Shown: piece by piece, positions 1 to 64,000 of the stretch | How the letters are laid out: each line of letters starts with the position of its first letter | Position numbering within the stretch: position 1 is the first letter of the stretch | From: Rhodothermales bacterium | Lineage (GTDB): Bacteria > Bacteroidota > Rhodothermia > Rhodothermales > Bin80 | Length of the DNA: 64,000 bases | Assembly (NCBI GenBank): GCA_028278205.1 | Contig: JANQES010000094.1 | Location: 17,995 to 81,994 of the forward strand | Direction: 5' to 3' | Notes under the pieces: model-generated | What the model saw: the letters and a program-made list of their open reading frames with translations, nothing else | The model's database searches: none | What the model was told of the DNA's origin: nothing | Program-made: the position numbers and the translations under genes

Positions 1-1
1 G

Positions 2-1756
2 TTATCGCCTTTTGCCTTCACCTTCTTCCGCCCCTTTCCCGAGGATAAGATTACGCTCCGTCGCCTGCTCGCCTTCGGCCTTCAGGATTGCAAGAAAGAC
101 CTCGTGACCATGCTGGTGATGGGGGTCTTGATCGCGTTGTTGGGCTTGCTCAGCCCCATCGCCACGGGGATGATTTTCAATACCTTCATTCCCGGAGCCC
201 AACGCAGCCAGTTGCTCCAGCTCACGGCCATTCTCATCGTCAGTGCGTTGGCCATCGGTTTTTTTGGACTGGCGCGCAGCCTGGCCATCTTGCGCATTAA
301 CGGGAAGTTGGGCACCAACGTGCAAACGGCGTTGTGGGATCGGCTGCTGCGCCTGCCCGTGTCCTTTTTCAAGGATTACACAGCGGGCGACCTCGCTATG
401 CGGGCCATGGGCATAAGCCAGATCCAGCGCTTGATGTCCGGCGTGGTGATCACCACGATCCTGGCGGCCCTCTTTTCCGTGTTCGACATCACCCTGCTCT
501 TTGTCTACAGCCCGCCGCTGGCGCTGTGGGCCATCCTGCTGGTGGGTATCGCCGTGGCGATTACCTTCGGGCTGACGTATTCCCAACTCCGTTTTCAACG
601 CGCCATTTCGGCGTTACGGACGAGGCTGTCGGGTCTGGTGCTCCAGTTTCTGACGGGCATCTCGAAGCTGCGCGTAGCCGGGGCTGAAGCCAAGGCCTTC
701 AAGCAATGGGCTGAACACTTCAGCAAACAGCGCAGCTTGCAGTATAAAGCCCATGTGACCGGCAACTGGACGATCATCTTCAATAATGTATTTCCCGTCG
801 CCGCGTCGATGCTCATCTATTATCAGGCGCTTATGCAAGTGACCGAGGGCGGCTCTTTGCTCACCGGCGACTTCCTGGCCTTCAATGCCGCCTTTACGAA
901 GTTTCTCTTTGCCATGGTGGCTACCAACGGGGCCTTGCAGGCCATCCTGGTGAGCATCCCCGTTTACGAAAACGCCCGGCCCATCCTGGAGACGCTGCCC
1001 GAAGTAAACCTCTCCAAGGCCAACCCCGGCGTGTTGCGCGGCGAGATAGAAATGCAACACGTGGCCTTCCGGTATACCCCGGACGGCCCGCTGATCCTCA
1101 AAGAGGTATCGATGCATATCGAGCCGGGGGCGTTTGTGGCCTTCGTGGGCACCTCCGGCTCGGGCAAATCCACGACGCTCCGCTTGCTCCTGGGCTTTGA
1201 GACCCCGGAATCCGGCTCCATCTTCTATGACGGGCAGGATCTGGCCGGGCTCGACATCCAGGAGGTGCGCCGGCAAATCGGGGTTGTGCTGCAAGACGGC
1301 AAACTCCTGCCGGGCGACATCTTCACCAACATCATCGGCTCGTCGCTGGCTACGATAGACGATGCCTGGGCGGCAGCCCGCATGGCCGGCTTCGACGAGG
1401 ACATCAAGCAAATGCCCATGGGGATGCACACCGTCATCAGCGCCGGTGGCAGCACCCTTTCGGGCGGGCAGCGCCAGCGCTTGATGATTGCGCGCGCCCT
1501 GGTCAACAAACCCCGTATCCTCTTCTTCGACGAGGCCACCAGCGCGCTCGACAACCGGACCCAGGCCATCGTCAGCGAAAGCCTGGAACGCTTGCAAGCC
1601 ACCCGCATCGTCATTGCCCACCGCCTCAGCACCATCATAAACGCCGATCACATCTTCGTGATGGATGCCGGATACGTCGTTGAGCAGGGGTCTTACGACG
1701 AGTTGATGGCGCTCGACGGGATCTTTGCCGAACTCGCCAAACGACAGATTGCCTAA
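2..1756 (+). CDS. ABC exporter, fused permease/ATPase, 5-prime partial (bacteriocin/NHLM-type exporter candidate)
   Basis: The frame is open from nt 2, so the gene runs off the left edge. Type-1 exporter TM region, then Walker A GTSGSGKST, signature LSGGQRQR, Walker B ILFFDEATSALD, H-loop IAHRL. Confidence 0.9.
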   Translation, partial: LSPFAFTFFRPFPEDKITLRRLLAFGLQDCKKDLVTMLVMGVLIALLGLLSPIATGMIFNTFIPGAQRSQLLQLTAILIVSALAIGFFGLARSLAILRINGKLGTNVQTALWDRLLRLPVSFFKDYTAGDLAMRAMGISQIQRLMSGVVITTILAALFSVFDITLLFVYSPPLALWAILLVGIAVAITFGLTYSQLRFQRAISALRTRLSGLVLQFLTGISKLRVAGAEAKAFKQWAEHFSKQRSLQYKAHVTGNWTIIFNNVFPVAASMLIYYQALMQVTEGGSLLTGDFLAFNAAFTKFLFAMVATNGALQAILVSIPVYENARPILETLPEVNLSKANPGVLRGEIEMQHVAFRYTPDGPLILKEVSMHIEPGAFVAFVGTSGSGKSTTLRLLLGFETPESGSIFYDGQDLAGLDIQEVRRQIGVVLQDGKLLPGDIFTNIIGSSLATIDDAWAAARMAGFDEDIKQMPMGMHTVISAGGSTLSGGQRQRLMIARALVNKPRILFFDEATSALDNRTQAIVSESLERLQATRIVIAHRLSTIINADHIFVMDAGYVVEQGSYDELMALDGIFAELAKRQIA

Positions 1757-1769
1757 CAAGCCATAAAAG

Positions 1770-3011
1770 GTGGATGCTATGCGCCCTGTGTTCTCGAAAA
1801 CCACGTACGCTATAGCAGGGCTGATGCTGTTTGCATTGGCTGCCTGCGAAGCATCGCATGATCCCGCCCAGGCGCGTATCGAGCGGGCCGAAGCCGGCAC
1901 GGGCGAGATCGTCATTGGCGCACCCTGGCCGTGGGAGGCGCGGGGCAGCTCCAGCCTCTATGGCGATGGCATGGACCTGGCCGTCGAAATGATCAACGCC
2001 GACGGAGGAGTGCTCGGACGCAAACTGCGCATCGCGCGGATCGACGACAAAGAATCGGTTAACGAAGGCCGTCTTGTGGCGCAAATCCTGGCCAACGACC
2101 CCGAGGTGGTTGCCGTGATCGGGCACTTGCAGTCCTACGTAACCATCCCCGCCGCCTCGATCTACGATCAAGGGGGTCTGGTGATGATTGCCCCGCTTTC
2201 GTCGAGCCCCAAGCTGACCCTGCAAGGGTTCAAACGGGTCTTTCGCACCACGTTCAACGACAAACAGGTGGGGCGGCAAATGGCGGTGTTTGCACACCGG
2301 CGCGGCTACGAGCGTGTGGCGATCCTCTACATGCGCAATACCTATGGGCGAGATCTGGCCAATGCCTTCGAAGAGCGCGCCCACGAGCTTGGGCTTAACG
2401 TCGTAGAACGGCAATCCTACACAGCCGCTGCCGAGCGCATTAAGACCAGCTTTGGCACGGTGCTCCGAAGCTGGAGAGACGTGGAACTCGACGCCATCTT
2501 TCTGGCTGGTGCCGTGCCCGAGGCTGGAACCTTTATCGTGCAAGCACGGGCCGCCGGCATCGACGTGCCCATTATCGGCGGCGACGCCATGGACGACGCA
2601 AGCCTGATGGAAGTGGGTGGAGAGGCGGCGGAAGGGACCATCATTGCGTCCAACTTTCACGTCGATGATCCCCGTCCGGTGGTGCAGCAATTTGTGCAGG
2701 TCTTCAACGAAAAAACAGGGCAGATGCCCAACCGCGGAGCCGCCGTCAGCTACGATGCCGTGCGGGTGTTGGCGCACGCCATGGAACAGGCCGGCTCGAC
2801 CGTGCCGGAAGAGGTCACCCAGGCGTTGCGCGCGATGGGGCCCTGGGAGGGGGTCACAGGTATCATGGCTTTCGACGAAAAAGGAGACCTCGCCGACGAT
2901 GTTCTCATCGCCAAGGTGGTTCGAAATGGAAAATTCGAGTACCTCGAAGCCCTGGCCGGCAGACTGGAGACGCCCCAAACAAAGGAAGACCTGGCAGCCA
3001 TCACGCCCTGA
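1770..3011 (+). CDS. Periplasmic binding protein type 1 (Leu/Ile/Val-binding-like) lipoprotein
   Basis: GTG start at 1770 (ATG at 1779). Lipobox-like LFALAAC near the N-terminus. LivJ/LivK-like pattern along the whole length (VIGHLQS, LVMIAP, GAVPEAG). Confidence 0.7.
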   Translation: MDAMRPVFSKTTYAIAGLMLFALAACEASHDPAQARIERAEAGTGEIVIGAPWPWEARGSSSLYGDGMDLAVEMINADGGVLGRKLRIARIDDKESVNEGRLVAQILANDPEVVAVIGHLQSYVTIPAASIYDQGGLVMIAPLSSSPKLTLQGFKRVFRTTFNDKQVGRQMAVFAHRRGYERVAILYMRNTYGRDLANAFEERAHELGLNVVERQSYTAAAERIKTSFGTVLRSWRDVELDAIFLAGAVPEAGTFIVQARAAGIDVPIIGGDAMDDASLMEVGGEAAEGTIIASNFHVDDPRPVVQQFVQVFNEKTGQMPNRGAAVSYDAVRVLAHAMEQAGSTVPEEVTQALRAMGPWEGVTGIMAFDEKGDLADDVLIAKVVRNGKFEYLEALAGRLETPQTKEDLAAITP

Positions 3012-3019
3012 ATAGGAGT

Positions 3020-3069
3020 GTCATGAGTCATGGGTCATGAGTGAGAAACCAATGAGCCATGACTCATGA
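3020..3069. repeat. Intergenic word-hairpin (CATGAGTCA/CATGACTCA words)
   Basis: gtcatgagtcatgg at 3020-3033 is the perfect reverse complement of ccatgactcatgac at 3056-3069. Lies directly after the stop of the binding-protein gene. Confidence 0.8.
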
Positions 3070-3129
3070 CCTATGACTGTCCAGTGTGTATCTCCTGAGT
3101 CTCTCAAATAAAAAAATCGAACCTGCCTC

Positions 3130-4299
3130 ATGAACAACCATCAGGCCTTCAGAGCGGACGTGTTGCGCCGATGCGGGGCGACCGAAGCCGAAATCGAAGA
3201 ATTGCTTCGGTATAACCAGAACGTGTTCGACCATAGCCAGGCCTGTCCCGGGTTCCCCCTGGAGGACGAACCGTTTGTTGAAACCTGGGCGCAGTATGCC
3301 GAAGCCTCCGAGCACGACGGCGTCTTCTCCACGCTCAAAGAGCAACTCATCCAACTTCAGTTTCCCATTCAGGAAGGGATCAGCCAGAGCGATGCCTATC
3401 AGACCGCCATTCGCCGGGGGCAGCTTAATGGGCACGCCGGGCAGCATCCGGAGCTGGAACTGGTCGCCCCCGACGCCCTCCGCCTGATGCTCTATCCGAC
3501 ACCAGCCGGGCGCATTCCTGTTTTGATCACCACCGAACGGTCCGATTTTGTGCGCCTCGTGCAGGCCCTCACGCGGCGCAACGAACCCCAGGTCGTTCCG
3601 CCTTCGATGGGGGCGTGCATGGTGGCCGGGTATAACAACTGGGGGCGTATCCGCGCGCTCCGCCTGGCATGGACTGCCAAACATCCCGGAGCAACCGAGG
3701 CGGCCTGGAAGCAGGCTTTCCGGCGTATCATCCCCCAAAAAGCCCTGTACCAGGATCGCTTCATCCTCCTGAGCGACGGCCCCTACAGCGCCGTACCCGC
3801 TGCGTCTCTGGGGCTGACCGACGCCCAGTGGCGCTCCTGCTCGCTGGCGATTCGGCTCGAACACGAGTGTGCCCATTACTTCACCCGGCGGGTGTTGGGA
3901 TCGATGCGCAATGCCTTGTTCGACGAGGTGTTGGCCGATTATATGGGGCTGGTCGTTGCCGTCGGACGTTTCCGTGCCGATTGGTTCTTGCGCTTCATGG
4001 GCCTGGAACGGTTTCCGCACTACCGAGAAGGCGGACGCCTGCAGAACTATCGGGGCAAACCGCCTCTTTCGGATCGCGCCTTTGAGCTTTTGCAAACCCT
4101 CGTATACCACGCTGCCGAAAACCTCGAACGCTTCGACGCGCGCCGAACCCTGGATTTGAGTATGACCCAGCAAAAAGCCTGGCTTCTGTGGGCCATCTCG
4201 CAACTAACCCTGGAACAGTTGGCGGCAGAGAACGGCGCTACCGCCATCGAGCAAACAGTGGCGGACGCGGTCAGGATGTATCAGGACGTTGTCGTGTAA
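3130..4299 (+). CDS. Hypothetical protein with HExxH motif (possible metallopeptidase)
   Basis: 389-aa ORF with normal coding composition. Contains LEHECAHYF (HExxH). I do not recognise the family. Confidence 0.55.
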   Translation: MNNHQAFRADVLRRCGATEAEIEELLRYNQNVFDHSQACPGFPLEDEPFVETWAQYAEASEHDGVFSTLKEQLIQLQFPIQEGISQSDAYQTAIRRGQLNGHAGQHPELELVAPDALRLMLYPTPAGRIPVLITTERSDFVRLVQALTRRNEPQVVPPSMGACMVAGYNNWGRIRALRLAWTAKHPGATEAAWKQAFRRIIPQKALYQDRFILLSDGPYSAVPAASLGLTDAQWRSCSLAIRLEHECAHYFTRRVLGSMRNALFDEVLADYMGLVVAVGRFRADWFLRFMGLERFPHYREGGRLQNYRGKPPLSDRAFELLQTLVYHAAENLERFDARRTLDLSMTQQKAWLLWAISQLTLEQLAAENGATAIEQTVADAVRMYQDVVV

Positions 4300-4319
4300 T
4301 TAATCTTGGGCTGCCAGCC

Positions 4320-5564
4320 ATGTCGGATTTAAACGAAGCGGCTCTGCACAAGTACACGCTCTATGGACCCGCTTACAAAACCGATCCATACACTACCCTT
4401 AGGGCCTTGCGGAGCGAGGGGCCTGTTTGCCCGCTGATGGGTATTACCGGAAAAAAAAAAGTATGGTTCGTCTCGCATTATAAAGAAGCCCGACAGGTGT
4501 TGCGCGATCACAAACGCTTCGTGACGGACATCCGCAATACCTATACACCCGAAGAAAAAGCGGCCCAACGGCCCGTGCCCAGGCTGGAGCGGTATCTGCG
4601 GGGGCACTTGCTCAGGCGCGACTGGGAGGACCACACGCGGCTGCGCAACCTGTTGCAAGCGGCCTTCCACAAACGGGCCGTCGAACAAATGCGACCCCGT
4701 ATTCAGCACCTTGCCGAGGCCTTGCTCGATGCCGTAGAGGATCAGCACGAGATGGACCTCATTGAGGACTTTGCCTTGCCCCTTCCCAGCCAGGTTATCC
4801 TCGAAATCTTAGGCTTTCCTACCGATCATGATCATGTAGCTCGCCTCCGTTCGTGGACAGAAGCCATTACCATTCATCCGCAGGCCGTGATAACACCGCA
4901 AGAACGCCTTGAGACCCAGGCGGGCTTCATCACCTATCTGCGCGCCTGCTTCGACGAGCGCAAGGCCAACCCACAAAACGACTTGATGACGCACCTTGTC
5001 AGGGCGGTGCAAGAAGGACAGCTTCGCAAGGAAGAATTTTTCAGTATGGTCACCATCTTGCTCATGGCCGGGCATGAACCCTCCGTCAGAATGATCGGCA
5101 ACAGCATGTTGGCCTTGCTTCAACATCCCGAGCAACTTGGCATGCTCAAGGCCCACCCTACGATGCTTGATCGAACCATAGAGGAACTGTTACGCTATGA
5201 TGGTTCCGTGGAAAGAGCCACCCCCCGCTTCGCCACCGAGGATCTGGAACTCGGAGGCCAACAGATAAGCCGGGGCGATACCGTGATTGTCATCCTGACC
5301 AGCGCCAATCGCGATGAGCACGTATTTGAAAACCCGGACGTCCTCGATGTTGACCGGCAGGCCCGTTCTCATCATCTAAGCTTCGGCTATGGACCCCACT
5401 TCTGCGTGGGAGCCTCGCTGGCACGCCTCGAGATCAAAATCGCCATCGAAACCTTATTGCGCCGGTTCCCCAGACTACGCCTTGCCGTACCGGTCGCATC
5501 CCTTGAATGGGCCATCCTCCCGGTCGTACGTGTTATAAGCAGCCTGCCGGTTCGGTGGGATTAA
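4320..5564 (+). CDS. Cytochrome P450
   Basis: Heme-thiolate loop FGYGPHFCVGASLA, I-helix LLMAGHEPS, ExxR-like EELLRY. ATG at 4320 (MSDLNEAAL) is preferred over the upstream ORF-track start, which overlaps the previous gene. Confidence 0.9.
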   Translation: MSDLNEAALHKYTLYGPAYKTDPYTTLRALRSEGPVCPLMGITGKKKVWFVSHYKEARQVLRDHKRFVTDIRNTYTPEEKAAQRPVPRLERYLRGHLLRRDWEDHTRLRNLLQAAFHKRAVEQMRPRIQHLAEALLDAVEDQHEMDLIEDFALPLPSQVILEILGFPTDHDHVARLRSWTEAITIHPQAVITPQERLETQAGFITYLRACFDERKANPQNDLMTHLVRAVQEGQLRKEEFFSMVTILLMAGHEPSVRMIGNSMLALLQHPEQLGMLKAHPTMLDRTIEELLRYDGSVERATPRFATEDLELGGQQISRGDTVIVILTSANRDEHVFENPDVLDVDRQARSHHLSFGYGPHFCVGASLARLEIKIAIETLLRRFPRLRLAVPVASLEWAILPVVRVISSLPVRWD

Positions 5565-5951
5565 TCCTATTTGTTTTGGTATAACACACAGATGACCAGG
5601 GGCTTCGGCATGGTCATGAAAAAAACCCTTGAACGCTTTCCTTTGCCGGTAGTATTTTTAGCGCGTCGTAACTATTTAGATACCCGGATAGCGTTTTTTG
5701 CCTCAATCGCTTATTCTGTGTCGCGGCGAGCCCGCCTTTAGGCTGAAAACGACTCTTCTCGTAGTCCCAGGTTCTGTAAATCGTCCAATTTGAACCAGAA
5801 CCGACGTTTTGCTGGCCTAAATAGTTACCCGATGTCAATCAGGAAGTCCCGTATCTCCCACCAACTTGATGCCCTGATTGATAGCTCTCCCTGGTATCCG
5901 TAGAATGGCAGCATGCCCCCTGCCATTGTTTCCCTTGAAGGTCGAATTGTT

Positions 5952-6596
5952 ATGGTACTGTCTCAGGCACAGATACGCATTATCGTGGCCGATGACCACG
6001 CTGTAATCCGGGCCGGCATCTGCCGCTGGCTCGATCAAGAGCCGGACCTTGCCGTGATTGCCCAGGCTGAAAACGGACGCGAAGCCCTCCGTCTGATTCA
6101 GCAGCACCGCCCGGACGTACTCCTGACGGACATTGAGATGCCGGATCTGCTGGGGTTAGAACTGGTGGGGATGATTCGAGAAAAGCATCCCGATATCAGT
6201 GTCGTCTTGATGACGGCCTATAAAGGGTGGTACGTCCGCGAGATTATGGACGTCGGCGGCGTCGGCTATTTGAGCAAGGAGGCAGAGCGCGAGATGTTTG
6301 TCCTGGCTATCCGCTGGGCCGCTCGCGGTAAATGCTGGATCGACCCGGAAGAGCTACGCGAAGAAATAGACCGCGTCCGCGAGCTAGACTATCTGGGGCT
6401 GACCCCTACCGAGCGGCGCATTCTTGCCCTCATCGACCGCCCGAATGCGGGCATTTCGCAGCAACTCGGCATGAAGGAGACGACGCTCCGCAAGACGCAT
6501 CTGTCTAATATCTTTTTCAAGATCGGCGTCAACAAACGGCACGAGGCCATTGCCTGGGCCCGGCGCAAGAAGCTGCTCGGACGCGACCACGCCTGA
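5952..6596 (+). CDS. NarL/FixJ (LuxR-type) response regulator
   Basis: Receiver domain (IIVADDH, DVLLTDIEMPD, MTAYK) plus C-terminal LuxR HTH (LTPTERRILALI...TLRKTHLSNIFFKIGV). Alternative start at 5913. Confidence 0.85.
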   Translation: MVLSQAQIRIIVADDHAVIRAGICRWLDQEPDLAVIAQAENGREALRLIQQHRPDVLLTDIEMPDLLGLELVGMIREKHPDISVVLMTAYKGWYVREIMDVGGVGYLSKEAEREMFVLAIRWAARGKCWIDPEELREEIDRVRELDYLGLTPTERRILALIDRPNAGISQQLGMKETTLRKTHLSNIFFKIGVNKRHEAIAWARRKKLLGRDHA

Positions 6597-6625
6597 CTGT
6601 GCCGGCGCTGCCGGGCCGCTGCCTC

Positions 6626-6697
6626 TCATCCCGCCCCCTCATCCGGCATATCCAACTGGTGATCCTGTCCGGGCCGTTCGACTGAGTATCTGCTCAT
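6626..6697 (-). pseudogene. Truncated duplicate of the RiPP precursor 5-prime end (MSRYSVERPGQDHQ then divergent, stop after 23 codons)
   Basis: The first 14 codons and the upstream sequence are identical to the intact precursor start at 7111. The frame then reads LDMPDEGAG and stops. Confidence 0.5.
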
Positions 6698-6721
6698 GAT
6701 GTACCTCTTCGTTTGCGTGAT
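6656..6721. repeat. Direct repeat copy 2 flanking the precursor gene
   Basis: The 52 nt at 6656-6707 are identical to 7070-7121, with degenerate similarity for about 14 nt more. Confidence 0.85.
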
Positions 6722-6787
6722 GGAGAGGTTATTTCTGGATGCGCCCTCAGCAACCGCGAGAGCCTGGCACCCTCATGATTACAGCGG

Positions 6788-7111
6788 CTAATTGCTCCAA
6801 TCGCCCAGATCGCAGGCATCGCATGCAGGACAAGGTGAGCCGCCTGCGGCCTGCTCCAGGTCTGCCTCGCTCAACTCCTCCCCTGCCGAGACCGGAGCCG
6901 GCAACGCCGCCGCATAATCGTACCCCTGCGCGTCGAAAAACCTGATCGTGAAGCTCTCGGGCACGGCCACGCCCGTCTCCTGGCGGATGGCTGCGTGCGG
7001 ATCCTTCAGCGCCAGGGCGCGGAATTCGGGGTCGCTCGCCGCCCGATGAAGCACTGCTTCGATGGCGGCCTGGTGATCCTGTCCGGGCCGTTCGACTGAG
7101 TATCTGCTCAT
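6788..7111 (-). CDS. RiPP precursor peptide with NHLP-type (nitrile hydratase-like) leader and Cys/Asp-rich core
   Basis: 107 aa. Leader AASDPEFRALALKDPHAAIRQETGVAVPESFTIRFF...EELSEADLEQAAGG, then core SPCPACDACDLGDWSN. AGGAGG lies 7 nt upstream. The ATG overlaps the TGA of the upstream rSAM gene (ATGA). Confidence 0.8.
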   Translation of the reverse strand: MSRYSVERPGQDHQAAIEAVLHRAASDPEFRALALKDPHAAIRQETGVAVPESFTIRFFDAQGYDYAAALPAPVSAGEELSEADLEQAAGGSPCPACDACDLGDWSN

Positions 7112-7135
7112 GATGTACCTCCTTGTTTGAGTGAC
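7070..7135. repeat. Direct repeat copy 1 (rSAM 3-prime end plus precursor 5-prime end)
   Basis: See 6656-6721. The two copies are 414 bp apart. Confidence 0.85.
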
Positions 7136-8622
7136 TGGTGCTTTCGCCAACCGAGGTGATGCCGGTCGAAGTCGTTGAGGTTGTCGTCGATCATGATGCC
7201 GAGTTCCACCGCGCGCCTGAGTTCCTGGCACCAGCGATCATCCGGCTCGTGCATCGATCCGTGCTCTTCTAGGCTCATGTGAAAGCAGCCGCCGCCGCAG
7301 AAATACCGCGCCCAACACGCGCTACACTTGGGATGCGACAGGCCGTAGTTCTCGAAGTAGGGTTGACGCCGGGTCAGGTCGAAGCCTTCGTTGACGTTAC
7401 CGAGCTTCATGTCTTCCTGCCCCACAAAGCGGTGGCACGGATACACATCGCCGGTGTTGGAAATGCTCATGTAGCTTCGACCGGCGCCGCAGAAATACAG
7501 CTTTCTATTCTTCGTCCAAAGCCGCTTCAAAATGTCGTTGAACCGAGAGGAATAGACGGGGCGGCGTGTTTTGATCAGGTTGATCGTCTCCCGGGCTATC
7601 TGCTCCAGGCTGTTTAAGATTTTCTGCAAATGTACCTGCTTGAGATGCGAGTCGGGCTGCTGGAGCATCACTACATCCGCCCGATGATACGTGGGGCGAT
7701 CCGTGAGCACGGGCAGCGCCTGGAACAGGTCGTCCTCCTCCACGACGCCGGCAGCGACAGCCTCATCAGCGGGCACCTCCTCCAGATTAGGCATCGCGAC
7801 GGTGGTCAACTGAACCGCTTTGAAGCCGATCTCAAGCAGCGCGCGTTGCACCTTTTCCAAATCGGCATTGTAGCCGGTGATCGTAGCGCGCCCGCTGGCC
7901 CGTCCGTCTCTTGAGTCAAGAAAACGTTCTACCCTGGCCTTGATATCTTCGTAGGACCCTTTACCTCCTTTGAAGGGCCGGTTTTTATTCTGCATCTCGG
8001 CATCGCCATCATAGCTGACGACGACGCCGAAGTCGTGTTCGTTGAGGTAGTCAATCGTCTCCTCATTAAATCTGGTCCCGTTGGTCGTTATGGTGAAAGC
8101 AATCTTTTTGCCCTTCGTTTCGGCTTTTTCGGTTGCATAGGCCACCACCTCCTTGATCAGTGGGAAATTCAGCAGCGGCTCGCCCCCAAAGAAACAAATC
8201 GTTAACTGCTCAGCGTCTCCTGCATTATCGATCAGGAAGTCAACCGCTTGATAGGCCGTTCCGCCATTCATATACCCTTTGTGGCCGTACTCTCCGCCCA
8301 CGCCGTAGCAGTAAATACAATCGAGGTTGCAAAGCTGCGCCACGTTCAAGGCGATGGTGGCGATGGGCGCCTTTTCAGGATTCGCAAGCTTGACTTGAGG
8401 CAGCGCAGGCGGTGCGTCCAGTCTCAGGTTCAATTGATCGAGCGCCTCCAACAACGCCGGCTCGACCTGCCGGTCATCGAGCACCGGTTGCTCGCCGAGA
8501 TCCCGAACAGCCTTCGCCAACGGCGCACTGATGCGATAGGCCTCCATGTGCTCAACGTGGAACAGATACCACACATCTTCAAGCGCGAAGGTATGATGCT
8601 CGGCCAGATAAAAGACGGACAT
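7108..8622 (-). CDS. Radical SAM / SPASM-domain peptide maturase
   Basis: CNLDCIYCY (CxxxCxxC) near aa 98. C-terminal auxiliary-cluster cysteines CGAG...YPCH...HPKCSACWARYFCGGGCFH. Confidence 0.9.
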   Translation of the reverse strand: MSVFYLAEHHTFALEDVWYLFHVEHMEAYRISAPLAKAVRDLGEQPVLDDRQVEPALLEALDQLNLRLDAPPALPQVKLANPEKAPIATIALNVAQLCNLDCIYCYGVGGEYGHKGYMNGGTAYQAVDFLIDNAGDAEQLTICFFGGEPLLNFPLIKEVVAYATEKAETKGKKIAFTITTNGTRFNEETIDYLNEHDFGVVVSYDGDAEMQNKNRPFKGGKGSYEDIKARVERFLDSRDGRASGRATITGYNADLEKVQRALLEIGFKAVQLTTVAMPNLEEVPADEAVAAGVVEEDDLFQALPVLTDRPTYHRADVVMLQQPDSHLKQVHLQKILNSLEQIARETINLIKTRRPVYSSRFNDILKRLWTKNRKLYFCGAGRSYMSISNTGDVYPCHRFVGQEDMKLGNVNEGFDLTRRQPYFENYGLSHPKCSACWARYFCGGGCFHMSLEEHGSMHEPDDRWCQELRRAVELGIMIDDNLNDFDRHHLGWRKHQSLKQGGTS

Positions 8623-8805
8623 AGGACGTGGGGATACGAACTTCGTGGAGAAAGGAAGCCGGCTACCGTCGTGTCGTCAAGATGTGTGCCAGAGATGATG
8701 CAGCGGCGGTGAGCGGCGCCTCCAGTCCGTCGTAGAGCCCGCTTTTTTAAACAGACGCGCCGGGGAACGATGCCCGGCAACCGAGCCGGCGCCCCCCGGC
8801 ATGCT

Positions 8806-8965
8806 GTTCCCTCCCTTCGTATTCCGCAGGGCTGTTAAGTGCTCTGAAAATGGTCGTTCGGCAACACCAACCAGTTTCCCCTCCTTTCGCAGGAGGGGAA
8901 CTTGAGATACCACGCCGAAGAGAACTTAACAGCCCTGCCCGCAGACGGGAACCAGGAGGGGAACT
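8806..8965. repeat. Nested inverted-repeat structure upstream of the rSAM operon
   Basis: Perfect 15-bp pair 8826-8840 / 8924-8938 encloses a 9-bp hairpin 8876-8884 / 8892-8900. An outer pair lies near 8806-8815 / 8956-8965. A direct repeat of about 49 bp sits at 8891-8939 and 8954-9003. Confidence 0.75.
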
Positions 8966-9117
8966 TGGACCGCTACCTCGAAGAGAACCCCGGCAGCCCT
9001 GCCTCGTAATCCGGATGAATAGAGCGAGACCTCGGAGAAGTAGAGCACGCTTTCGAGCATCGGAACCGGATGTTTATGTGTTCCCTTGAATTCTATTAGG
9101 AAGGTCGATTTTTCAAA

Positions 9118-9162
9118 GTCGGGACGGCGAGATTCGAACTCGCGACTCCTTCAACCCCATTG
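9118..9162 (-). repeat. tRNA-Pro 3-prime half fragment (att-like direct repeat)
   Basis: 45 nt match 25143-25187 (3-prime half of the intact tRNA-Pro) with 1 mismatch, in the same orientation. No 5-prime half or cloverleaf is present. Confidence 0.85.
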
Positions 9163-9254
9163 GTGTGACTATCGTGCTAGCATACGCTACAGGTCGCATT
9201 TCGGCGTCGTTTTGAGGATTTTTCGCCCCCCTATGCTAGCAAACGCAGGAGATA

Positions 9255-9292
9255 GCAGGGGGCGTACGTACACGTTGACGTACACCCCCTGC
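9255..9292 (-). terminator. Hairpin downstream of the caspase gene
   Basis: gcagggggcgtacgt / acgtacaccccctgc form a 15-bp stem (1 mismatch) with an 8-nt loop, 28 nt after the stop. No clear U tract. Confidence 0.4.
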
Positions 9293-9319
9293 CTGCCTCA
9301 AAGACTTGCTTCAGCATGA

Positions 9320-10219
9320 TCAGATCGTAAAAGGCTTCTCGGCGTCGAAGCTTAAATGGTCCGGCCCGATCACGTAGTGGTTGGGCTGTTGCTTTTCAGG
9401 CATCTTCGCGATGATCTCCTGGTAAAACGCCTCATAGTCCCCCTCGAAAGCTCCCTCGCCCCACACCTCTAACAGCGTAGCCGTAAACCGGCCATGGGGG
9501 ATGCTCGGGTGTTCCATGGAGTACTGGTCGTCCTGGCAGCCCGATATCAGCCGCACCCTGGCGTGCAACGACGAGGGGTTCTCCGGCAGGGCTTGCTGGA
9601 TGGCTACGTAGAACGGCGAGTTGTTCGTAAACGTCCGCACCGCTTCGGCGGGGGGCATGAACCGGCCCGCCGGCACTTCGCCTTCCGGCGCGTCGGGGTC
9701 TTTGGTTATCGTGCCGCTGTGGCAGCTGTCCGAGAGCACCAGCACACGCACGCCCTCGGCAAACTCGGCCCATAGCTCGTGCAGTTCGTCGTCGAGGATC
9801 TGGCCGTCGTAGAGGCACCAGGTCTCATCGATGTCGTCCTCCTCGTCGTCGTAGCCCTCTTCGTCGGGCACGGTGCCGCCATGGCCGGCGTAGGTGAGCA
9901 AGAAGCAATCGCCTGTTTTGAGCGAGCGGGCCGCGCTGCGGATGCCCTGGATCACGCCCTCACGCGTGGCAAAGTCGGACAAGAGCACGCTCGACCGGAA
10001 GCCTTGTGCGCTGGCAAGCCCGCGGAGCGCTTCGGCATCGGCATGGCAGTTGGGCAGGTAGCCGTCCCAGCCGCTGTAGTGATCGGGGTCCAACCAGTTG
10101 ACCCCGATGTGGAGGGCCAGGCCTTTGGGCCTGGCATCTGCGGGTTGCGCCTCGGCTTGTGCCGCCGGGGCATCGCTTAATTCCTGGGGCACTTGACGGC
10201 CCGTATCAGGTCCAGCCAT
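9320..10219 (-). CDS. Caspase-fold peptidase (C14 family)
   Basis: His/Cys dyad motifs LTYAGHGG and VLSDSCHSG. 299 aa with a low-complexity N-terminus MAGPDTGRQV. Confidence 0.85.
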   Translation of the reverse strand: MAGPDTGRQVPQELSDAPAAQAEAQPADARPKGLALHIGVNWLDPDHYSGWDGYLPNCHADAEALRGLASAQGFRSSVLLSDFATREGVIQGIRSAARSLKTGDCFLLTYAGHGGTVPDEEGYDDEEDDIDETWCLYDGQILDDELHELWAEFAEGVRVLVLSDSCHSGTITKDPDAPEGEVPAGRFMPPAEAVRTFTNNSPFYVAIQQALPENPSSLHARVRLISGCQDDQYSMEHPSIPHGRFTATLLEVWGEGAFEGDYEAFYQEIIAKMPEKQQPNHYVIGPDHLSFDAEKPFTI

Positions 10220-10286
10220 GAGTCTATTCGTTTTTGGGTGTGAAGGATGGAAGTCATAACGCGTGCGTTGACACCCGGCGCGTCGC

Positions 10287-13200
10287 TCAGGCGGACAGGG
10301 CCGGAGCCCAGGTTACAGGCAGCGCGCCGAGGGTTTGGAGGCCGGCCTCCGAAGAGAAGTAATTCAGGTGATGACACACCACGTCGAGCGTCTGCGGGGC
10401 CGGCTGCCGGACGCCGCCCACAGCCCCGATGCTCCGGCTGCTCACTGCGATGTCGTTGGGCTCGTCGTCGTACACGATACCCCCGACACCCACCGTGGCC
10501 TTTTCCAGCAGCCGCTTAAACCCGCCGCCTTGCACCTCGTAGTCGGTGATGTCTCCGGCGAGGATCGTGTAGGGAATGCCGGGGTCGTCGCTGCTGTTGA
10601 GGGTATTCAAGAACGTAGAGCCGGGGGTCATCTGGCCCAGCGTGACGGTCACCTCTTCGGCCCCTTTCAGGACGTTGAGCACGGTGCCGGCAAAGGGGAT
10701 CTGCTTCGTGATAAAGTTGATCGACAGGTTGAGCGCCGTGGAGACGAACTTCCGGTATTGTTCGATGGTGCCGAACTTGCTGCCGCCGTTGGGCGTGCCG
10801 GCCAGGATCAGGTGATCGACCACCTTGTTGCCCTCCTCCTGCTCGATGAACCAGCGGGAGACCAGCCCGCCCATCGAGTGAGCCAGGATGGTGAGATGCT
10901 TGCCGTCGTCTTCTGTGAGCCCGGCCAGGGCCAGCTCGCGCTTCAACGTCTGGGCGGTCTCTTCGATGGGAGTGTTGAGGTTTTCGTAGTCGTAGGTCAG
11001 CATCAGATCGAAACGGTCTTTGAGGCTCCGGCCCTCGGCGTCGCGGGCGTGGGGCAGTCCGGCGGCTATCGATTCGGTGTCGCCGATGATGCCGTGGATC
11101 GCCAGCAGGATGGTGTCGGCGGCGGCGACCTTTTCGTTCAGGCTCTCGCTGCGGCGTTCGACGCTGCCGTCTTCCTGGAAGTCCGCCCAGCAGAGCTTAT
11201 TGATGCGGTCGGTCTCTTGCTTGAGCGCCACCTTGAAGAAAGCCATCTTGAGCGCCTTGAACAGGCTCCGGTCCTGCGGTTCCTCGCCGAAGGGATTGAC
11301 GGCCTGCCCGCCGTCGGTGAGTACCGGCTCGACGTCGGGCAAGGCGCGGATGCGGACGACGGTTTCACCCTCTTCGACCGCGGAATCGCCGATGACGACG
11401 AAGTTTTGCCCGTCGAAGGCGATGGGCAGCAGCATCGCGTCGTTGTCGTCCGCGCCGGGCAGGACGATTTCGAGCGGGTCGTCGAAGAGCGCCGCCGGAT
11501 CGTCGATCTCCAGGTTGCTGAGTTCCACCACGTTCTGCGCGCCGAGATCGCGGTGGCTGCTGAAGTTCATCATCTGGAAGGCCGGGTCGTCGAAGAGCGC
11601 GAAGCGGTTGGCCGGGTCGGTGCTGCGCGTGCCGGTCTGGGCCGCGCCGAGGTTGACTTTTGCGCGGACGCCGGCGTGCGGCCGGATGCGCAACGCGCCG
11701 CCGGCCAGGCTCACCTCGTTGGCGGCCTGGACCTCATCGACCTGCCGGACCATCGTCACCCGGATCGTCCGGCTGGCCCAGGCATCGAAGACCTTTTGCG
11801 GGGCAAACGCGCCGAACGTCGCCCGCGACCCGCCCAGGCCGTCCTGGAGAAGCTGGATGTAGTCCAACTCTTCGGTCGTGACGAACAGCTTGAAATAGAC
11901 GGTGGCCTCTTGCTCGTCTTCGTTGAGGCCCCACCCCATAATGCCATCCGGCATCCCCTTCATCAGCGGGAATATGGCCTGGCCCTCGTGTTCGCCGGGC
12001 CTGAAGACGATCTCGCCCTCGTCGCACTGGATGCTGTAGTCGTTGTTGAGCAGCAGTAGATAGAAATAAAGCTCCTGCGTGGCGCTGGTCTTGACGACAG
12101 GCTTGAAGCCCATCAAGTCGGCCTTCGCGTCCGCATTCCAGAACGTGTTCTCCTTGGAAGCATACAGCTTGATCTCCGGCCCGGTGAAGGTGCCCTGAGA
12201 CACCGGCCCTCTATCACCTGCCTCGAAAACCTCCACGTCGAAGTCGAACATATTCTCGATCCGCGAATCAGGGTTTTCCAACGCCACCGTCCGCTCCCAG
12301 CGCGCAATGCGGCCCAGGCTTTGGAGGATGAGTTGGGCTAATTTGGCCGTGTACGCACCCTGGTCAGGCCCCTCTTCGAGGTGTTCCTGATGGATTTTCC
12401 GCCTGCTTTCCACGTCGCGGATGATGAACGCGCCGTCTTGCGCTTCTACTTCCACCTCCGGCTGCTCGTCGCCGTCGCGGGTCTCTACGTAGAGGACGTT
12501 TTTCGAGCGGTCCCAGTGTTCTTTGAGCAGGTCCACACCCGCCACGTCGCCGTGAATCCAGACGTATTTGGGCGGTGCGGGTAAATGATGGAGGACGCCT
12601 TGATAGGTCTTCTTGGGTTCCAACGCGGCGTCCGCCGGTAGCGCGAGCGGGCTGCGCTGCGCACCGACACGGGTGATGGTGGCCTGGGCGACGACTTGCT
12701 TGTCGGGTGCCGGCCCCCGGACTTCGACTTCGAGGGGTTTCTCCGCCTGCGTAGGCAGGCCGTGGATGGCGCCGCACTTGACGTACCAGGCGTCGCTGCC
12801 CGCGTCGTGGTAGACCTCGTAGGTGTCCGGGTCGCCCAGGGGCTCGCCGCTCAGGAAGCGGGTGTAGGGGTTGAAGCTGCCGATGGTCTCGAACTGCGGC
12901 GTCTGGTTCTTGCCGATCCGTTTGGCCGAAGCGCGGGTGCGGACGAAGAGGTCGGCGTAGTTGATGGCGCCGTTGGCGCTGCCCAGCGCGCGCATCAGGC
13001 TGCTGGTGAAGATGCCGCCGAAGGGCTTGTCGCCCGCCTTCTGGACGCTCTCGCAGGCCGAAAACAGGACGTGTTTGGACAGGGGGACGTGCAGCGCCTC
13101 GCCCTGCCGGGCATAGTAGCCGTCGAGATACGAAGCCAGGGGCCGCGCGTCGCCGCCACGAGCCGGGACGTTGCGCGTCCGGAACAGCGGATCGTCGCCG

Positions 13201-13682
13201 AGGTCGCGGGTGCCGGAGCCGGAGTGGCAGCAATCCAGCGAGACGACCAGGTGCGGCCCCGACGCCTTCTCGGAACCATCGGGAAACTGCGTCTCCACCT
13301 CGTGCAGCAGGGCGGCCAGTTCTTTGTCGGCCAGGTGGAGGCCGTCGGGGCGGCTGTCGAAGCAAACCAGCGTCTGGTCTTTGCCGTTGGGTTCTAGCTT
13401 GAGGAATTCCTCGGCGGTGGGTTCTTCGGAACCGTGGCCGCTGAAATGAAAGAAGGCCACGTCGTCCGCGCCGGCCCGGCACAGGTGCTCGCGGAAGCCT
13501 TTGACGAGGTTGGCGTAGGTGGCATTTTCGTTTTCGAGCCGGTGGATGAAAAGCTCGCCCTCGCCGAACTGACCGCGGAGGAATTTTTCAACCTTGTCGA
13601 TGTCGAAGATGCAACCGTTGAGCGTAGAGACGGGCGCCGGGTAGGTGTTGATGCCGACGAGGAAAGCGTATAGGCGTTTCAT
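10287..13682 (-). CDS. Caspase-fold peptidase fused to a C-terminal alpha/beta-hydrolase (lipase/esterase-like) domain
   Basis: ATG at 13682 (MKRLYAFLVGINTY). FHFSGHGS and SLDCCHSGSG dyad at the N-terminus. C-terminus has LAIHGIIGD, nucleophile elbow ILAHSMGGLV, and LAGTPNGGS. About 550 aa of unassigned middle region. Confidence 0.85.
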   Translation of the reverse strand: MKRLYAFLVGINTYPAPVSTLNGCIFDIDKVEKFLRGQFGEGELFIHRLENENATYANLVKGFREHLCRAGADDVAFFHFSGHGSEEPTAEEFLKLEPNGKDQTLVCFDSRPDGLHLADKELAALLHEVETQFPDGSEKASGPHLVVSLDCCHSGSGTRDLGDDPLFRTRNVPARGGDARPLASYLDGYYARQGEALHVPLSKHVLFSACESVQKAGDKPFGGIFTSSLMRALGSANGAINYADLFVRTRASAKRIGKNQTPQFETIGSFNPYTRFLSGEPLGDPDTYEVYHDAGSDAWYVKCGAIHGLPTQAEKPLEVEVRGPAPDKQVVAQATITRVGAQRSPLALPADAALEPKKTYQGVLHHLPAPPKYVWIHGDVAGVDLLKEHWDRSKNVLYVETRDGDEQPEVEVEAQDGAFIIRDVESRRKIHQEHLEEGPDQGAYTAKLAQLILQSLGRIARWERTVALENPDSRIENMFDFDVEVFEAGDRGPVSQGTFTGPEIKLYASKENTFWNADAKADLMGFKPVVKTSATQELYFYLLLLNNDYSIQCDEGEIVFRPGEHEGQAIFPLMKGMPDGIMGWGLNEDEQEATVYFKLFVTTEELDYIQLLQDGLGGSRATFGAFAPQKVFDAWASRTIRVTMVRQVDEVQAANEVSLAGGALRIRPHAGVRAKVNLGAAQTGTRSTDPANRFALFDDPAFQMMNFSSHRDLGAQNVVELSNLEIDDPAALFDDPLEIVLPGADDNDAMLLPIAFDGQNFVVIGDSAVEEGETVVRIRALPDVEPVLTDGGQAVNPFGEEPQDRSLFKALKMAFFKVALKQETDRINKLCWADFQEDGSVERRSESLNEKVAAADTILLAIHGIIGDTESIAAGLPHARDAEGRSLKDRFDLMLTYDYENLNTPIEETAQTLKRELALAGLTEDDGKHLTILAHSMGGLVSRWFIEQEEGNKVVDHLILAGTPNGGSKFGTIEQYRKFVSTALNLSINFITKQIPFAGTVLNVLKGAEEVTVTLGQMTPGSTFLNTLNSSDDPGIPYTILAGDITDYEVQGGGFKRLLEKATVGVGGIVYDDEPNDIAVSSRSIGAVGGVRQPAPQTLDVVCHHLNYFSSEAGLQTLGALPVTWAPALSA

Positions 13683-13841
13683 GATAATTCGTTGTAGGTT
13701 GGTTAAAGAATAAATCCCGTCGAGGAAGGGCTGTGCAATGAACACAGGTTGGAGCCGCGCCCGGCCTGTCACAGTCGCGCTTTACCTATCTATGCCTAAA
13801 ACAGCACGGAATTTTTCATACCCTCGAAAAAAAGAGGGCAC
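13683..13841 (-). promoter_or_regulatory. Promoter/5-prime-UTR module copy A (upstream of the caspase-lipase gene)
   Basis: Alignable along its whole length, up to the ATG, with 21509-21670. Conserved core GAGGGYATGAAAAATTCCGYRCTGTTTTAGGCATRGATAGGTAAAG. Possible TTCCGY-N17-TAGGTA promoter. Confidence 0.55.
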
Positions 13842-13878
13842 TTGCATGGAGGTCTTCGTATTGCGTTCAGAAAGGCAC

Positions 13879-15315
13879 CTACGACAACACTTCGACGCCT
13901 GGAAGCAAGTCTTCCAAAATGGCAAACCGTACGCGTGTGCGTTCCTGGCTTTCGTCGTTATTCGAAATCAGGCCGCGCCGTACCTGCTTTTTGACCCTTT
14001 TCAGCGTTGCCTGGTGCGAGGTAACGTCATTATAGAGGTCCTCGTCTCTATCCTTCAGACCGGTTTCAAGCAAGTCGAGCGCCTGTTCGAGTTTATCCGA
14101 GGCGACGAGTTGCCGGATCTCTTCGACGGCGTCCTGCTTTCCAGGGCTGGGCATTGTGCTTGAGGGCCGGCGTGCGGAGGGTTGGGGTGCGCGGGACGGG
14201 GTCAGTTGCGGCGCGAAGAGGGTGCCGTCGGGCGAGCGCATAAACAGCACGGGTGTGGCCCATTCTACGGAGTCGTCCAGGCAGATCGCCACGCGGCCCT
14301 CGGCCACGGCCTCATCCACCGAAACGCCGAGCGCCAGTTGTCTATAGATCTCTCCGGCAAACGTGATCGCGGCGGTGTCGGTGATGGGAAACTGCATCGC
14401 CACCACCGCCGGGATGCCTTCCATCACCAGCGCCGAGGCCACCCCCGCGAACGGGTCGAGGTGGTCGGTTTTGGTGCTCTGGGCCGTCTGACACGCATTC
14501 AAGAAGACCAGGCGCACGCCGGTGCCGCGCAGCGCAACCCGGAGCTGATCCCCGCTCACCTTCAACTGACAACCCTGCTCATCCTCCATCAACAAGACCC
14601 CCTCTCCGGTGTTCGCGTCGAAGGTGCCGTGGCCCGAATAGTGCAAGACGTGAAACGGCTGCGCTTTGAGCCGGGCGCGTAAGGCTTGCAACGTGGTGCC
14701 CTGGACGACCTCGACTGCGACGTGCTGCGTATCCTGCCAGCTCGCTTCGATCTTTTGTCGCTCTGCCTCCAGGTTGAGCGCGTCGGTGCCGGGCGGGTTG
14801 GCCAGCACCACGAGGATGCGCAGTGGCGGCGCGAACGGCGGCGGATCTTCGGGGCGCATCACGTCGAGGTAGCGCACGACCGGGGTCTGGCTGTTGAGGT
14901 TCAGGTATTCGTTCTTCTCCGGGTCGTAGAGGAGTTCCCAGGGGAGGTTCGCCAGGAGAGCATGGTCCGGCTGGTTCAGGTCGAGGTGGAGCTTGATGCG
15001 CAGCCCACCTTTGCCGTAGACCCGGCCTCGGCTCTCGGAGAACGCCGTGCCCACCGGCCCGGTGAACAGCGCCTCGAAGAGCCGGGTGCCTACCGCGCGC
15101 GGCGAGAGATCCTGGGTGAAGATCGGCGCAAACGTGCCGCGATACCGCCCCAGCGCAGCCAGGACGCCCTCGGCTTCGCCGGGCGCGTAGGGAAGCTGGA
15201 GCGGTGAGGTGGACGTTTGGCCGGCGGGAGACTGTATAACCTGGACGGTGAAGCGCCCTTCGGCCTGGGCCTCCATCTGAATGGAGAAGTCTTCGTAGCG
15301 GATCATGGTGTTCAT
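13879..15315 (-). CDS. CHAT-domain protease with C-terminal helical adaptor-like (EAD-like) module
   Basis: LPWELLYD, HVLHYSGHG and LVFLNACQT (CHAT His/Cys). The last 85 aa align with the C-terminus of the SIR2-like protein. Confidence 0.85.
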   Translation of the reverse strand: MNTMIRYEDFSIQMEAQAEGRFTVQVIQSPAGQTSTSPLQLPYAPGEAEGVLAALGRYRGTFAPIFTQDLSPRAVGTRLFEALFTGPVGTAFSESRGRVYGKGGLRIKLHLDLNQPDHALLANLPWELLYDPEKNEYLNLNSQTPVVRYLDVMRPEDPPPFAPPLRILVVLANPPGTDALNLEAERQKIEASWQDTQHVAVEVVQGTTLQALRARLKAQPFHVLHYSGHGTFDANTGEGVLLMEDEQGCQLKVSGDQLRVALRGTGVRLVFLNACQTAQSTKTDHLDPFAGVASALVMEGIPAVVAMQFPITDTAAITFAGEIYRQLALGVSVDEAVAEGRVAICLDDSVEWATPVLFMRSPDGTLFAPQLTPSRAPQPSARRPSSTMPSPGKQDAVEEIRQLVASDKLEQALDLLETGLKDRDEDLYNDVTSHQATLKRVKKQVRRGLISNNDESQERTRVRFAILEDLLPGVEVLS

Positions 15316-15349
15316 GAGGACTGGGGTAAGGGGCTCTTCTATTGGGGAT

Positions 15350-17197
15350 TCACTGGCTGGCCGTTAACTGCTCGGTGGATTGCCCGGAGGCTTCCTTTAG
15401 CACTGAATTGAGGCTATCCTTTATCGAGCGCAAGCGTTCGATTTCTTTCTTCTTAACCTCCACGAGGCTGTCATTCCTGGCTTGCTCATAGATGATAACA
15501 TCTTGTTCTAATCCTTTAATTTTCAGATTTTTTTCTTCAATCTTTAAGGCCATGATACTATCTGCTGCATCCTTAACGAGGCCGCCTTCCTCAGCTTGCC
15601 GATAGATGATGGTGTCTTGTACTAATACGCCAATACTTGTTTTGATTTCGCCAATCTGTGCACCTAAGGATGCCTGCAAATGCTCTCTAGCCATTTGATA
15701 GTTCTCCTCAGCTTCTTGTGTCGCTCGTTTGGCAGAATTGTAATAGAAGCCGACGAACACCAGCGCGATTAAGGCGATGCCAGCTAAGATATAGGCGAGG
15801 CGGCGTCCCTGGACGGCTTTAACCCGAAGCGCAGCTTCCTCCTTCGCTTTGGCCAGGGCCTCCTCGGCCCGTCGCTCAGCTTCGCGGCGTTCAGCTTCCG
15901 CTTGCCTGTGCAGGGCTTCCTGTTCGCGGCGTCGTTCTTCGGCCTGGCGGGCGTGTTTGGCCTCCAGGATGGGCTCCACCAGCGTATCGTGGCTCAACTC
16001 GTAGGTGTAGCCGCCGCTCATGTTGGGCTCGGCCCGCAGCAGGTGGTGTTTGTTGACCAGCAAGCTCAGGATCTCATCGGAGATCCCTTTACCGTGGATG
16101 ATGCCTTCGTAGAGCGAGATCCGCCGCTTGTCCGGCTCGAAGATCAGGTCTTCCTCGATCAGCTTGCGCACGGTGAGGCGTTCCTCATCGGTGGGTATCT
16201 CGTCCAGCATGGCGTCGTAGTAGCGCCGGTAGATCCGGCTGAGGTCGCCCAGGTCGTCGGGGCGAACCTGGGGGATGCCGGCCTGATTTCGCTGCCTGAC
16301 GGCGCCGTCCTCAACCAGGTGTTCGGCGTGCTGGCAGATGATCTGGAGCTGGGTGGTCTCGATGGTAGCCTGGCCGCCGCCGGAGAGAAAATTGAGGATG
16401 AAATCGAGCGCCTCATCGGTGTAGTCGAAGCGCTGGACGGCAAAGTCGGAGTCGTTGTGATAGGCCGGGTTGAGGATGGCGTCTTCGGCTTGAAGACGGG
16501 TCAGCGGTTTGAGTTGATAGGTTTTGTGGAGGATATCCGGCAGGTGGTCTTTGAGTTCGTCGAGGAAGCTCATGCGGTCGGAGCGGATGGCGAAGACCAC
16601 TTTGAGGTTGAGCGGCTGGAAGAGGGCTTCCTGTTCGGCGGCGTCGAGGGTTACGGCCTGGCGTTCGAGCACCGCGCGGACGGGCTTGGGGATCCGTTCG
16701 TAGAGCGCCTGGGCCAGTTGGGCGGCAAAGGCCTTAATCTGAGCCGGAGGGTAGGTGAAGAGCTCTTCGAACTGATCCAGAATCAGCAGCAGGGGCTGAT
16801 CGGGGTGAAGGCCCTGCACCGACTTCAGGGCTTGCCAGAGCGGAACCGCTTCGCCGAAGCGGCCGGTCCAGTCGCCGGCCCGGCCCAGGGCGCGGAGGCG
16901 TTCCAACACGTTTTGCAGGGGCGTGTGTGCATCGCCGGCCTCGGTGTAGCTGCCGAAGCGGAGCGGCACGGCAAAGACCCCGGCGCGCCCGCCTTCACGA
17001 GATTCTTGCAGCCGGGGGACCACAGCGGCATTGAGCAGCGAGCTTTTGCCGAGGCCGGATTTGGCATAGAGTACCACCATCTGCTCCAGCCTGATCTTTT
17101 CGACCAGGCGGCGGGTGTCTTCTTCGCGCCCGTAGAAGATACGGCGGTCGTTCGGGGTAAAGGGCTGGGCGCCGGGATAACGATAAGCTGTGCTCAT
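15350..17197 (-). CDS. STAND-type P-loop NTPase (nSTAND-like) with coiled coil, one TM helix and a C-terminal tail
   Basis: YPGAQPF..IFYGREEDT, Walker A AKSGLGKSS, Walker B LLLILDQFEELF, FAIRSD. Then a charged coiled coil, the TM helix LAYILAGIALIALVFVGFYY, and a 129-aa AT-richer tail. Confidence 0.85.
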   Translation of the reverse strand: MSTAYRYPGAQPFTPNDRRIFYGREEDTRRLVEKIRLEQMVVLYAKSGLGKSSLLNAAVVPRLQESREGGRAGVFAVPLRFGSYTEAGDAHTPLQNVLERLRALGRAGDWTGRFGEAVPLWQALKSVQGLHPDQPLLLILDQFEELFTYPPAQIKAFAAQLAQALYERIPKPVRAVLERQAVTLDAAEQEALFQPLNLKVVFAIRSDRMSFLDELKDHLPDILHKTYQLKPLTRLQAEDAILNPAYHNDSDFAVQRFDYTDEALDFILNFLSGGGQATIETTQLQIICQHAEHLVEDGAVRQRNQAGIPQVRPDDLGDLSRIYRRYYDAMLDEIPTDEERLTVRKLIEEDLIFEPDKRRISLYEGIIHGKGISDEILSLLVNKHHLLRAEPNMSGGYTYELSHDTLVEPILEAKHARQAEERRREQEALHRQAEAERREAERRAEEALAKAKEEAALRVKAVQGRRLAYILAGIALIALVFVGFYYNSAKRATQEAEENYQMAREHLQASLGAQIGEIKTSIGVLVQDTIIYRQAEEGGLVKDAADSIMALKIEEKNLKIKGLEQDVIIYEQARNDSLVEVKKKEIERLRSIKDSLNSVLKEASGQSTEQLTASQ

Positions 17198-18282
17198 ACC
17201 AGTTCCTCGTTAAGACTCAGTAGATTAAATCGTAGCTTGGCGCGTGAGGCAGAAGCTTCCTCTTCCGTGACGATACCCTGCCGCTCCTTACGCTTCTGGC
17301 GCGAGAGCCGGCCACTGAGACTGATCGCCTCGTCGAGGAATTCGTCCTCGCCGATGTCTTCGAAGTGATCGGTCAAGAAGGCCAGCGCATCTTCCAGGCG
17401 ATCCTGCTCCACCATTTGCTTGACCCGCTCGGAGGGTCCGGCTCCCGCTGCCGGGTCGGGCCGGAGCAGGCCGGCGGCGGCGCATTGCGTGTGCAGTTGG
17501 TCTATGAACGCCCGCACGCCTTCCTGGTCGCGGATGATGCGGATGTCGAACTCGCCATCGAGCACATTCATCACCGCCTGGTCTACCTCGGTCTGCTCCG
17601 GCACCCAGGTGTAGGCCACGTGGCTGTCGTTGATGCTCCGGATGAGCCGTAGCAAGAGTTGCACGTACCACTTCTCGAACTGAAAGCCCAGGAAGACAAA
17701 GTAGCGCGCCCGTTGCAACGCAGCCTTGAGACTGGAGCCAAGCTCGCGAGCCCCGAGGATCGATTTGATGTATTCGAAGAGGTCAGCGTGGGTGAGGATC
17801 AGCGATTCCTCGTCTTCGATGCAGCCGAAGAGGTCGTAGAGCAGCGGCCGGTCGGCGGTGGGGGCGTCCATCTCCGCCCCGCAGCGCTTCATATGATAGA
17901 ACCCATAGTTGAACAGATAGGGGATCTCCAGGCGGGGAAAGGTCTGCCTGGGATTGAGGTAGGGAGAGAAGGAAAGCAGCAAGTGCAGTTGTATCGAGGC
18001 CAGCTTACGCAAGAGATCCGGCACGAGGGGATGTTTTTTCAACTGGTCTTTGAGCGTGAAGTAGCTCTCGTTCTGGGCCGAGCGTTTGCCGAAGAGGAAG
18101 AGTTCGTCGTGCTTGTAGTAGGCCAGCAGGTTGCGCTCGTGCTCCTGCCGGATCGTTTCCATCAGGTACGGATGCAGCGGGCGACTCTCGCCGTCTACAT
18201 CGATCTCCAGCATGTTCGGCCCCAGGAGGACAACGCATTTGTCCTCTCGGATGGCTTGAAGAAGGTGGTCCCAGTTAATCAT
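17194..18282 (-). CDS. SIR2_2-like (divergent) domain protein with C-terminal helical adaptor-like module
   Basis: Motif order resembles the SIR2_2 family (VVLLGPNM, LLLSFSPY, LLYDLFGC, LILTHADLFEY, FVFLGFQFEKW), but the expected catalytic positions look substituted. Its TGA overlaps the NTPase ATG. Confidence 0.6.
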   Translation of the reverse strand: MINWDHLLQAIREDKCVVLLGPNMLEIDVDGESRPLHPYLMETIRQEHERNLLAYYKHDELFLFGKRSAQNESYFTLKDQLKKHPLVPDLLRKLASIQLHLLLSFSPYLNPRQTFPRLEIPYLFNYGFYHMKRCGAEMDAPTADRPLLYDLFGCIEDEESLILTHADLFEYIKSILGARELGSSLKAALQRARYFVFLGFQFEKWYVQLLLRLIRSINDSHVAYTWVPEQTEVDQAVMNVLDGEFDIRIIRDQEGVRAFIDQLHTQCAAAGLLRPDPAAGAGPSERVKQMVEQDRLEDALAFLTDHFEDIGEDEFLDEAISLSGRLSRQKRKERQGIVTEEEASASRAKLRFNLLSLNEELV

Positions 18283-18335
18283 CGTAGTTGGGTTTTATTG
18301 AGCGCGCCGGGGCACGGGTTTGAAAAGACAGGAGA

Positions 18336-21218
18336 TTACTGCTTCGGTTCGGGCGGCACGAGCATTTCTCCCCGGTCGTTGATGTAAAACATCAGGTTAT
18401 GCTCGGCCACGTAGACCCGGGCAACCCGCTCGTCGTTCTTGTCATGGAAGGGCGTCACGGCGTCGTAGCGGGCCTCGATGGGGTCATAACTATCGCGGTT
18501 TTTATCCCAGCGCATGAAGCCCCATTTGCCCTTTTGTTTAACCAGGAGCAAGTTGGAACTGGAATCGTTGGAACCGGAATCAGCGGAGATACCGTAACCG
18601 ATCTGCTCATAGTCACAGGGTAGGAAACGGAGGGTATCCGTCTTCGCCCCGTCGGAGCCGTTCGCCGCGAAGGCCACGAAGCCCTTGCGGTTGCCTTGCC
18701 AGGTGAGATACATGCGACTTCCGACGTACGCCAGACTGTCGTACTCCGGTGAAAGGACCACCTCCCCGGCAGCATTGATCAGGCCGACTTTGCCGTTTCT
18801 CTCTACCTGCGCGAGCCCCTCGAAAAAGGGCGCTACCCTATCAAAGAGATACATCGGGTCAACGACTTCGAGGCCGTGCTTGTCGATCACGCCCCATAGA
18901 CCGACAACGAGGCTGTCCTGGTCGTTCACTTCTATGCTGTCTCTCTTCACCCAGGCGAGCCCCTCGGAGAAATCCCTTATCTGATCATACTGCGGTTTGA
19001 CGATGTTAAACGGTTCGGCGACGATGTCGCCCTGATTGTTGATAAAACTCCATTGATCCTCTCCCTTCACCAAAGCGAACCCCTCGGAGAAATCCCTTAC
19101 CTCATCATAGCCATTCGTCGGGTCGACGACGAATTTGCCCTGCTGGTTGATTGCGCCCCATTGGCCGTCTCTCTTCACCCAGGCGAGCCCCTCGGAGAAA
19201 TCCCTTACGTCATCATACCCATTCGTCGGATCGACGACGAGGCTGTTCTTGTTGATAAAGCCGTATTTCTTTGTGCTGTCTTGGTACACCCAGGCGAGCC
19301 CCTCGGAAAAAGGCCCTACCCTATCAAAGCCGTACTGCGGATCGACGACGAATTTGCCCTGCTGGTTGATCACGCCCCATAGGCTGCCCTGGCGCACCCA
19401 GGAGAGCCCCTTGGCACGCCCTACCCTATCAAAGTCATACTTCGGGGCAACGACAATGCCGTCCTGGTTGATGTCGACGACGACGCTGCTGTCCTGGTTG
19501 ATAAAGTCGTATTCTGTGCTGTCTTGGCGCACCCAGGCGAGCACCTCGAAGAAGCGCCCTGCCCTATCAAACTCAAGTTCCAGATTGACGACGAGGCTGC
19601 CCCGCTGGTTGATCACACCCCATTGGCCGTCTCTCTTCACCCAGGCGAGACCCTCGGAGAACGCCCTTACCTCATCATACCCATTCGTCGGATCGACGAC
19701 GAGGCTGCCCTGCTGATTGATCACGCCCCATTGGCCGTCTCTCTCCACCCAGGCGAGCTCTTTGGAGAAGCGCTCTACCCTATCAAACGCATGATCCAGT
19801 TTGACGACTTCGACGCCCAGCGTGTCGATCACGCCCCATAGGCCGGCCCTCTGCACCCAGGCGAGACCCTCGGAAAAGGGTTCTACCTCATCAAACGCAT
19901 GATCCAGTTTGACGACTTCGACGCCCAGCGTGTCGATCACGCCCCATAGGCCGGCCCTCTGCACCCAGGCAAGCCCTGAGGAGAACTCTCTTACCTCATC
20001 AAACTCATGTTTCAGATTGACGACGAGGCTGCCCTGCTGGTTGATCACGCCCCATCGGCCGGCCCTCTGCACCCAGGCAAGCCCTGAGGAGAAGCGCCTT
20101 GCCCTATCAAAGTCATGCTTCGGGTCGACGACGAATTTGCCCTGCTGATTGATCACGCCCCATAGACCGACGTTGAGGCTGACCTGGTTGATCACTTTTT
20201 TGCTGTTTTTGCGCACCCAGGCAAGCCCCTCGGAAAAGGACCCTACGTAACTAATATGTTCCAGTTTGACGATGAGGCTGTCCTGCTGGTTGATCACGCC
20301 CCATTGGCCGTCTCTCTTCACCCAGGCAAGCCCCTCGGAGAACGCCCTTTCATGTTTCAGATTGACGACGGGGCTATCCTGCTGGGAGAAGTGCTCTTCT
20401 TTATCAAACAGCGGTTTGACGATGCGGACACTCTGCTGGCGGTACGGTTTGCGCGACACGAAATCAGGCCTATCCACTTCATTCTTTTTGCATCCCTTTG
20501 CGTCGAATGCGGAAACTACAGGCTCTTTGGCCTTGTCTGGAATCCCCCCATAGTAGTTGAATGTATCTGTAACATTGCTATCCGATAATACTGCGGAGTG
20601 CAGCCAATTGTAGCTTTCGCTTTTTTGCTGCTCTTCACAGTCACACGCGCGTCCTTGTGTACACACCAACCAGTACTTATCCTCACTTTGTGCAATGGCT
20701 ATGCCCTTCCAGAAGCCTTTGGGGTCTTCCCAAAGAAAATCTCCATAACGCTGCCCCGCTGTGTCTATCACCGCAAACTTTTTATTCTTAATACTATACG
20801 CCCACGAGAAATTTTCCTCGCTGCCTTCTTCAAAAAAATATTCTTTCATATCAGCGAGGAGCCTGGCGATTTCTTTCTTTTTTTTTCTGAGTTCTTCGGA
20901 AAGGTCAGCTTGATGCATCTCATATTTGATTCCACCGAAAAGATGATCATTCATCCTTTCAGCGACCGCCTTTGCGCTGTCCGGTCTATACCGCGCTGCC
21001 GCCTGATACTTGTGGATCGCTTGCTCGTATTTCCGTCTCTCCACTAAGTTATCGGCATCGGACATCAGGCGCTTGTAGGTCGTGCCTTCTTCGGTCGTCT
21101 CTGCGTACTGCGTGTCAGCCTGAGCAACGATATCCGATTGTGCCCGTGTGACCTGGGGGTAACTGCCGGCCAGGATTAACGCAGCGAGGAGCGCGATGGG
21201 GTAGCGGCGTGCGTTCAT
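18336..21218 (-). CDS. Secreted WG-repeat (KWG-type) protein, about 17-19 repeats
   Basis: Signal peptide MNARRYPIALLAALILAGSYPQVTRAQS. Repeated unit F(S/D)EGLAWV.RDGQWGVINQQG..VV with a period of about 36 aa. The N-terminal region of about 230 aa is AT-richer. Confidence 0.85.
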   Translation of the reverse strand: MNARRYPIALLAALILAGSYPQVTRAQSDIVAQADTQYAETTEEGTTYKRLMSDADNLVERRKYEQAIHKYQAAARYRPDSAKAVAERMNDHLFGGIKYEMHQADLSEELRKKKKEIARLLADMKEYFFEEGSEENFSWAYSIKNKKFAVIDTAGQRYGDFLWEDPKGFWKGIAIAQSEDKYWLVCTQGRACDCEEQQKSESYNWLHSAVLSDSNVTDTFNYYGGIPDKAKEPVVSAFDAKGCKKNEVDRPDFVSRKPYRQQSVRIVKPLFDKEEHFSQQDSPVVNLKHERAFSEGLAWVKRDGQWGVINQQDSLIVKLEHISYVGSFSEGLAWVRKNSKKVINQVSLNVGLWGVINQQGKFVVDPKHDFDRARRFSSGLAWVQRAGRWGVINQQGSLVVNLKHEFDEVREFSSGLAWVQRAGLWGVIDTLGVEVVKLDHAFDEVEPFSEGLAWVQRAGLWGVIDTLGVEVVKLDHAFDRVERFSKELAWVERDGQWGVINQQGSLVVDPTNGYDEVRAFSEGLAWVKRDGQWGVINQRGSLVVNLELEFDRAGRFFEVLAWVRQDSTEYDFINQDSSVVVDINQDGIVVAPKYDFDRVGRAKGLSWVRQGSLWGVINQQGKFVVDPQYGFDRVGPFSEGLAWVYQDSTKKYGFINKNSLVVDPTNGYDDVRDFSEGLAWVKRDGQWGAINQQGKFVVDPTNGYDEVRDFSEGFALVKGEDQWSFINNQGDIVAEPFNIVKPQYDQIRDFSEGLAWVKRDSIEVNDQDSLVVGLWGVIDKHGLEVVDPMYLFDRVAPFFEGLAQVERNGKVGLINAAGEVVLSPEYDSLAYVGSRMYLTWQGNRKGFVAFAANGSDGAKTDTLRFLPCDYEQIGYGISADSGSNDSSSNLLLVKQKGKWGFMRWDKNRDSYDPIEARYDAVTPFHDKNDERVARVYVAEHNLMFYINDRGEMLVPPEPKQ
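19784..19970. repeat. Recent tandem duplication inside the WG-repeat gene
   Basis: The 79 bp at 19784-19862 are identical to 19892-19970 (period 108 bp, or 36 codons). Confidence 0.9.
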
Positions 21219-21403
21219 GATCTCACCTGTCGTATTAATGCATTCAAGAAAAGACTACCGCATGGTTTGATTGAAAAGAGAGGAAGCCCGGTGTCTTGGC
21301 CCACACCCCCGACGCAAGCGAATACCTCGCGTCAGGGCTGCGGGCCGTACACACCTGTCAGAAACCCCAGGTCCTACTTAAGCCGGCGCCAGTGTTTCTG
21401 CCG

Positions 21404-21508
21404 TTACGAGGGGGGCGCAGCGCGTCCGCGGTCAGGGCCTGCGCGTCCGTGGTCGGGGCCTGCGCGTCCGTGGTCGGGGCCTGCGCGTCCGTGGTCGGGT
21501 CCAGCCAT
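21404..21508 (-). CDS. Possible small ORF, 34 aa, heptad-repeat peptide MAGPDHGRA(GPDHGRA)x2 GPDRGRAAPPS
   Basis: ATG at 21508 with GGAGGT 7 nt upstream. Coding is uncertain and this may be a gene remnant. The first codons and upstream bases resemble the caspase gene start at 10219. Confidence 0.3.
   Translation of the reverse strand: MAGPDHGRAGPDHGRAGPDHGRAGPDRGRAAPPS
21420..21502. repeat. 21-bp tandem repeat, about 4 copies
   Basis: The unit gcgcgtccg(c/t)ggtc(a/g)gggcct repeats at 21420, 21441, 21462 and 21483. Confidence 0.9.
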
Positions 21509-21670
21509 GATTGATACCTCCTTTTGGATTGTTTAAGGAAAGATCCCTTCGAGAAAGGGCGCTGAGATGAAAACAGATTGAGGCCACACACGGCCTGCCA
21601 CAGTCACCCTTTACCTATCCATGCCTAAAACAGTGCGGAATTTTTCATGCCCTCGCAAAAAAGTGGGCGA
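21509..21670 (-). promoter_or_regulatory. Promoter/5-prime-UTR module copy B (upstream of the small ORF and WG operon)
   Basis: Paralog of 13683-13841, with the same spacing to the downstream ATG. Confidence 0.55.
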
Positions 21671-21862
21671 AAGACTTTTAACTCTAACGGGTGTTCGGGA
21701 AAAGAAGAAGCCCTTAAATCATTAAAAATATTAATCGGGTAGGAGACGGGGATGACTTGAAAAGAGGATGGCTGCCCTGTCTTCCAAGATTTATATCCCG
21801 AACTCCTGTTAACGCTATCACGAAGGGCGTCAAAAGCCCCGCCGGTTGCCTGTTTTTTGGAG

Positions 21863-24721
<2,859 letters not shown>

Positions 24722-25082
24722 GGCAGGCAAGGGCTGCCGGTGTGCGTCGAGGTCAATGGGGACACGGCCTGAGCACTTCAGCGCATTGGGGGGGTGCGGC
24801 TCTACTGGTAAACAATAAAACGAGCAAACTCTTAGAAAACAAGATCAAATGAGAAAAAACCCAAAAAACGAGACCACCCGCTACAGCATACCTTGTTTTT
24901 CCTCAGCGGCAGGCCGGGGCGCAGCCTCCGGCGTGTCCATCGCGGCGAAGTGTTCGAGCCCGTTTCCAGCTCGAATGCTTCCTGGCCATCAACCTGATGG
25001 GACATGATGTGCGGGTGCGTATCAGGTGCATTTTCCTGGACAGATCTGGACTGAGCCCTCAAAATTCACTATTTCAACAACA

Positions 25083-25128
25083 AAACCCCCTCAAAAGGCC
25101 ACTAATGACCTTTTTAAGGGGGTTTTTG
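25083..25128 (-). terminator. Hairpin terminator downstream of tRNA-Pro
   Basis: aaaaccccct...agggggtttt outer stem with inner aaaagg/cctttt pairing. Followed by a T-rich run on the minus strand. Confidence 0.5.
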
Positions 25129-25143
25129 GCCTTGAAAGCCCTG

Positions 25144-25217
25144 TCGGGACGGCGAGATTCGAACTCGCGACCCCTTCAACCCCATTGAAGTGCGCTACCT
25201 GGCTGCGCTACGTCCCG
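25144..25217 (-). tRNA. tRNA-Pro (anticodon GGG)
   Basis: Manual cloverleaf: acceptor CGGGACG/CGTCCCG, D arm GCGC-AGCCAGGTA-GCGC, anticodon arm CTTCA-ATGGGGT-TGAAG, T arm GCGAG-TTCGAAT-CTCGC, discriminator A. 74 nt, CCA not encoded. Confidence 0.9.
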
Positions 25218-25243
25218 AACCCGGTGTTATACTTAAAAAGAAT

Positions 25244-25576
25244 CTAAGGGATTCGCTTTAAAAGGTTCTCTAAAAAACCGCGAAGCTCTAGAAGTTCCCT
25301 CCGCTGCTCGGTGAGCGGGATGCGTTGCCCGTCGCTGCGGTCCAGCACTTGTTTGGCGCCCTCAATGGTGTATTTATCCACCCGCAGCAGGTGCTGTATC
25401 CGCTCGACCACGGCGATGTCTTCGACCGTGTAAATGCGCCGGCCTGCCCGGTTTTTGCGGGGTTTGAGGTGTTCGAACTCGGTCTCCCAGTAGCGCAGCA
25501 CGTGCGCTTCCAGGCCCATCATCTCGCTGACCTCGCCGATTGAGTAATAGAGTTTTTTGATGCCTTCGGCAGCCAT
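25244..25576 (-). CDS. MerR-family transcriptional regulator
   Basis: N-terminal HTH YSIGEVSEMMGLEAHVLRYWETEF..RKNRAGRRIYT. Confidence 0.85.
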   Translation of the reverse strand: MAAEGIKKLYYSIGEVSEMMGLEAHVLRYWETEFEHLKPRKNRAGRRIYTVEDIAVVERIQHLLRVDKYTIEGAKQVLDRSDGQRIPLTEQRRELLELRGFLENLLKRIP

Positions 25577-25694
25577 CGAACCGGGGTGGGCTCATGCGAA
25601 TTGCTTCGGAATTGGGGGGAAACTACGAAAAGCTGAGTGAAACGTGAAATCGAAATGGAAAGGGGGACACGAGCCGAAGGCGACTGACGCCAGT

Positions 25695-25751
25695 AAAGGG
25701 AGAGAGGGGGAAAGGGGGATAAATGAATTTTTCTCCCTTTCCCCCTCTCTC
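25695..25751. repeat. Intergenic word-hairpin (GGGAGAGAGGGGG words)
   Basis: aaagggagagagggggaaaggggga pairs with tctccctttccccctctctc. Lies between the divergent MerR and EamA genes. Confidence 0.8.
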
Positions 25752-25833
25752 GCTCTCGCCCTCTCCCAATAGAAAGCCTACATACCTAAAAACGCTCTAT
25801 ATTGGCCCCTCATTCGCCCAGAGCCACCCGCCC

Positions 25834-26754
25834 ATGCCCCGCTCGTCCGACATCAAAAACGATCTCGCGCTGCTGTTCGTCATCCTGGTGTGGGGCTTTA
25901 ATTTTCCCATCATCAAGGCGGTGCTGGCGCTGATGCATCCGCACGCGATGAACGTCTTCCGGCTGTGGGCGGCGGCGCTGGCCCTCGGCGCGCTGCATTA
26001 CGTGTATCAGAAAAGAGCTGGCGAAGCGTTCTTTGCACCGCTGCGCACGCACGGATGGCGCCTCTTCGGCCTGGGGCTCATCGGGTATCTGTTCTACCAG
26101 TTCTGCTTCATCGTCGGCGTAGACAACACGACGGCGGGCAGCGCGGCACTGATCATGGCAAGCGCGCCGCTGTGGACAGCCGTCTTCGGGCACTTCCTCC
26201 GGTTCGACACGCTTCGCCCGCTGGCCTGGATCGGGCTGCTGATCACGTTCGCAGGCGCCGTCGTCATCGTCGTCGGCGGCACGAAAGCCATCGACTTCGG
26301 CGACACGACCTTCTTCGGCAACGTGGTGATGACGGTGGCCGCCGTCTTCTGGGGCGCCTACACCGTCCTCAGCAAACCCTTGACGCGCCAGCTCAGCCCC
26401 GTCGCCATCACCTTTCTGGGCCTGCTCTTCGCCCTGCCTTTCCTGACAATGCTTGCCATCCCCTACTTCGACTCTGTGGAATGGAACCGCCTCAACGGAT
26501 GGATCTGGGTGGCGATTATCTTTTCGGGCAGCCTCTCTACCGGGCTCACCGTCGTCATCTGGAACAACTCCGTCAAAAACGTCGGGCCGTCGCACACGGC
26601 GGTTTACGGCAACCTCGTGCCCTTCGTGGCGCTCTTCAGCGGCGCCTGGCTGCTCGCCGAGCCGATCCTGCTGGCCCAACTCGCCGGCGGCGTGCTGATC
26701 CTCGGCGGCCTCTTCGTGATGCGACGTACGCGGCAGAAGGTGCTGAGTGGGTAG
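25834..26754 (+). CDS. EamA/DMT-family transporter
   Basis: Ten hydrophobic helices and two EamA-like halves (FVILVWGFNFPIIK, AVFWGAYTVLSK). ATG at 25834. Confidence 0.85.
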   Translation: MPRSSDIKNDLALLFVILVWGFNFPIIKAVLALMHPHAMNVFRLWAAALALGALHYVYQKRAGEAFFAPLRTHGWRLFGLGLIGYLFYQFCFIVGVDNTTAGSAALIMASAPLWTAVFGHFLRFDTLRPLAWIGLLITFAGAVVIVVGGTKAIDFGDTTFFGNVVMTVAAVFWGAYTVLSKPLTRQLSPVAITFLGLLFALPFLTMLAIPYFDSVEWNRLNGWIWVAIIFSGSLSTGLTVVIWNNSVKNVGPSHTAVYGNLVPFVALFSGAWLLAEPILLAQLAGGVLILGGLFVMRRTRQKVLSG

Positions 26755-26801
26755 GACGTGAGTATTCCTGAGCGTCGATACGTTGATGAGGTGTCGGCGC
26801 A

Positions 26802-26898
26802 GGTCACTGGTCATTGGTCACTGGTCACTGGTGAGGTTTTTTCCAAGAACCAGTGACCAGTGACAGCGAGCGCCAGCGAGCGTAATGACCAGTGACCC
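26802..26898. repeat. Intergenic word-hairpin (CACTGGTCA words)
   Basis: ggtcactggtcattggtcactggtcactggtg faces aaccagtgaccagtgac and aatgaccagtgaccc. Same word family as 63507-63570. Confidence 0.8.
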
Positions 26899-26961
26899 AC
26901 GCCAAGTCCTCTACGAAGCGCAACGCCGAGAAACACCTACTCCGGCGCGATAGCCGAACCC

Positions 26962-29900
26962 TCACACTCCGATTACCTCAAAATTAGACCCGGCGGCGGG
27001 GTCTTTTTCGATTTCGATGCGGACGGGGAAGACTTCTTTGAGTTCGGGCAGGTGGGTGATGACGAGGATCTTGTCGAAGTCGTCCTGGATGATCTGGATG
27101 GCTTCGACGAGGTTCTGGACGCCCTGCTGATCTTGCGTGCCGAAGCCTTCGTCGATGACGAGCGTGCGGACGCGGACGCCGCTGCGTTCGGCCAGTAACT
27201 GAGCCAGGGCGATACGCAGGGCAAAGTTGACCCGGAAGGCTTCGCCCCCGGAAAACGTCTCATAAGGCCGCGAGACGCCCTGCTCATCGGTGATTTTGAT
27301 CTCCAGCGTCTCTTTGGTGCCGCCCGTCTTCTTGTCTTTCAACGTCTCCAGGCGGACGTGCATCTTGCCTTCGGTGAGGCGTTCGAGCAGGTCGTTGGTG
27401 CGGTTTTCGATCTCCGGCAGCGTCTGCTCGATGATCAGTGAGGGAATGCCGTGTTTGCCGAAAGCGGCCTTGAGATGCTTGTACAGGTTCTGCTGATCCT
27501 GGTTCTTGGTTTGTTGCTGCCGGCGTTGTTTTAGCTGATCGCGGTCGCGCCCGGCTTTTTCCAGCTTTTCCGAGAGTTGACCCAGTTGCACCTGCAACGT
27601 ATGCAACGCGGTTTCGACGACGCGGCAGGCCCCGGTTTTTTCTTGCCGCTGCGTCTCTAACACGGCTCTTTCGCCGAGTTGACCTTCGAGCGCGACGAGC
27701 CGTTCGGCCTGCTGTTCGCGTTCGAGGCGCTCCGCTTGCGCGCGCTCCTGCACGTCGGCCAGGCGTTGTTTCCATTCGGCGTGGTTTTGCTGCGCGTTGA
27801 CCAGATCGTTCATGCGCTCGCCGGCGCCGCTGAGTTCGTCCAGGGCTTGCTTGACGGCGTGGAAATGCTGCGCGTCGAAGCCGATGCCGGTCAGTTGCTC
27901 ATCGAGCCGGTGGATCTGTTCCTGAAGCGGTCCGAGGGCCGAGCCGTCGTCGAGCGACGCGCGCAGGGTCTGGGCTTCGGTTTCGGCGCGTTCGATGGTG
28001 CGTTCGAGTTGTTCTTTGCGCCCGGCGGTGGTTTCTAGCTGCCGGAGCCGGTCTTCGAATCGGGCTACCTGCGCCGCCTCGTGACGGATGCGCTCGTACG
28101 CCTCGTCGTCGAAGGCGAGCGTTTCGCGTTGTTGTTTGAGGTCGCGTTGGCGCTGCCGGAGGGCCTCGCCGTAGGCCTCGGTTTCGAGGGCGTGGCGAAG
28201 CTGCCGGGCCTCGGCTTCCTGCTCGGCCAGCACGGCTTTGGCCTCACGCACGCTGCGGATCTGTTCATCCACCTTGGCGAGTTGCTCAGCCACACCGTCC
28301 AACGCCGTGATCTGATGCTGGCGGTTTCGGTATTCGCTGAGCAGGCGCTCGCGTTCCTTTTTGCGTTCGTTGATCAGGCGTTCGTCCTGCGCCAGCGCCT
28401 GCTCCAACGTGGCGATGCCCTCTTGCAGCGCAGCAGCCACCTCGTCGCGATGCGCCGGGGTGAGGTCGGTGCCGCAGGTGGGGCAGGTGCCGCTGGCCTC
28501 GGTGCGCAGAAAAGCGGCCTGCTCCTGTTTCTCGCGAAGCTCTTCTTTTCTGGCCGATAGCTTGCCCGTCCGCGCATGCAGATCTTCGGCCACTGCCTGG
28601 CCTTTAACCCGTGTCGTCTCAAGTTCTGCTTGAAGTTCCTCCCGCTGCGCAGCCGATGTCTTAAGGTCGGCCTGTTGGGCTTCGAGCTGGTCGAGATCGG
28701 GCAGCGCGCGGGTGTCGCGTTGGATCTGTTGTTCCAGCGCTTTCAGCCGCCCGCTCAACGCCTCGCGCTCGCCTACCAACGCCCGCTCCGTAGCGCGCAG
28801 GTCTTCGTCGAGCGCCTGCCGTTTTTGCTGGAGGGCCTGCATCGACTCCATCTCCTTCCTGGCCGCCTGCGCCGCTTCAAACTTACGCTGCACCGACGGC
28901 GCTTCGATCAACATCGCCTCGCACTCGGCCAGCGACTGCTTGTGATTTTTCAACTCGAAATGCAGCTTGTCGAGCTGGCGTTCGAGGTCGTTTTTGCGGT
29001 CTTTCAGGTCTCGCTCGGCGCGCTCGCGTTGCTTTTCGATGCCGCGATACAACTCATTTTTGGTGTCGAGTTCGTCGCGTTCTTTTTGGAGCGCCAGATA
29101 CCGCTCGTGGTCGCGCTGGATGGCCTCGCGTTGAGCGATGAGGGCTTCGGCGCGCTCGATGCGTTGTTGCAGGTCGAGGGCGTCTTGTTCGTGCCGGGCC
29201 AGGCGGGCGTCGAGGGCGTCGAGGGCCTGGCGCAGGGCAGCGGCTTCGCGGGCGCGGGCGTCGAGCGCAGCCAGCCGTTCGGTGAGGTCTTTTTCCTCGG
29301 CCCGGAGCGCGTCGAGCCGGGCGCGTTCCCCGGCGATCTGCTCTTCGGTCTGGGTGTGCTGGCCCTTCCATTCAGGCTCCGGCTCCAGCGATTTGATCAG
29401 CCGCTGGACGTCCATCTCGGCCTGTTCGATGGCTTTGCGGGCGTCGCGTTCGCGCCCGGACGCCAGGTCGTAGAGAGCCTCATAGCGGCTCAGGTTGAGG
29501 ATGCGCGAGAGGATCTCCTTGCGCTCGCCGGGCTTCTTTTTGGTGAACTCGTCGGAGCGCCCCTGCAACAGAAACGCCGAGTTGATGAACGTGTCGTAAT
29601 CGAGCCCGACGACGTTGTCGATGTGGTGCTGCGTCTCGCGCATCGAGGCGCCGGTGAGCGGGCGATACTCGCCGTTGGCGGCCTCGCGCAGGTGCAGTTC
29701 CAGGTTGGGCCGCGTGGTCTTGCCCGACGCGCTGCGGTTGTAGCTGCGCACGACCCGATAGCGCTCGCCCTCGATGTCGAAGACAAAATCGACTTGCATC
29801 TCGCGCTGGCCGATGCGGACGAGTTCGTCGTCGGGTTTATGGCCGCCGCTGGATTTGCGCGCCTCGCCCCAGAGCGCCCACGTGATGGCATCCAACAGGG

Positions 29901-30021
29901 CCGACTTGCCCTGGCCGTTGCGTCCGGAGAGGCAGGCTACCTGGAACTGTTCGAAGTCGAGCACCGGCGCGGCCTCGCCGTAGCTCATAAAGTTTTTCAG
30001 CCGTAGCGAAACGGGGATCAT
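26962..30021 (-). CDS. sbcC: SbcC/Rad50-like SMC-family ATPase
   Basis: N-terminal LKNFMSYG..LSGRNGQGKSALLDAI. Long coiled coil with zinc hook CPTCG. C-terminal signature FSGGEAFR and Walker B LVIDEGFG. Confidence 0.85.
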   Translation of the reverse strand: MIPVSLRLKNFMSYGEAAPVLDFEQFQVACLSGRNGQGKSALLDAITWALWGEARKSSGGHKPDDELVRIGQREMQVDFVFDIEGERYRVVRSYNRSASGKTTRPNLELHLREAANGEYRPLTGASMRETQHHIDNVVGLDYDTFINSAFLLQGRSDEFTKKKPGERKEILSRILNLSRYEALYDLASGRERDARKAIEQAEMDVQRLIKSLEPEPEWKGQHTQTEEQIAGERARLDALRAEEKDLTERLAALDARAREAAALRQALDALDARLARHEQDALDLQQRIERAEALIAQREAIQRDHERYLALQKERDELDTKNELYRGIEKQRERAERDLKDRKNDLERQLDKLHFELKNHKQSLAECEAMLIEAPSVQRKFEAAQAARKEMESMQALQQKRQALDEDLRATERALVGEREALSGRLKALEQQIQRDTRALPDLDQLEAQQADLKTSAAQREELQAELETTRVKGQAVAEDLHARTGKLSARKEELREKQEQAAFLRTEASGTCPTCGTDLTPAHRDEVAAALQEGIATLEQALAQDERLINERKKERERLLSEYRNRQHQITALDGVAEQLAKVDEQIRSVREAKAVLAEQEAEARQLRHALETEAYGEALRQRQRDLKQQRETLAFDDEAYERIRHEAAQVARFEDRLRQLETTAGRKEQLERTIERAETEAQTLRASLDDGSALGPLQEQIHRLDEQLTGIGFDAQHFHAVKQALDELSGAGERMNDLVNAQQNHAEWKQRLADVQERAQAERLEREQQAERLVALEGQLGERAVLETQRQEKTGACRVVETALHTLQVQLGQLSEKLEKAGRDRDQLKQRRQQQTKNQDQQNLYKHLKAAFGKHGIPSLIIEQTLPEIENRTNDLLERLTEGKMHVRLETLKDKKTGGTKETLEIKITDEQGVSRPYETFSGGEAFRVNFALRIALAQLLAERSGVRVRTLVIDEGFGTQDQQGVQNLVEAIQIIQDDFDKILVITHLPELKEVFPVRIEIEKDPAAGSNFEVIGV

Positions 30022-30030
30022 GCGGTTTTT

Positions 30031-30125
30031 TAGTGCTTTGTGCTTAGCTCTTTGTTCTTGGTTTTGGCGGGCGCTGGTTTCAGACGATCACATCAAACAA
30101 AGTACGAAGAACAAAGAACGAAGTA
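30031..30125. repeat. Intergenic word-hairpin (CTTTGTTCTT words)
   Basis: tagtgctttgtgcttagctctttgttcttggttttg is an imperfect inverse of caaacaaagtacgaagaacaaagaacgaagtac. Confidence 0.7.
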
Positions 30126-30707
30126 CTACTCCTCTCCTGTCGAATCAGGCGGCGCGACCTGCGGCAGCGGATTCACGTTTTCTATCTCTTCCCCAACTTT
30201 CTTACCGAACTGTTCAGAGACTTTGGCGACTTGCGGGAAGGTGTCGGAGACATAGCCCCAGGCGGCGGGCAGCACCGTCGAGACCGGCTCGTAAAACGAC
30301 GAGTTCTCGCGGGTTTGCTCCGACGGCATGCTCACGTAGCCCAGCACCAGAAACAACACGCTCAGCACGAGGCACGCCTTGAACGCGCCGACGCCCCCGC
30401 CCAGCAGCCGGTTGGCCCACGAAAGCTTTACGGCAGCGACGACTTTTTCGAGCACCTTCGTCAGGGCGAAGACGATGGCTTGCACGGCCAGAAACACCAC
30501 CACAAAACCAACGAGCGGCGCAATGCCTTCGGAGACTCCCAGGCTGCCGGAAACCATTTCGCCCACGGGTGTCATCAAATGCAACGAAAGCACGAAGGCT
30601 ACCAACATCCCGACAAAGCTCAACGCCTGCTTGATCAGCCCCGACTTAAGCCCGATGACCAGCCCAACAGCCAACCCACCGAGGATGAAGAAGTCTAAGG
30701 TGTTCAT
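30126..30707 (-). CDS. CvpA-family membrane protein
   Basis: MNTLDFFILGGLAVGLVIGLKSGLIKQ and four TM helices typical of CvpA. Confidence 0.8.
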   Translation of the reverse strand: MNTLDFFILGGLAVGLVIGLKSGLIKQALSFVGMLVAFVLSLHLMTPVGEMVSGSLGVSEGIAPLVGFVVVFLAVQAIVFALTKVLEKVVAAVKLSWANRLLGGGVGAFKACLVLSVLFLVLGYVSMPSEQTRENSSFYEPVSTVLPAAWGYVSDTFPQVAKVSEQFGKKVGEEIENVNPLPQVAPPDSTGEE

Positions 30708-30720
30708 GGATGGTTTCGTT

Positions 30721-30810
30721 GTTATGGTGTTTTAGTGTTATGGTTTTATAGTGTTTAAGTTCTTTTATATCAAACAACTAAAACACTATAACACTTGAAC
30801 ACTCAAACAC
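30721..30810. repeat. Dispersed hairpin element, GTGTTTTAG family, copy 1
   Basis: Alignable over about 85 nt with 38000-38079 and 40397-40475. The arm gtgttttagtgtt... pairs with ...aacactataacac. Confidence 0.85.
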
Positions 30811-30852
30811 AAAAGGCCCGTGTCTGTTCGCCTCAGGCATATCGTCAACCCC

Positions 30853-31308
30853 TCACCCCAACAACTCCCGCGCGATCTCGTTAATGCGGCGGCCATCGGC
30901 GCGGCCTTTTAGTTGTTGCATGGCCGCGCCCATCACTTTGCCCATGTCGCGCATCGACGAGGCGCCCGTGGCGGCGACGATCTCTTCGACTACGCTACGG
31001 ATCTCGTCGTCGCCAAGTTGCTGGGGCAAGTAGGATTCGATGATCGCCAGTTCTTCGCGCTCTGCCGAGGCGAGGTCTTCGCGACCTGCCTGTTCGAACT
31101 GTTCGATGGCGTCGCGGCGTTGCTTGGCCTGTTTCTGGAGAACGGCCATATACGCCTCTTCGGAGAGCGTCGCTTCGCCGCCGTGGCGCTCGGCAATTTC
31201 TTTGTCTTTGATAGCAGCGCGTAGCGAACGGATGGTGCGCAGGCGAACGGCATCTTTGGCCTTCATCGCCCGCTTCATGTCTTCGGTGAGTTGATCGGTG
31301 AGGCTCAT
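30853..31308 (-). CDS. GatB/YqeY-domain protein
   Basis: MSLTDQLTEDMKRAMKAKD..RLRTIRSLRAAIKDKEI. ATG at 31308. Confidence 0.85.
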   Translation of the reverse strand: MSLTDQLTEDMKRAMKAKDAVRLRTIRSLRAAIKDKEIAERHGGEATLSEEAYMAVLQKQAKQRRDAIEQFEQAGREDLASAEREELAIIESYLPQQLGDDEIRSVVEEIVAATGASSMRDMGKVMGAAMQQLKGRADGRRINEIARELLG

Positions 31309-31312
31309 AAGG

Positions 31313-31445
31313 GCAACCGCAGATGTATGGGGATAATGCAACCGCAGATGGACGCGGATGGACGCAGATAGGGCAACGTTCTGCGCAGATCATCCGCGTT
31401 TATCTGCGTTCATCTGCGGTTGCAGGGATGGACGCAGATTTGATC
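31313..31445. repeat. Intergenic word-hairpin (CGCAGATG words)
   Basis: gcaaccgcagatg...gcaaccgcagatggacgcggatggacgcagat faces ctgcgcagatcatccgcgtttatctgcgttcatctgcggttgc. Confidence 0.8.
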
Positions 31446-31496
31446 TAATTTACCACTGCCAACGAATGAAGGGGTTTCGGCTTCGTAGAATTTACA

Positions 31497-32288
31497 TCAC
31501 TTCAAAATAAACCGAATCGCCAGCACGCCCAGGCCTACTTGCATCACGCCGAGCGAGACGGCGGCGCGGGTGTCTAAACTATTGATTTCCGGGCGTAATT
31601 CCGGATCGCCGGTCTGTTGATAGCGGTCGTTGAACCGGTCAGCTTTGAATTTGTAATGGATCGAGAGCGCTCCGGCGGCCACGGCCACGGCCCCGGCGGT
31701 ATAATCGATCCACCGGCGGCGTTTCGGCGGGGGCTTCCAGGCCATTTCGGGCGACTCCACTTCATCAACACGCAGCGGCCTCAACGTCACCAGATACCGA
31801 TTCCAGACTTCGTTGCCGGGCGTCAGCTCTTCGGTCATATAGCCCTGCCGCTCCACGATAAACATACCGTCAACCACGTCGGGCGATTTGTAGAGCACCG
31901 GCGTCGTGCCGAGCGCCGCGCGCCCGTCGAGGGTTTCGAGATAAGCCGTCGCGCCGAAAGGAATGGTTTCGATCTGATAGTGATAGGGAAACGCCAGATG
32001 TACGTCTACCGTGTCGCCGGCTTCGGCCTGCAGCGGCGTTTCGATGGGCGCGATAGACCAGGCGTCGCCGCCGAGCGGGACCAGACGCAGGCGGCGCGTG
32101 TGGGCCGGCACCACAAACGTACCCAGCGCTGCCGCGCCGAGACGCGTCGAGTCGGCGTAGAGCGTCGCTGCCGGATAATTGGTCTCGACCAGGATGATGA
32201 CGCGTTCCTGCGCCCGGCACACCCCGGCGCTCACCCACAGTATCACGATCAAAAATCCTACGGTACGGAGCAGATTCCTTCTGTACAT
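31497..32288 (-). CDS. PEGA-domain-like exported/membrane protein (hypothetical)
   Basis: ATG at 32288 (MYRRNLLRTVGFLIVILWVSAGVCRAQ signal). Two PEGA-like segments. C-terminal TM helices. Confidence 0.55.
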   Translation of the reverse strand: MYRRNLLRTVGFLIVILWVSAGVCRAQERVIILVETNYPAATLYADSTRLGAAALGTFVVPAHTRRLRLVPLGGDAWSIAPIETPLQAEAGDTVDVHLAFPYHYQIETIPFGATAYLETLDGRAALGTTPVLYKSPDVVDGMFIVERQGYMTEELTPGNEVWNRYLVTLRPLRVDEVESPEMAWKPPPKRRRWIDYTAGAVAVAAGALSIHYKFKADRFNDRYQQTGDPELRPEINSLDTRAAVSLGVMQVGLGVLAIRFILK

Positions 32289-32344
32289 CCCGTTCACCAC
32301 ACGAGCCGAAGGCGATTGACGAAGTAAACGGGATCGAGCGGTAT

Positions 32345-32372
32345 GGGTCCCGTTCGGCGAACGGGACGTACT
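32345..32372. repeat. 28-nt palindromic element gggtcccgttcgScgaacgggacgtact
   Basis: Same sequence at 45014-45041. The 10-bp arms gtcccgttcg/cgaacgggac are perfect. Confidence 0.85.
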
Positions 32373-32403
32373 CGGACAACACGCAAATTCAGATCTGCTC
32401 AAC

Positions 32404-33591
32404 CTATGGAGAAACCACATCGGCAGCCGAAGCTGATTTGAACAAAAAGACATAACGCGGCTCGGCAAGCACCACCAGATACCCGTCGCGCGCCGCAAAC
32501 GCAGACTTGACGCGACCCCTGAGTTGCTGTTCCCACTTCTTTTCGCCGGTGGCCCGGTCGATGGCGAAGACCGAACGCCTCATGCTGCCGGCGTACACGG
32601 TGTTGGGCGTCAGCAGCGGCGTGGCCGTCAGGGCGGCGTCGTTGTGGAAGATCCATTGTTGATCGCCGGTGGCCTTGTCGAAGGCGCGCAGCGAGCCGTC
32701 GGACGCCCCCACCACCACGAGCGAGCCATCGACGGCGGGCGCGCTGAAGCGGACCGTCGTGTCGGGCAGTTCAACCTTCCAAAGGACTCGGCCTTGCGTT
32801 GCATCTAGCGCGAAGAACCGCCCGCGTGTCGTCGGTACGTAGAGTGATGCCTCATCGGCCGCTATCGACGTATAGACGGGCGAGCCGAGATCCTGCCCCC
32901 ACTGCGCCGTGCCTTCCGAAGGATCGAGCGCCACCACCCGCCCCCGGTCGTCGGCCACGACGATGTTGTTCCGGGCCAGCACCGGCGTCGTGTGGATGGT
33001 AACGCGTTCGCCGAGGGGCTGCTCCCACACCACCGCACCGTCGTCGGCGTTATACTTACGCACCCAGGCCTCGGCATCGACGGCGATGAAAGCCTCGTCG
33101 AGGGCTAACAGCCCTGTTTCGATGGGCACGCCTTTGAGCTTCCAGCGCGTCTCGCCGCGCCCCAGGTCATAGGCATAAAGCGCCTGCCGGCCCCATCCGA
33201 CCGGGATAAAAATAATACCGTTCTGGATGACCGGTGTGCCTTCGACCACGTCGCCGAAGCCCTCGATGCCCATCCGTTTGCCCGTCTCGAAGTTGATGGC
33301 ATGCACCTCGCCTTTTCGCGTGCCCACGATGACGGCCTCGCCCAGCAGCAACGGCGAGCCCGGCCCAAACCCGGCGCCGGCATTATACGCCCACACCTCT
33401 TCCAGCGGCGGATCGAGCACCTCGCCCGTCGCATGCCGCCGCTCGCCCGAATCCCCCTCGGTCAACCAATCGCCCTCCGAGACCATGTTAGCCTTCTCAA
33501 CCTTCAACGCCTTACATCCCGCAAAAAGAAGCAAGGCCGCACCGAAGGCGACGAGGGTCAGCTTTGAAGTTGATACCACCATTTTGCCCAT
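32404..33591 (-). CDS. PQQ-like beta-propeller lipoprotein (BamB/YfgL-like)
   Basis: Lipobox LLFAGC. Repeated propeller blades with ...G.V.A.D..TG...W motifs. Confidence 0.7.
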   Translation of the reverse strand: MGKMVVSTSKLTLVAFGAALLLFAGCKALKVEKANMVSEGDWLTEGDSGERRHATGEVLDPPLEEVWAYNAGAGFGPGSPLLLGEAVIVGTRKGEVHAINFETGKRMGIEGFGDVVEGTPVIQNGIIFIPVGWGRQALYAYDLGRGETRWKLKGVPIETGLLALDEAFIAVDAEAWVRKYNADDGAVVWEQPLGERVTIHTTPVLARNNIVVADDRGRVVALDPSEGTAQWGQDLGSPVYTSIAADEASLYVPTTRGRFFALDATQGRVLWKVELPDTTVRFSAPAVDGSLVVVGASDGSLRAFDKATGDQQWIFHNDAALTATPLLTPNTVYAGSMRRSVFAIDRATGEKKWEQQLRGRVKSAFAARDGYLVVLAEPRYVFLFKSASAADVVSP

Positions 33592-33655
33592 AATTCAGGC
33601 GTGAAACGTAAAACGTGAGGGAGCTTCGCCCCAACCTTTCCAACACCCCCCCATT

Positions 33656-33693
33656 TTTTGATTTTTAGACCGGCCACGGTCTAAAAATCAAAA
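33656..33693. terminator. Perfect 17-bp hairpin overlapping the stop codon of the upstream gene
   Basis: ttttgatttttagaccg-gcca-cggtctaaaaatcaaaa. No canonical U tract after the stem on the minus strand. Confidence 0.35.
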
Positions 33694-36674
33694 CCGAAGA
33701 AGAATTGCTTGAACCGCTTGTCGTGGCGGCTGAAGCCGTCGCGGAAGCGATAGCCGATGTCGTAGCGCAGGACGAAGCCGCCGAAGAGATTCATCCGTAG
33801 GCCGATGCCGGTGGCGCCCAGCGTCTCACCGGCAAAGATCTGGGGGATTTTCTCGTTATAGCTCTCATTCCAGGCGTGGGCCGCGTCGAAGAAAAGCGCA
33901 CCGCGCAGGTTGGCGATGCCGAAGGGGGCCAGCACCGGGATGTAGAGCGAGGGCGCCCGGAGAATCGGGAAACGCAGTTCGTGCGAGGTGAACCACATCT
34001 TCTTACCGCGCACGTCGAAGAGTGGGAAGCCGCGCAGATCCCAACTGCCGCCCATAAACCACAGCCGCGCCTCCCGCCCATCGTTGACCCGCGCCGTCAC
34101 CCGCGAGGCGAACGTCACGTCGCGATGAATCCGGAGGTAATGCCGGATGTCGGCGGCGAGGGTGACGTAGTTGACGTTTGAGTAGAGAACATCCGTCGTA
34201 TAGGCCGCCGTCAGCCGGCCCCGCCATCCGACCACCGGGCCGTTCTGGCCGTAGAGCGCGTTATCGTGCGTCAACGATACCGCGTTCGAGAGCAACAACG
34301 CCTGCCGGTCGATCTGACGCACCGGGATCTGCTTGTCGTCCCAGCTAAGCGAGGTGCTCACTTCGATGCGGCGGAACATCGAAATGGGATAACTCACCGA
34401 GCCGAAGCCGCCCCAGATCTCTTCCCAGAAACGCGGAAATTCGGTCGAGGCGTCGGGGTCGGTGATGTCGTAGCGGAAACCGCCGAAGCGATAGAGGCCG
34501 TAGCCGATGTTGGCGCGGCGATGCAGTTGCACCCGCGAGACGGCCACGTTAAGGCTCCGCAGAAAATCGCCGGAGTTCTGCGACGTATTGTAGAGCGTGA
34601 CGAAAAGCCGGTCGTTGCCCATCAAGTCGGAGAACGCCAGCATCGCCCCGCCGGTGGTGCCCCAGATGGCGTTGTTGCTCAACTGCCCCTGCGCGATGTC
34701 GAGCGAATACCGGCGGCGATACGGCAGCCGCTCGACCCCGCTATCGGTGCCGAGACGCTCGAACTTCCAGTGTTGATTGCCCGCATCGGCGAGGTTGACG
34801 ACCTCCCGCTTTTTGGGCGCCGACATCAACGAATCGACTTCGGGAAGCTGGCGGATGGTGAAGCGGAAGTTTTCGAAGCTGGCGAAGACCATGTGGCCGT
34901 CGCGGGTCCAGACCGGATCGAAGGCGGCGGTCGTCAGGCGGGTCAGTTGCCGGAGACCGCGCTCGGCAGGCTCTTCGATGTAGGGTTCTTCGACGAGAGC
35001 AGCGGGGGCCGTGTCGCTGTCGCCATCGCCGTCGCCGGCTACCACGGGCGTGGGCACGCTGGGCCGCGTCGCCATGTCGATCACGTAGATGTCTTGCCCA
35101 CCGTAGCGCCCGGTGGAGTCGCGCCGCGAACTGGTGAAGACGAGGTGGTTGCCGTCCGGGCTCCAGCGCGGCGAAAGGTCGTGATGCTTGCCGAAGGTGA
35201 CGTATTCGACGCCGCCGGTTTCGAGATCGTACGTGAACAGATTGTACGCATTCTCCTGGCCTACCGACGTGCGATCCGACGAGAACGCCAGATAGCGCCC
35301 GTCCGGGCTCCAGGCCGGGTCGCGCTCGTCGTAACTATCGTTGGTCAGCTTGCGGAGGGCTCGCGCTTCCGTGTCGTAGATGTACAGATCGATAAAGCCG
35401 CTCTGGTCGATCGACGAAAAGGCGATCTGCCTGCCGTCGGGGCTCCACGAGGGCGAATAAACGGCGATCAGGTCGTCGAAGCTGTAGGTGGGGCCGAGTT
35501 GCCCGGCTTCGAGGTCGTAGGTGTGGATGACGTCTTTCTCGCCGCTCTTCGTGACGAAGGCCAGCTTGCCGTCGAGCGAGACGCTCAGGCGGCTTTCGAA
35601 GAGGTGGAACGCCTCGAAACGGTCGCCCCGCTCACCCCGGACGAGCACCTTCGGCTTGGTCAGCGGGCGATAGAGCGAATCGACTTCGACGTAAAAAACG
35701 TTGCCGTAGCCGTCGTGATTGCCGACGAAATAAACCTGCCGCCGCCCGTCTTCAAACTGATAAAAAACCGGCTTCGAGTTGAATCCTTCGACAGACAATC
35801 CCCCGGCGATAGCCGTCGGAAACTCGGCGTCTTCGAGCTTGGGATAGTACTGCTCTTTGAGCCACGTCTGCCACCGATCACTGATCACCAGAAAATCCTC
35901 ACGCAGCGTCCGGGCCAGCACCTTGCGGAAATCCCGATCCATCCACGCCTTATCGATCAACTCCAACAGCTTCTCCTCGCCATACGTCTCTGCGATGAAC
36001 CGGCAGAGGGCCTCTCCCTCTTTGTACATCACAAACGAGCCGTTAATCCGGTAGATGTTTTCGAGCGGGACGAGGTAGTTCGAGTAGATGGCGTCGCGCA
36101 TGACCATCTCGTGCTGGTAGTCCTGCTCGCCAGACCAGTACTCGGCCAGCCCTTCGGTAAACCACAGCGGCAGGAAACGATCGGGCGGGATGCGATGGTC
36201 GCGCAGCACGCGGAGAATTTTGTTGAAGGTGAAGACATGCACCATCTCGTGCCGCACCACGCGCCGGAACCGGTGCAGGTTGCCGTTAGCCGGTATCACG
36301 ACGCGCCCTTTGAGAAACTCGAAGAACCCCCCTACCCCATCGGGAATAAAGCCGGGCGTGATGTTGGTCTGTTTGAAATGCAGGTTGGACGAATAAAAGA
36401 TGATGGGCGTGCGGTTGTTGAGCGAGAAATTGAATTTGTTTTCGAGTTCTTGATAGATTTCTTCGGCAAAGGCCGCGCCGTGCTCGGCCAGCTCTTGCAT
36501 CTCGGTGTAGAAGTAGATGTCGAAGTGCTCGGTCTTGAGCACGTGCCAGTCGAAATTCTCGTACTGAATCTTATTGCGTCCGAAGTGAAAGCCATACTGC
36601 GCGTAGACCGGCGCCACCAGGAGCCCGACGCACAAAAAGGTAAGAAGGGAGGATACACGTCGTAGCAGCACCAT
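33681..36674 (-). CDS. Large exported protein: HExxH peptidase-like N-domain, TolB-type beta-propeller repeats, C-terminal Omp85-like beta-barrel
   Basis: Signal LLTFLCVGLLVAPVYAQ. VVRHEMVHVF. Repeats PSWSPDGRQIAFSS, PAWSPDGRYLAFSSDR, PRWSPDGNHLVFTSSR. C-terminal aromatic-rich end ...FFFGFDF. Confidence 0.7.
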   Translation of the reverse strand: MVLLRRVSSLLTFLCVGLLVAPVYAQYGFHFGRNKIQYENFDWHVLKTEHFDIYFYTEMQELAEHGAAFAEEIYQELENKFNFSLNNRTPIIFYSSNLHFKQTNITPGFIPDGVGGFFEFLKGRVVIPANGNLHRFRRVVRHEMVHVFTFNKILRVLRDHRIPPDRFLPLWFTEGLAEYWSGEQDYQHEMVMRDAIYSNYLVPLENIYRINGSFVMYKEGEALCRFIAETYGEEKLLELIDKAWMDRDFRKVLARTLREDFLVISDRWQTWLKEQYYPKLEDAEFPTAIAGGLSVEGFNSKPVFYQFEDGRRQVYFVGNHDGYGNVFYVEVDSLYRPLTKPKVLVRGERGDRFEAFHLFESRLSVSLDGKLAFVTKSGEKDVIHTYDLEAGQLGPTYSFDDLIAVYSPSWSPDGRQIAFSSIDQSGFIDLYIYDTEARALRKLTNDSYDERDPAWSPDGRYLAFSSDRTSVGQENAYNLFTYDLETGGVEYVTFGKHHDLSPRWSPDGNHLVFTSSRRDSTGRYGGQDIYVIDMATRPSVPTPVVAGDGDGDSDTAPAALVEEPYIEEPAERGLRQLTRLTTAAFDPVWTRDGHMVFASFENFRFTIRQLPEVDSLMSAPKKREVVNLADAGNQHWKFERLGTDSGVERLPYRRRYSLDIAQGQLSNNAIWGTTGGAMLAFSDLMGNDRLFVTLYNTSQNSGDFLRSLNVAVSRVQLHRRANIGYGLYRFGGFRYDITDPDASTEFPRFWEEIWGGFGSVSYPISMFRRIEVSTSLSWDDKQIPVRQIDRQALLLSNAVSLTHDNALYGQNGPVVGWRGRLTAAYTTDVLYSNVNYVTLAADIRHYLRIHRDVTFASRVTARVNDGREARLWFMGGSWDLRGFPLFDVRGKKMWFTSHELRFPILRAPSLYIPVLAPFGIANLRGALFFDAAHAWNESYNEKIPQIFAGETLGATGIGLRMNLFGGFVLRYDIGYRFRDGFSRHDKRFKQFFFGFDF

Positions 36675-36913
36675 AGGGCAAGACCCGACTAAATGAGTGG
36701 GTTGGGGCTTTATACAACGAGGGGGAGTGGAGCTTATTAAAAACTTCACACCATGGCAACGCAAAAAAACCGCCCCCCGTTCCCCCTACTTCCGGTATCG
36801 GAGGCCCTCGGAATGAAACTAAAGAGTGAAATCATACAATCACAAAAAAAAGTAAGCACCCAGGACGATGAAACCACCGCCTGAGCCGCTTCAGAACGAG
36901 GGCGAACGGTTAT

Positions 36914-36938
36914 TTGAAAATCGATTATCGATTTTCAA
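36914..36938. terminator. AT-rich perfect palindrome overlapping the PGI/PMI stop codon
   Basis: ttgaaaatcgat-t-atcgattttcaa (12-bp arms). Confidence 0.35.
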
Positions 36939-37984
36939 TCGGCCAGGGCTTCTTTGAGCTGGTTGATCAAGCCGATGGGCGTGGGATCGACTTTGTGGAG
37001 GATGGCCAGGTAGAGGCTTACCCAGTCGCCCAGGTAGATGAGCGACATGAGGCGGGCGAGCTTGCTCGTGCCCCGGCTATGCACCTCCGTCCAGAAGCCG
37101 GCGAGGTCGGTCAGCAGGTCGCGGGTGACGTCCATGCGGCGTTGCACGCGCGGGTGGTCGTCGCGGTCGCGCAGGACGATGACGCCGATGCCCTTGAGCC
37201 TGTCCGTCCGGCGTGCCCAGCCCATGATCTCGTTGTGATTGAGTTCGGGGAAGACGTTGCCCACAGCGTGGGTCTTGCTGTTTTCGTGCATCTGGTTGCG
37301 CCAGCGCAAGTTGACGGCCTCCAGCAAACCGCCGCTGCTGTAGACCACCGGCAGCCTGCCGTTGAGCGCCGCGGCAAGGTCCAAAGCCCGGTTCTGCGGC
37401 GCCTCCGGATCGGCCAGTGCGGCGACTTGCTCTTCGAGGAGCGCCTGCGTCTCGGCCCAGGCGGCGGCATCCGGCCTGAGCAGGCCGATGTGTTCGGCCA
37501 CCGTCAAGAGCGCCGTGAGCGAATAGCCGAGGGCAGCGCGTGGTTGAAGGCCGCCGGTCATCGGCACGAAAGGCCAGCCTTCGGCTTCGGCCCGCGCCCT
37601 CAACGTCCCGCCCGTGGAGATGCAAACCACCGAGGCCTGCCGCTGCAGCGCCTCGTCCAGCGCCGCCAACGTTTCTTCGGTATTGCCGGAATAACTCGAC
37701 GCGATGACGATGGTCTCCGGGCCGACCCACGCCGGCAGCCGGTAACTGCGCGAGACGATCACCGGCACCGTCGCTTCGTCGAGCGCCAGCGTGCGCAACA
37801 GGTCGCCCCCGATGGCCGAGCCGCCCATCCCCACCACGACCACCTGCCGGTAGCCGTCTCGACGGACGCCGCTGAGATCCGCCTTCAGCGCACCTTCCCG
37901 CCCGCTTCCCCATTGCTCAGGAAAACTTCGAACGGCGTCGTACATCCCGCTGCTATCTACACTGCGAATATCGTCGAGGGTCAT
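36935..37984 (-). CDS. Bifunctional phosphoglucose/phosphomannose isomerase (SIS domain)
   Basis: MYDAVRSFPEQW, VVVGMGGSAIGGD, SYSGNTEETL, VFPELNHNEIMGW. Confidence 0.8.
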   Translation of the reverse strand: MTLDDIRSVDSSGMYDAVRSFPEQWGSGREGALKADLSGVRRDGYRQVVVVGMGGSAIGGDLLRTLALDEATVPVIVSRSYRLPAWVGPETIVIASSYSGNTEETLAALDEALQRQASVVCISTGGTLRARAEAEGWPFVPMTGGLQPRAALGYSLTALLTVAEHIGLLRPDAAAWAETQALLEEQVAALADPEAPQNRALDLAAALNGRLPVVYSSGGLLEAVNLRWRNQMHENSKTHAVGNVFPELNHNEIMGWARRTDRLKGIGVIVLRDRDDHPRVQRRMDVTRDLLTDLAGFWTEVHSRGTSKLARLMSLIYLGDWVSLYLAILHKVDPTPIGLINQLKEALAD

Positions 37985-37999
37985 GGTTTGGAAGGTTTT

Positions 38000-38079
38000 G
38001 GGAGTGTTTTAGTGTTTCAGTTTTATAGTGTTATAGTTCTTTTAGCTCAACCAACTAAAACACCAAAACACTACAACAC
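38000..38079. repeat. Dispersed hairpin element, GTGTTTTAG family, copy 2
   Basis: See 30721-30810. Abuts the PGI start and the ptsI stop. Confidence 0.85.
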
Positions 38080-39897
38080 TCAAAGAAACTGATCGAGTTT
38101 ACAGCCGTGGTCGCCGAGCCAGTGGTCTAGCAGGATGCTGACTTCCTCGGCGTCTTTGGCCAGCAGCGCCCGCGTGGCCAGTTCGACGGCCTCCGAGCGG
38201 TTGATGGCGCGGATGACCCGCTTGACCTCCGGCAGATACGACGGCGAAGCACTCAGTTCGTGAATGCCGAGCCCTACCAGGATGGGCGCCACGCGCGGGT
38301 CGCCGCCCATCTCGCCGCACAGGCTCACCGGAATGCCATGCTTTTCTCCGGCGTCGATGGTGCGTTTGATGAGCCGCAACACGGCGGGATGGATTTCGCG
38401 ATAAAGCCCGGCCACGAGGTCGTTGCCCCGGTCTACGGCGAGGGTGTACTGCGTCAGATCGTTGGTGCCGAGCGAGAAAAAATCGACTTCTTTGGCGAAC
38501 AGATCCGTCATGAGCGCCACCGCCGGCACCTCCACCATGATACCCAGCGGCACGTCGGCGGCAGAGGCGTGGCCTTCCTTCGTCAGGTCGTCCTTGACCT
38601 GTTCGATGATCTCCCGGAAGCGGCGCAATTCCTCGATGTTGGTCACCATCGGGATCAGGATGCGCGCCGGGCCGAAGGCGCTGGCCCTGAGGATGGCGCG
38701 CACCTGTGGCACCAGCATCTCCGGCCTGTCGAGCAACACCCGCGCGCCGCGCCAGCCCAGGAACGGGTTGTGTTCGCGGTGCGCCACGGGCAACATCTTA
38801 TCGCCGCCGAGGTCGAGCAGGCGGAACGTAGCCGGTTCCGGCGTCACGGTCTGAACCACCAGTTTGTAGCTCTCGAACTGCTTCTCCTCCTCCAGCTTCA
38901 TCTCTTCGCCTTTCATCAACAACAGCACCTCGGTACGCATCAGCCCGATGCCTTCCGAGCCATAATCCTTCAACACGTTCAACTCTTCTAAAAACTCGAC
39001 GTTGGCGCGCAGGTGAACGCGGACGTGGTCGAGCGTCTCGGCGGGCAGCGGCGCCAGTTGTTTGTGCTCCTGAAGCAGACGCCGGTAGCGTTCCTGGCGG
39101 GTTCGGTAGGCCGCCAGCGTTTCTTCGTCGGGGTTGATGATAACGTTGCCGTCGATGCCGTCGACGATGAGCAGGTCGTCGGGCTGGACGACGTCGGTGA
39201 TGCCGTGGAGGCTCACGACCGACGGGATGCCGAGGGCGCGCGCCATGATCGAGACGTGCGAGGTGGCGCCGCCGCGGTCGAGCGCGCAACCAAGGATGCC
39301 GCGCTTGCTGAAGATCAAAAGATCGGCTGCCGTCAGGTTTTCAGAGACGACGATCGTAGCCGGATCGATCTGCGAGAAGTGCTTGCCCCGGCGCAGGTGC
39401 ATGATCAGGCGTTCCTGGACGTCTTGCAGGTCGTGGGCGCGGTCGCGCAGGTATTCGCTGGCGCTGGCTTCCATGCGCTGCCGGTGCTGCGTCATCACTT
39501 TCATGACGGCATAATCGGCATTGCACCGCTTGTTGCGAATCCGATGGACGACCTCCTGATAGAGCGCCTCATCGCGCAGCATCATCGACTGGGCTTCGAA
39601 GATCTGCACGCTCTCGTCGCCGAGTTTTTCGCGCGCCAGCGCCAGGATCTTTTCCAGCCCGTGCTCGGCGCTTTGGACAGCCCACTCGAAGCGGTCGACT
39701 TCATCCTCGATCTCGTCCGGGGCCAGTTCGCGATGCTCGACGGTGAAGGCGGCGCGGGCATAGAGATAGACCGGCCCGATAGCGATACCGGGCGAGACGC
39801 CAAGCCCCTGAAGCCGGTCGGAGGCGCCGGCATCCTGCACAGCCGCCGGCGGCTCCTCGTCTCCTGGGTCGATCTTTATGTCTCGCGCGTTGCTCAT
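38080..39897 (-). CDS. ptsI: PTS enzyme I (phosphoenolpyruvate-protein phosphotransferase)
   Basis: GGATSHVSIMARALGIPSV (active His), GLMRTE, FFSLGTNDLTQY, CGEMGGDP. Confidence 0.92.
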   Translation of the reverse strand: MSNARDIKIDPGDEEPPAAVQDAGASDRLQGLGVSPGIAIGPVYLYARAAFTVEHRELAPDEIEDEVDRFEWAVQSAEHGLEKILALAREKLGDESVQIFEAQSMMLRDEALYQEVVHRIRNKRCNADYAVMKVMTQHRQRMEASASEYLRDRAHDLQDVQERLIMHLRRGKHFSQIDPATIVVSENLTAADLLIFSKRGILGCALDRGGATSHVSIMARALGIPSVVSLHGITDVVQPDDLLIVDGIDGNVIINPDEETLAAYRTRQERYRRLLQEHKQLAPLPAETLDHVRVHLRANVEFLEELNVLKDYGSEGIGLMRTEVLLLMKGEEMKLEEEKQFESYKLVVQTVTPEPATFRLLDLGGDKMLPVAHREHNPFLGWRGARVLLDRPEMLVPQVRAILRASAFGPARILIPMVTNIEELRRFREIIEQVKDDLTKEGHASAADVPLGIMVEVPAVALMTDLFAKEVDFFSLGTNDLTQYTLAVDRGNDLVAGLYREIHPAVLRLIKRTIDAGEKHGIPVSLCGEMGGDPRVAPILVGLGIHELSASPSYLPEVKRVIRAINRSEAVELATRALLAKDAEEVSILLDHWLGDHGCKLDQFL

Positions 39898-39968
39898 AGT
39901 TGCTTTTCGCTACCGGTGCCCGGTGAATATGCGTAAGATAAGGCAAAAAACGAGGATTTGGCTTTCAG

Positions 39969-40048
39969 ACGTACTGCGTACTGCGTATTGCGTATTGCGT
40001 ATCGCATATGAGCAAGCCTCCTTACGCAGTACGAAGTACGCAATACGG
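39969..40048. repeat. Word-hairpin, GTACTGCGTA family, copy 1
   Basis: acgtactgcgtactgcgtattgcgtattgcgtatcgcat faces cttacgcagtacgaagtacgcaatacgg. Confidence 0.8.
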
Positions 40049-40118
40049 ATCCTCAGAATCGCTCCACTCATTATACTGACCAGCGGTCCTTGTAGCTTCA
40101 CACCTGATGGGCTCGTGA

Positions 40119-40388
40119 TCATTTCACCTCGCCAAAGCCGCCGGCGAAGAGTTGCTCCATCGCGTCGGCGGCGTCTTCTTCATCGGCGCCGTTGAAGAGA
40201 AGCGTCAGGGTGGCGCCTTGCTCAGCCGCCAGCGTCATCACCCCGATGATGCTCTTGCCGTTGATCTCATATCCGTCTTTCTGAATCCAGAAATCGGCCT
40301 TGAATTTGGCGGCGGTGCGCACAATCATCGAAGCCGGGCGCGTATGGACGCCAGCCTGGTTCGTCACCATCACTTCCCGCTTGATCAT
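40119..40388 (-). CDS. ptsH: Phosphocarrier protein HPr
   Basis: 89 aa with GVHTRPA (His-15 site) and GKSIIGVMTL (Ser-46 region). Confidence 0.9.
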   Translation of the reverse strand: MIKREVMVTNQAGVHTRPASMIVRTAAKFKADFWIQKDGYEINGKSIIGVMTLAAEQGATLTLLFNGADEEDAADAMEQLFAGGFGEVK

Positions 40389-40396
40389 GATTACAT

Positions 40397-40475
40397 CAGT
40401 GTTTTGGTGTTTTAGTGTTTTGGTGTTTTAGGGGGATTAACGCAAACACTATAACACGAGAACACTATAACACCC
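40397..40475. repeat. Dispersed hairpin element, GTGTTTTAG family, copy 3
   Basis: cagtgttttggtgttttagtgttttggtgttttaggg faces caaacactataacacgagaacactataacaccc. Confidence 0.85.
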
Positions 40476-40530
40476 GCTGCGCCGGGGATGCACAACGGCT
40501 CCATCGCGCAACAGACCGCTTTAAGCAATC

Positions 40531-41529
40531 CTAATGCATCCGCGCTTGCATACGCTGGATAAGCCAGCGCAGGGTGTCCAGGGCCTCGCCCTGCGGCAGG
40601 GCCTCCAGGTGTTCGATGGCAGCGGCGGTGTGGCGTAAGACCGCTGTGCGCGCTTCGTCGAGCACCCCGAGGCGTTGCATCCGCGCCCGCGCCTCATCGA
40701 CCTCTCCGGCAGGCAACCCGTCGTTGTGATGAATGCGAGCGAACCACGCGTATTCGTCGCCCTCGGCGCGTTCGAGCGCTTCGAGGAGCAAGAGCGTCTT
40801 CTTGCCTTCCATCAGGTCGCCGCCGATGGTTTTGCCCCAGCGGTCGTCTTCGGCCACCAGATCGAGCAGATCGTCCTGGATTTGAAAAGCGCGGCCCGCT
40901 TCTTCGCCGAACGCCCGCAACGTAGCCCGCTGCGCCTCAGACGCCCCGCCGATGACACCGCCTAGCTCGACGACGGCACGCAGCAAGGCGCCGGTTTTGC
41001 CGTCGATCATGTCGAGATAATCGGCTACAGAAACCGTATCGCGTTTCTCGAACTCTTTGTCGAGCGATTGCCCTTCGCACAGGCGGGTCATCATCTCAGA
41101 AAAGACCTGCATCAGGTCCGGCAGATGCGGCGTATCGGTGCGGGCCAGGAGTTCGTAGGAGAGGCCCATCAAATAATCGCCGCACAAGATGGCGGTGTCG
41201 GTGCCCCAGGTCACGTGTACGGTGGGGCGCCCCCGGCGCGTGTCGGCTTTGTCTACGATGTCGTCGTGGACGAGGGTGAAGTTGTGAAAGACTTCGACGG
41301 CGAGGGCTGCCGGCAACGCGCGCCGGGCTTCGACGCCGAAGACTTCTGCCGCCAACAACAACAAGACAGGACGCAGGCGTTTGCCCTGGCCGGCCAGGAC
41401 GTAACGCACCGGCTCGTAGAGACTGGCTGGCTCTTTCTGGAGCACGAGCCCCGGCACCGCCTCGTTGACGAGGGCGCGCAGCCGGCCTACGTGCTCGGCG
41501 CAGCGTGACGTTTCAACCGTTATCTCCAT
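40531..41529 (-). CDS. Polyprenyl diphosphate synthase
   Basis: First DDxxD motif LVHDDIVDKADTRRGRPT and second motif FQIQDDLLD. ATG at 41529. Confidence 0.9.
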   Translation of the reverse strand: MEITVETSRCAEHVGRLRALVNEAVPGLVLQKEPASLYEPVRYVLAGQGKRLRPVLLLLAAEVFGVEARRALPAALAVEVFHNFTLVHDDIVDKADTRRGRPTVHVTWGTDTAILCGDYLMGLSYELLARTDTPHLPDLMQVFSEMMTRLCEGQSLDKEFEKRDTVSVADYLDMIDGKTGALLRAVVELGGVIGGASEAQRATLRAFGEEAGRAFQIQDDLLDLVAEDDRWGKTIGGDLMEGKKTLLLLEALERAEGDEYAWFARIHHNDGLPAGEVDEARARMQRLGVLDEARTAVLRHTAAAIEHLEALPQGEALDTLRWLIQRMQARMH

Positions 41530-41603
41530 CAAGACCGGGGCTACACAGGCACGATTCTGTTGTGCGGTATGAATAACGTCGCCACGCTGCACCGCCGTTG
41601 GCA

Positions 41604-41696
41604 TGGGTCATCGGTCAACAGGCATCGGTCAACAGGGAGAATTTTGCTGGCGTCAGTCGCTACGCTCGTGTCCCGATGACTGCTGGCTGATGACCC
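41604..41696. repeat. Intergenic word-hairpin (GGTCATCGGTCAAC words) with conserved loop core
   Basis: gggtcatcggtcaacaggcatcggtcaacaggg faces cccgatgactgctggctgatgaccc. The loop holds ctggcgtcagtcgc..ctcgtgtccc, which is also found at 25664-25693 (reverse complement). Confidence 0.8.
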
Positions 41697-41756
41697 ACGC
41701 CCTGTTTGGTGCGAAGCGTGGCGTTTGGGCTTACTCCCTACCTTGTGCTCGCTTAC

Positions 41757-42407
41757 TCAGCAAGGCACGGTATCCGTGTGGGCTTTCAACACCTCCTCAA
41801 TCCGCGCAGCGATCTCCTCGAAACCGCCAACGGCATCCACTTCAACCAGGGCGCCCTGCCGGCGATAGTAGTCTTCCACCGGCTGCGTCTCGATCTTATA
41901 CACCTGGATGCGCTTCCGGATCGCATCGGGTTGATCGTCGGGCCGTTGGATGATCAGGCTCGGATCGATGTCGGGCGGTGGTGGCTTGTGGTCGAGGTGA
42001 TAATTTTCGCCGGTTTCCTTATGAACGCGGCGTTTCGAGAGACGGTCTATGATGACCTCGTCGGGCAGGACGAAGAAAATGACGGCGCAGAGCGGGGTGT
42101 TGCGAGCCACCAGAAACGTGTTGAGCCACTCCGCTTGCTGCACGGTGCGCGGGTAGCCATCGAGGATATACTGATCGCAGTCTTCCGCGATGATAGCGTC
42201 CTCGGCCAGCGTACGCACGACCTCGTCGGGCACGAGTTGCCCGGCGTCGATATACTTTTTGGCTTCGAGCCCAACCGGCGTGCCGGCTTTTATGGCGGCC
42301 CGAAGGATGTTACCGGTGGAGATGTGGCACAGGCCGTGACGTTCGGCCAGGAGCGTCGCCTGCGTCCCCTTGCCTGCGCCCGGTGGTCCGAATAACGCGA
42401 TACGCAT
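41757..42407 (-). CDS. adk: Adenylate kinase
   Basis: MRIALFGPPGAGKGTQA, ISTGNILR, GYPRTVQQAE. ATG at 42407. Confidence 0.92.
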   Translation of the reverse strand: MRIALFGPPGAGKGTQATLLAERHGLCHISTGNILRAAIKAGTPVGLEAKKYIDAGQLVPDEVVRTLAEDAIIAEDCDQYILDGYPRTVQQAEWLNTFLVARNTPLCAVIFFVLPDEVIIDRLSKRRVHKETGENYHLDHKPPPPDIDPSLIIQRPDDQPDAIRKRIQVYKIETQPVEDYYRRQGALVEVDAVGGFEEIAARIEEVLKAHTDTVPC

Positions 42408-42549
42408 ACTGATTGTCCTCAAAGATGAAACGGCCTTCGAAGGTGCGCTACCGGGGGCGTATGCGCCCATTTTCGCTAAAGTTATGAATCGGACAGCCAC
42501 GTTGCCAACCGATCCTTCACCTGCACTGTATTTCTTTGATGAAGAATCC

Positions 42550-42594
42550 GATTGCGTACTGCTTACTGCGTATTGCGTTACGTAGTACGCAGGA
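42550..42594. repeat. Word-hairpin, GTACTGCGTA family, copy 2
   Basis: gattgcgtactgcttactgcgtattgcgttacgtagtacgcagg. Confidence 0.7.
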
Positions 42595-42598
42595 TGAA

Positions 42599-43132
42599 TC
42601 ATGTGCTACCGGAGGCGTCGCTGGTCTCCTCACCCGTGTCTTCCATCAAATAATCCAACCCCATCTGAATACCCATCGGCACGAGTTGACGCAGCGCGAG
42701 GTTCATCAAGGTACCGGTCAGGCTCGATTTGGAAGACGTTTCGGGGACTTCGTAGACGATCAGCGGCACGCGCTCGTGCAAGGCCGCGCGGACGGCCTCC
42801 TCGGCGTCTTCGCCTTCGGCCATACGGTGGCGGGCTTCCTCGACAATCGCTCCGACGTAATGATCGACCAGGGCGCGGTGGTTGGCGCCGGCGCCGAAGG
42901 TGTCTTTCCGGCGCTTCTTGCCGCCGAAGAGCAAGCCCACCACCAGCCCGGCCAGCAACGCCCCGCCGACACTGACCAGCGGGTGGTTGAAGACCGCATC
43001 GCGAATCGAAGGAGCGACCGTAGAAACCTCTTCCTGCAACGCCGCCAGCCGCTGCTCGATTTGGTTCTTCTTTGCATTCAGCGCCTGCTCTACCTCTTCT
43101 TTCGTGCGCGTGTCTTTGGTTTCTGTCTCCAT
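42599..43132 (-). CDS. Hypothetical membrane protein (coiled-coil N-terminus, one TM)
   Basis: 177-aa ORF with normal coding composition. TM helix LVSVGGALLAGLVVGLLFGG. Confidence 0.5.
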   Translation of the reverse strand: METETKDTRTKEEVEQALNAKKNQIEQRLAALQEEVSTVAPSIRDAVFNHPLVSVGGALLAGLVVGLLFGGKKRRKDTFGAGANHRALVDHYVGAIVEEARHRMAEGEDAEEAVRAALHERVPLIVYEVPETSSKSSLTGTLMNLALRQLVPMGIQMGLDYLMEDTGEETSDASGST

Positions 43133-43187
43133 GGATGATAAATGGCTAATGGCTAATGGCTAATCGAAGCTTTAACGCTCCTTTGCC

Positions 43188-43679
43188 TTAGTTGCCTGTT
43201 TGCTCCGATGCCTCTTCAGAGGATCCGGGCGGCAGCTTTTTCTGATCCGAAGACGCGGCCAGTTTCTTCTGTTCAGGATCCGGCTTCCCGGCTTTTTTCT
43301 TCCCCCGTGAAGAATGCGCCCCATACAAAATACCGCCGGTGCTGAGCAAAATCCCGGTGACGATCAAAAAGCCCCAGGCCGGATGCCCGAGCCACGCGCC
43401 CAGCCCCAGCGCCAGGGTGACGAGTAAAAAAACGAGCGCCAGCACACCGATAAAACCAATCGCGGCAAACATAATGACATCGTCTTGCCGCGCTTTGATC
43501 TTCTCCTTGATCTCCAGTTCGGCGAGCTTGATCTTCAGGTCGATCCACTCTTTGACATCGTCGAAGAGCCCCTTCGATTGCTGGGCGATGCGTTCGACTT
43601 TTTTAGCGCCTTTCGGAATCGGCTCCTCCGGCGAGCGCGCCTCGGCGACGACCTCCGGATGCTCGTTGGTTTGCTCCAT
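43188..43679 (-). CDS. Hypothetical membrane protein (two TM helices, DUF1469/holin-X-like by eye)
   Basis: VIMFAAIGFIGVLALVFLLVTLALGLGAWLGHPAWGFLIVTGILL. Confidence 0.5.
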   Translation of the reverse strand: MEQTNEHPEVVAEARSPEEPIPKGAKKVERIAQQSKGLFDDVKEWIDLKIKLAELEIKEKIKARQDDVIMFAAIGFIGVLALVFLLVTLALGLGAWLGHPAWGFLIVTGILLSTGGILYGAHSSRGKKKAGKPDPEQKKLAASSDQKKLPPGSSEEASEQTGN

Positions 43680-43831
43680 GCCTGTGTGCCGGCCTGTTCG
43701 AGAATTCGCGCCTGTTTGCCGCGCGATGTAGCTAATTTAAGCGAGATTCGGGTTTCGGGTTTCGGGATTGGGGTTTTTTGTTTCAAGTTTCGCGGGAGGG
43801 GTTTCGAATAACCCTTTACAACCAGAAACTT

Positions 43832-44893
43832 TCAAAGCGAAGCCAGAAACGCCAGGGTATCCACCCCGTCGGGGCACCAGTCGAGTGGGGGGCGTTGCGC
43901 CTCGCCGAAGGGTTCGACGGGCAGCGCGGCGGGCAGGCGTTGGGCAACGGCGGGACGGGCCAGGATGAGTTGAAGCTCGTCGCGATGGCGGGTGAGCCAG
44001 GCCGCTACGTCGTCGAGCGTTGCATATTCGACCCAGCGCAGGTGCCCCGGTCCCTGCACCTCGGCCTCGCCTTTGCTGAGCAAGAATTCGAGGCCGTCGC
44101 CGTACGCGTGGGGCAGATCGAGCGCTGCCAGAAAAGCCTGTTGCATCGAGAGCACGCCGGGGGTTTCGGGATGCGGCGGGAAGACGGCTCGGAAGGCGGC
44201 AAAATGATCGAGATAGGCATCCGGCGCCATGCCCTCCGGCGCCCAGATCAGCGCGGCGTTGCGGCATCCCAGGCCCTCGTGCAGCAGCGCATCCTCGGCC
44301 AGACCGTCACGCTCGGCCTCTGTTTCGAGCCCGTCGATGACGGCGACGGCGTAGCGATGCCCGCGCAGCAGGCAGCGCTCTGCCGGGATGCCGTGCTGCG
44401 CGCTCTGCGCCTCGGCCCAGGCCCGCGTCTCGTCCGAGCCGGTAGCGATGACCGCCTCCGCCCCGGCCCACACGTCCTCAACCGGCGCAAACGAAGCCGC
44501 CAGCGACGGCACCTCTCGGCGGAGGGCTTCGACGAACGCAGGCAGCAACACGGGCGACTTCGAGGAGACGCTTCCCAGGTAGCGATGCCCCATCAACACG
44601 ACGGCCAGAAAATCCTGAAGTCCTACCATCGGGATATTGCCGGCATTGAGCACCCCGACGACACGCGACGCGGCAGCGCGCTGCGCGCCGACCCACGTCG
44701 TCAGGGCCTCCGGCGTGAACAGGCTCATCTGCTGATTGACGGCAAAAGCCAGCGCTTCTTCGGTGAACCGATTGGGCGCCGCCAGCGTCTGCGCCGCCGC
44801 CTCGGCACGCGGCGGATGATCCGGATCGAGCCAGACCTCGGCCACATGAGCAATGGCAATGATCAAGTCGTGAAGAGACGACGCCGGGGTCAT
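43832..44893 (-). CDS. LuxC-family acyl-CoA reductase-like protein
   Basis: VLNAGNIPMVGLQDFLAVVLMGH, VIATGSDETR, HEGLGCRNAALIWAPEG. ATG at 44893. Confidence 0.7.
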   Translation of the reverse strand: MTPASSLHDLIIAIAHVAEVWLDPDHPPRAEAAAQTLAAPNRFTEEALAFAVNQQMSLFTPEALTTWVGAQRAAASRVVGVLNAGNIPMVGLQDFLAVVLMGHRYLGSVSSKSPVLLPAFVEALRREVPSLAASFAPVEDVWAGAEAVIATGSDETRAWAEAQSAQHGIPAERCLLRGHRYAVAVIDGLETEAERDGLAEDALLHEGLGCRNAALIWAPEGMAPDAYLDHFAAFRAVFPPHPETPGVLSMQQAFLAALDLPHAYGDGLEFLLSKGEAEVQGPGHLRWVEYATLDDVAAWLTRHRDELQLILARPAVAQRLPAALPVEPFGEAQRPPLDWCPDGVDTLAFLASL

Positions 44894-45162
44894 GGATGCG
44901 GGATGTGGGATGCGAGATACGGGATGCGGGATGCGAGATGTGGGATGATAACAAATCCAGTAAAAAGTGGCACAAAAGTACATCTCGTTCGGCGAATGGG
45001 ATCTGCAACGTTCGGGTCCCGTTCGCCGAACGGGACGTACTGGGGCCTCAGCTTATGAGACAACTGATCAACCAGATTCAGTATGATTCACACAGTGAAG
45101 ATCTGATCATGATCACCCATAGATCAATATCCCACATCCCGCATCTCGAATCCCGCATCCCG
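44894..45162. repeat. Split word-hairpin (GGGATGCG words) with a 180-bp AT-richer insert
   Basis: Left arm at 44894-44947 and right arm at 45129-45162. The insert carries the palindrome at 45014-45041. Confidence 0.8.
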
Positions 45163-45271
45163 AAACCAAAAAACGAAAACCACACACCCTCCTCCAACAC
45201 CGAATTGCCCCTAACTCAGGCTGGAAGAAGGTGCATGGTTCTCGCGCGGTGCACCGCGACTTTCAAAGACG

Positions 45272-45748
45272 CTATGGCACGTTCGCCGGCAGCGGCGCGC
45301 TTCGAAGCAACTCCTCAGAAGCCCTCACCGGACGCCGTTGCCGGTATTGCGACGGCGAGGTACCAAAAAATCGTTTGAACGCGCGACAAAAGGTTTCATA
45401 ATGTTTGTATCCCACGCTCGACGCGATCAGGTACAGATCCAGGTCGTCGTACTGGAGAAGCTGCTGCGCCCCCGTCAGGCGGGCCTGCTCGATGTACCGG
45501 CGCATCGTGATCCGGCCCCGGCCGGCCGCTTTCATCTGATGTTTGAAGCGGCCACTAAAGCCGTGCGACCGAATGTTGCAACGCGCCAGGATGACATCCA
45601 CGTTCAACGACTCGTCGAATAGATGCGCCCGTATGAAATCCAGCACTCGCTGAACCTCATAACAGGCCTCGTGACGGTCGCGTCTCAGGGATTGCTTAAA
45701 GGCGTGAAGTTCCCGCTCGACAAGGTGTTCTTGTTCGATGTCATTCAT
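45272..45748 (-). CDS. AraC-family transcriptional regulator
   Basis: C-terminal HTH LIASSVGYKHYETFCRAFKRFFGTSPSQYR. Confidence 0.8.
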   Translation of the reverse strand: MNDIEQEHLVERELHAFKQSLRRDRHEACYEVQRVLDFIRAHLFDESLNVDVILARCNIRSHGFSGRFKHQMKAAGRGRITMRRYIEQARLTGAQQLLQYDDLDLYLIASSVGYKHYETFCRAFKRFFGTSPSQYRQRRPVRASEELLRSAPLPANVP

Positions 45749-45820
45749 AAGAATGCACTCCTTTCGAAAACAGCGGCTTCTACCTACAGAAACGTAAAAA
45801 CGCGCCGAAGTAAGACATCC

Positions 45821-45975
45821 GAATTTTGGATTTTAGATTTTGGATTGGGTGCTTCCTGCCCCGAATTCAACAATCGAAAAAGCCGCGCCGGTCAATGCCA
45901 GCGCGGCTTTTTCGGTTTTTGAAAGGGGATCGACCATCTGCCAATCCAAAATCTAAAATCCAAAATCCAAAATTC
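45821..45975. repeat. Composite element: GGATTTT-word arms around a GC-rich bidirectional terminator hairpin (45875-45914)
   Basis: gaattttggattttagattttggattggg ... cgaaaaagccgcgc-N-gcgcggctttttcg ... ccaatccaaaatctaaaatccaaaatccaaaattc. A second copy lies at 49938-50097. Confidence 0.85.
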
Positions 45976-45986
45976 TCTGACCTTGT

Positions 45987-46961
45987 TTACAGACTTTGTT
46001 CGAGCAAGAAATTGCAGCCGCGTAGTTCGGCTTGCGAGAGGCGGCCCAGGACTTCGAAGCCGGCGCCGCGTTGCACCGCGCGGTCTTCGGTGAGCAGGGC
46101 CGAGACGGAATAACAATTGGCCAGATCGACGACGGCCAGCACACCGGGCCGGCCTTCCGGCATGACACGGTCGGGGTGTTCGGGATCGACGATGCGGGCG
46201 CGCATCCACGGGGGTGGGAAAAAGACGGGGCCGCCTCGCGTGTAGGCCTGGCTCATCAACTCGCACATGCCGTATTCGCTCCAGATCTGCGCCTCCGGCA
46301 AGGCAAAGCCCTCGGCCAGGCGTCGATGCAGGTCGGCCCGGCTTATCTCGCGGCGATAGGTCTTCATCCCCCCGGTCTCGACGACACGCGCCGTCTCAGG
46401 AAGAACAAAGGCGGCTTCTTCGATCAGATCCAACAACCCGAACGCCGCTCCGAAGAGCAGCAGCGGTGTGCCCTCGGCCCGGCTGTGCGCAACGGCCCGC
46501 TCCAGAACCGTTCGATCCTCCAAAAAAAAGCCGCTGAAATCGTCGCCGTAGCGTCGAATCAAATAATCGACCATGTAGAGCAGCGACGACCGTGTGCCTT
46601 TCTCGGCATAATGCGGCAGATGCGCCACCAGCGTAAAAGGCCCCGGGCCGAAGACCGCCTCGAAATGCGCTCCGACAGACCGCTCGTAGATGGAAAGATG
46701 CCGGACGTAATGTTTGCTCGGCGTCGTACGCCCGGTGCCGCTGCTCTCGAAGACGTGCTCGGCCTCTTGCGCCGGGAAACTGGTCACCGCTGCATGTTTA
46801 AACGCCGCCACCGGCAAGTGTCTTTGATTCTTGCAATAACGTCCATAAACCGGGTTATGTGCCTCCTGAAACGCATAAACCGCCTCGGCCATCGCGTCGA
46901 AACGATCCGGGCGATCTGCGGTGAGCGTCGAGAATTGCCGGGCTACGTCCTCTATCGTCAC
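45987..46961 (-). CDS. LuxE-family acyl-protein synthetase-like protein
   Basis: VFESSGTGRTTPSKHYV, LPHYAEKGTRSSLLYM, VVETGGMKT. Start is uncertain. GTG at 46961 was chosen because upstream codons lie inside the hairpin element. Confidence 0.65.
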   Translation of the reverse strand: MTIEDVARQFSTLTADRPDRFDAMAEAVYAFQEAHNPVYGRYCKNQRHLPVAAFKHAAVTSFPAQEAEHVFESSGTGRTTPSKHYVRHLSIYERSVGAHFEAVFGPGPFTLVAHLPHYAEKGTRSSLLYMVDYLIRRYGDDFSGFFLEDRTVLERAVAHSRAEGTPLLLFGAAFGLLDLIEEAAFVLPETARVVETGGMKTYRREISRADLHRRLAEGFALPEAQIWSEYGMCELMSQAYTRGGPVFFPPPWMRARIVDPEHPDRVMPEGRPGVLAVVDLANCYSVSALLTEDRAVQRGAGFEVLGRLSQAELRGCNFLLEQSL

Positions 46962-46989
46962 GGCGCGTCGGGAGAAAGGGCGTTCCACT

Positions 46990-47069
46990 GGCGAATGGCG
47001 AATAGGAAATGGCGAACAGGGTATCAGAAAATCAATTCCCCATTCGCCATTCGCCACTCGCTATTCGCC
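46990..47069. repeat. Intergenic word-hairpin (GGCGAATG words)
   Basis: ggcgaatggcgaataggaaatggcgaacaggg faces ccccattcgccattcgccactcgctattcgcc. Confidence 0.8.
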
Positions 47070-47076
47070 CTTAAAA

Positions 47077-47691
47077 TCACCCACCAGGATTATTAAACTT
47101 GATGCGGCAGCCGAAGGCTCTCGTCGGCGTCACGTCGGGGGTTTCGCCGTTGGCGAGCATCTCGGCTACCTCGCGCAGGTAGGATCGCTGCACGTTAGCC
47201 GGATCGCCGGGGCTGTCGTCGATGCCGCCGGTGTAGACGAGCGTGTTGGTGCCGTCGAAGACGAAGACGTCGGGCGTGCGAAAGGCCCTGACGGCCCGCG
47301 CAAACTGCGACCCGGCATCGATGACGTAGGGCATGGGATAGTTCTGTTCCAGCCCCACCGAAGCCGCCTCTTGCGGAAACGCCTCCGGATCGTTGGCATT
47401 GACCAGGACGAAGGCGATATCGAGCCCCGCAAACTCCTCGTGCAACGCCAGCACGCGCTCTTCATACCTTTCGGTCCACTGGCAGTTGTTGCTCCAGAAA
47501 ATGAAGATCGTGCCGCTGGCTCCGGCCAGCGCGCCGATGGTCGTTTGCGAGCCGTCGACGTTTTGCACCGTGTGCTCCTGCATGGGCAACGTGGTGCCGA
47601 GCGGTAGAGGCTGGGGTTGCGCCGCAGCCAGCGATACACTCATCAGGAGCAGCACCGCGCTGAGGCTCAACGATCTATAGGTTCTAAACAT
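47077..47691 (-). CDS. Exported thioredoxin-fold (redoxin-like) protein
   Basis: Signal SAVLLLMSVSLAAAQ. Redoxin-like IFIFWSNNCQWTERY. No CxxC pair. Confidence 0.55.
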   Translation of the reverse strand: MFRTYRSLSLSAVLLLMSVSLAAAQPQPLPLGTTLPMQEHTVQNVDGSQTTIGALAGASGTIFIFWSNNCQWTERYEERVLALHEEFAGLDIAFVLVNANDPEAFPQEAASVGLEQNYPMPYVIDAGSQFARAVRAFRTPDVFVFDGTNTLVYTGGIDDSPGDPANVQRSYLREVAEMLANGETPDVTPTRAFGCRIKFNNPGG

Positions 47692-47710
47692 GGTTTCGAC
47701 CTTGTTCAGG

Positions 47711-48217
47711 TTAAGGGTGAAGGGCGTTTAAGACCCTTTCTTTAAGTGCTTCGTAATCGACGGGCGTTCCCTGCCAGAAGTCGGCCAGGGTGCCATTTTG
47801 GCTGTACACAAACGTAGCCGGTAGCACGCCGGTCCAGTCCTGGTGGATGCCGAGGATGAACTCATGATCCTTTCCGGTTCGCAGAAAGGACGCGTCAGAA
47901 TAGCCCTGTTCGGCTAAAAACGCTTCAACAGCGGGCTTTTCCTCCTCAAAATCCATCGATACAAAGAACACTTTCACCCCTTGATCGGCAAGATCCTTGC
48001 CAAGTTGGACGAAGTAGGGGAATTCTTCGATGCAGGGCGCGCACCACGTGGCCCAGAAGTTCACCACGGTCAAGGTTGCGTCATTTTCGTCCAGAAACTG
48101 CTTGAATTGCGTGATGGTCACCTCTTCGACGGCGGATTCCTGCGCCATCGCCAGAGGCGCCGGCAGGACGAGGCTGAGCAAAATGATACAGTTGGTGATG
48201 ATGCGTTTCATGAGCAT
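47711..48217 (-). CDS. TlpA-like thiol-disulfide oxidoreductase
   Basis: Signal peptide and VVNFWATWCAPCIEEFP (CxxC). Confidence 0.8.
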   Translation of the reverse strand: MLMKRIITNCIILLSLVLPAPLAMAQESAVEEVTITQFKQFLDENDATLTVVNFWATWCAPCIEEFPYFVQLGKDLADQGVKVFFVSMDFEEEKPAVEAFLAEQGYSDASFLRTGKDHEFILGIHQDWTGVLPATFVYSQNGTLADFWQGTPVDYEALKERVLNALHP

Positions 48218-48246
48218 TCGGGAGCAGGGTCAACGAAATCTGGGGA

Positions 48247-48310
48247 AGTACTGCGTAGTGCGTCCTGCGTAGGATTGCCACGATCACGCAATACGAAGTA
48301 CGCAAATCCG
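48247..48310. repeat. Word-hairpin, GTACTGCGTA family, copy 3
   Basis: agtactgcgtagtgcgtcctgcgtagg...cgcaatacgaagtacgcaaatccg. Confidence 0.75.
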
Positions 48311-48351
48311 AAGCATGTACCCCGACGTCACAATCAGGGTTTCGCCTCACT

Positions 48352-49935
48352 CTACCGGCTCGCCGGGATTCGAAGGATGGGATACGCGGTCTTTTCGGAC
48401 GCCTCGATCAGGCTCCAGGCGGCCAGGCCGTCGTCGGAGCGGGGTTCGAGCAGGGAGAACGCCAGGCGTCCGAGCGGCTGATCGACCGGGGCGACGAGGG
48501 TGCCTGCGGGCAGGGTCAGACGCGCCGTTTCGTAGGCGCCGAAGAGCGTCTGTGCGCGGTGCCCCTGGTATTCACGCCCGGCCACCTGCACCGAATCGAT
48601 CCGGAACCGCTCGGCCTCAAGCGTCGAGTCGGTTTGCAGCGTCCGGTAGCGGATGCCGTGGACGTCGAGCCGGTCTATCGTCGCCCTCAGGTCCGGGGGA
48701 ATGAGGTAGGCGCGGGGTGCCGTGGACGTCTCGGTAGGCTCGAAGCGACCGTATTCGTGCATCGTCTCGGCCTCGCGCACGTCGAGGCGTTGCCGCAACG
48801 TCGCGCCAGAATAGGGATGTTTGACCTCTTCGACGGCCCCCATCAAGATCTCGACGGGCTCTTCAGAGCGCGCGTGCCGCGCCCGGAGCGCCAGCGCCTG
48901 CCCGGCCACACTCCAGGCATCAGCCCGCCGCGTCATCGCCCGGATACGCCCGGCGTTTTGATGCGCAAACGACAGAACCTCCTCGACGAAATACAACGTC
49001 GCCAGCACCCGCTCTTCGAACGTGGCATAGGCATACGCCTCGCTCAAAATCCCGAAACGGTTGCGCAGGCCCGCATAATTGTTGTTGAAACGCGGGCGAT
49101 GATCGAAGGTGTACCAGCCCCGCTCGGCGGTCGAGTTGCGCCACGGGAGGTTGCCGTAGTAATAATAATCCCACCCGTACATCTCCTTGATGCGCTTCGT
49201 GACGGCGGGCAACCAGTTTTGCCGCAGAAACGCGTCGATGGACGCGGGCGTGTTGGGATGAAGCGGCGGCGAGTACGTCAGATGATAAGCGTGCCGGGTG
49301 CCGTTGGTCGTGTGCAGATCGACGATGACGTGGGGGTCGTAGTCGTTGAACAGGCGGACGAGCGACCGGGCTTCGGGCGAGTCGAGCTTCATGTGGTCGC
49401 GGTTGAGGTCGAGGCCTTGCGCGTTGGGGCGTTGGCCCATGCCGCCGAGCGGCCCGTTCTGGCCGGGCCGGTTGGTCAGGCTGATGCGTTCGTTGCCGTC
49501 GGCGTTGTAGATGGGCGCGGCCAGCAGCACCAGCGAGTCGGCCCAGGCGGCGTGTTGGCCGGCGGCCAGCGCCCGGAGCACCATCAACAAGGCCTCCTTG
49601 CCGCACACCTCGCCCGCGTGGATGTTGGCCTGAATAAACACCCGCGTCTTGCCTGAAGCGCGGACGGCTTCAGGACTGGCACCGGCCACATCGCCATAGA
49701 CCACCAGCGGCAGCGCCCGCCCTTCGCTCGAATACCCGAAGACGGACGTATGAATCTGCTCCGAAGCCAGCCCCAGCACGTCGGTAAAAGCCACCACCTC
49801 GTCATACCGGGAGGTCTCTCGAAAGTCCGTAGCCTCGGCCCGCGTCTCCAGAAACGCCAGATCGATAGACTGCGCAAGGGCTGGTTCTAACAAGAAGAAG
49901 AGCAATCCCGATACGATGAGCCAGGGGACCTTCAT
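48352..49935 (-). CDS. M14-family zinc carboxypeptidase
   Basis: Signal peptide. FIQANIHAGEVCGKEA (HxxE), NRDH, VDLHTTNG. Confidence 0.8.
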   Translation of the reverse strand: MKVPWLIVSGLLFFLLEPALAQSIDLAFLETRAEATDFRETSRYDEVVAFTDVLGLASEQIHTSVFGYSSEGRALPLVVYGDVAGASPEAVRASGKTRVFIQANIHAGEVCGKEALLMVLRALAAGQHAAWADSLVLLAAPIYNADGNERISLTNRPGQNGPLGGMGQRPNAQGLDLNRDHMKLDSPEARSLVRLFNDYDPHVIVDLHTTNGTRHAYHLTYSPPLHPNTPASIDAFLRQNWLPAVTKRIKEMYGWDYYYYGNLPWRNSTAERGWYTFDHRPRFNNNYAGLRNRFGILSEAYAYATFEERVLATLYFVEEVLSFAHQNAGRIRAMTRRADAWSVAGQALALRARHARSEEPVEILMGAVEEVKHPYSGATLRQRLDVREAETMHEYGRFEPTETSTAPRAYLIPPDLRATIDRLDVHGIRYRTLQTDSTLEAERFRIDSVQVAGREYQGHRAQTLFGAYETARLTLPAGTLVAPVDQPLGRLAFSLLEPRSDDGLAAWSLIEASEKTAYPILRIPASR

Positions 49936-49937
49936 GA

Positions 49938-50097
49938 GGATTTTAGATTTTGGATTTTGGATTTTGGATTGGGTGCATTCGAGACGATCCTTAATAAACG
50001 AAAAAGCCGCGACGGTCTAAACCGTTGCGGCTTTTTTCATCAAGCAAATCGGACCGGATCAGATCAATCCAAAATCTAAAATCCGAAATCCAAAATC
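49938..50097. repeat. Composite element copy 2: GGATTTT-word arms around a terminator hairpin (50000-50037)
   Basis: ggattttagattttggattttggattttggattggg ... gaaaaagccgcgacgg-N-ccgttgcggctttttt ... caatccaaaatctaaaatccgaaatccaaaatc. Confidence 0.85.
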
Positions 50098-50100
50098 GTC

Positions 50101-52260
50101 TCAGGCTCGCATCGTGCGGCGTTTGCGTTTTTTGTAGAGCACGTGACCCATCGTTTCGAGCAGCAGGCGTTTGTCGAGGGGCTTTTGCAGGCACTCGTCG
50201 TAGCCGACGGCCATGTAGTGCACCTCGCCGCCGTGGACGGCGTGCGGATCGAGCGCCACGACGGGCACCTGCTCGTAGCCGTTCACCTGGCGGAACGGCG
50301 CCAGCGTCTCCGCCGCCGACTGCGCGTCGCTCAACTCGGTGTCGAGCAAGACCACGTCGTACTGGACTTCCTGAGCACGTTGCAGGGCCGAGACAAAGTC
50401 TGAGGCGTATTCGACGTCGAAGTAAGGCGCCAGGACGTATTCGACGAGGGTGTGGACTTCCTCGCTCTCGTCGGCTACCAGGATGCGGTTGCGCGAGCCG
50501 GCGCGCGGGTGCGGGAAAGCCGCCGGGAACGTCAGCGTAAAGACACTGCCCTCGCCCTTCTCGCTGTCTACGCTGATCTCGCCTTCCATCAGATCGATCA
50601 ACCGCTTGACGACCGACAGGCCGATGCCGGTGCCTTCGAAGTTGCGCGAGAGGCCGCTGCTTTCCTGGTTGAATTCTTCGAACAGGAACGGCAGGAACTC
50701 GTTGCGGATGCCCACGCCCGAATCCATCACGCGCACGTGGACGAACTCCGGATCGCCGTGGACTTCGACGATCACGCCGCCGTCGTTGGTAAACTTGATG
50801 GCGTTGCCGATGAGGTGTTCCAGCACGCGGAACAGGTGCCCCCGGTCGAGCCGCACGAGCACTTCCGGACGCGTGGCCCGCAGGCGTAAGTACAGCTCTT
50901 TGTCCTGCGCCATCGTCGAGAGCGACTGTGCCACCTGCTTGACTTCGTCGACCAGGTTGAAGACCTCGACGTTCATCTCCAGATAGTTCGAATGGAGCTT
51001 CGAGAGATCGACCATCGAGTTGAGCGTGGCCATCAGGCGGCGTCCGTTGCGCAGGATGATATCGACAAACTCGCGCTGTTCGATATCGACATCTTCTTGC
51101 AGAAGCTGGGCGAAGCCGAGGATGCCCGTCAGCGGCGTCCTGAACTCGTGGCTGATGTTGGCCAGGAAAGATTCTTTGAGTTCGACGAGCCGCTCAGCCT
51201 CGGCCTTGACCTCGGCCATCTGGTCTTGATACGCCTTCAACTCGGTCATATCGACGCCGTAAACGATCACCGCCGAGACATCGCCGCGCCGGTCGAGCAC
51301 TGGGTTGAGAATACGCGTGACCGAGCGCATCGCGCCCTCGGCATCGGGAATGATCTCTTCGTAGCTGACCGTGGCCTTGCTGCTGACGGCCCGGCGCCGG
51401 TGCGAACGCCGCCGCAACGCCACTTCGGGATGATACCCCATCTCCTGGCAATATTCGACGGCGGTCTCGCCGACCATGAATTCGCGCAGATCTTTGTCCG
51501 GGATCGCCTTCGGGTTGACGTAGAGGTACTGGCCCTGCGGCGCCATAACGACGACCTCGATGGGCAAGTCTTCGACGAGTTGACGGTGGAATGTTTTAAA
51601 GATCCGCTGCTCGTCTTTGTGCCGGGTAATTTCGTGAAAGGCCGTCAGCAAAAACGGCTCGCCGGCCAGGCTCACCTGCCGCGTCGTCGCCGCCAGGTCG
51701 ATGGGTTCGCTTTCGTCGTGATGAACCGACGCTTCGAATGTGAGCACTTTGCCGGCGGCAATCGTCTCTTTGATGACGTTCGGCTCCAGTTCGGTCTTCG
51801 TCTCGACCAGCGTGTTGAGCGAATAGGCGGTGATTTGATCGCGCGCATAGCCGAACAGGTCGCAGGCGGCGCGGTTGGCGTCGGAAATTTTCCAGCGCAG
51901 GTCCGTCATCACGACGGGTTCGGGGCTTTCTTCGTAGAGGGCGCGTTCTCGGCGGGCCGCCTGCCGGATACGCAAGGCCCAGATCAGCCCGATCAAGGCG
52001 AAGACCAGGGCAAAGCCGGCAAGACCGAGGAGCAACGTCGCCGAGGAGGCGTCCTGAGCCACCGGAGCATCGTCGGCTTCCTGCGGGGTGTCGTCGAGGA
52101 GATTATCGCCGGGTGCAGCAACCACGGAGAGGCTCGCGCCTGGGGTGGCCGGAGCAAGCGAGGCTGCCTCGCCGCGCGCTTGCACGGGCAACATCGCAAT
52201 TGATAAAACCATGAGCAGACCGACCGTGACCCCTAACTGTGCGGCAATCTTACGCTTCAT
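50101..52260 (-). CDS. Hybrid sensor histidine kinase / response regulator
   Basis: TM and PAS regions, H-box ISHEFRTPLTGI, HATPase motifs (GNAIKFT, DSGVGI, GTGIGLSV), C-terminal receiver (ILVADESEE, VVLLDTEL). ATG at 52260. Confidence 0.9.
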   Translation of the reverse strand: MKRKIAAQLGVTVGLLMVLSIAMLPVQARGEAASLAPATPGASLSVVAAPGDNLLDDTPQEADDAPVAQDASSATLLLGLAGFALVFALIGLIWALRIRQAARRERALYEESPEPVVMTDLRWKISDANRAACDLFGYARDQITAYSLNTLVETKTELEPNVIKETIAAGKVLTFEASVHHDESEPIDLAATTRQVSLAGEPFLLTAFHEITRHKDEQRIFKTFHRQLVEDLPIEVVVMAPQGQYLYVNPKAIPDKDLREFMVGETAVEYCQEMGYHPEVALRRRSHRRRAVSSKATVSYEEIIPDAEGAMRSVTRILNPVLDRRGDVSAVIVYGVDMTELKAYQDQMAEVKAEAERLVELKESFLANISHEFRTPLTGILGFAQLLQEDVDIEQREFVDIILRNGRRLMATLNSMVDLSKLHSNYLEMNVEVFNLVDEVKQVAQSLSTMAQDKELYLRLRATRPEVLVRLDRGHLFRVLEHLIGNAIKFTNDGGVIVEVHGDPEFVHVRVMDSGVGIRNEFLPFLFEEFNQESSGLSRNFEGTGIGLSVVKRLIDLMEGEISVDSEKGEGSVFTLTFPAAFPHPRAGSRNRILVADESEEVHTLVEYVLAPYFDVEYASDFVSALQRAQEVQYDVVLLDTELSDAQSAAETLAPFRQVNGYEQVPVVALDPHAVHGGEVHYMAVGYDECLQKPLDKRLLLETMGHVLYKKRKRRTMRA

Positions 52261-52540
52261 GATCGTGGCTGGCTGAGTGTGAAAAGCTCCCGTTAAAGCC
52301 CGTCTCCCCGCACGCCCGAACGACAGGAAGGCAGTTCTAGCTTTCATAGCATCGGCAGAAACGAGCAGGTCTTAAACGGATTTTTTTCCTGTTTTTGGGA
52401 TGCGAGAAGGGGTTGGATGGGCCGTTTGAAAACGTGCACGATGTGTTAGAAAAACGGGGGCGTAGAGACGTTACATGTAACGTCTCTACAACGGTCATTA
52501 CCATTATCTATCTTATTAACAAACAATCACCAAAAACCAG

Positions 52541-54112
52541 CTATTTACCCCTCAGATCCGATTGCAGCGTACGCCGGCTCATCCATCGATTCAACACGAC
52601 AAAGATGCCCATCGCCACGCCCCATTGCACCAGGCACGACATCACACTGAAAGGATCCGTCGGATCGTACCACGTATCGGGGGCATAGACGGTGGCCGAG
52701 AGCCAGAGCCACCAGACCAGGAGCACCACGGCCAGCGCCGGAATCACGTAGGTCATCACCAGATCCCACGGGCGTTTGGCGTTCCAGTCATCGGGCAGCC
52801 CGTCGATGTTTTCCTCACGGAAGCGCGTGGCGCCGTATCGAATCACCGCGAAAGCGACGAACGCGCCCGAAATCATCAACGCCACACCCCAGACGAAATC
52901 CTGGTTTTCAAAAAAGCCGAGGTTGATGGCCGACGGGATGCCCAGCACAAAGCCGGTCGTACACACGCCGACGATGGCGTAGCGACGCACCACGCCGAGG
53001 TCTTCGACGATGCGCGTAACCAGCTTGATCATCGAGATGAGCGAGCTGAAGGCGGCAAAAGAGAGGCCCAGGAAGAAAAGCACGGCAAAGAGCTTGCCGC
53101 CGGTCATCTTGGCAAAGAGTTGCGGCATCCACCAGAACGTCAACCCGGTAGCAGCGGGGCCGCTGGCTTGCATGACGTCGAGTGTACATTCTTGCCAGGT
53201 GGCGGCGTCTGGCTCGCATTGCTCGGTGGTCTTCATCTGTTCCAGTGCGCCGGGCTGCGTCAACTCGGTGCCGAGGATGGCGAACACCGTCCCGAAGATG
53301 ATGATGGCTGCCAGGATCGACACGGTGTTGTTGCCTACGCCCGTGATGAGCGCGTTTTTGACGACGCCGTGCTTGCTCTGCATGTAGGCGCCGTACGTGA
53401 GGATGAGGCCCCAGCCGGCGCCGGTGTCCCAGGCATTTTGCGTGAGTGCTTCCAACCAGATTCTCGGCTGCTTGAGCGTGGCCCAGTCCGGCGTAAAGAG
53501 AAACGCGATGCCTTCCCCCGCCCCCTCAAGCGTCAGGGTCTTTCCCAGCGCGATGAGCACGATCAACAACAGCGTGGGAATAAGCACTTTGTTGACCTTT
53601 TCAATCGACGTGATGCCCTTCCATACGGCCAGTGCGCCCAGGCCCATCGCCAGCGCGTGGAACAGAACCGGGAAGCCGCCGCCCTGAAAATCGCTCCATA
53701 TCGTTTTCGACGTCTCCAGGTCGGAGGGCAGCGCGCCGGCAAGCATTTCGATGAAATAATACACACACCAGCCTGCAACGACGGAGTAGTAGAACATGAT
53801 AGCTGCCGCCACAAACCCGACGAAAGCGCCCATCCAGGCAAATTTCTGCCCGGCGATTTTAATGAACGTGCCCACGACGCCCATCCGCCCTTTACGCCCC
53901 AACGCATACTCGGCGATGATCAGCGGCACGCTCCAGAGCAACAAGAAGATGACCCAGGCGATGAGAAACGCCCCGGCCCCGCCGTCGCCGCTGTTGGTGG
54001 CGGCGATGCGGGGGAAACGCCAGATGTTGCCCGTGCCCACGGCAATGCCGAGCACGCTCAAAAGCAGCCCGAGCCGAGAGGAGAAGTGTTGATCGTTGTT
54101 GTTGGTAGCCAT
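52541..54112 (-). CDS. Sodium-dependent transporter, SNF/NSS family
   Basis: GIAVGTGNIWRFPRIA and about 12 TM helices. ATG at 54112. Confidence 0.9.
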   Translation of the reverse strand: MATNNNDQHFSSRLGLLLSVLGIAVGTGNIWRFPRIAATNSGDGGAGAFLIAWVIFLLLWSVPLIIAEYALGRKGRMGVVGTFIKIAGQKFAWMGAFVGFVAAAIMFYYSVVAGWCVYYFIEMLAGALPSDLETSKTIWSDFQGGGFPVLFHALAMGLGALAVWKGITSIEKVNKVLIPTLLLIVLIALGKTLTLEGAGEGIAFLFTPDWATLKQPRIWLEALTQNAWDTGAGWGLILTYGAYMQSKHGVVKNALITGVGNNTVSILAAIIIFGTVFAILGTELTQPGALEQMKTTEQCEPDAATWQECTLDVMQASGPAATGLTFWWMPQLFAKMTGGKLFAVLFFLGLSFAAFSSLISMIKLVTRIVEDLGVVRRYAIVGVCTTGFVLGIPSAINLGFFENQDFVWGVALMISGAFVAFAVIRYGATRFREENIDGLPDDWNAKRPWDLVMTYVIPALAVVLLVWWLWLSATVYAPDTWYDPTDPFSVMSCLVQWGVAMGIFVVLNRWMSRRTLQSDLRGK

Positions 54113-54143
54113 GGGGGCTGGGGGTTGTTGACGGCTGATGAGT

Positions 54144-54500
54144 GCAACCGCAGATGGACACGGATAAACGCAGATGGTTGGGATGCGGGATTGGGGATGC
54201 GGGATACGAAATGCTGGATACGGGATACGAGTTTTTAGGACACTTCCGCAAGTCCCGTAGGGACGACCTGTTTGTAGAAAAAAGCTCCCCCTCAAGATGA
54301 ACCCCGTAGGGGTGACCTGTTTTTTTACAGGCCGCTCCTACGGAGCTATCTTTTAGAGGGAAACGGGTATACTACAAACAGGTCGCCCCTACGGGGCTGC
54401 TCTTTAGCATCCCTAATCCCGCATTCCAAATCCCCAATCCCGCACCTCAAATCCCACATCTCAAATCCCGTATCTCGTATCCCAAATCCCGTATCCCGCA
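54144..54500. repeat. Nested repeat complex: word arms (CGCAGATG, GGGATRCG) enclosing a MITE-like unit with 24-nt inverted termini
   Basis: Left arms at 54144-54232 and right arm at 54405-54500. Inner termini are cccgtagggacgacctgtttgtag (54254-54277) and ctacaaacaggtcgcccctacgggg (54372-54396), with a third related copy at 54302-54327. Confidence 0.8.
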
Positions 54501-56969
54501 TCACTCCGGGCTCAGCATCAACCGCGATGACACCTCCGCCGCATCGAGCGCCTCCGGCGTGGCGGGCTTGAGCAGGTCGTAGTGGGTAAACTGCACGTAG
54601 GCCGGCACGTGCAGGTCGTAGAAGGCGCTGAACGGGTTGCCGCTCTGACCGCCCGGATAGACGCCGTAGCCCACCGGCGGCTGCTGCGAAAAATCGACCA
54701 CGACGCGCCAGCTTGCGCTATGCGTGGTGGGCCGCCCGCTCGCCGGCGAGAGCGTCGAGGCAAAACCCGGATATTCGAGCGGGCCGCGCCAGAGGGCCCG
54801 GAGCGCCGCCGTCTGCGTCAGATGGCGGATCTCTACTTTGTGATGATCGCCCCAGCGCCAGGCGGCGGTGTCCCAGCCGTAGCGAGCCTCCATCGTGTCG
54901 GCGGTGGCTTCGAGGACGAGGCGGAGCAGCCCGGCGGCGTCTTCGCGGCCTTCGGTGGCCTGCACGTCCAGCCAATCGGCGTCGGGGTCGTTGCGCAGGA
55001 GGATGTAGAGGGTCGTCTCGGAGGGCAGGCGCGCGTCGTCGAAGACCGGCTCGTCCCAGGTGAGGGCCTCCAAGATGTCGAGCAATTCATCGAGCACGAG
55101 CGGTTCGGGACGGTCGAGGGTAGTCTCGCCGGGCCAGGAGGCGAGCAGGCGGCGCAGCGTGTCGGCGTGGGCCGAGAGGCCGCCGAGGGTGTCGAGCAGC
55201 GGCACGAACAGGTCGCGCTGCACCGCGTGGACGTCGGCCTGATAGCGTTTGAGATCGTCGACGGAATGCTTCGGCTGGCCGCGCAAGAGCGTGTCGATGC
55301 GCAGCGACCGATAGGTCGAGCGCCAGTTGTGGCCGAGGTAGTGCGGATAGGTCGAATCGGCAGGCTGCTGGTTGGTCGAGGTGAGGAAACCCTGAGCCGG
55401 ATTGAGCGAATGCGGGAGTTCATCGAACGGCACACGGCCCGTCCATTCGAAAGCATCCGTCGAGCCGTCGAGCAGGCCGACGCCGTGGCCGGCTTTGCGC
55501 AGCGGCAGATAGCCCGTCGAGCGGATCGCAATGTTACCCTCAACATCCGCATAAACAATATTTTGTGCAGGCGCATCCCAGTATTCAAGCGCGGTCTTGA
55601 AGTCGTCGAGCGATCGGGCGTGGTTCATCCCCCAGAGCGCCAGCAGCGTATGGCTCTCCTCGTGCGCCACCCAGCGCGTCGCCACAGCCCCATCATCCCC
55701 CAAAACGACCGGCCCCCAGTGGGCATAATAGAGCGTGTCGATCACCGGCGGGCGGCCTTTGACGGGGATCGTGTCGAGGACCGCCTCCAGGTCGCGCCAG
55801 CCGTCTTCGAAGCGATAGCGGAGACCGCCCTCGTCGAGGTCGAGGGCGTAATGGTCGATGACGTCGGCGCCGGTGTTGGTGAAGGCCCAGCCGACGTGGT
55901 CGTTGAAGGCTTCGACGGGCAGCGGCGTGCCGGGCGCCATCACGCCGTACGTGTTCATCGTGGGCGTGACCAGATGCGCCTCGTACCAGATAGCCGGCAT
56001 CGTCAGGCGCAGGTGCATGTCGCCCGCCAGGATGGGCGCGCCCGTGGTCGAACGCGCGCCGCTGACGACCCAGTTGTTGGATCCTTTTCCGGGGATAAAC
56101 CCTTCGGCCACTGTGCCCATAAAACGCTCTTGCATCGCCGCCAGCCGCGCCATCGCCGCGCGTCCCGCCTCCGGCGCCTCTGCCATCGAAGGTTGCGCCG
56201 CCGCGCCGGGGGCGATGCCGCCGGGCTCCGGGATGATGGGCACCGAGAGCGCGTTGTGGCGCGGATAGAGTTGGGCATAGGCCGCCGCGCCGAGCCGTTC
56301 TTGCAACGTGCTGTAATCGGCGGCATCGGTGCGGAAGGTCAGGTCGTAGGCGAAGTACTGCATCAGCCGCGCGGCGTGCAGCGCCGAATAGCGTCCGGGC
56401 CGGTAGCCGAAGAGCCGAAATTCGAAAGGGAAATCCTCGTCGTCGAGCGCGTCGATGTAGGCGTTGGCGCCGGTGGCGAACCAGTGCGAGAGGTCCTTCT
56501 CAAGTCCCCCCTCCGCCTCTATTTTGGCGGCTATTTTTTGGGCGGCCCAGTCCATCCCCGTCCGTCGCAAGAACCGATCCGCCCCCAGCGAGGCCGGGCC
56601 GAAGACCTCGGCGAGGCGCCCGGAGGCTACGCGGGGAATAAAATCGAGTTGAAAGAGCCGGTCTTGCGCCACCACGTAGCCGAGGGCGATGACCACGTCG
56701 CGGTCGCTCTGAGCAAAGATATGGGGCACGCCCCGGACGTCGCGGGCCACCGTGACGGGGGCGTCGAGGGCGTCGAGGCGCAGAGTTTGTTCGGGAGGAT
56801 GCTCGGCCAAACGAGCGGTTCGGTAGAGCCCGTCGAGGGGGTCGAAGAGCACGCCCAGCGGCGCCAGACCGGCAAAAGATCCGTTCAACACAATCAGGAG
56901 AAGAATCGCCGCGCCCGCCCAGAGCCCAAGCGAAAAAAGCCGCTTGCCGGCGTGGAACGAGGGGGTCAT
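54501..56969 (-). CDS. Penicillin/AHL acylase family (Ntn hydrolase, S45)
   Basis: N-terminal TM/signal segment. Nucleophile context GKGSNNWVVSG. Typical length and a family-like pattern throughout. Confidence 0.85.
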   Translation of the reverse strand: MTPSFHAGKRLFSLGLWAGAAILLLIVLNGSFAGLAPLGVLFDPLDGLYRTARLAEHPPEQTLRLDALDAPVTVARDVRGVPHIFAQSDRDVVIALGYVVAQDRLFQLDFIPRVASGRLAEVFGPASLGADRFLRRTGMDWAAQKIAAKIEAEGGLEKDLSHWFATGANAYIDALDDEDFPFEFRLFGYRPGRYSALHAARLMQYFAYDLTFRTDAADYSTLQERLGAAAYAQLYPRHNALSVPIIPEPGGIAPGAAAQPSMAEAPEAGRAAMARLAAMQERFMGTVAEGFIPGKGSNNWVVSGARSTTGAPILAGDMHLRLTMPAIWYEAHLVTPTMNTYGVMAPGTPLPVEAFNDHVGWAFTNTGADVIDHYALDLDEGGLRYRFEDGWRDLEAVLDTIPVKGRPPVIDTLYYAHWGPVVLGDDGAVATRWVAHEESHTLLALWGMNHARSLDDFKTALEYWDAPAQNIVYADVEGNIAIRSTGYLPLRKAGHGVGLLDGSTDAFEWTGRVPFDELPHSLNPAQGFLTSTNQQPADSTYPHYLGHNWRSTYRSLRIDTLLRGQPKHSVDDLKRYQADVHAVQRDLFVPLLDTLGGLSAHADTLRRLLASWPGETTLDRPEPLVLDELLDILEALTWDEPVFDDARLPSETTLYILLRNDPDADWLDVQATEGREDAAGLLRLVLEATADTMEARYGWDTAAWRWGDHHKVEIRHLTQTAALRALWRGPLEYPGFASTLSPASGRPTTHSASWRVVVDFSQQPPVGYGVYPGGQSGNPFSAFYDLHVPAYVQFTHYDLLKPATPEALDAAEVSSRLMLSPE

Positions 56970-57799
56970 GGCTGCATCGGTTGGATCGAAGACCGTTCGG
57001 GGGCTACGCCGTCGGTGGAGGCTGTCTGCGGCGGCTTCTGATTGGCGATGCCGAGCACGCGAATCAACTCGTCGGTGGCGTTGGCATAATCGCGGGCGCC
57101 GCGCGAATACGGGTTGTTTTCGAAGACTGTCGTGCCGTCGGAATAGGACGTGGCGAGCGCAGCGCTGGTACGAATCACATTTTTTATGACCCGGTCGCTA
57201 TAACGTTTTCGCAAATACTGCCGATACCTGTGGTGCGCGCGCTTGCGGGCGTCTACCTGCGTGAACAAAAAAAGCGGTAGATCAAGCTCCGGATTGAGTC
57301 TGGTACGCACCATCGAAGCTGTTTTATAAGTCTGCTCGGCGCCGACGATGGGCTGGTATTCAGGCGTCACTGGAATGATCACATACCGGGCAGCCACGAG
57401 GGCATTGAGGCTGTAGACGGTGATCGCGGCGGCGGTATCCAACAGGACCACGTCGTAGCTATCAGCGTTTTCGAGGACCTCTTTGACCCACAGCACGTCG
57501 GTCGGTTTATTGAGCCGCCGCATTTGCTTGGTCAACACGCTCGACGCCGGGATGACATCGAAGCCGTGCAACTGCACCGCATCGATGTCACCAAGGGCGA
57601 CTTCGTGTTGAAAGAGGGCTAACGACGAGGCGGTTTCGGGGGGTTCTGCAATCCCCAACGTCCGCGTCAGGAAGCTCTGGGGGTCGAGGTCGATGACCAG
57701 GACCCGATAGCCGCTCAGACCAAGCGCTGCTGCCAGGTGAATCGCTGAAGTTGTTTTACCAGTACCGCCTTTGTGGTTACAAAGCGCGAGGACAGTCAT
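56966..57799 (-). CDS. ParA/MinD-family ATPase (orphan)
   Basis: MTVLALCNHKGGTGKTTSAIHLA (deviant Walker A), VLVIDLDPQ, VLLDTAA. Only the last 277 codons of the 546-aa ORF are used. The TGA overlaps the acylase ATG. Confidence 0.85.
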   Translation of the reverse strand: MTVLALCNHKGGTGKTTSAIHLAAALGLSGYRVLVIDLDPQSFLTRTLGIAEPPETASSLALFQHEVALGDIDAVQLHGFDVIPASSVLTKQMRRLNKPTDVLWVKEVLENADSYDVVLLDTAAAITVYSLNALVAARYVIIPVTPEYQPIVGAEQTYKTASMVRTRLNPELDLPLFLFTQVDARKRAHHRYRQYLRKRYSDRVIKNVIRTSAALATSYSDGTTVFENNPYSRGARDYANATDELIRVLGIANQKPPQTASTDGVAPERSSIQPMQP

Positions 57800-57865
57800 A
57801 GACCTTATCGACGGTGGGACGTACGGCGACGGGTCCAAGTTAGGTTGTGAATCAGCCGGTGTCAA

Positions 57866-59500
57866 ATGAAAGCGAAGCTCATCACTCGCAAACGCGTACC
57901 GAGCAGGGAAGCGAAACATCAGATCTTCATTTCTTCCATGCTGGTCTTGCTGGGCGGCCTGGGTCTGGGGCTGAGCCACATTCCGCTGCCGCTCTGGGTG
58001 CTGGCCTGGATCGCGCTGGCCCCGCTGCTCATGCTCTGGGATCGCACCGAATCGCTCAGCCCCAAGTCGCTCATTCAATTTGCGGCTGAGATTTACACGG
58101 CCTTCCTGATCGCCTACGCCGTGGCGTTTTTCTGGCCGTTGTTGCACACGTTTTCGAAGCTCCACATGCTCAGCAGAACGACGGTGCTTTCGTTCGGGAG
58201 CCTGCTGCTGGTGCCGGCCATCTTCACGATCCCGTTTGTGGCGTCGCTGCCCTACCGCCGGCTTCGGGGCCGCTGGTTCGGCTTCGCGGTGCTGGTCCTG
58301 TTTTACCTGGCCATCGAATTGCTCTTTACCTTCACCGGCTTTCCGTGGCCGATGTTGGGGCATTCGCAGAGCGGTGTGGCGCCGCTGATCCAGTTTGCCG
58401 AAGTCACCGGGGTTTCGGGTATTTCGCTGTGGGTCTTGCTGCTTAACGGCCTGGCCTTCGGCTATTTCATCGCGGCCCGCCGCAAACAACGCGTCAAAGT
58501 GGCCCTCGCCGCGGTGGTGATGCTGACAGCCACGCTGGGCTTCGGCCTCTGGCGCGGGGGGCAAGTGAGCGATACCAACGAGTACGTCACCGTGGGCCTG
58601 GTGCAACCGGCGATGGATGAAAACACGTGGACCGAACGCTTCGGCGCCTCACGCGTGGGGCGCCTGATTGCGCTGTCCGACTCGCTCATCGATGCCATGA
58701 ACGCGCCGCCGATCTTCATGATCTGGCCCGAAATGGCGATCCCGGCGCCGGCCACGACCTCCCGGCATCAATTCGTCCAGGAGCAGTTGCAGGCCTGGAC
58801 CGACCGCCGCGAGGTAGCCTTGCTCAGCGGCGCGCTCGTGCCAGCACAGATGATGGGCCGCCCGTCCCGGTTCTATAACCGGGCGTTGCTCTACCGGCCC
58901 TATTCCGCGCCGCTGCACTACGACCAGGTGCATGCGCTGCCCTACAAGCCGCACGTCCCGATTTCCACGCAATCGCCCTGGTTTCCGCCGGCCAAACATT
59001 CGAGCTTCCTGATGGGCGCGGCGCAAGGCACCCTGCTCTTCGACGATATCCGCATCGGGGTGCTGCTGGGCTTCGAAGTGTTGCTGGGCGAGTATGCCCG
59101 GGGCTATCCCCGCCAGCAGGCCGACTTCCTGGCCGTGCTGACGCAAGACGGATGGTGGGGCGACACGCCGGGCTACCGGCAACATCTCAATTACTTACGC
59201 CTGCGCTCTATCGAGACGCGGCGGAGCATCGTGCAGGTCGCTGCGTCGGGCAGCACAGCCCTCCTGGCGCCGGACGGCTCGGTGATCTTTCGCGCCGACT
59301 CTCGCCAATCGACCGCGCGCCTGGCGGCGGTGCCCATCCAAAAAGGCCTGACGATCTACGCCCGCTTCGGCAACTGGCTGGGCCTCACCGCGCTGATCCT
59401 CTCGGTCGTGCTCGTGCTCTGGAGCTTCCTCGTCACCGGCTGGCGCTCGTGGCAATCGCTCGACAGCACCGGCCACCACGTCGAAGCGCTGCCGGGATGA
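57866..59500 (+). CDS. lnt: Apolipoprotein N-acyltransferase
   Basis: N-terminal multi-TM region, then a CN-hydrolase domain (VGLVQP, IWPEMA, GVLLGFEVL). Confidence 0.8.
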   Translation: MKAKLITRKRVPSREAKHQIFISSMLVLLGGLGLGLSHIPLPLWVLAWIALAPLLMLWDRTESLSPKSLIQFAAEIYTAFLIAYAVAFFWPLLHTFSKLHMLSRTTVLSFGSLLLVPAIFTIPFVASLPYRRLRGRWFGFAVLVLFYLAIELLFTFTGFPWPMLGHSQSGVAPLIQFAEVTGVSGISLWVLLLNGLAFGYFIAARRKQRVKVALAAVVMLTATLGFGLWRGGQVSDTNEYVTVGLVQPAMDENTWTERFGASRVGRLIALSDSLIDAMNAPPIFMIWPEMAIPAPATTSRHQFVQEQLQAWTDRREVALLSGALVPAQMMGRPSRFYNRALLYRPYSAPLHYDQVHALPYKPHVPISTQSPWFPPAKHSSFLMGAAQGTLLFDDIRIGVLLGFEVLLGEYARGYPRQQADFLAVLTQDGWWGDTPGYRQHLNYLRLRSIETRRSIVQVAASGSTALLAPDGSVIFRADSRQSTARLAAVPIQKGLTIYARFGNWLGLTALILSVVLVLWSFLVTGWRSWQSLDSTGHHVEALPG

Positions 59501-59554
59501 TTTTTTTGAGCCGGAGAGTCGGGGAGTCGGAGAATCGGGGATTTTTTCTCCGAC
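59501..59554. repeat. Word-repeat arm (GAGTCGG/GAGCCGG words), left partner
   Basis: tttttttgagccggagagtcggggagtcggagaatcgggga is the inverse of 60317-60356. Also forms a local 9-bp hairpin gtcggagaa/ttctccgac. Confidence 0.8.
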
Positions 59555-59587
59555 CACCTCGCTCTTCAACTTCCAGCTTCTTTCGAA

Positions 59588-60244
59588 ATGGAAGAGTACT
59601 ACAAGATACTGGGAGTTCCGATAGACGCAGAGTTGCATCAAGTAAAAAATGCGTACAGAGATTTAGCCAAGGTATGGCATCCTGACCGATTTGAAAACGA
59701 CCCGCGATTAAAAGAGAAAGCAACGGAAAAGTTAAAGGAGATTAACAAAGCTTACAAAGAAATTCGTGCGCATGTATCTGCAAATACTAAAGTTATATCA
59801 GAAATTCAATGCTCAGAGAGTGAGGTTCGAAAAAGCCCCGATCCAACTACTTTCAGGACAGGACAAAAAAGAGCATATGGGCGCTATAATAGAGAACGGG
59901 TATTTTGGCGTAACCCAGAACCTACACTGGAAGAGTATGGCCTCACAGAAGAAGAATATTTTGAGTACAAACGGCGGTTTGATTTTGAATTATTGAGAGT
60001 CTTTATGCCAGGGTCAGCGTTTTTGGGAACCCTATGGCTTTATCCGACAACACCTGACGGCGGATTGATCGCTTTTCTCATTACTGTAGGGTGGGCTATA
60101 GGTCTCGCAGTCATTGTGTACATCCCACTGAAAATATTAGATGTCAAGCTCGCAGAGCGCTACCCACAACATGAAAGAGTTCGAAAATATGAAAGGGCTA
60201 GAAAAGAGTATTTTGACATCTATTCTCTGATTCGGAAAATTTAA
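59588..60244 (+). CDS. J-domain (DnaJ-like) membrane protein, low-GC gene
   Basis: YYKILGV...AYRDLAKVWHPDRF (HPD motif). C-terminal TM pair FLGTLWLY...LIAFLITVGWAIGLAVIVYIPL. Visibly AT-richer than its neighbours. Confidence 0.8.
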   Translation: MEEYYKILGVPIDAELHQVKNAYRDLAKVWHPDRFENDPRLKEKATEKLKEINKAYKEIRAHVSANTKVISEIQCSESEVRKSPDPTTFRTGQKRAYGRYNRERVFWRNPEPTLEEYGLTEEEYFEYKRRFDFELLRVFMPGSAFLGTLWLYPTTPDGGLIAFLITVGWAIGLAVIVYIPLKILDVKLAERYPQHERVRKYERARKEYFDIYSLIRKI

Positions 60245-60277
60245 CGTTCGTTACTTTGACCAACTCACATTTTAGAT

Positions 60278-60356
60278 CCTCGACTCCCCACGCCTCCGAT
60301 TCTCCATCCCTTCCCCTCCCCGACTCTCCGGCTCTCCGGCTCTCCGACTCAAAAAA
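60278..60356. repeat. Word-repeat arm (CCGACTC/CCGGCTC words), right partner
   Basis: cctcgactccccacgcctccgattctcc ... tccccgactctccggctctccggctctccgactcaaaaaa. Confidence 0.8.
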
Positions 60357-60440
60357 TCTTAACGCCCCCGCCCGAAACCGAGACGCCGGTGCGTGGTTCT
60401 GCCTACTTTGCGACAACGCCACACAGCAGACCCCGCCGGC

Positions 60441-61034
60441 ATGAACCTTCAGACCGACTTGATCCTGGCTTCCCAGTCGCCGCGCCGGCGGATGCTCCTC
60501 GGGCAGATCGGGCTGGCTTTTCGGGTCGAACCCAGTCCGTTCGAAGAAGTCATTCCGGACGAAGGCCATCCCGCCGACATCGTGAAACATCTGTCGCTGG
60601 AAAAAGCCGCTCCCGTCAGCGAACGCTTTCCCTCGGCCTTGACGCTGGCCGCCGACACCATCGTCGTGCATGAAGGCACGGTGCTGGGCAAGCCCGTCGA
60701 TGAGGCCGACGCCCGCGCCATGCTCCGGCGGCTCAGCGGCGTCAGCCACACCGTCTTCACCGGCCTGGCCCTGCTCCACGCCGACACCAACCGCCGCATC
60801 ACCGCCTGCGAAGCCACCCGCGTCACCTTCGACACGCTCACCGACGAAGAAATCGACACCTACGTCGCCTCGGGCGCGCCGATGGATAAAGCCGGGGCCT
60901 ACGGCATCCAGGGCGACCTCGGCGCCGTCTTCGTAGCCCGGATCGAAGGGGATTTCTATACGGTGATGGGCCTGCCGCTTCACCGGCTCTATCGCCTGCT
61001 GCGTGAGCATTTCTCAGACTTACTTTCGCTTTGA
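60441..61034 (+). CDS. maf: Maf-like nucleotide pyrophosphatase
   Basis: LILASQSPRRRMLL, ADTIV, DKAGAYGIQG. ATG at 60441. Confidence 0.9.
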   Translation: MNLQTDLILASQSPRRRMLLGQIGLAFRVEPSPFEEVIPDEGHPADIVKHLSLEKAAPVSERFPSALTLAADTIVVHEGTVLGKPVDEADARAMLRRLSGVSHTVFTGLALLHADTNRRITACEATRVTFDTLTDEEIDTYVASGAPMDKAGAYGIQGDLGAVFVARIEGDFYTVMGLPLHRLYRLLREHFSDLLSL

Positions 61035-61055
61035 GCGACCTCCGACGGCAAGACC

Positions 61056-61823
61056 ATGCAGTCTCCCTCCAAAAAACCGCTCTCCGAGATCCGCGTGCTC
61101 CTGATACAGGCACGCAACACGCTGACGATGGAACAGCAGGAACAGCAATGTTTCGTCGAACGCTGCCGGATCCGGCTGAACCAGTTCGTCCCGGTCAACC
61201 TCACCCACACAGCCCTCTCGCTCGACACACTCGACGACATCGATGCGATGATGATCGGGGGATCGGGCGAATATTCGGCGCGCAAGGACTATCCGTGGAT
61301 GCAAGACCTGCTCGATCTCTGCCGCGCCGCCTACGACCGCCAACTGCCCGTCTTCGGGTCGTGCTGGGGCCATCAGGTGCTCGCCCGCGCCTTCGGCGGC
61401 ACGGTGATCAACGACAGCGAACGCGCCGAATTCGGCTGCGGCGACATCGAACTGACGCAGGCCGGGCAGGAAGATTTGCTCTTGTGTGATTTCCCCATCC
61501 GCTTCAAAGCCAACCTGGGCCACCACGACCGCGTGACCGTCTTGCCGCCGGGCGCTGTCGAGCTGGCCTTCAACGAATCGCAACGCAACCAGGCTTTTCG
61601 CATCGGCGAGACGATCTACGGCACCCAGTTCCACAGCGAACTCGACGCCCGCCGCGAACGCGAACGCCTCGAAGCCTACTGGCATCTCTACGAAAAAGAA
61701 CTCGGCAGCGACGAAGCCTTCCAACGCGTCCTCGACAGCCTCGCCGACACCACCGACGCCGACCACCTGCTCTACGACTTCCTCGTCAAACTCGTCGCCA
61801 ACGACATCGGTGCGGCGGTGTGA
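61056..61823 (+). CDS. Class I glutamine amidotransferase-like protein
   Basis: FGSCWGHQVLA (nucleophile elbow) and YGTQFHSE (His/Glu). Confidence 0.8.
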   Translation: MQSPSKKPLSEIRVLLIQARNTLTMEQQEQQCFVERCRIRLNQFVPVNLTHTALSLDTLDDIDAMMIGGSGEYSARKDYPWMQDLLDLCRAAYDRQLPVFGSCWGHQVLARAFGGTVINDSERAEFGCGDIELTQAGQEDLLLCDFPIRFKANLGHHDRVTVLPPGAVELAFNESQRNQAFRIGETIYGTQFHSELDARRERERLEAYWHLYEKELGSDEAFQRVLDSLADTTDADHLLYDFLVKLVANDIGAAV

Positions 61824-61893
61824 TCAGGCACAGCTTCACAAGAATCGATTGCTTTTCACTGAGGGTGTCGCGTTTGCGCCGAAACGGTGCGTT

Positions 61894-61961
61894 GAAGGGC
61901 GAAAGGCGACGAGTGAGGGGCGAAAGGAAAATCGTTCTTCGCCCCTCACTCTTCGCCCTTC
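61894..61961. repeat. Intergenic word-hairpin (GGGCGAAAGG words)
   Basis: gaagggcgaaaggcgacgagtgaggggcgaaagg faces cttcgcccctcactcttcgcccttc. Confidence 0.8.
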
Positions 61962-62163
61962 AAATGCACCGTAATCCAGAGATGTATAGCCTTGAGATCC
62001 AGGGAGACGTCGCCAGAGCCTTGTGGGAGTAATCACTACTTCATCATCAGCCTTTTCCCCGCACGTCCTCTGGGAACTACCATGTCATCACGTCTGCTCT
62101 GGTTTACCCAGAATGACCTTTGAAGCCATATCTGGAGTGCGATCATCCGTGGAGGGAAAAACC

Positions 62164-62556
62164 ATGATGGTACAATTTAATTGCCCGCGCTGTAGCGAAC
62201 CCAACCATTTCATCGACGAAGCGGCGCAGGCCGGCGCGCGCGAAGTGACCTGCGACGTGTGCGCGGCCACGCTGGCCGTTACCTACACCTCCACCGGCGA
62301 CATCGAGGGCATCTCGGTCGAAGCCACCGAACCGGGCAGGCAGGAATGCCCGGTCTGCATGGAAACGCTGACCTTCGACATCGCCACGAAAGACGGCGAG
62401 GTGGACCTCAAGTGCCCGGCCTGCGGCGAAACCATCGGCGTGTACTGGTCGGACTGGGGCTTTTACGTCCACCTCGATTTCTTCACCCACGAGGGTCTGA
62501 TTATTGAAAATGATGACATCGACGAACCCCGCGACGTTGTCAATCAGACACCTTGA
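62164..62556 (+). CDS. Hypothetical protein with duplicated zinc-ribbon (4 CxxC pairs)
   Basis: GGAGGG lies 7 nt before the ATG at 62164. CPRC..CDVC and CPVC..CPAC form two similar halves. Confidence 0.45.
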   Translation: MMVQFNCPRCSEPNHFIDEAAQAGAREVTCDVCAATLAVTYTSTGDIEGISVEATEPGRQECPVCMETLTFDIATKDGEVDLKCPACGETIGVYWSDWGFYVHLDFFTHEGLIIENDDIDEPRDVVNQTP

Positions 62557-62680
62557 CCTTACCTCAGGCCGAGGGGCGCTCTTTTTCTACCGGAAACGGC
62601 GTTGCAATAGAGGCCGAAATGTCGGACCTTAGCCCACACGACTCCGTTCCCATGAACCCCAATCCTTCTTTGAGACAACC

Positions 62681-63001
62681 ATGGCAAACTGGTCCGTCAA
62701 ATTTGTCGATTTCTCGCTCGGCACCACCTACACTGCCCAACTCACCATGACCGATCACGGCAACGGCACCGCCTCCGGAGAACTAAGCGACCTGACGGGT
62801 CCGGTGCCCGCTGCCATGATTGATTTGAGCGGATCGGTCACCGGCGGCACGTTCGTCCTCGGCGGCAGCGACGAAGCCCTCAACGTCGATATCGACGTAA
62901 CCTTTAAGCCGTTTGTGGACGGTTTCGTTGGCAGTGCCCGCCTCGAAGAGCGCACCTCCGGCAATGTCACCAATCTTTACCTGTTGACGGAACAGGGCTG
63001 A
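62681..63001 (+). CDS. Hypothetical protein
   Basis: 106-aa ORF with a beta-rich sequence and no recognisable motif. Confidence 0.35.
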   Translation: MANWSVKFVDFSLGTTYTAQLTMTDHGNGTASGELSDLTGPVPAAMIDLSGSVTGGTFVLGGSDEALNVDIDVTFKPFVDGFVGSARLEERTSGNVTNLYLLTEQG

Positions 63002-63007
63002 TAAAAG

Positions 63008-63074
63008 GGTGCAAATGGACAAATGAGCATTCAAGCCTTTATTTGCCATTTGCCCCATTTGCCCTTTGCCATTT
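63008..63074. repeat. Intergenic word-hairpin (CATTTGCC words)
   Basis: ggtgcaaatggacaaatgagc faces atttgccatttgccccatttgccctttgccattt. Confidence 0.7.
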
Positions 63075-63078
63075 TTCC

Positions 63079-63444
63079 TCAACGCCGGGTGCGATAGACG
63101 GCCTCGGCGCTGTCGCTCGTGCCGCCGACGGGCGGATTCGGCTTACGCACTGTCACTTCGATGGCCTCTACGAAGTCGTAGACTTCCAACACCCTCCGCG
63201 CAATCAAATAAGCCAGCCGCTCGATCAGATAAAAGCGGTTGCTGGTGACGAGTTCTTGCACCAGCCGATAGACCAGTTCGTAATCGACGGTCTTGGTCAA
63301 ATCGTCTTCGCGAGCGGCTTCTTCGAAGTCGAGGTCCATCGCCACATCCACCTCATACCGCCCGCCGAGGCGATGCTCTTCTTTCATCACGCCGTGATGG
63401 GCGTAAAAGACCGCATTGACCAGTCGTACGGTGCTCAGGGGCAT
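63079..63444 (-). CDS. folB: Dihydroneopterin aldolase
   Basis: FYAHHGVMKEEHRLGGRYEVDV, TVDYELVY, LIERLA. ATG at 63444. Confidence 0.85.
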   Translation of the reverse strand: MPLSTVRLVNAVFYAHHGVMKEEHRLGGRYEVDVAMDLDFEEAAREDDLTKTVDYELVYRLVQELVTSNRFYLIERLAYLIARRVLEVYDFVEAIEVTVRKPNPPVGGTSDSAEAVYRTRR

Positions 63445-63506
63445 GGCGGGGGTTTCGAGATTGAGCGTGAAAGGATTCCTGAAGGTAGTGCCGGATGTTG
63501 AAAGAG

Positions 63507-63570
63507 TCATTGGTCATTAGTCACTGGTGTCTCACTAAACCAGTGACCAGTGACCAATGACCAGTGACCC
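63507..63570. repeat. Intergenic word-hairpin (CACTGGTCA words), second member
   Basis: gtcattggtcattagtcactggtg faces aaccagtgaccagtgaccaatgaccagtgaccc. Confidence 0.8.
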
Positions 63571-63651
63571 AACGCCCACGTTGGTCGAGCGGGAAAACGT
63601 CCAGGCCTGCTCAGTGCTTCATCGACGGGCAGAAAGATAGACCATCTTCCC

Positions 63652-64000
63652 CTAGAGTCCAAGGCTTTCGAGGAGGCGGGTGTCGTCGTCGGAGAGGCGT
63701 CCGGCGCGGCGGTCTGTGCGGAGACGGGCTACGAATAAGGTGTTGTAGATGCCGAGGATGGTGTCGCTGCGTTTGCTATGCTCGTCGAAGAAGACGACGA
63801 CGTCGCGGTCGCGGAGGGCTTCGTCTACGTAGAAGGCGCGGGGACCGTGCGGGCCGTCCGGCGCCGCGCCGGGGAAGCTGCGCTCCGGCTCGAAAAGTTT
63901 GACGCCGAAGTGGCAGCCCACGCACTGCGTCGGCGTCTTGAGCGAGCGCGGCAACGCCTGCGTCCGCGCGGCCAGCGCGCCGTCAGGGCCGTAGGTGAAG
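63652..64000 (-). CDS. C-terminal part of a c-type cytochrome protein (cytochrome c peroxidase-like), 5-prime partial
   Basis: The frame is open to the right edge of the window. Heme motif CVGCH. C-terminal LSDDDTRLLESL resembles CCP/MauG family ends. Confidence 0.5.
   Translation of the reverse strand, partial: FTYGPDGALAARTQALPRSLKTPTQCVGCHFGVKLFEPERSFPGAAPDGPHGPRAFYVDEALRDRDVVVFFDEHSKRSDTILGIYNTLFVARLRTDRRAGRLSDDDTRLLESLGL

Follow-up and report, generated by a model that had tools for sequence, protein, structure and literature searches.

The repeat pair described here lies on the minus strand of a 64,000-nt window (the whole stretch of DNA that was analysed), in a gene cluster flanked by two copies of the 3′ end of a tRNA-Pro gene (Table 1). 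This 3′ end occurs as a direct repeat in the same orientation (25143–25187 versus 9118–9162), and the two repeats delimit a 16,025-bp defence-type island that contains both copies of the module. On the evidence of these att-like repeats, the setting of the module is a genuine tRNA-integrated island. A Pfam scan found no integrase or recombinase domain in the island's large open reading frames (ORFs), and the interval 24730–25143 holds small ORFs only; the island perhaps represents a decayed element.

Table 1. Features of the island and of the two module copies, in window coordinates.
Feature	Coordinates	Strand	Remarks
Second caspase-domain protein, 299 aa	9320..10219	(-)	67 nt downstream of caspase-DUF7379 gene
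Caspase (Peptidase_C14) + DUF7379 alpha/beta-hydrolase-like protein, 1131 aa	10287..13682	(-)	Headed by copy A
Module copy A	13683..13841	(-)	Non-coding; occupies most of the 196 nt that separate the CHAT-EAD11 stop (13879) from the caspase-DUF7379 ATG (13682)
Conserved 5′ core, copy A	13762..13826	(-)	Alignment columns 16–80, 89% identical to copy B; holds TTCCGT (13811–13806) and TAGGTA (13788–13783)
GGCC-N6-GGCY hairpin/palindrome, copy A	13753..13766	(-)	Directly 3′ of core
Candidate seven-codon mini-ORF, copy A	13796..13819	(-)	ATG AAA AAT TCC GTG CTG TTT TAG = MKNSVLF* (read from sequence)
Short hairpin with T-rich loop, 5′ edge of copy A	13820..13839	(-)	GCCCTC-TTTTTTTC-GAGGGT; stem in MFE and centroid structures
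CHAT + EAD11 protein	13879..15315	(-)	Pfam scan, 1e-15; final gene ahead of copy A
nSTAND1 NTPase	15350..17197	(-)	Pfam scan, 5e-29
SIR2_2 + EAD11 protein	17194..18282	(-)	Pfam scan, 7e-14
WG-repeat protein, 960 aa	18336..21218	(-)	Pfam scan; 11 WG_beta_rep stretches
Long GC-rich hairpin, ~20-bp stem	21298..21346	(-)	In 185-nt spacer between small ORF and WG gene; spacer fold z = -2.26
Small ORF, 34 codons	21404..21508	(-)	MA(GPDHGRA)x4-like; 21-bp tandem repeat, 4.1 copies (21412–21499)
Module copy B	21509..21670	(-)	Non-coding; ends at ATG (21508) of 34-codon ORF upstream of WG-repeat gene
AAGGAGGT, Shine-Dalgarno-like	21516..21523	(-)	Copy B, 7 nt upstream of small-ORF ATG
GGCC-N6-GGCY hairpin/palindrome, copy B	21582..21595	(-)	Directly 3′ of core; flagged terminator-like
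Conserved 5′ core, copy B	21591..21655	(-)	Holds TTCCGC and TAGGTA (21617–21612)
Candidate mini-ORF, copy B	21625..21648	(-)	Conserved as MKNSALF*
Hairpin counterpart, copy B	21649..21668	(-)	GCCCAC-TTTTTTGC-GAGGGC
Ser/Thr protein kinase + TPR protein	21863..24730	(-)	Upstream of copy B; start codon uncertain
tRNA-Pro(GGG)	25143..25217	(-)	3′ 45–50 nt (25143–25192) repeated at 9118–9167
Distal att-like copy of tRNA-Pro 3′ end	9118..9167	(-)	45 nt, 97.8% identity

With respect to gene content, the island resembles the STAND-NTPase/EAD conflict systems that Kaur, Burroughs, Iyer and Aravind reported (PMC8195603), in which nSTAND1 represents a novel STAND clade and EAD-bearing effectors are encoded in the same operon. 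Specifically, it pairs an nSTAND1 NTPase with operon-encoded effectors that carry one and the same EAD (CHAT + EAD11 and SIR2_2 + EAD11), and it also encodes caspase proteins and a Ser/Thr kinase. The published account covers protein domains; shared non-coding leaders are absent from it and the word 'promoter' has 0 occurrences, which places the duplicated module outside the published description.

The module consists of two stretches of about 160 bp, copies A and B, that align from end to end at the positions given by an earlier sequence-only reading of this DNA. BLASTN of each copy against the 64-kb window returned 79.6–79.7% identity over 157–158 nt (E = 1e-34 to 3e-35), and a repeat search recovered both copies as a direct repeat of 143 nt without gaps (13697–13839 versus 21526–21668, 80% identity) with a spacing of 7,829 nt. 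Each copy matched only its partner, and neither BLASTN nor an nhmmer profile built from both copies located a third copy in the window, the latter even at E < 100. The nearly identical core consensus that had been proposed was borne out, its 40-nt pattern having two matches in the window versus none in 100 shuffles, as was the looser similarity said to continue down to the start codons: identity amounts to 69/78 (88%) in alignment columns 3–80 and 56/79 (71%) in columns 81–159 (Fisher p = 0.009). The module is also poorer in GC than its surroundings (44–51% versus 60%), with a value of 0.49 for 13760–13841 against 0.60 for the window.

The mismatches between the copies comprise 19 transitions and 14 transversions and include all types, and the longest exact runs common to both are 13 nt, which argues against recent gene conversion and ongoing homologous recombination between them. 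We rejected a diversity-generating (DGR) TR/VR pair as an identity for the repeats, given that all mismatch types occur, that both copies are 5′ non-coding and that the Pfam scan found no reverse transcriptase domain in the island's large ORFs. An integron attC site and an invertible promoter were likewise rejected on the mismatch spectrum, the orientation of the copies and the absence of a reverse transcriptase or recombinase.

Both copies are intergenic, run in the direction of the genes and end exactly at an ATG, where their similarity halts; the codons downstream are unrelated. An alignment of 34 members of the caspase-DUF7379 family gives the N-terminus as MMKxLYALLVGIN, which fits the ATG at 13682, and copy A is therefore non-coding. 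The public gene call (P0001) starts instead from a GTG at 13772, which the family alignment does not match. This family N-terminus, together with the lack of an opposite-strand ORF common to copies A and B when read from the sequences, led us to reject a coding explanation of the module. On its 5′ side, copy A lies only 38 nt from the CHAT stop codon; between copy B and the kinase stop there are another 192 nt of AT-rich spacer of unrelated sequence. The collection searched has no record of the small ORF after copy B as a called gene, nor of P0001 or the 1131-aa caspase-DUF7379 product. As regards the duplication history that had been suggested for the island, it holds for the module itself and does not extend to the flanking coding DNA, in which BLASTN and the repeat search detected no duplication.

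Taken together, the traits of the module, its island setting and the linkage of the two gene blocks make shared cis-regulation the most economical reading. The AT-richer core of ~65 bp would act at the DNA level as a binding site for RNA polymerase and/or a regulator, and would be followed by a less constrained leader of ~90 nt down to the start codon. Copy B would head the small-ORF/WG/SIR2-EAD11/nSTAND1/CHAT-EAD11 block and copy A the caspase-DUF7379 and caspase block, such that both parts of a STAND-NTPase conflict system would answer to the same signal. We put the probability that a cis-regulatory region acting at the DNA level (promoter/operator plus leader) has been duplicated here and exerts common control over both blocks at roughly 0.55. 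Most likely, then, the repeat pair is a copied promoter/leader region, a real but fairly ordinary feature. The co-regulation of the two halves put forward by the sequence-only reading stands insofar as the module is duplicated, non-coding, co-oriented and abuts the first start codons; from this arrangement we infer its promoter or operator role, the location of transcription starts and the joint control of the blocks, and the two transcription units are equally putative.

To our knowledge, little has been established about how the 'apoptosis-like' STAND-NTPase/EAD systems stay silent and then switch on, and published descriptions are protein-centred. A cis-element common to the caspase-lipase effector block and the sensor/NTPase block would offer a tangible entry point to their silencing and activation, and the 65-bp core could be used to trace the controlling factor and the co-ordination of toxic effectors with sensors.

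Promoters of the sigma-70 type carry hexamers close to TTGACA and TATAAT with a spacing of 16–18 nt, the -10 hexamer having an A at position 2 and a T at position 6. The candidate promoter TTCCGY-N17-TAGGTA was found where the sequence-only reading had placed it, and its 17-nt spacing is right. Nonetheless, it matches only 4 of the 12 consensus positions, TAGGTA ends in A in place of the conserved final T, and a consensus scan of 9000–26000 yielded no sigma-70-like site in either copy; as a sigma-70-type promoter, this candidate was not supported. Neither copy contains the Bacteroidota -7 motif TAnnTTTG (which shows no enrichment in the window, with 10 matches versus 10.5 expected), inspection of the module revealed no sigma-54 motif, no common motif emerged among 11 other upstream regions inspected, and the Pfam scan found no DNA-binding regulator domain in the island's large ORFs. 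The module is nevertheless similar to the shared promoter/operator regions of co-regulated operons in comprising co-oriented non-coding segments directly 5′ of linked neighbouring blocks, and in combining a strongly conserved, AT-richer core with a looser leader. It differs from them in that no recognisable -35/-10 elements, known operator motif or cognate regulator were found, and in that it is longer (~160 nt, reaching the ATG) than a typical operator-plus-promoter.

An unlikely alternative is that the module functions as RNA, in the form of a cis-acting leader: an attenuator with the mini-ORF MKNS(V/A)LF and alternative helices, a protein- or sRNA-binding 5′ UTR, or a processing or stability element, with transcription arriving from upstream of the core or, for copy A, by read-through from the CHAT gene. 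No canonical terminator was found in the stretch leading from the CHAT stop to copy A, and transcription of the preceding block may accordingly run on into the module; copy A, given how closely it follows the CHAT stop, could be an internal operon element acting at the RNA level. In keeping with such a leader, the similarity extends fully to the start codon, the most conserved block holds the conserved ATG...TAG mini-ORF, and copy B contains two hairpin-plus-T-rich sites flagged as terminator-like. A helix between columns 33–38 and 82–87 also keeps its pairing through one compensatory and two wobble-compatible changes and competes with the local GGCC-N6-GGCY hairpin, in which substitutions between the copies fall in the loop or are wobble-compatible. 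These traits (a long conserved 5′ leader ending at a start codon, small hairpins, T-rich tracts and a mini-ORF) recall the riboswitch and attenuator leaders in Rfam. Unlike those leaders, the module has no Rfam match (only tRNA-Pro at the gathering threshold, and nothing relevant when both regions were scanned at E <= 10), no excess stability (single-sequence fold z-scores of -0.07 and +1.25) and no conserved-structure signal. The pairwise SCI of 0.60 versus 0.56 for shuffles (z = -0.57, p ~0.27) comes from two sequences and carries little statistical power; alifold energy and SCI cannot be told apart from those of column shuffles on either strand, and the conserved-structure score of the antisense strand is worse than that of the module strand. 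The hairpins are moreover short, some being weaker in one copy, and the one at the 5′ edge of copy A is followed by no U-tail. Finally, the translation-initiation region is the least conserved, AAGGAGGT in copy B being aligned with ACAACGAATT in copy A. The structured leader RNA that had been envisaged is thus not supported, the covariation check on two sequences having returned no significant conserved structure and a single compensatory pair in one helix.

A more elaborate proposal, which we regard as distinctly unlikely, is that the module constitutes a novel cis-regulatory leader, an attenuator-like RNA or an operator, specific to an nSTAND1/EAD11 conflict island. Through MKNS(V/A)LF and the competing helices, both blocks would be held silent and then fired together, with the Shine-Dalgarno-like sequence and the repeat-peptide ORF on copy B adding a second, translation-coupled layer. 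Of the 24 gene starts inspected, just two others carry a GAGG match of as much as 4 nt.

The repeat could also be a neutral scar of island assembly, left either when the 7.8-kb WG-to-CHAT block recombined into an existing leader or by tandem duplication and subsequent replacement of the downstream genes, in which case any shared regulation would be incidental. The direct orientation of the copies and the fact that, at their spacing, they flank exactly one gene block are what such an event would leave behind, as are their location within a mobile island with att repeats and a gene order unlike that of relatives; nor is there a homologue elsewhere to show purifying selection. A scar would, however, be expected to decay uniformly, and the contrast between the 88% core and the 71% 3′ part disfavours uniform neutral decay of a duplicate. 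This contrast may reflect selection or a gene-conversion tract, two origins that cannot be rigorously separated with n = 2 sequences. It is also difficult to reconcile a scar with a duplicated segment that is purely non-coding and ends on one side exactly at start codons, adjoining coding sequence not being co-duplicated, and any scar 5′ of a gene still serves as its upstream region. We therefore consider this origin fairly unlikely and retain shared DNA-level cis-regulation as the preferred reading.

It is very improbable, in our judgement, that the module belongs to a family of dispersed intergenic repeats (REP- or MITE-like) of this genome, two members of which chance to lie in the island. 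Repeats are frequent points of assembly breakage, and two independent Logan contigs of SRR20820740 do stop on the two sides of the copy A core, one ending at 13874 (L001) and the other starting at 13743 (L090). Exact runs of at most 13 nt between copies A and B, on the other hand, are unable to cause an assembly break at k = 31. The generic dispersed repeat that the sequence-only reading had named as a counter-explanation is also at odds with there being just two copies in the 64 kb covered of the 86.8-kb source contig, both within the island, in the same orientation and in the same register to the start codon, with no terminal inverted repeats or target-site duplications at the aligned ends and no inverted repeat at the module. 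Collections of genomes, plasmids, phages and viruses yielded no match, and JGI metagenomes three probable chance matches. Specifically, the exact motif AAATTCCGNNCTGTTTTAGGCAT had 0 matches in GTDB species genomes and JGI metagenomes, two exact motifs had 0 matches in viral contigs, and distant BLASTN searches of plasmids and phages with the module returned none. The exact motif TTTTAGGCATNGATAGGTAAAG had 3 matches in JGI metagenomes (L087–L089), which we rejected as module homologues: their GC content is 39–45%, no ORF of L087 exceeds 89 aa, L088 and L089 represent a single sequence with internal repeats, and none resembles the module upstream, with marginal likeness downstream (best L087, p = 0.0025, uncorrected for 8 tests).

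Among the 78 related caspase-DUF7379 loci from GTDB (L007–L086), neither nhmmer nor BLASTN found a significant match to the module. The Kuenenia orthologue (L019) has a near-match of 17 nt, GGCAGGAAAAATTCCGC, at 41 nt upstream (1 versus 0.03 expected), a single occurrence that was not counted as evidence. The best homologues are 51% identical for the caspase-DUF7379 protein and 26–31% for the WG protein, distances at which non-coding DNA is not alignable, and the homologue contigs P0002, P0003, P0292 and P0253 have neighbourhoods that differ from that of the island. The one island in which the element is known belongs to an uncultured Rhodothermales-like bacterium, and in the absence of relatives its general significance is limited.

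The related loci do bear on the linkage of the two halves. In 12 of 82 loci, a caspase-DUF7379 gene has a CHAT homologue in its neighbourhood, directly adjoining it in several; in L026 the CHAT match begins ~10 nt past the end of the caspase-DUF7379 match. This association suggests that the two halves plausibly form one functional system, for which a need for co-expression is also plausible. In these relatives the CHAT gene comes after the caspase-DUF7379 gene, unlike in the island.

An upstream module duplicated within the locus was found in 1 of the 78 related loci and is not a general trait. Three further candidates (L027, L029 and L047) were discarded since their matches lie in coding sequence, and the self-matches of L037, L038, L055, L071 and L072 consist of short repeats or are located 3′ of the gene. 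The only confirmed non-coding analogue, independent of the module, is the cyanobacterial locus L073, in which the caspase-DUF7379 gene and a second caspase gene are each directly preceded by a 66-nt stretch, the two stretches being 79% identical, although the proteins encoded by the two leader-sharing genes are only 25% identical. The cyanobacterial leader (L069, L071, L073, L074, L077 and L082) has no sequence similarity to the module. In L073, moreover, both downstream genes are caspase paralogues, whereas in the island copy B stands before a small ORF, which is unrelated, and the WG/NTPase block. The two are alike in preceding the same downstream family, with ~65 nt before the ATG conserved across species, and, for L073, in being repeated before a second gene of the same locus; the L073 leader is conserved across Rivularia/Calothrix orthologues.

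The duplicated module is real and statistically secure. Its two minus-strand copies, A (13841-13683) and B (21670-21509), were described in the sequence-only reading as alignable over their whole length; this was confirmed by BLASTN, pattern search and repeat search, and the core consensus and hexamer coordinates proposed with it were also correct. Specifically, the copies align end to end with one 1-nt gap and differ by 4 nt in length at the 3′ end. Each copy, used together with its flanks as a BLASTN query against the window, matches solely the other (157-158 nt aligned at 79.6-79.7% identity; E between 1e-34 and 3e-35), all remaining matches having E > 0.1. The 40-nt core pattern occurs twice in the window (0 occurrences in 100 shuffles), and in the repeat search A and B appear as a 143-nt direct repeat, free of gaps and spaced 7,829 nt apart (family D8). 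The search for further copies that had been suggested, run with an nhmmer profile, returned A and B and no third, weaker copy in the window, and public collections yielded no convincing homologue.

Nothing is common to the copies upstream of alignment column 1, and similarity ends at the ATG of each. Identity between these limits is uneven, at 88% in the 5′ part (columns 3-80) versus 71% in the 3′ part (Fisher p = 0.009), and the module has a GC content of 44-51% versus 60% for the window. The public call of the caspase-DUF7379 protein (P0001, 1161 aa) begins at GTG 13772, within copy A. Copy A is nonetheless non-coding: the alignment of 34 family members opens with MMKxLYALLVGIN, and this places the start of a 1131-aa protein at ATG 13682. 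No opposite-strand ORF common to both copies was found on reading the sequences.

Features of the module and of the surrounding island (window coordinates)
Feature	Coordinates	Strand	Remark
Short hairpin, T-rich loop			5′ edge of module
Mini-ORF MKNS(V/A)LF*, 7 codons			inside module; conserved
Direct repeat nTAGGnAnAG			inside module; two copies 10 nt apart, by inspection
Palindrome CTGTG(A/G)CAG			inside module
GGCC-N6-GGCY hairpin			inside module
tRNA-Pro(GGG)	25143-25217		
Ser/Thr kinase-TPR	24730-21863	minus	upstream of copy B
34-codon ORF	21508-21404	minus	directly after copy B
Spacer, 185 nt			between 34-codon ORF and WG-repeat gene
WG-repeat protein	21218-18336	minus	
SIR2-EAD11	18282-17194	minus	
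nSTAND1 NTPase	17197-15350	minus	
CHAT-EAD11	15315-13879	minus	last gene before copy A
Caspase-DUF7379	13682-10287	minus	directly after copy A
Second caspase	10219-9320	minus	after caspase-DUF7379

The relevant genes all lie on the minus strand. The term island is justified by the recurrence of the tRNA-Pro(GGG) 3′ end 16,025 nt away: its 45-50 nt (25143-25192) are repeated at 9118-9167 with 97.8% identity over 45 nt, and the repeats bracket 16,025 bp that hold the kinase/WG/SIR2/nSTAND1/CHAT/caspase cluster and both module copies. ORF listing and a domain search of the large ORFs found no integrase in the island, and given this absence the element may be decayed. What the island encodes corresponds to the STAND-NTPase/effector-associated-domain conflict systems that Kaur et al. 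describe (PMC8195603). The host is Rhodothermales-like; the best named matches of its PtsI are to Rhodothermales and Rhodocaloribacter (59-64% identity), closer relatives (77-90%) being found only on short contigs. For the neighbouring radical-SAM/SPASM gene (7108-8622; window region 6800-8826), three ENA metagenome loci (L004-L006) contain relatives with 89% nucleotide identity, where synteny stops at about 8826, about 290 nt short of the island att repeat. These relatives are preceded by C39-peptidase/ABC exporters and followed by tandem small paralogous ORFs, an arrangement resembling a RiPP cluster.

The 34-codon ORF that follows copy B, MAGPDHGRAGPDHGRAGPDHGRAGPDRGRAAPPS, is built on a 21-bp repeat present in 4.1 copies (21412-21499) and is absent as a called gene from the collection searched. 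Of the 24 gene starts inspected in the window, 21 lack a Shine-Dalgarno-like motif; among the other three, the AAGGAGGT preceding this ORF is much the strongest; copy A reads ACAACGAATT at the aligned position. The spacer between this ORF and the WG gene (fold z = -2.26) contains a long GC-rich hairpin with a stem of about 20 bp (21298-21346); this hairpin might act as a terminator or attenuator that sets the small ORF apart from the WG operon.

With respect to the level at which the module might act, it looks like constrained primary sequence and not like a structured RNA. The fold stability of neither copy exceeds that of its own shuffles (z = -0.07 and +1.25), and the pairwise structure-conservation index is 0.60 versus 0.56 for column shuffles, 27% of which equal it. 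The alifold energy gives z = -0.57, the antisense strand scores worse, and neither half is significant by itself. Columns 33-38 can pair with 82-87 through one compensatory and two wobble-compatible changes, anecdotal in two sequences; the pairing is in competition with the nearby GGCC hairpin. Rfam returned only tRNA at the gathering threshold, and relaxing the cutoff to E <= 10 added nothing relevant. As far as two sequences can tell, this lack of excess stability, of a conserved-structure signal and of an Rfam match disfavours a structured RNA, and leaves the proposed leader RNA unsupported. The same holds for the candidate promoter TTCCGY-N17-TAGGTA, which has the correct spacing but matches 4/12 sigma-70 consensus positions; a consensus scan found no sigma-70-like site in either copy, and TAnnTTTG is absent from the module and not enriched in the window. 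A promoter is thus not recognisable from the sequence.

As judged from database comparisons, the module does not appear to be a known or widespread element. BLASTN against plasmids and phages gave no module match, none of 78 related caspase-DUF7379 loci carries a homologue, and scans for exact motifs, which covered GTDB species genomes, JGI metagenomes and viral contigs, were negative save for a 21-nt sub-motif. The three low-GC JGI contigs with this sub-motif (one without ORFs, two representing one internally repetitive sequence) were judged probable chance matches for want of convincing extended similarity. Among these three, the contig L087 (JGI24699J35502_11022751; 45% GC, no ORF > 89 aa) carries in its region 60-109 TTTTAGGCATAGATAGGTAAAG and shortly downstream CAGGCCCGGTGTGGCC, similar to CAGGCCGTGTGTGGCC of the module (p = 0.0025, uncorrected); its upstream side shows no similarity, and the resemblance is probably chance. 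For the flanking proteins, identity to the nearest homologues reaches only 51% (caspase-DUF7379) and about 30% (WG), and the databases contain no alignable orthologous leader.

In related loci, CHAT homologues (30-42% identical) neighbour caspase-DUF7379 genes in 12/82 cases, several directly after the caspase gene (about 10 nt beyond the match end in L026). Those in L026, L027, L035, L036, L040, L053 and L019 are 34-42% identical to the island CHAT-EAD11, and hosts are phylogenetically scattered, including Variovorax, Sulfotelmatobacter, Sphingomonadaceae, Schlesneria and Kuenenia. The pattern points to a two-gene module that is conserved and, in this island, inverted in order. One-operon adjacency in the relatives would yield co-expression, and by this association the two island blocks plausibly form one functional system. 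In the Kuenenia locus (L019, 3286-3311), GGCAGGAAAAATTCCGC is found 41 nt ahead of the caspase-DUF7379 ATG and resembles GGCATGAAAAATTCCGC of the module; it forms a near-palindrome, GCGGAA-N3-TTCCGC (1 occurrence versus 0.03 expected), and the likeness may be coincidence.

When a 350-nt upstream segment from every related caspase-DUF7379 gene was compared with its own locus, eight loci gave matches, of which four were inspected. Three (L027, L029, L047) proved to be coding-sequence repeats, and one, the cyanobacterial L073, has a clean non-coding duplication: the caspase-DUF7379 gene and a second caspase gene are each preceded by 66 nt that agree at 79% identity (the two stretches lie at 4931-4996 and 9936-10000), whereas the products of the two genes are only 25% identical. 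The leader is conserved across Rivularia/Calothrix orthologues. This cyanobacterial leader of about 65 nt (ACTGCATAAGTT...CTATAAC.ATGTAAC...) also lies just upstream of position 10001 in L069, L071, L074, L077 and L082. These comparisons show that caspase-DUF7379 leaders can be conserved and re-used within one locus, L073 being an independent case; they also show that re-use is not a general rule in this family.

Taken together, the position of the module, its uneven conservation, its AT-richer core, the missing RNA-structure signal and the L073 analogue argue for a duplicated DNA-level cis-regulatory region, to which we assign a probability of about 0.55. A promoter/operator and leader present twice would put both gene blocks under common control, so the shared cis-regulation of the sequence-only reading is reasonable even though its specific promoter and leader RNA are not borne out. 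Against it stand the lack of a recognisable promoter and the availability of only two sequences. Re-use of a cis-regulatory region within a gene cluster is a familiar kind of feature, found here in a singleton conflict island. A leader or attenuator acting as RNA would accommodate the mini-ORF, the competing helices and the absence of a terminator ahead of copy A, but is quite unlikely in view of the negative structure and Rfam results.

It is also unlikely that the repeat is a neutral scar of island assembly: direct repeats do flank one gene block inside a mobile island, but conservation is uneven and the repeat is confined precisely to 5′ non-coding sequence. RecA-mediated exchange generally needs roughly 20-30 bp of identity, and the longest identical run between the copies is 13 nt, so present-day recombination between them is unlikely. 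A dispersed repeat is highly improbable with only two copies in the window and none elsewhere in public collections, even though two Logan contigs from one sample (L001 and L090, run SRR20820740), 100% identical to the window, break off so that the copy A core falls between their ends. Their 130-nt gap (13743-13874) could stem from low coverage; alternatively, the sample could contain additional near-identical copies or variants.

Odd short-period repeat arrays occupy two other intergenic regions, 39898-40047 and 49936-50085. One, of the CGTA(C/T)TGCGTA/GCAATACGCA type, lies upstream of ptsI; the other, upstream of a 527-aa ORF, places opposed GGATTTT/CCAAAAT motifs either side of a terminator-like hairpin.

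Follow-up and report, generated by a model that had tools for sequence, protein, structure and literature searches.

Gene organization at the locus

The window, meaning the whole stretch of 64,000 nucleotides of Rhodothermales DNA that was analysed, carries on its minus strand an NTPase gene with genes for a WG-repeat protein and a SIR2-like effector upstream of it and genes for a CHAT protease and two caspases downstream. The features are given here in the direction of transcription.

18336..21218, minus strand: WG-repeat protein of 960 aa, predicted exported partner and putative sensor (Pfam and adaptor HMM)
21141-21218, minus strand: predicted signal peptide of the WG protein, residues 1-26, signal-peptide-like N-terminal segment MNARRYPIALLAALILAGSYPQVTRA followed by QSD
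20907-21086, minus strand: TPR-like adaptor motif of the WG protein, residues 45-104 (E = 6e-20 with an adaptor HMM built in part from this protein)
After the adaptor motif, minus strand: short coiled coil of the WG protein
20439-21038, minus strand: GC3-depleted stretch of the WG protein, residues 61-260 (GC3 0.50 versus 0.73)
18519-20363, minus strand: WG-repeat array, residues ~286-900 (Pfam)
17194..18282, minus strand: SIR2-like effector with C-terminal EAD11 (Pfam SIR2_2 E = 5e-11, EAD11 E = 6.7e-14)
15350-17197, minus strand: nSTAND1 NTPase gene, 615-aa ORF
15956..17197, minus strand: nSTAND1 NTPase core with helical and winged-helix region, residues 1-414 (Pfam PF20703)
15800..15955, minus strand: charged coiled coil of the NTPase, predicted cytoplasmic, residues 415-466, leading into the membrane helix
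15743..15799, minus strand: single TM helix of the NTPase, LAYILAGIALIALVFVGFY, residues 467-485, predicted N-in/C-out
15353..15742, minus strand: tail of the NTPase, predicted periplasmic, residues 486-615, 130 aa, predicted all-helical, AT-rich at synonymous sites
15515-15634, minus strand: putative TPR-like hairpin unit 1 of the tail, residues 522-561, a diverged unit after a helical stalk
15401-15520, minus strand: putative TPR-like hairpin unit 2 of the tail, residues 560-599, a diverged unit
13879..15315, minus strand: CHAT (caspase-like) protease with C-terminal EAD11 (Pfam CHAT E = 9.7e-36, EAD11 E = 1.3e-15)
10287..13772, minus strand: caspase (Peptidase_C14) fused to a DUF7379 alpha/beta hydrolase (Pfam; PADLOC caspase model E = 1.9e-27)
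9320..10219, minus strand: second, stand-alone caspase at the end of the gene string (Pfam Peptidase_C14 E = 1.9e-21)

The stop of the SIR2 gene overlaps the start of the NTPase gene by 4 nt (17194-17197), and 102 of 120 related loci with enough upstream DNA have a SIR2 gene immediately before the NTPase gene; the conserved core is a SIR2 gene with the NTPase gene directly downstream. EAD11 occurs in two copies only in the window, on SIR2 and on CHAT, and pairing between these two copies probably brings CHAT to SIR2. The Peptidase_C14-DUF7379 gene follows downstream in the same gene string, and the ATG at residue 31 may be the true start of its product. In PADLOC-DB v2 the NTPase has no convincing model, only a marginal match to mad8 (E = 7e-4), and SIR2 and the WG protein have no match; matches to generic models are confined to CHAT and the caspase. 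Sequence searches of PADLOC, NCBIfam and PDB left the NTPase, SIR2 and the WG protein without a useful name. Scanning with the sigma-70 consensus, which is unsuited to Bacteroidota, gave no promoters at the locus, and only weak hairpins were found.

The NTPase and its membrane helix

The nSTAND1 profile, PF20703, matches residues 7-408 of the NTPase with E = 5e-29 and 102.5 bits (cutoff 27.1). Walker A is GLGKSS (residues 48-53) and Walker B is ILDQFEE (residues 139-145), and in an alignment of 30 homologs G48, G50, K51, S52, S53, D141, Q142, F143, E144 and E145 are invariant. With a score above the profile threshold and with intact Walker motifs, the window NTPase belongs to the nSTAND1 clade. 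Its NTPase domain begins at residue 7, and Pfam finds on it neither EAD11 nor any other EAD, and no cytoplasmic sensor domain.

The coiled coil, single TM helix and helical tail that the sequence-only reading had described after the NTPase are there, and the 615-aa ORF contains every peptide quoted. Hydropathy and sequence patterns were the basis for calling signal peptides and TM helices. The TM segment has a mean Kyte-Doolittle hydropathy of 2.45 over 19 residues with zero charged residues, and the helix is a family trait, kept by 117 of the 120 closest homologs and encoded by 132 of the 139 genes taken from fetched loci. Around the helix the family has 5.8 K+R on the N side versus 2.6 on the C side, and 230 of the 247 proteins have their excess on the N side (Wilcoxon p = 9e-39); in the window NTPase, where KEEAALRVKAVQGRR precedes the helix and YNSAKRATQEAEENY follows it, the 15-residue flanks have 4 versus 2. 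These flanking charges indicate an N-in/C-out topology. In the homolog P0067, GldM domains D2-D4 are located after the TM helix, and in the gliding/T9SS motor GldM D2-D4 are periplasmic. The conserved helix, the N-side charge excess and the GldM domains of P0067 all speak for a tail that is, as had been suggested from its appearance, extracytoplasmic. In an AlphaFold2 model of the NTPase made in single-sequence mode (mean pLDDT 75), one unbroken helix, residues 407-535, is predicted to extend from the coiled coil across the TM segment and on through 50 residues of the tail, with an interruption at EEGGL (residues 536-540) and a second helix at residues 541-603.

Origin and composition of the tail

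The tail is short, divergent and compositionally biased. A word-indexed search found no homologs of it, and HMMER against 1.84 billion representatives found none at E <= 0.001, negatives that are weaker than they look, as neither search returned the query's own protein. Its placement comes solely from alignment to the tails of NTPase homologs; the E-values of a jackhmmer expansion are not relied on, as coiled-coil composition may inflate them. The window tail aligns position by position with a class of relatives whose short tails are roughly 80 aa long (consensus ..LIQDAxxYxxAGxYxLAxxxLxxALxIDSTN..), and it is because of this alignment that it is assigned as TPR-like; Pfam has no domain match in it, TPR included, and the assignment is supported by P0028, P0034 and P0090, whose longer tails do have Pfam TPR matches. 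The internal repeat that the sequence-only reading had pointed to, LVQDTIIYRQAEEGGLVKDAADSIMALK and LEQDVIIYEQARNDSLVEVKKKEIERLR, has a local alignment score of 46 versus 24.8 +/- 4.8 for shuffled tails (p = 0.0015). Judged from these alignments the tail is no orphan sequence; the family usually has a stalk followed by a TPR-like hairpin, and the window tail is a version of this that has duplicated and diverged.

GC is 0.42-0.48 over 15250-15700 versus about 0.63 in the remaining NTPase gene, and the visible AT-richness of the tail DNA persists at synonymous sites, with a GC3 of 0.485 against the 0.742 expected from amino-acid make-up. That deficit (z = -7.1 after correction) rules out amino-acid composition as the cause, and it is among the lowest for 377 segments of 130 codons each across the 64-kb window. 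Nor is low GC3 a family-wide property of tails and adaptors: the tail-minus-core difference is -0.32 at the window locus versus a family median of -0.06, and the adaptor difference has a family mean of +0.01. The depression is mirrored in the adaptor region of the WG protein (0.50 versus 0.73 expected, residues 61-260). An anomaly at synonymous sites that is specific to this locus and shared in this way supports the earlier idea of a recombined module, and both interface modules, the tail and the WG adaptor, may have been imported from a lower-GC relative; no donor of the AT-rich tail module was identified.

Exported partners in the family

Loci of the family number in the hundreds and come from Bacteroidota, Acidobacteriota, Verrucomicrobiota and Proteobacteria. 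After the TM helix its members have fused WD40, TPR or FGS sensors, or else a short tail; among post-TM regions of relatives WD40 is found in 13/63 and TPR in 12/63, and at least 8 locus proteins have FGS in that position. The view that the usual repeat sensor is lacking has to be given up for the family, which does have repeat sensors, placed beyond the membrane.

With a motif HMM trained on Bacteroidota sequences, namely the partners of 15 other loci together with the window WG protein itself, an exported adaptor-bearing partner was found to adjoin the NTPase at 18 of 34 short-tail loci versus 0 of 54 long-tail loci (Fisher p = 9e-10), in counts for which the loci are not phylogenetically independent. 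Among Bacteroidota species representatives the partners are present at 14 of 23 short-tail loci versus 0 of 11 with long tails (p = 7e-4). It is with short tails, exclusively, that adaptor-bearing exported partners are associated. Their layout is signal peptide, Q, TPR-like motif and coiled coil, and then WD40, LRR, WG, FGS or Lcl_C. Two partners, one WD40 and one FGS, have nearly identical adaptors at L018, and L091 and L107 have two motif-bearing partners each. The upstream protein of the window has the signal-peptide-like N-terminus ascribed to it from sequence, and a WG_beta_rep (PF14903) match with E = 1.9e-114 in 11 stretches; on its motif and layout it is one of this predicted exported class. 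A search with its residues 27-300 found no homologs, and the AlphaFold2 single-sequence model of the adaptor has a pLDDT of 44, too low to be informative. Its gene is upstream of SIR2, not downstream of the NTPase, an arrangement found otherwise at L048 only.

The TPR-like unit of the adaptor HMM is recognised in many NTPase tails, with no match to the window tail. Profile-profile comparison of tail hairpins with adaptors gives a weak match (hhalign P = 0.003, probability 11%), and tail and adaptor similarities co-vary weakly (partial Mantel r = 0.28, p = 0.02), a value that coiled-coil composition could inflate. An adjacent partner is absent in 16 of the 34 short-tail loci, including the close homolog L083; for another close homolog, L082, the sequence ends 422 nt past the NTPase gene, and a metagenome scan gave no closer relatives of the window locus.

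A link specific to WG repeats was dropped, as an HMM derived from the WG repeats of the window protein gave WG neighbours at L054, weakly at L036, and at no others. By Pfam the partners at L034, L036 and L037 have single WG repeats, and overall WG repeats are in 4 of 21 partners examined. From the expectation that tail and WG genes co-occur, what survives is that short tails go with exported partners bearing the adaptor; for WG repeats as such it does not hold. The proposal of trans-envelope sensing through a periplasmic repeat protein gains independent comparative support from that association and from the motif of the WG protein (E = 6e-20, the protein being one of those in the HMM), and nothing found contradicted any part of the model given in the sequence-only reading.

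Proposed mechanism

We are slightly inclined to see in the window locus a split, trans-envelope, NLR-like conflict system, and within it we infer a physical docking of tail and adaptor, a direction of signalling, a ligand and an outcome. The nSTAND1 NTPase would sit in the inner membrane with its ATPase on the cytoplasmic side, and a continuous helix would cross the membrane into a short periplasmic tail consisting of a stalk and two TPR-like hairpins. The sensor would be encoded separately, as the signal-peptide-bearing WG-repeat protein, whose conserved N-terminal TPR-like adaptor and coiled coil would dock on the NTPase tail while its WG array binds a periplasmic ligand, perhaps a component of a phage or of a competitor, or else a molecule derived from the envelope. 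The signal would be relayed via tail, TM helix and coiled coil, and the NTPase would switch or oligomerise and render the co-translated SIR2 NADase active. SIR2 may then recruit CHAT by EAD11-EAD11 pairing, with the downstream caspases next and growth arrest or cell death as the end result. As the constant neighbour, SIR2 may play the core role in place of an EAD-bearing NTPase.

A broader proposition, which we hold more tentatively and with rather less than even confidence, is that Bacteroidota and other Gram-negative phyla may have a modular surface-type receptor, comprising exported WD40, LRR, WG, FGS or lectin modules, a split periplasmic TPR-like adaptor, a membrane-spanning NLR-like ATPase and SIR2 or caspase-like effectors, with cassettes exchanged between genomes.

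Alternative explanations

The comparative linkage serves equally a scheme in which the exported partner is a guard or negative regulator, since linkage does not give the sign of signalling. There the partner would interact with the tail and hold the NTPase off until its loss, cleavage or sequestration released it, or the tail and TM helix would themselves sense envelope damage with the partner only tuning the response. The continuous helix through the membrane in the AlphaFold2 model could carry a membrane perturbation, and the NTPase may work without a partner, given that 16 of 34 short-tail loci have none adjacent. Still, the partners are classic ligand-binding scaffolds, variable among loci and sometimes doubled (WD40 plus FGS at L018), and long forms have sensors of these same types fused to the NTPase, so that positive recognition of diverse ligands fits better than a uniform guardee; we consider such a guard unlikely, though it deserves a hearing. 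That the TM helix and tail are a passive anchor, which only tethers or oligomerises the NTPase while sensing is cytoplasmic and the WG protein is an unrelated exported neighbour, is quite unlikely. A tail that has no detectable database homolog and no Pfam domain would suit it, as would the rarity of WG repeats as such beside relatives and the close homolog locus, L083, without an adjacent partner. It does not suit the N-terminal motif that short-tail partners share and that is absent at 54 long-tail loci (p = 9e-10), the want of any cytoplasmic sensor domain on the NTPase, or the WD40, TPR, FGS or GldM domains that relatives carry past the TM helix.

The AT-rich tail could also be taken for a functionless recent foreign insertion or an annotation artefact produced by read-through into non-coding DNA, and its GC3 of 0.485 versus 0.742 expected (z = -7.1) is the extreme of the family. 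Yet a 130-codon open frame at about 45% GC is estimated to arise by chance at roughly 6e-4, and the tail is amphipathic and, in the AlphaFold2 model, helical, matches the short tails of relatives position by position and contains a significant internal duplication; a foreign origin is in any case compatible with function. We hold a functionless insertion or artefact to be very improbable. Barely plausible is a wholly cytoplasmic NTPase, tail included, with the hydrophobic segment a buried helix of a soluble protein. The nSTAND1-FGS proteins of Thiohalocapsa are indeed predicted to be cytoplasmic (PMC10907252); against this stand the hydropathy of 2.45 over 19 uncharged residues, the strong charge asymmetry across the family, the periplasmic GldM module past the helix in P0067 and the signal peptides that the detached sensors bear.

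Relation to known systems

The nearest described relatives are the nSTAND1 and STAND-FGS counter-invader systems with EAD adaptors (Kaur, Burroughs, Iyer & Aravind, eLife 2021, PMC8195603, section 7; eLife 2020, PMC7159879). The locus resembles them in the PF20703 clade of its NTPase, in the EAD-tagged SIR2 and CHAT of the adjoining genes, in its caspase-type peptidases and in the use by relatives of its NTPase of FGS, WD40 and TPR as variable sensors. In the published scheme the NTPase carries one EAD copy N-terminally as well as a fused sensor (PMC8195603, PMC7159879), whereas at the window EAD11 is on both SIR2 and CHAT and the NTPase has no EAD; nor, unlike STAND-FGS, does that NTPase have a fused C-terminal sensor, ending instead in a 130-aa helical tail. 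Further differences from the published EAD systems are SIR2 as constant upstream partner, a TM helix between NTPase and sensor and, at roughly half of those short-tail loci whose flanking DNA is long enough, a separate exported sensor with its own adaptor. An EAD-less NTPase, a constant SIR2, separation by a TM helix and an exported sensor were not found in the main text of PMC8195603 and PMC7159879.

Other membrane-proximal conflict systems, the iSTAND ternary and GAP1-N2 GTPase systems, are placed by their authors at the membrane or cell wall (PMC7159879) and likewise have components with TM segments followed by extracellular binding domains, but their NTPases are others (MoxR/vWA/iSTAND and the GAP1 GTPase), and neither a SIR2 + nSTAND1 pair nor an exported adaptor-bearing sensor is described for them (PMC7159879). 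Oral Actinobacteria have the Esr pathway, in which EsrA1, a WD40-propeller protein exported by Sec, senses external threat and sets off a cytoplasmic defence programme (bioRxiv 2026, PMC13622651). An exported WD40-type sensor coupled to cytoplasmic defence is the likeness, and there it is experimentally supported (PMC13622651); the phylum is another, and the Esr pathway works by a kinase/FHA chain with transcriptional Esx induction and has no STAND NTPase-TM protein.

With Avs1-5 and bNACHT proteins the locus shares the order of effector, STAND switch and C-terminal sensor, as well as effectors of the abortive-infection type, including SIR2 and proteases. Avs1-5 are antiviral STAND NTPases, as reportedly described by Gao in 2022. 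The characterised members are soluble single chains that sense phage proteins in the cytoplasm, whereas the sensor of the window is predicted to be exported and detachable. For TM-bearing bacterial NACHT proteins it has been suggested that intramembrane or periplasmic signals may be read (Kibby 2023, 10.1101/2022.07.19.500537). By analogy, the arrangement is reminiscent of the Toll-like receptors of animals and of LRR receptor proteins and their co-receptors in plants, with an extracytoplasmic repeat scaffold (LRR, WD40 or similar) for ligand recognition, a single TM relay and cytoplasmic death- or NADase-type effectors. Soluble accessories on membrane receptors are familiar from MD-2 or CD14 with TLR4. 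There is no homology to these receptors, and the cytoplasmic module at the window is a STAND ATPase; in eukaryotes STAND ATPases are found in intracellular NLRs, not in surface receptors. The window itself has an upstream SIR2, a single positive-inside TM helix and a neighbour with signal peptide, adaptor and sensor, as expected of a split SIR2 + nSTAND1-TM system with an exported partner.

Implications

To our knowledge, every characterised bacterial STAND/NLR-like immune sensor recognises its trigger in the cytoplasm by a fused sensor. If the proposed mechanism is true, a large and phylogenetically broad family of SIR2 + nSTAND1 systems senses across the membrane, and a Bacteroidota subset of it has made the sensor a detachable exported module with a common adaptor, which would be a prokaryotic counterpart of receptor/co-receptor immune signalling. 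The family would then provide a tractable system for the triggering of a STAND switch via a single TM helix, and would bring into view which periplasmic cues mean danger, with phage ejection proteins, lysins, competitor toxins and epibionts as candidates. The adaptor motif is a handle for finding further exported sensors.

The gene string and its NTPase

The NTPase is encoded in a string of minus-strand genes that are separated by small gaps or overlap.

18336-21218 (-): WG-repeat protein, 960 aa, with a signal-peptide-like N-terminus
17194-18282 (-): SIR2_2 with EAD11, overlapping the NTPase start by 4 nt
15350-17197 (-): NTPase, 615 aa; nSTAND1 (PF20703) at residues 7-408 (Pfam, E = 5e-29), charged coiled coil at 415-466, hydrophobic helix at 467-485 (19 residues, Kyte-Doolittle mean 2.45) and tail at 486-615 (130 aa)
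13879-15315 (-): CHAT with EAD11
10287-13772 (-): fusion of a caspase and a DUF7379 hydrolase
9320-10219 (-): second caspase

SIR2 and CHAT carry the only two copies of EAD11 within the window. The peptides that a sequence-only reading had quoted for the coiled coil, hydrophobic helix and tail all occur in the NTPase ORF. The AlphaFold2 model (single-sequence mode, pLDDT 75) makes residues 407-535 one unbroken helix, passing through the coiled coil and the membrane segment and on for 50 residues into the tail; EEGGL interrupts it, and another helix follows up to residue 603. PADLOC, NCBIfam and PDB gave no match to the NTPase, SIR2 or the WG protein.

In the 10287-13772 product some 550 aa lacking a Pfam match join the caspase to the DUF7379/PGAP1-like alpha/beta hydrolase, and there is a weak NCBIfam match to 'caspase, EACC1-associated type' (E = 1.8e-5); the true start of its gene is probably about 30 codons downstream of the listed GTG. 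A gene for a 955-aa Ser/Thr protein kinase whose C-terminal part is a TPR array (21863-24730, minus strand) precedes the WG gene by 644 nt, and a radical SAM / SPASM-domain protein (7108-8622, minus strand) adjoins the second caspase on its far side.

A conserved core of SIR2 and membrane-anchored NTPase

Of the 120 best homologs, mostly from Saprospiraceae, Lewinellaceae and other Bacteroidota, 117 have a single strongly hydrophobic segment that lies 430-510 residues from the N-terminus, and the TM helix recurs in 132/139 nSTAND1 genes at another 160 loci, drawn from metagenomes and species-representative genomes. The flanks of the helix differ in charge: the mean number of K+R per 15 residues is 5.8 before it and 2.6 after it in 247 proteins, the N side being the richer in 230 and the poorer in 6 (Wilcoxon p = 9e-39). 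This asymmetry, together with the position of a large signal-less ATPase at the N-terminus, indicates an N-in/C-out orientation. Independent support for a periplasmic C-terminus comes from an 883-aa homolog (P0067) in which nSTAND1 and the TM helix are followed by GldM domains 2-4. GldM/PorM of the T9SS/gliding motor is anchored by a single N-terminal helix and its domains 2-4 span the periplasm; this piece of periplasmic strut on an NTPase may point to a connection with the gliding machinery. A Nitrosomonas MAG encodes an nSTAND1 protein with six post-core hydrophobic segments rather than one (L053:9980-12124), and another locus has tandem nSTAND1 genes (L031:7369-9708 and L031:9746-11635), the first (779 aa) with a C-terminal SIR2 fusion and no TM helix, the second of the ordinary TM form with a short tail.

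The constant partner of the NTPase gene is the SIR2 gene, ending no more than a few hundred bases from the NTPase start, and often overlapping it, at 102 of the 120 loci with enough upstream sequence. Such loci are found in Bacteroidota, Acidobacteriota, Verrucomicrobiota, Proteobacteria and others. SIR2-borne EAD11 was observed only among closer relatives, and CHAT and caspases are occasional neighbours of the relatives' NTPases or form fusions with SIR2.

Fused and exported sensors

The region after the TM helix is short (at most 250 aa) in 50 proteins, of middle length (251-520 aa) in 21 and long in 61. Pfam scanning found WD40 propellers in 13/63 post-TM regions and TPR in 12/63; FGS (PF03781) lies C-terminal to the helix in many homologs and Sel1/TPR in some. 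The family thus does have the classical STAND scaffolds for sensing, located on the far side of the membrane. The window NTPase belongs to the short class, which is devoid of Pfam domains after the helix, so the earlier remark that the usual repeat sensor is missing holds for the window tail but not for the family. The post-TM region of a partial homolog (P0011, 614 aa) has by eye WG-type-like repeats (GLALGIDPASGQYGYMDEDGRQKIAYKY...) and then LRRs, the combination present in the exported partners of L034, L036 and L037, with no Pfam call at E <= 0.001.

Next downstream of short-tailed NTPases there is usually a large ORF that begins with a signal peptide, its last residue A/G and the next one glutamine, and +1 glutamine is reportedly a signature of signal-peptidase-I substrates in Bacteroidota. 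The signal peptide is followed by a conserved helical motif, the adaptor (for instance QNNYAEAIKQGDAAFKKEQYKLAIDKYFAAEAFDP in locus L012 and PEFARIMRDAEKAEKEGDFRSAILRYNAAE in L004), then by about 30-80 residues of charged coiled coil and a varied C-terminal part.

C-terminal parts of the exported, adaptor-bearing partners
WD40 propellers: about 10 partners
LRR arrays: 6 partners, in 3 of them with WG repeat before the LRRs
FGS: 2 partners
Lcl_C lectin-type domain: 1 partner
WG repeats alone: the window only
No domain named: 1 partner

An HMM of this common adaptor motif, trained on 16 partners, found examples from outside the training set (the second L018 gene, L030, two each in L091 and L107, L010 and L025), and it matches residues 45-104 of the WG protein with E = 6e-20, that protein being itself in the training set. 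Where at least 3 kb of downstream DNA was available, an adaptor-bearing partner accompanies the NTPase at 18/34 short-tail loci and at 0/54 with longer tails (Fisher p = 9e-10); for species representatives of Bacteroidota only, the counts are 14/23 and 0/11 (p = 7e-4). The window and L048 differ in gene order, with the partner gene placed ahead of SIR2 rather than after the NTPase. At L018 two partners, WD40 (11821-14139) and FGS (14623-16149), have nearly identical adaptors, and L091 and L107 likewise have two exported partner genes after one short-tailed NTPase, which suggests that one NTPase can serve several sensors. Given this complementarity, the sensor gets to the periplasm by two routes, either fused behind the TM helix or with a signal peptide of its own. 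This is the strongest argument for extracytoplasmic sensing and for membership of the WG protein in the system, and it gives comparative support to the proposal that a periplasmic WG-repeat protein is the sensor.

The tail and the adaptor

On its own the tail returned no homolog from database searches, and neither the tail nor the N-terminal region of the WG protein retrieved its own protein from a collection that contains both, so that negatives from such short queries are to be taken cautiously. Direct BLAST comparison with homologs' tails gave weak matches to those of P0032, P0018, P0078 and P0112 (79-88 aa). Aligned short tails have a charged stalk of about 30 residues and one TPR-like hairpin, with the consensus ..LIQDAxxYxxAGxYxLAxxxLxxALxIDSTNxxL. 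The window tail fits this consensus twice, at VLVQDTIIYRQAEEGGLVKDAADSIMALKIEEKN and GLEQDVIIYEQARNDSLVEVKKKEIERLRSIKDSLN; the internal repeat noticed earlier, which scores 46 against 24.8 +/- 4.8 in shuffled tails (p = 0.0015), is thus the hairpin unit duplicated in tandem.

The adaptor HMM matches one to three such units in many NTPase tails, among them those of L006, L022, P0009, P0028 and P0033, and some of the longer tails score as TPR in Pfam. Compared profile to profile, tail hairpins and adaptors match weakly but in register (P = 0.003), and over 18 loci the similarity of tails is modestly correlated with that of adaptors once NTPase-core similarity is removed (partial Mantel r = 0.28, p = 0.02). 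We infer that tail and adaptor are each a lone TPR-like unit between coiled coil and that they pack together in trans, an arrangement that would follow from the splitting of an ancestral TM-TPR-sensor protein inside its TPR linker.

The tail DNA is indeed AT-richer than the rest of the gene (GC 0.42-0.48 as against about 0.63). With expectation taken from the per-amino-acid codon usage of 21 other window ORFs, tail GC3 is 0.485 instead of 0.742 (z = -7.1), which ranks with the lowest values among 377 windows of 130 codons. In the window GC3 changes by -0.32 in the tail and by about -0.23 in the adaptor region of the WG protein, whereas short tails of the family average only 0.06 below their own cores, so the depression is not a family property; partner adaptors in the family do not differ in GC3 from the remainder of their genes. 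Tail and adaptor region agree in their GC3 (0.485 and 0.50); the values are within the 0.3-0.6 range of lower-GC relatives and are consistent with acquisition of the two interface modules from such a relative. The suggestion of a recombined module is thus supported by a synonymous-site anomaly specific to this locus, although the analysis turned up no donor sequence. The EAD11-containing ends of SIR2 (residues 336-362, 17194-17274) and CHAT (residues 319-475, 13891-14361) are mildly GC3-depleted, making all four adaptor or interface modules of the gene string AT-richer at synonymous sites. Other strong GC3-low outliers of the window are an AAA_31/ParA-like ATPase gene (56966-58606, minus strand) and the start of the ORF at 4188-5564 (+), whose listed start is possibly non-coding.

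Relation to known systems and potential role

The definitions of nSTAND1, EADs and STAND-FGS systems go back to Kaur et al. (PMC8195603 section 7; PMC7159879), whose main-text passages place EADs at the NTPase N-terminus with sensors fused, and mention no SIR2 pairing, TM helix or exported partners. Dore et al. (PMC10907252) predicted their own nSTAND1-FGS targets to be cytoplasmic and noted a periplasmic lectin domain in one NACHT target, and Kibby et al. (10.1101/2022.07.19.500537) suggested intramembrane or periplasmic signals as what TM-bearing bacterial NACHT proteins sense, so periplasmic sensing by TM-bearing STANDs has already been proposed. A 2026 preprint (PMC13622651) provides experimental evidence for an exported WD40 protein that senses epibionts in Actinobacteria, though in an unrelated pathway. 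Open-access full texts yielded no description of either the SIR2 and nSTAND1-TM core or the detachable exported sensor that bears an adaptor.

In the model considered here, the NTPase tail would bind the partner adaptor, and a ligand on the WG array would cause a signal to be relayed to the NTPase along the continuous helix. SIR2 may then be activated by the NTPase with NAD+ depletion as the result. SIR2-type effectors of DSR, Thoeris ThsA and SIR2-HerA deplete NAD+. EAD11 pairing would activate CHAT and the caspases, after the EAD-coupling principle (PMC7159879). We rate this split-sensor model somewhat above even; variants that keep the link between tail and partner with signalling of the other sign and the partner as a guard, or that dispense with the link, jointly take most of the remaining probability. 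The split-sensor system could serve in anti-phage defence, in defence against competitors or in programmed death in filamentous Bacteroidota.
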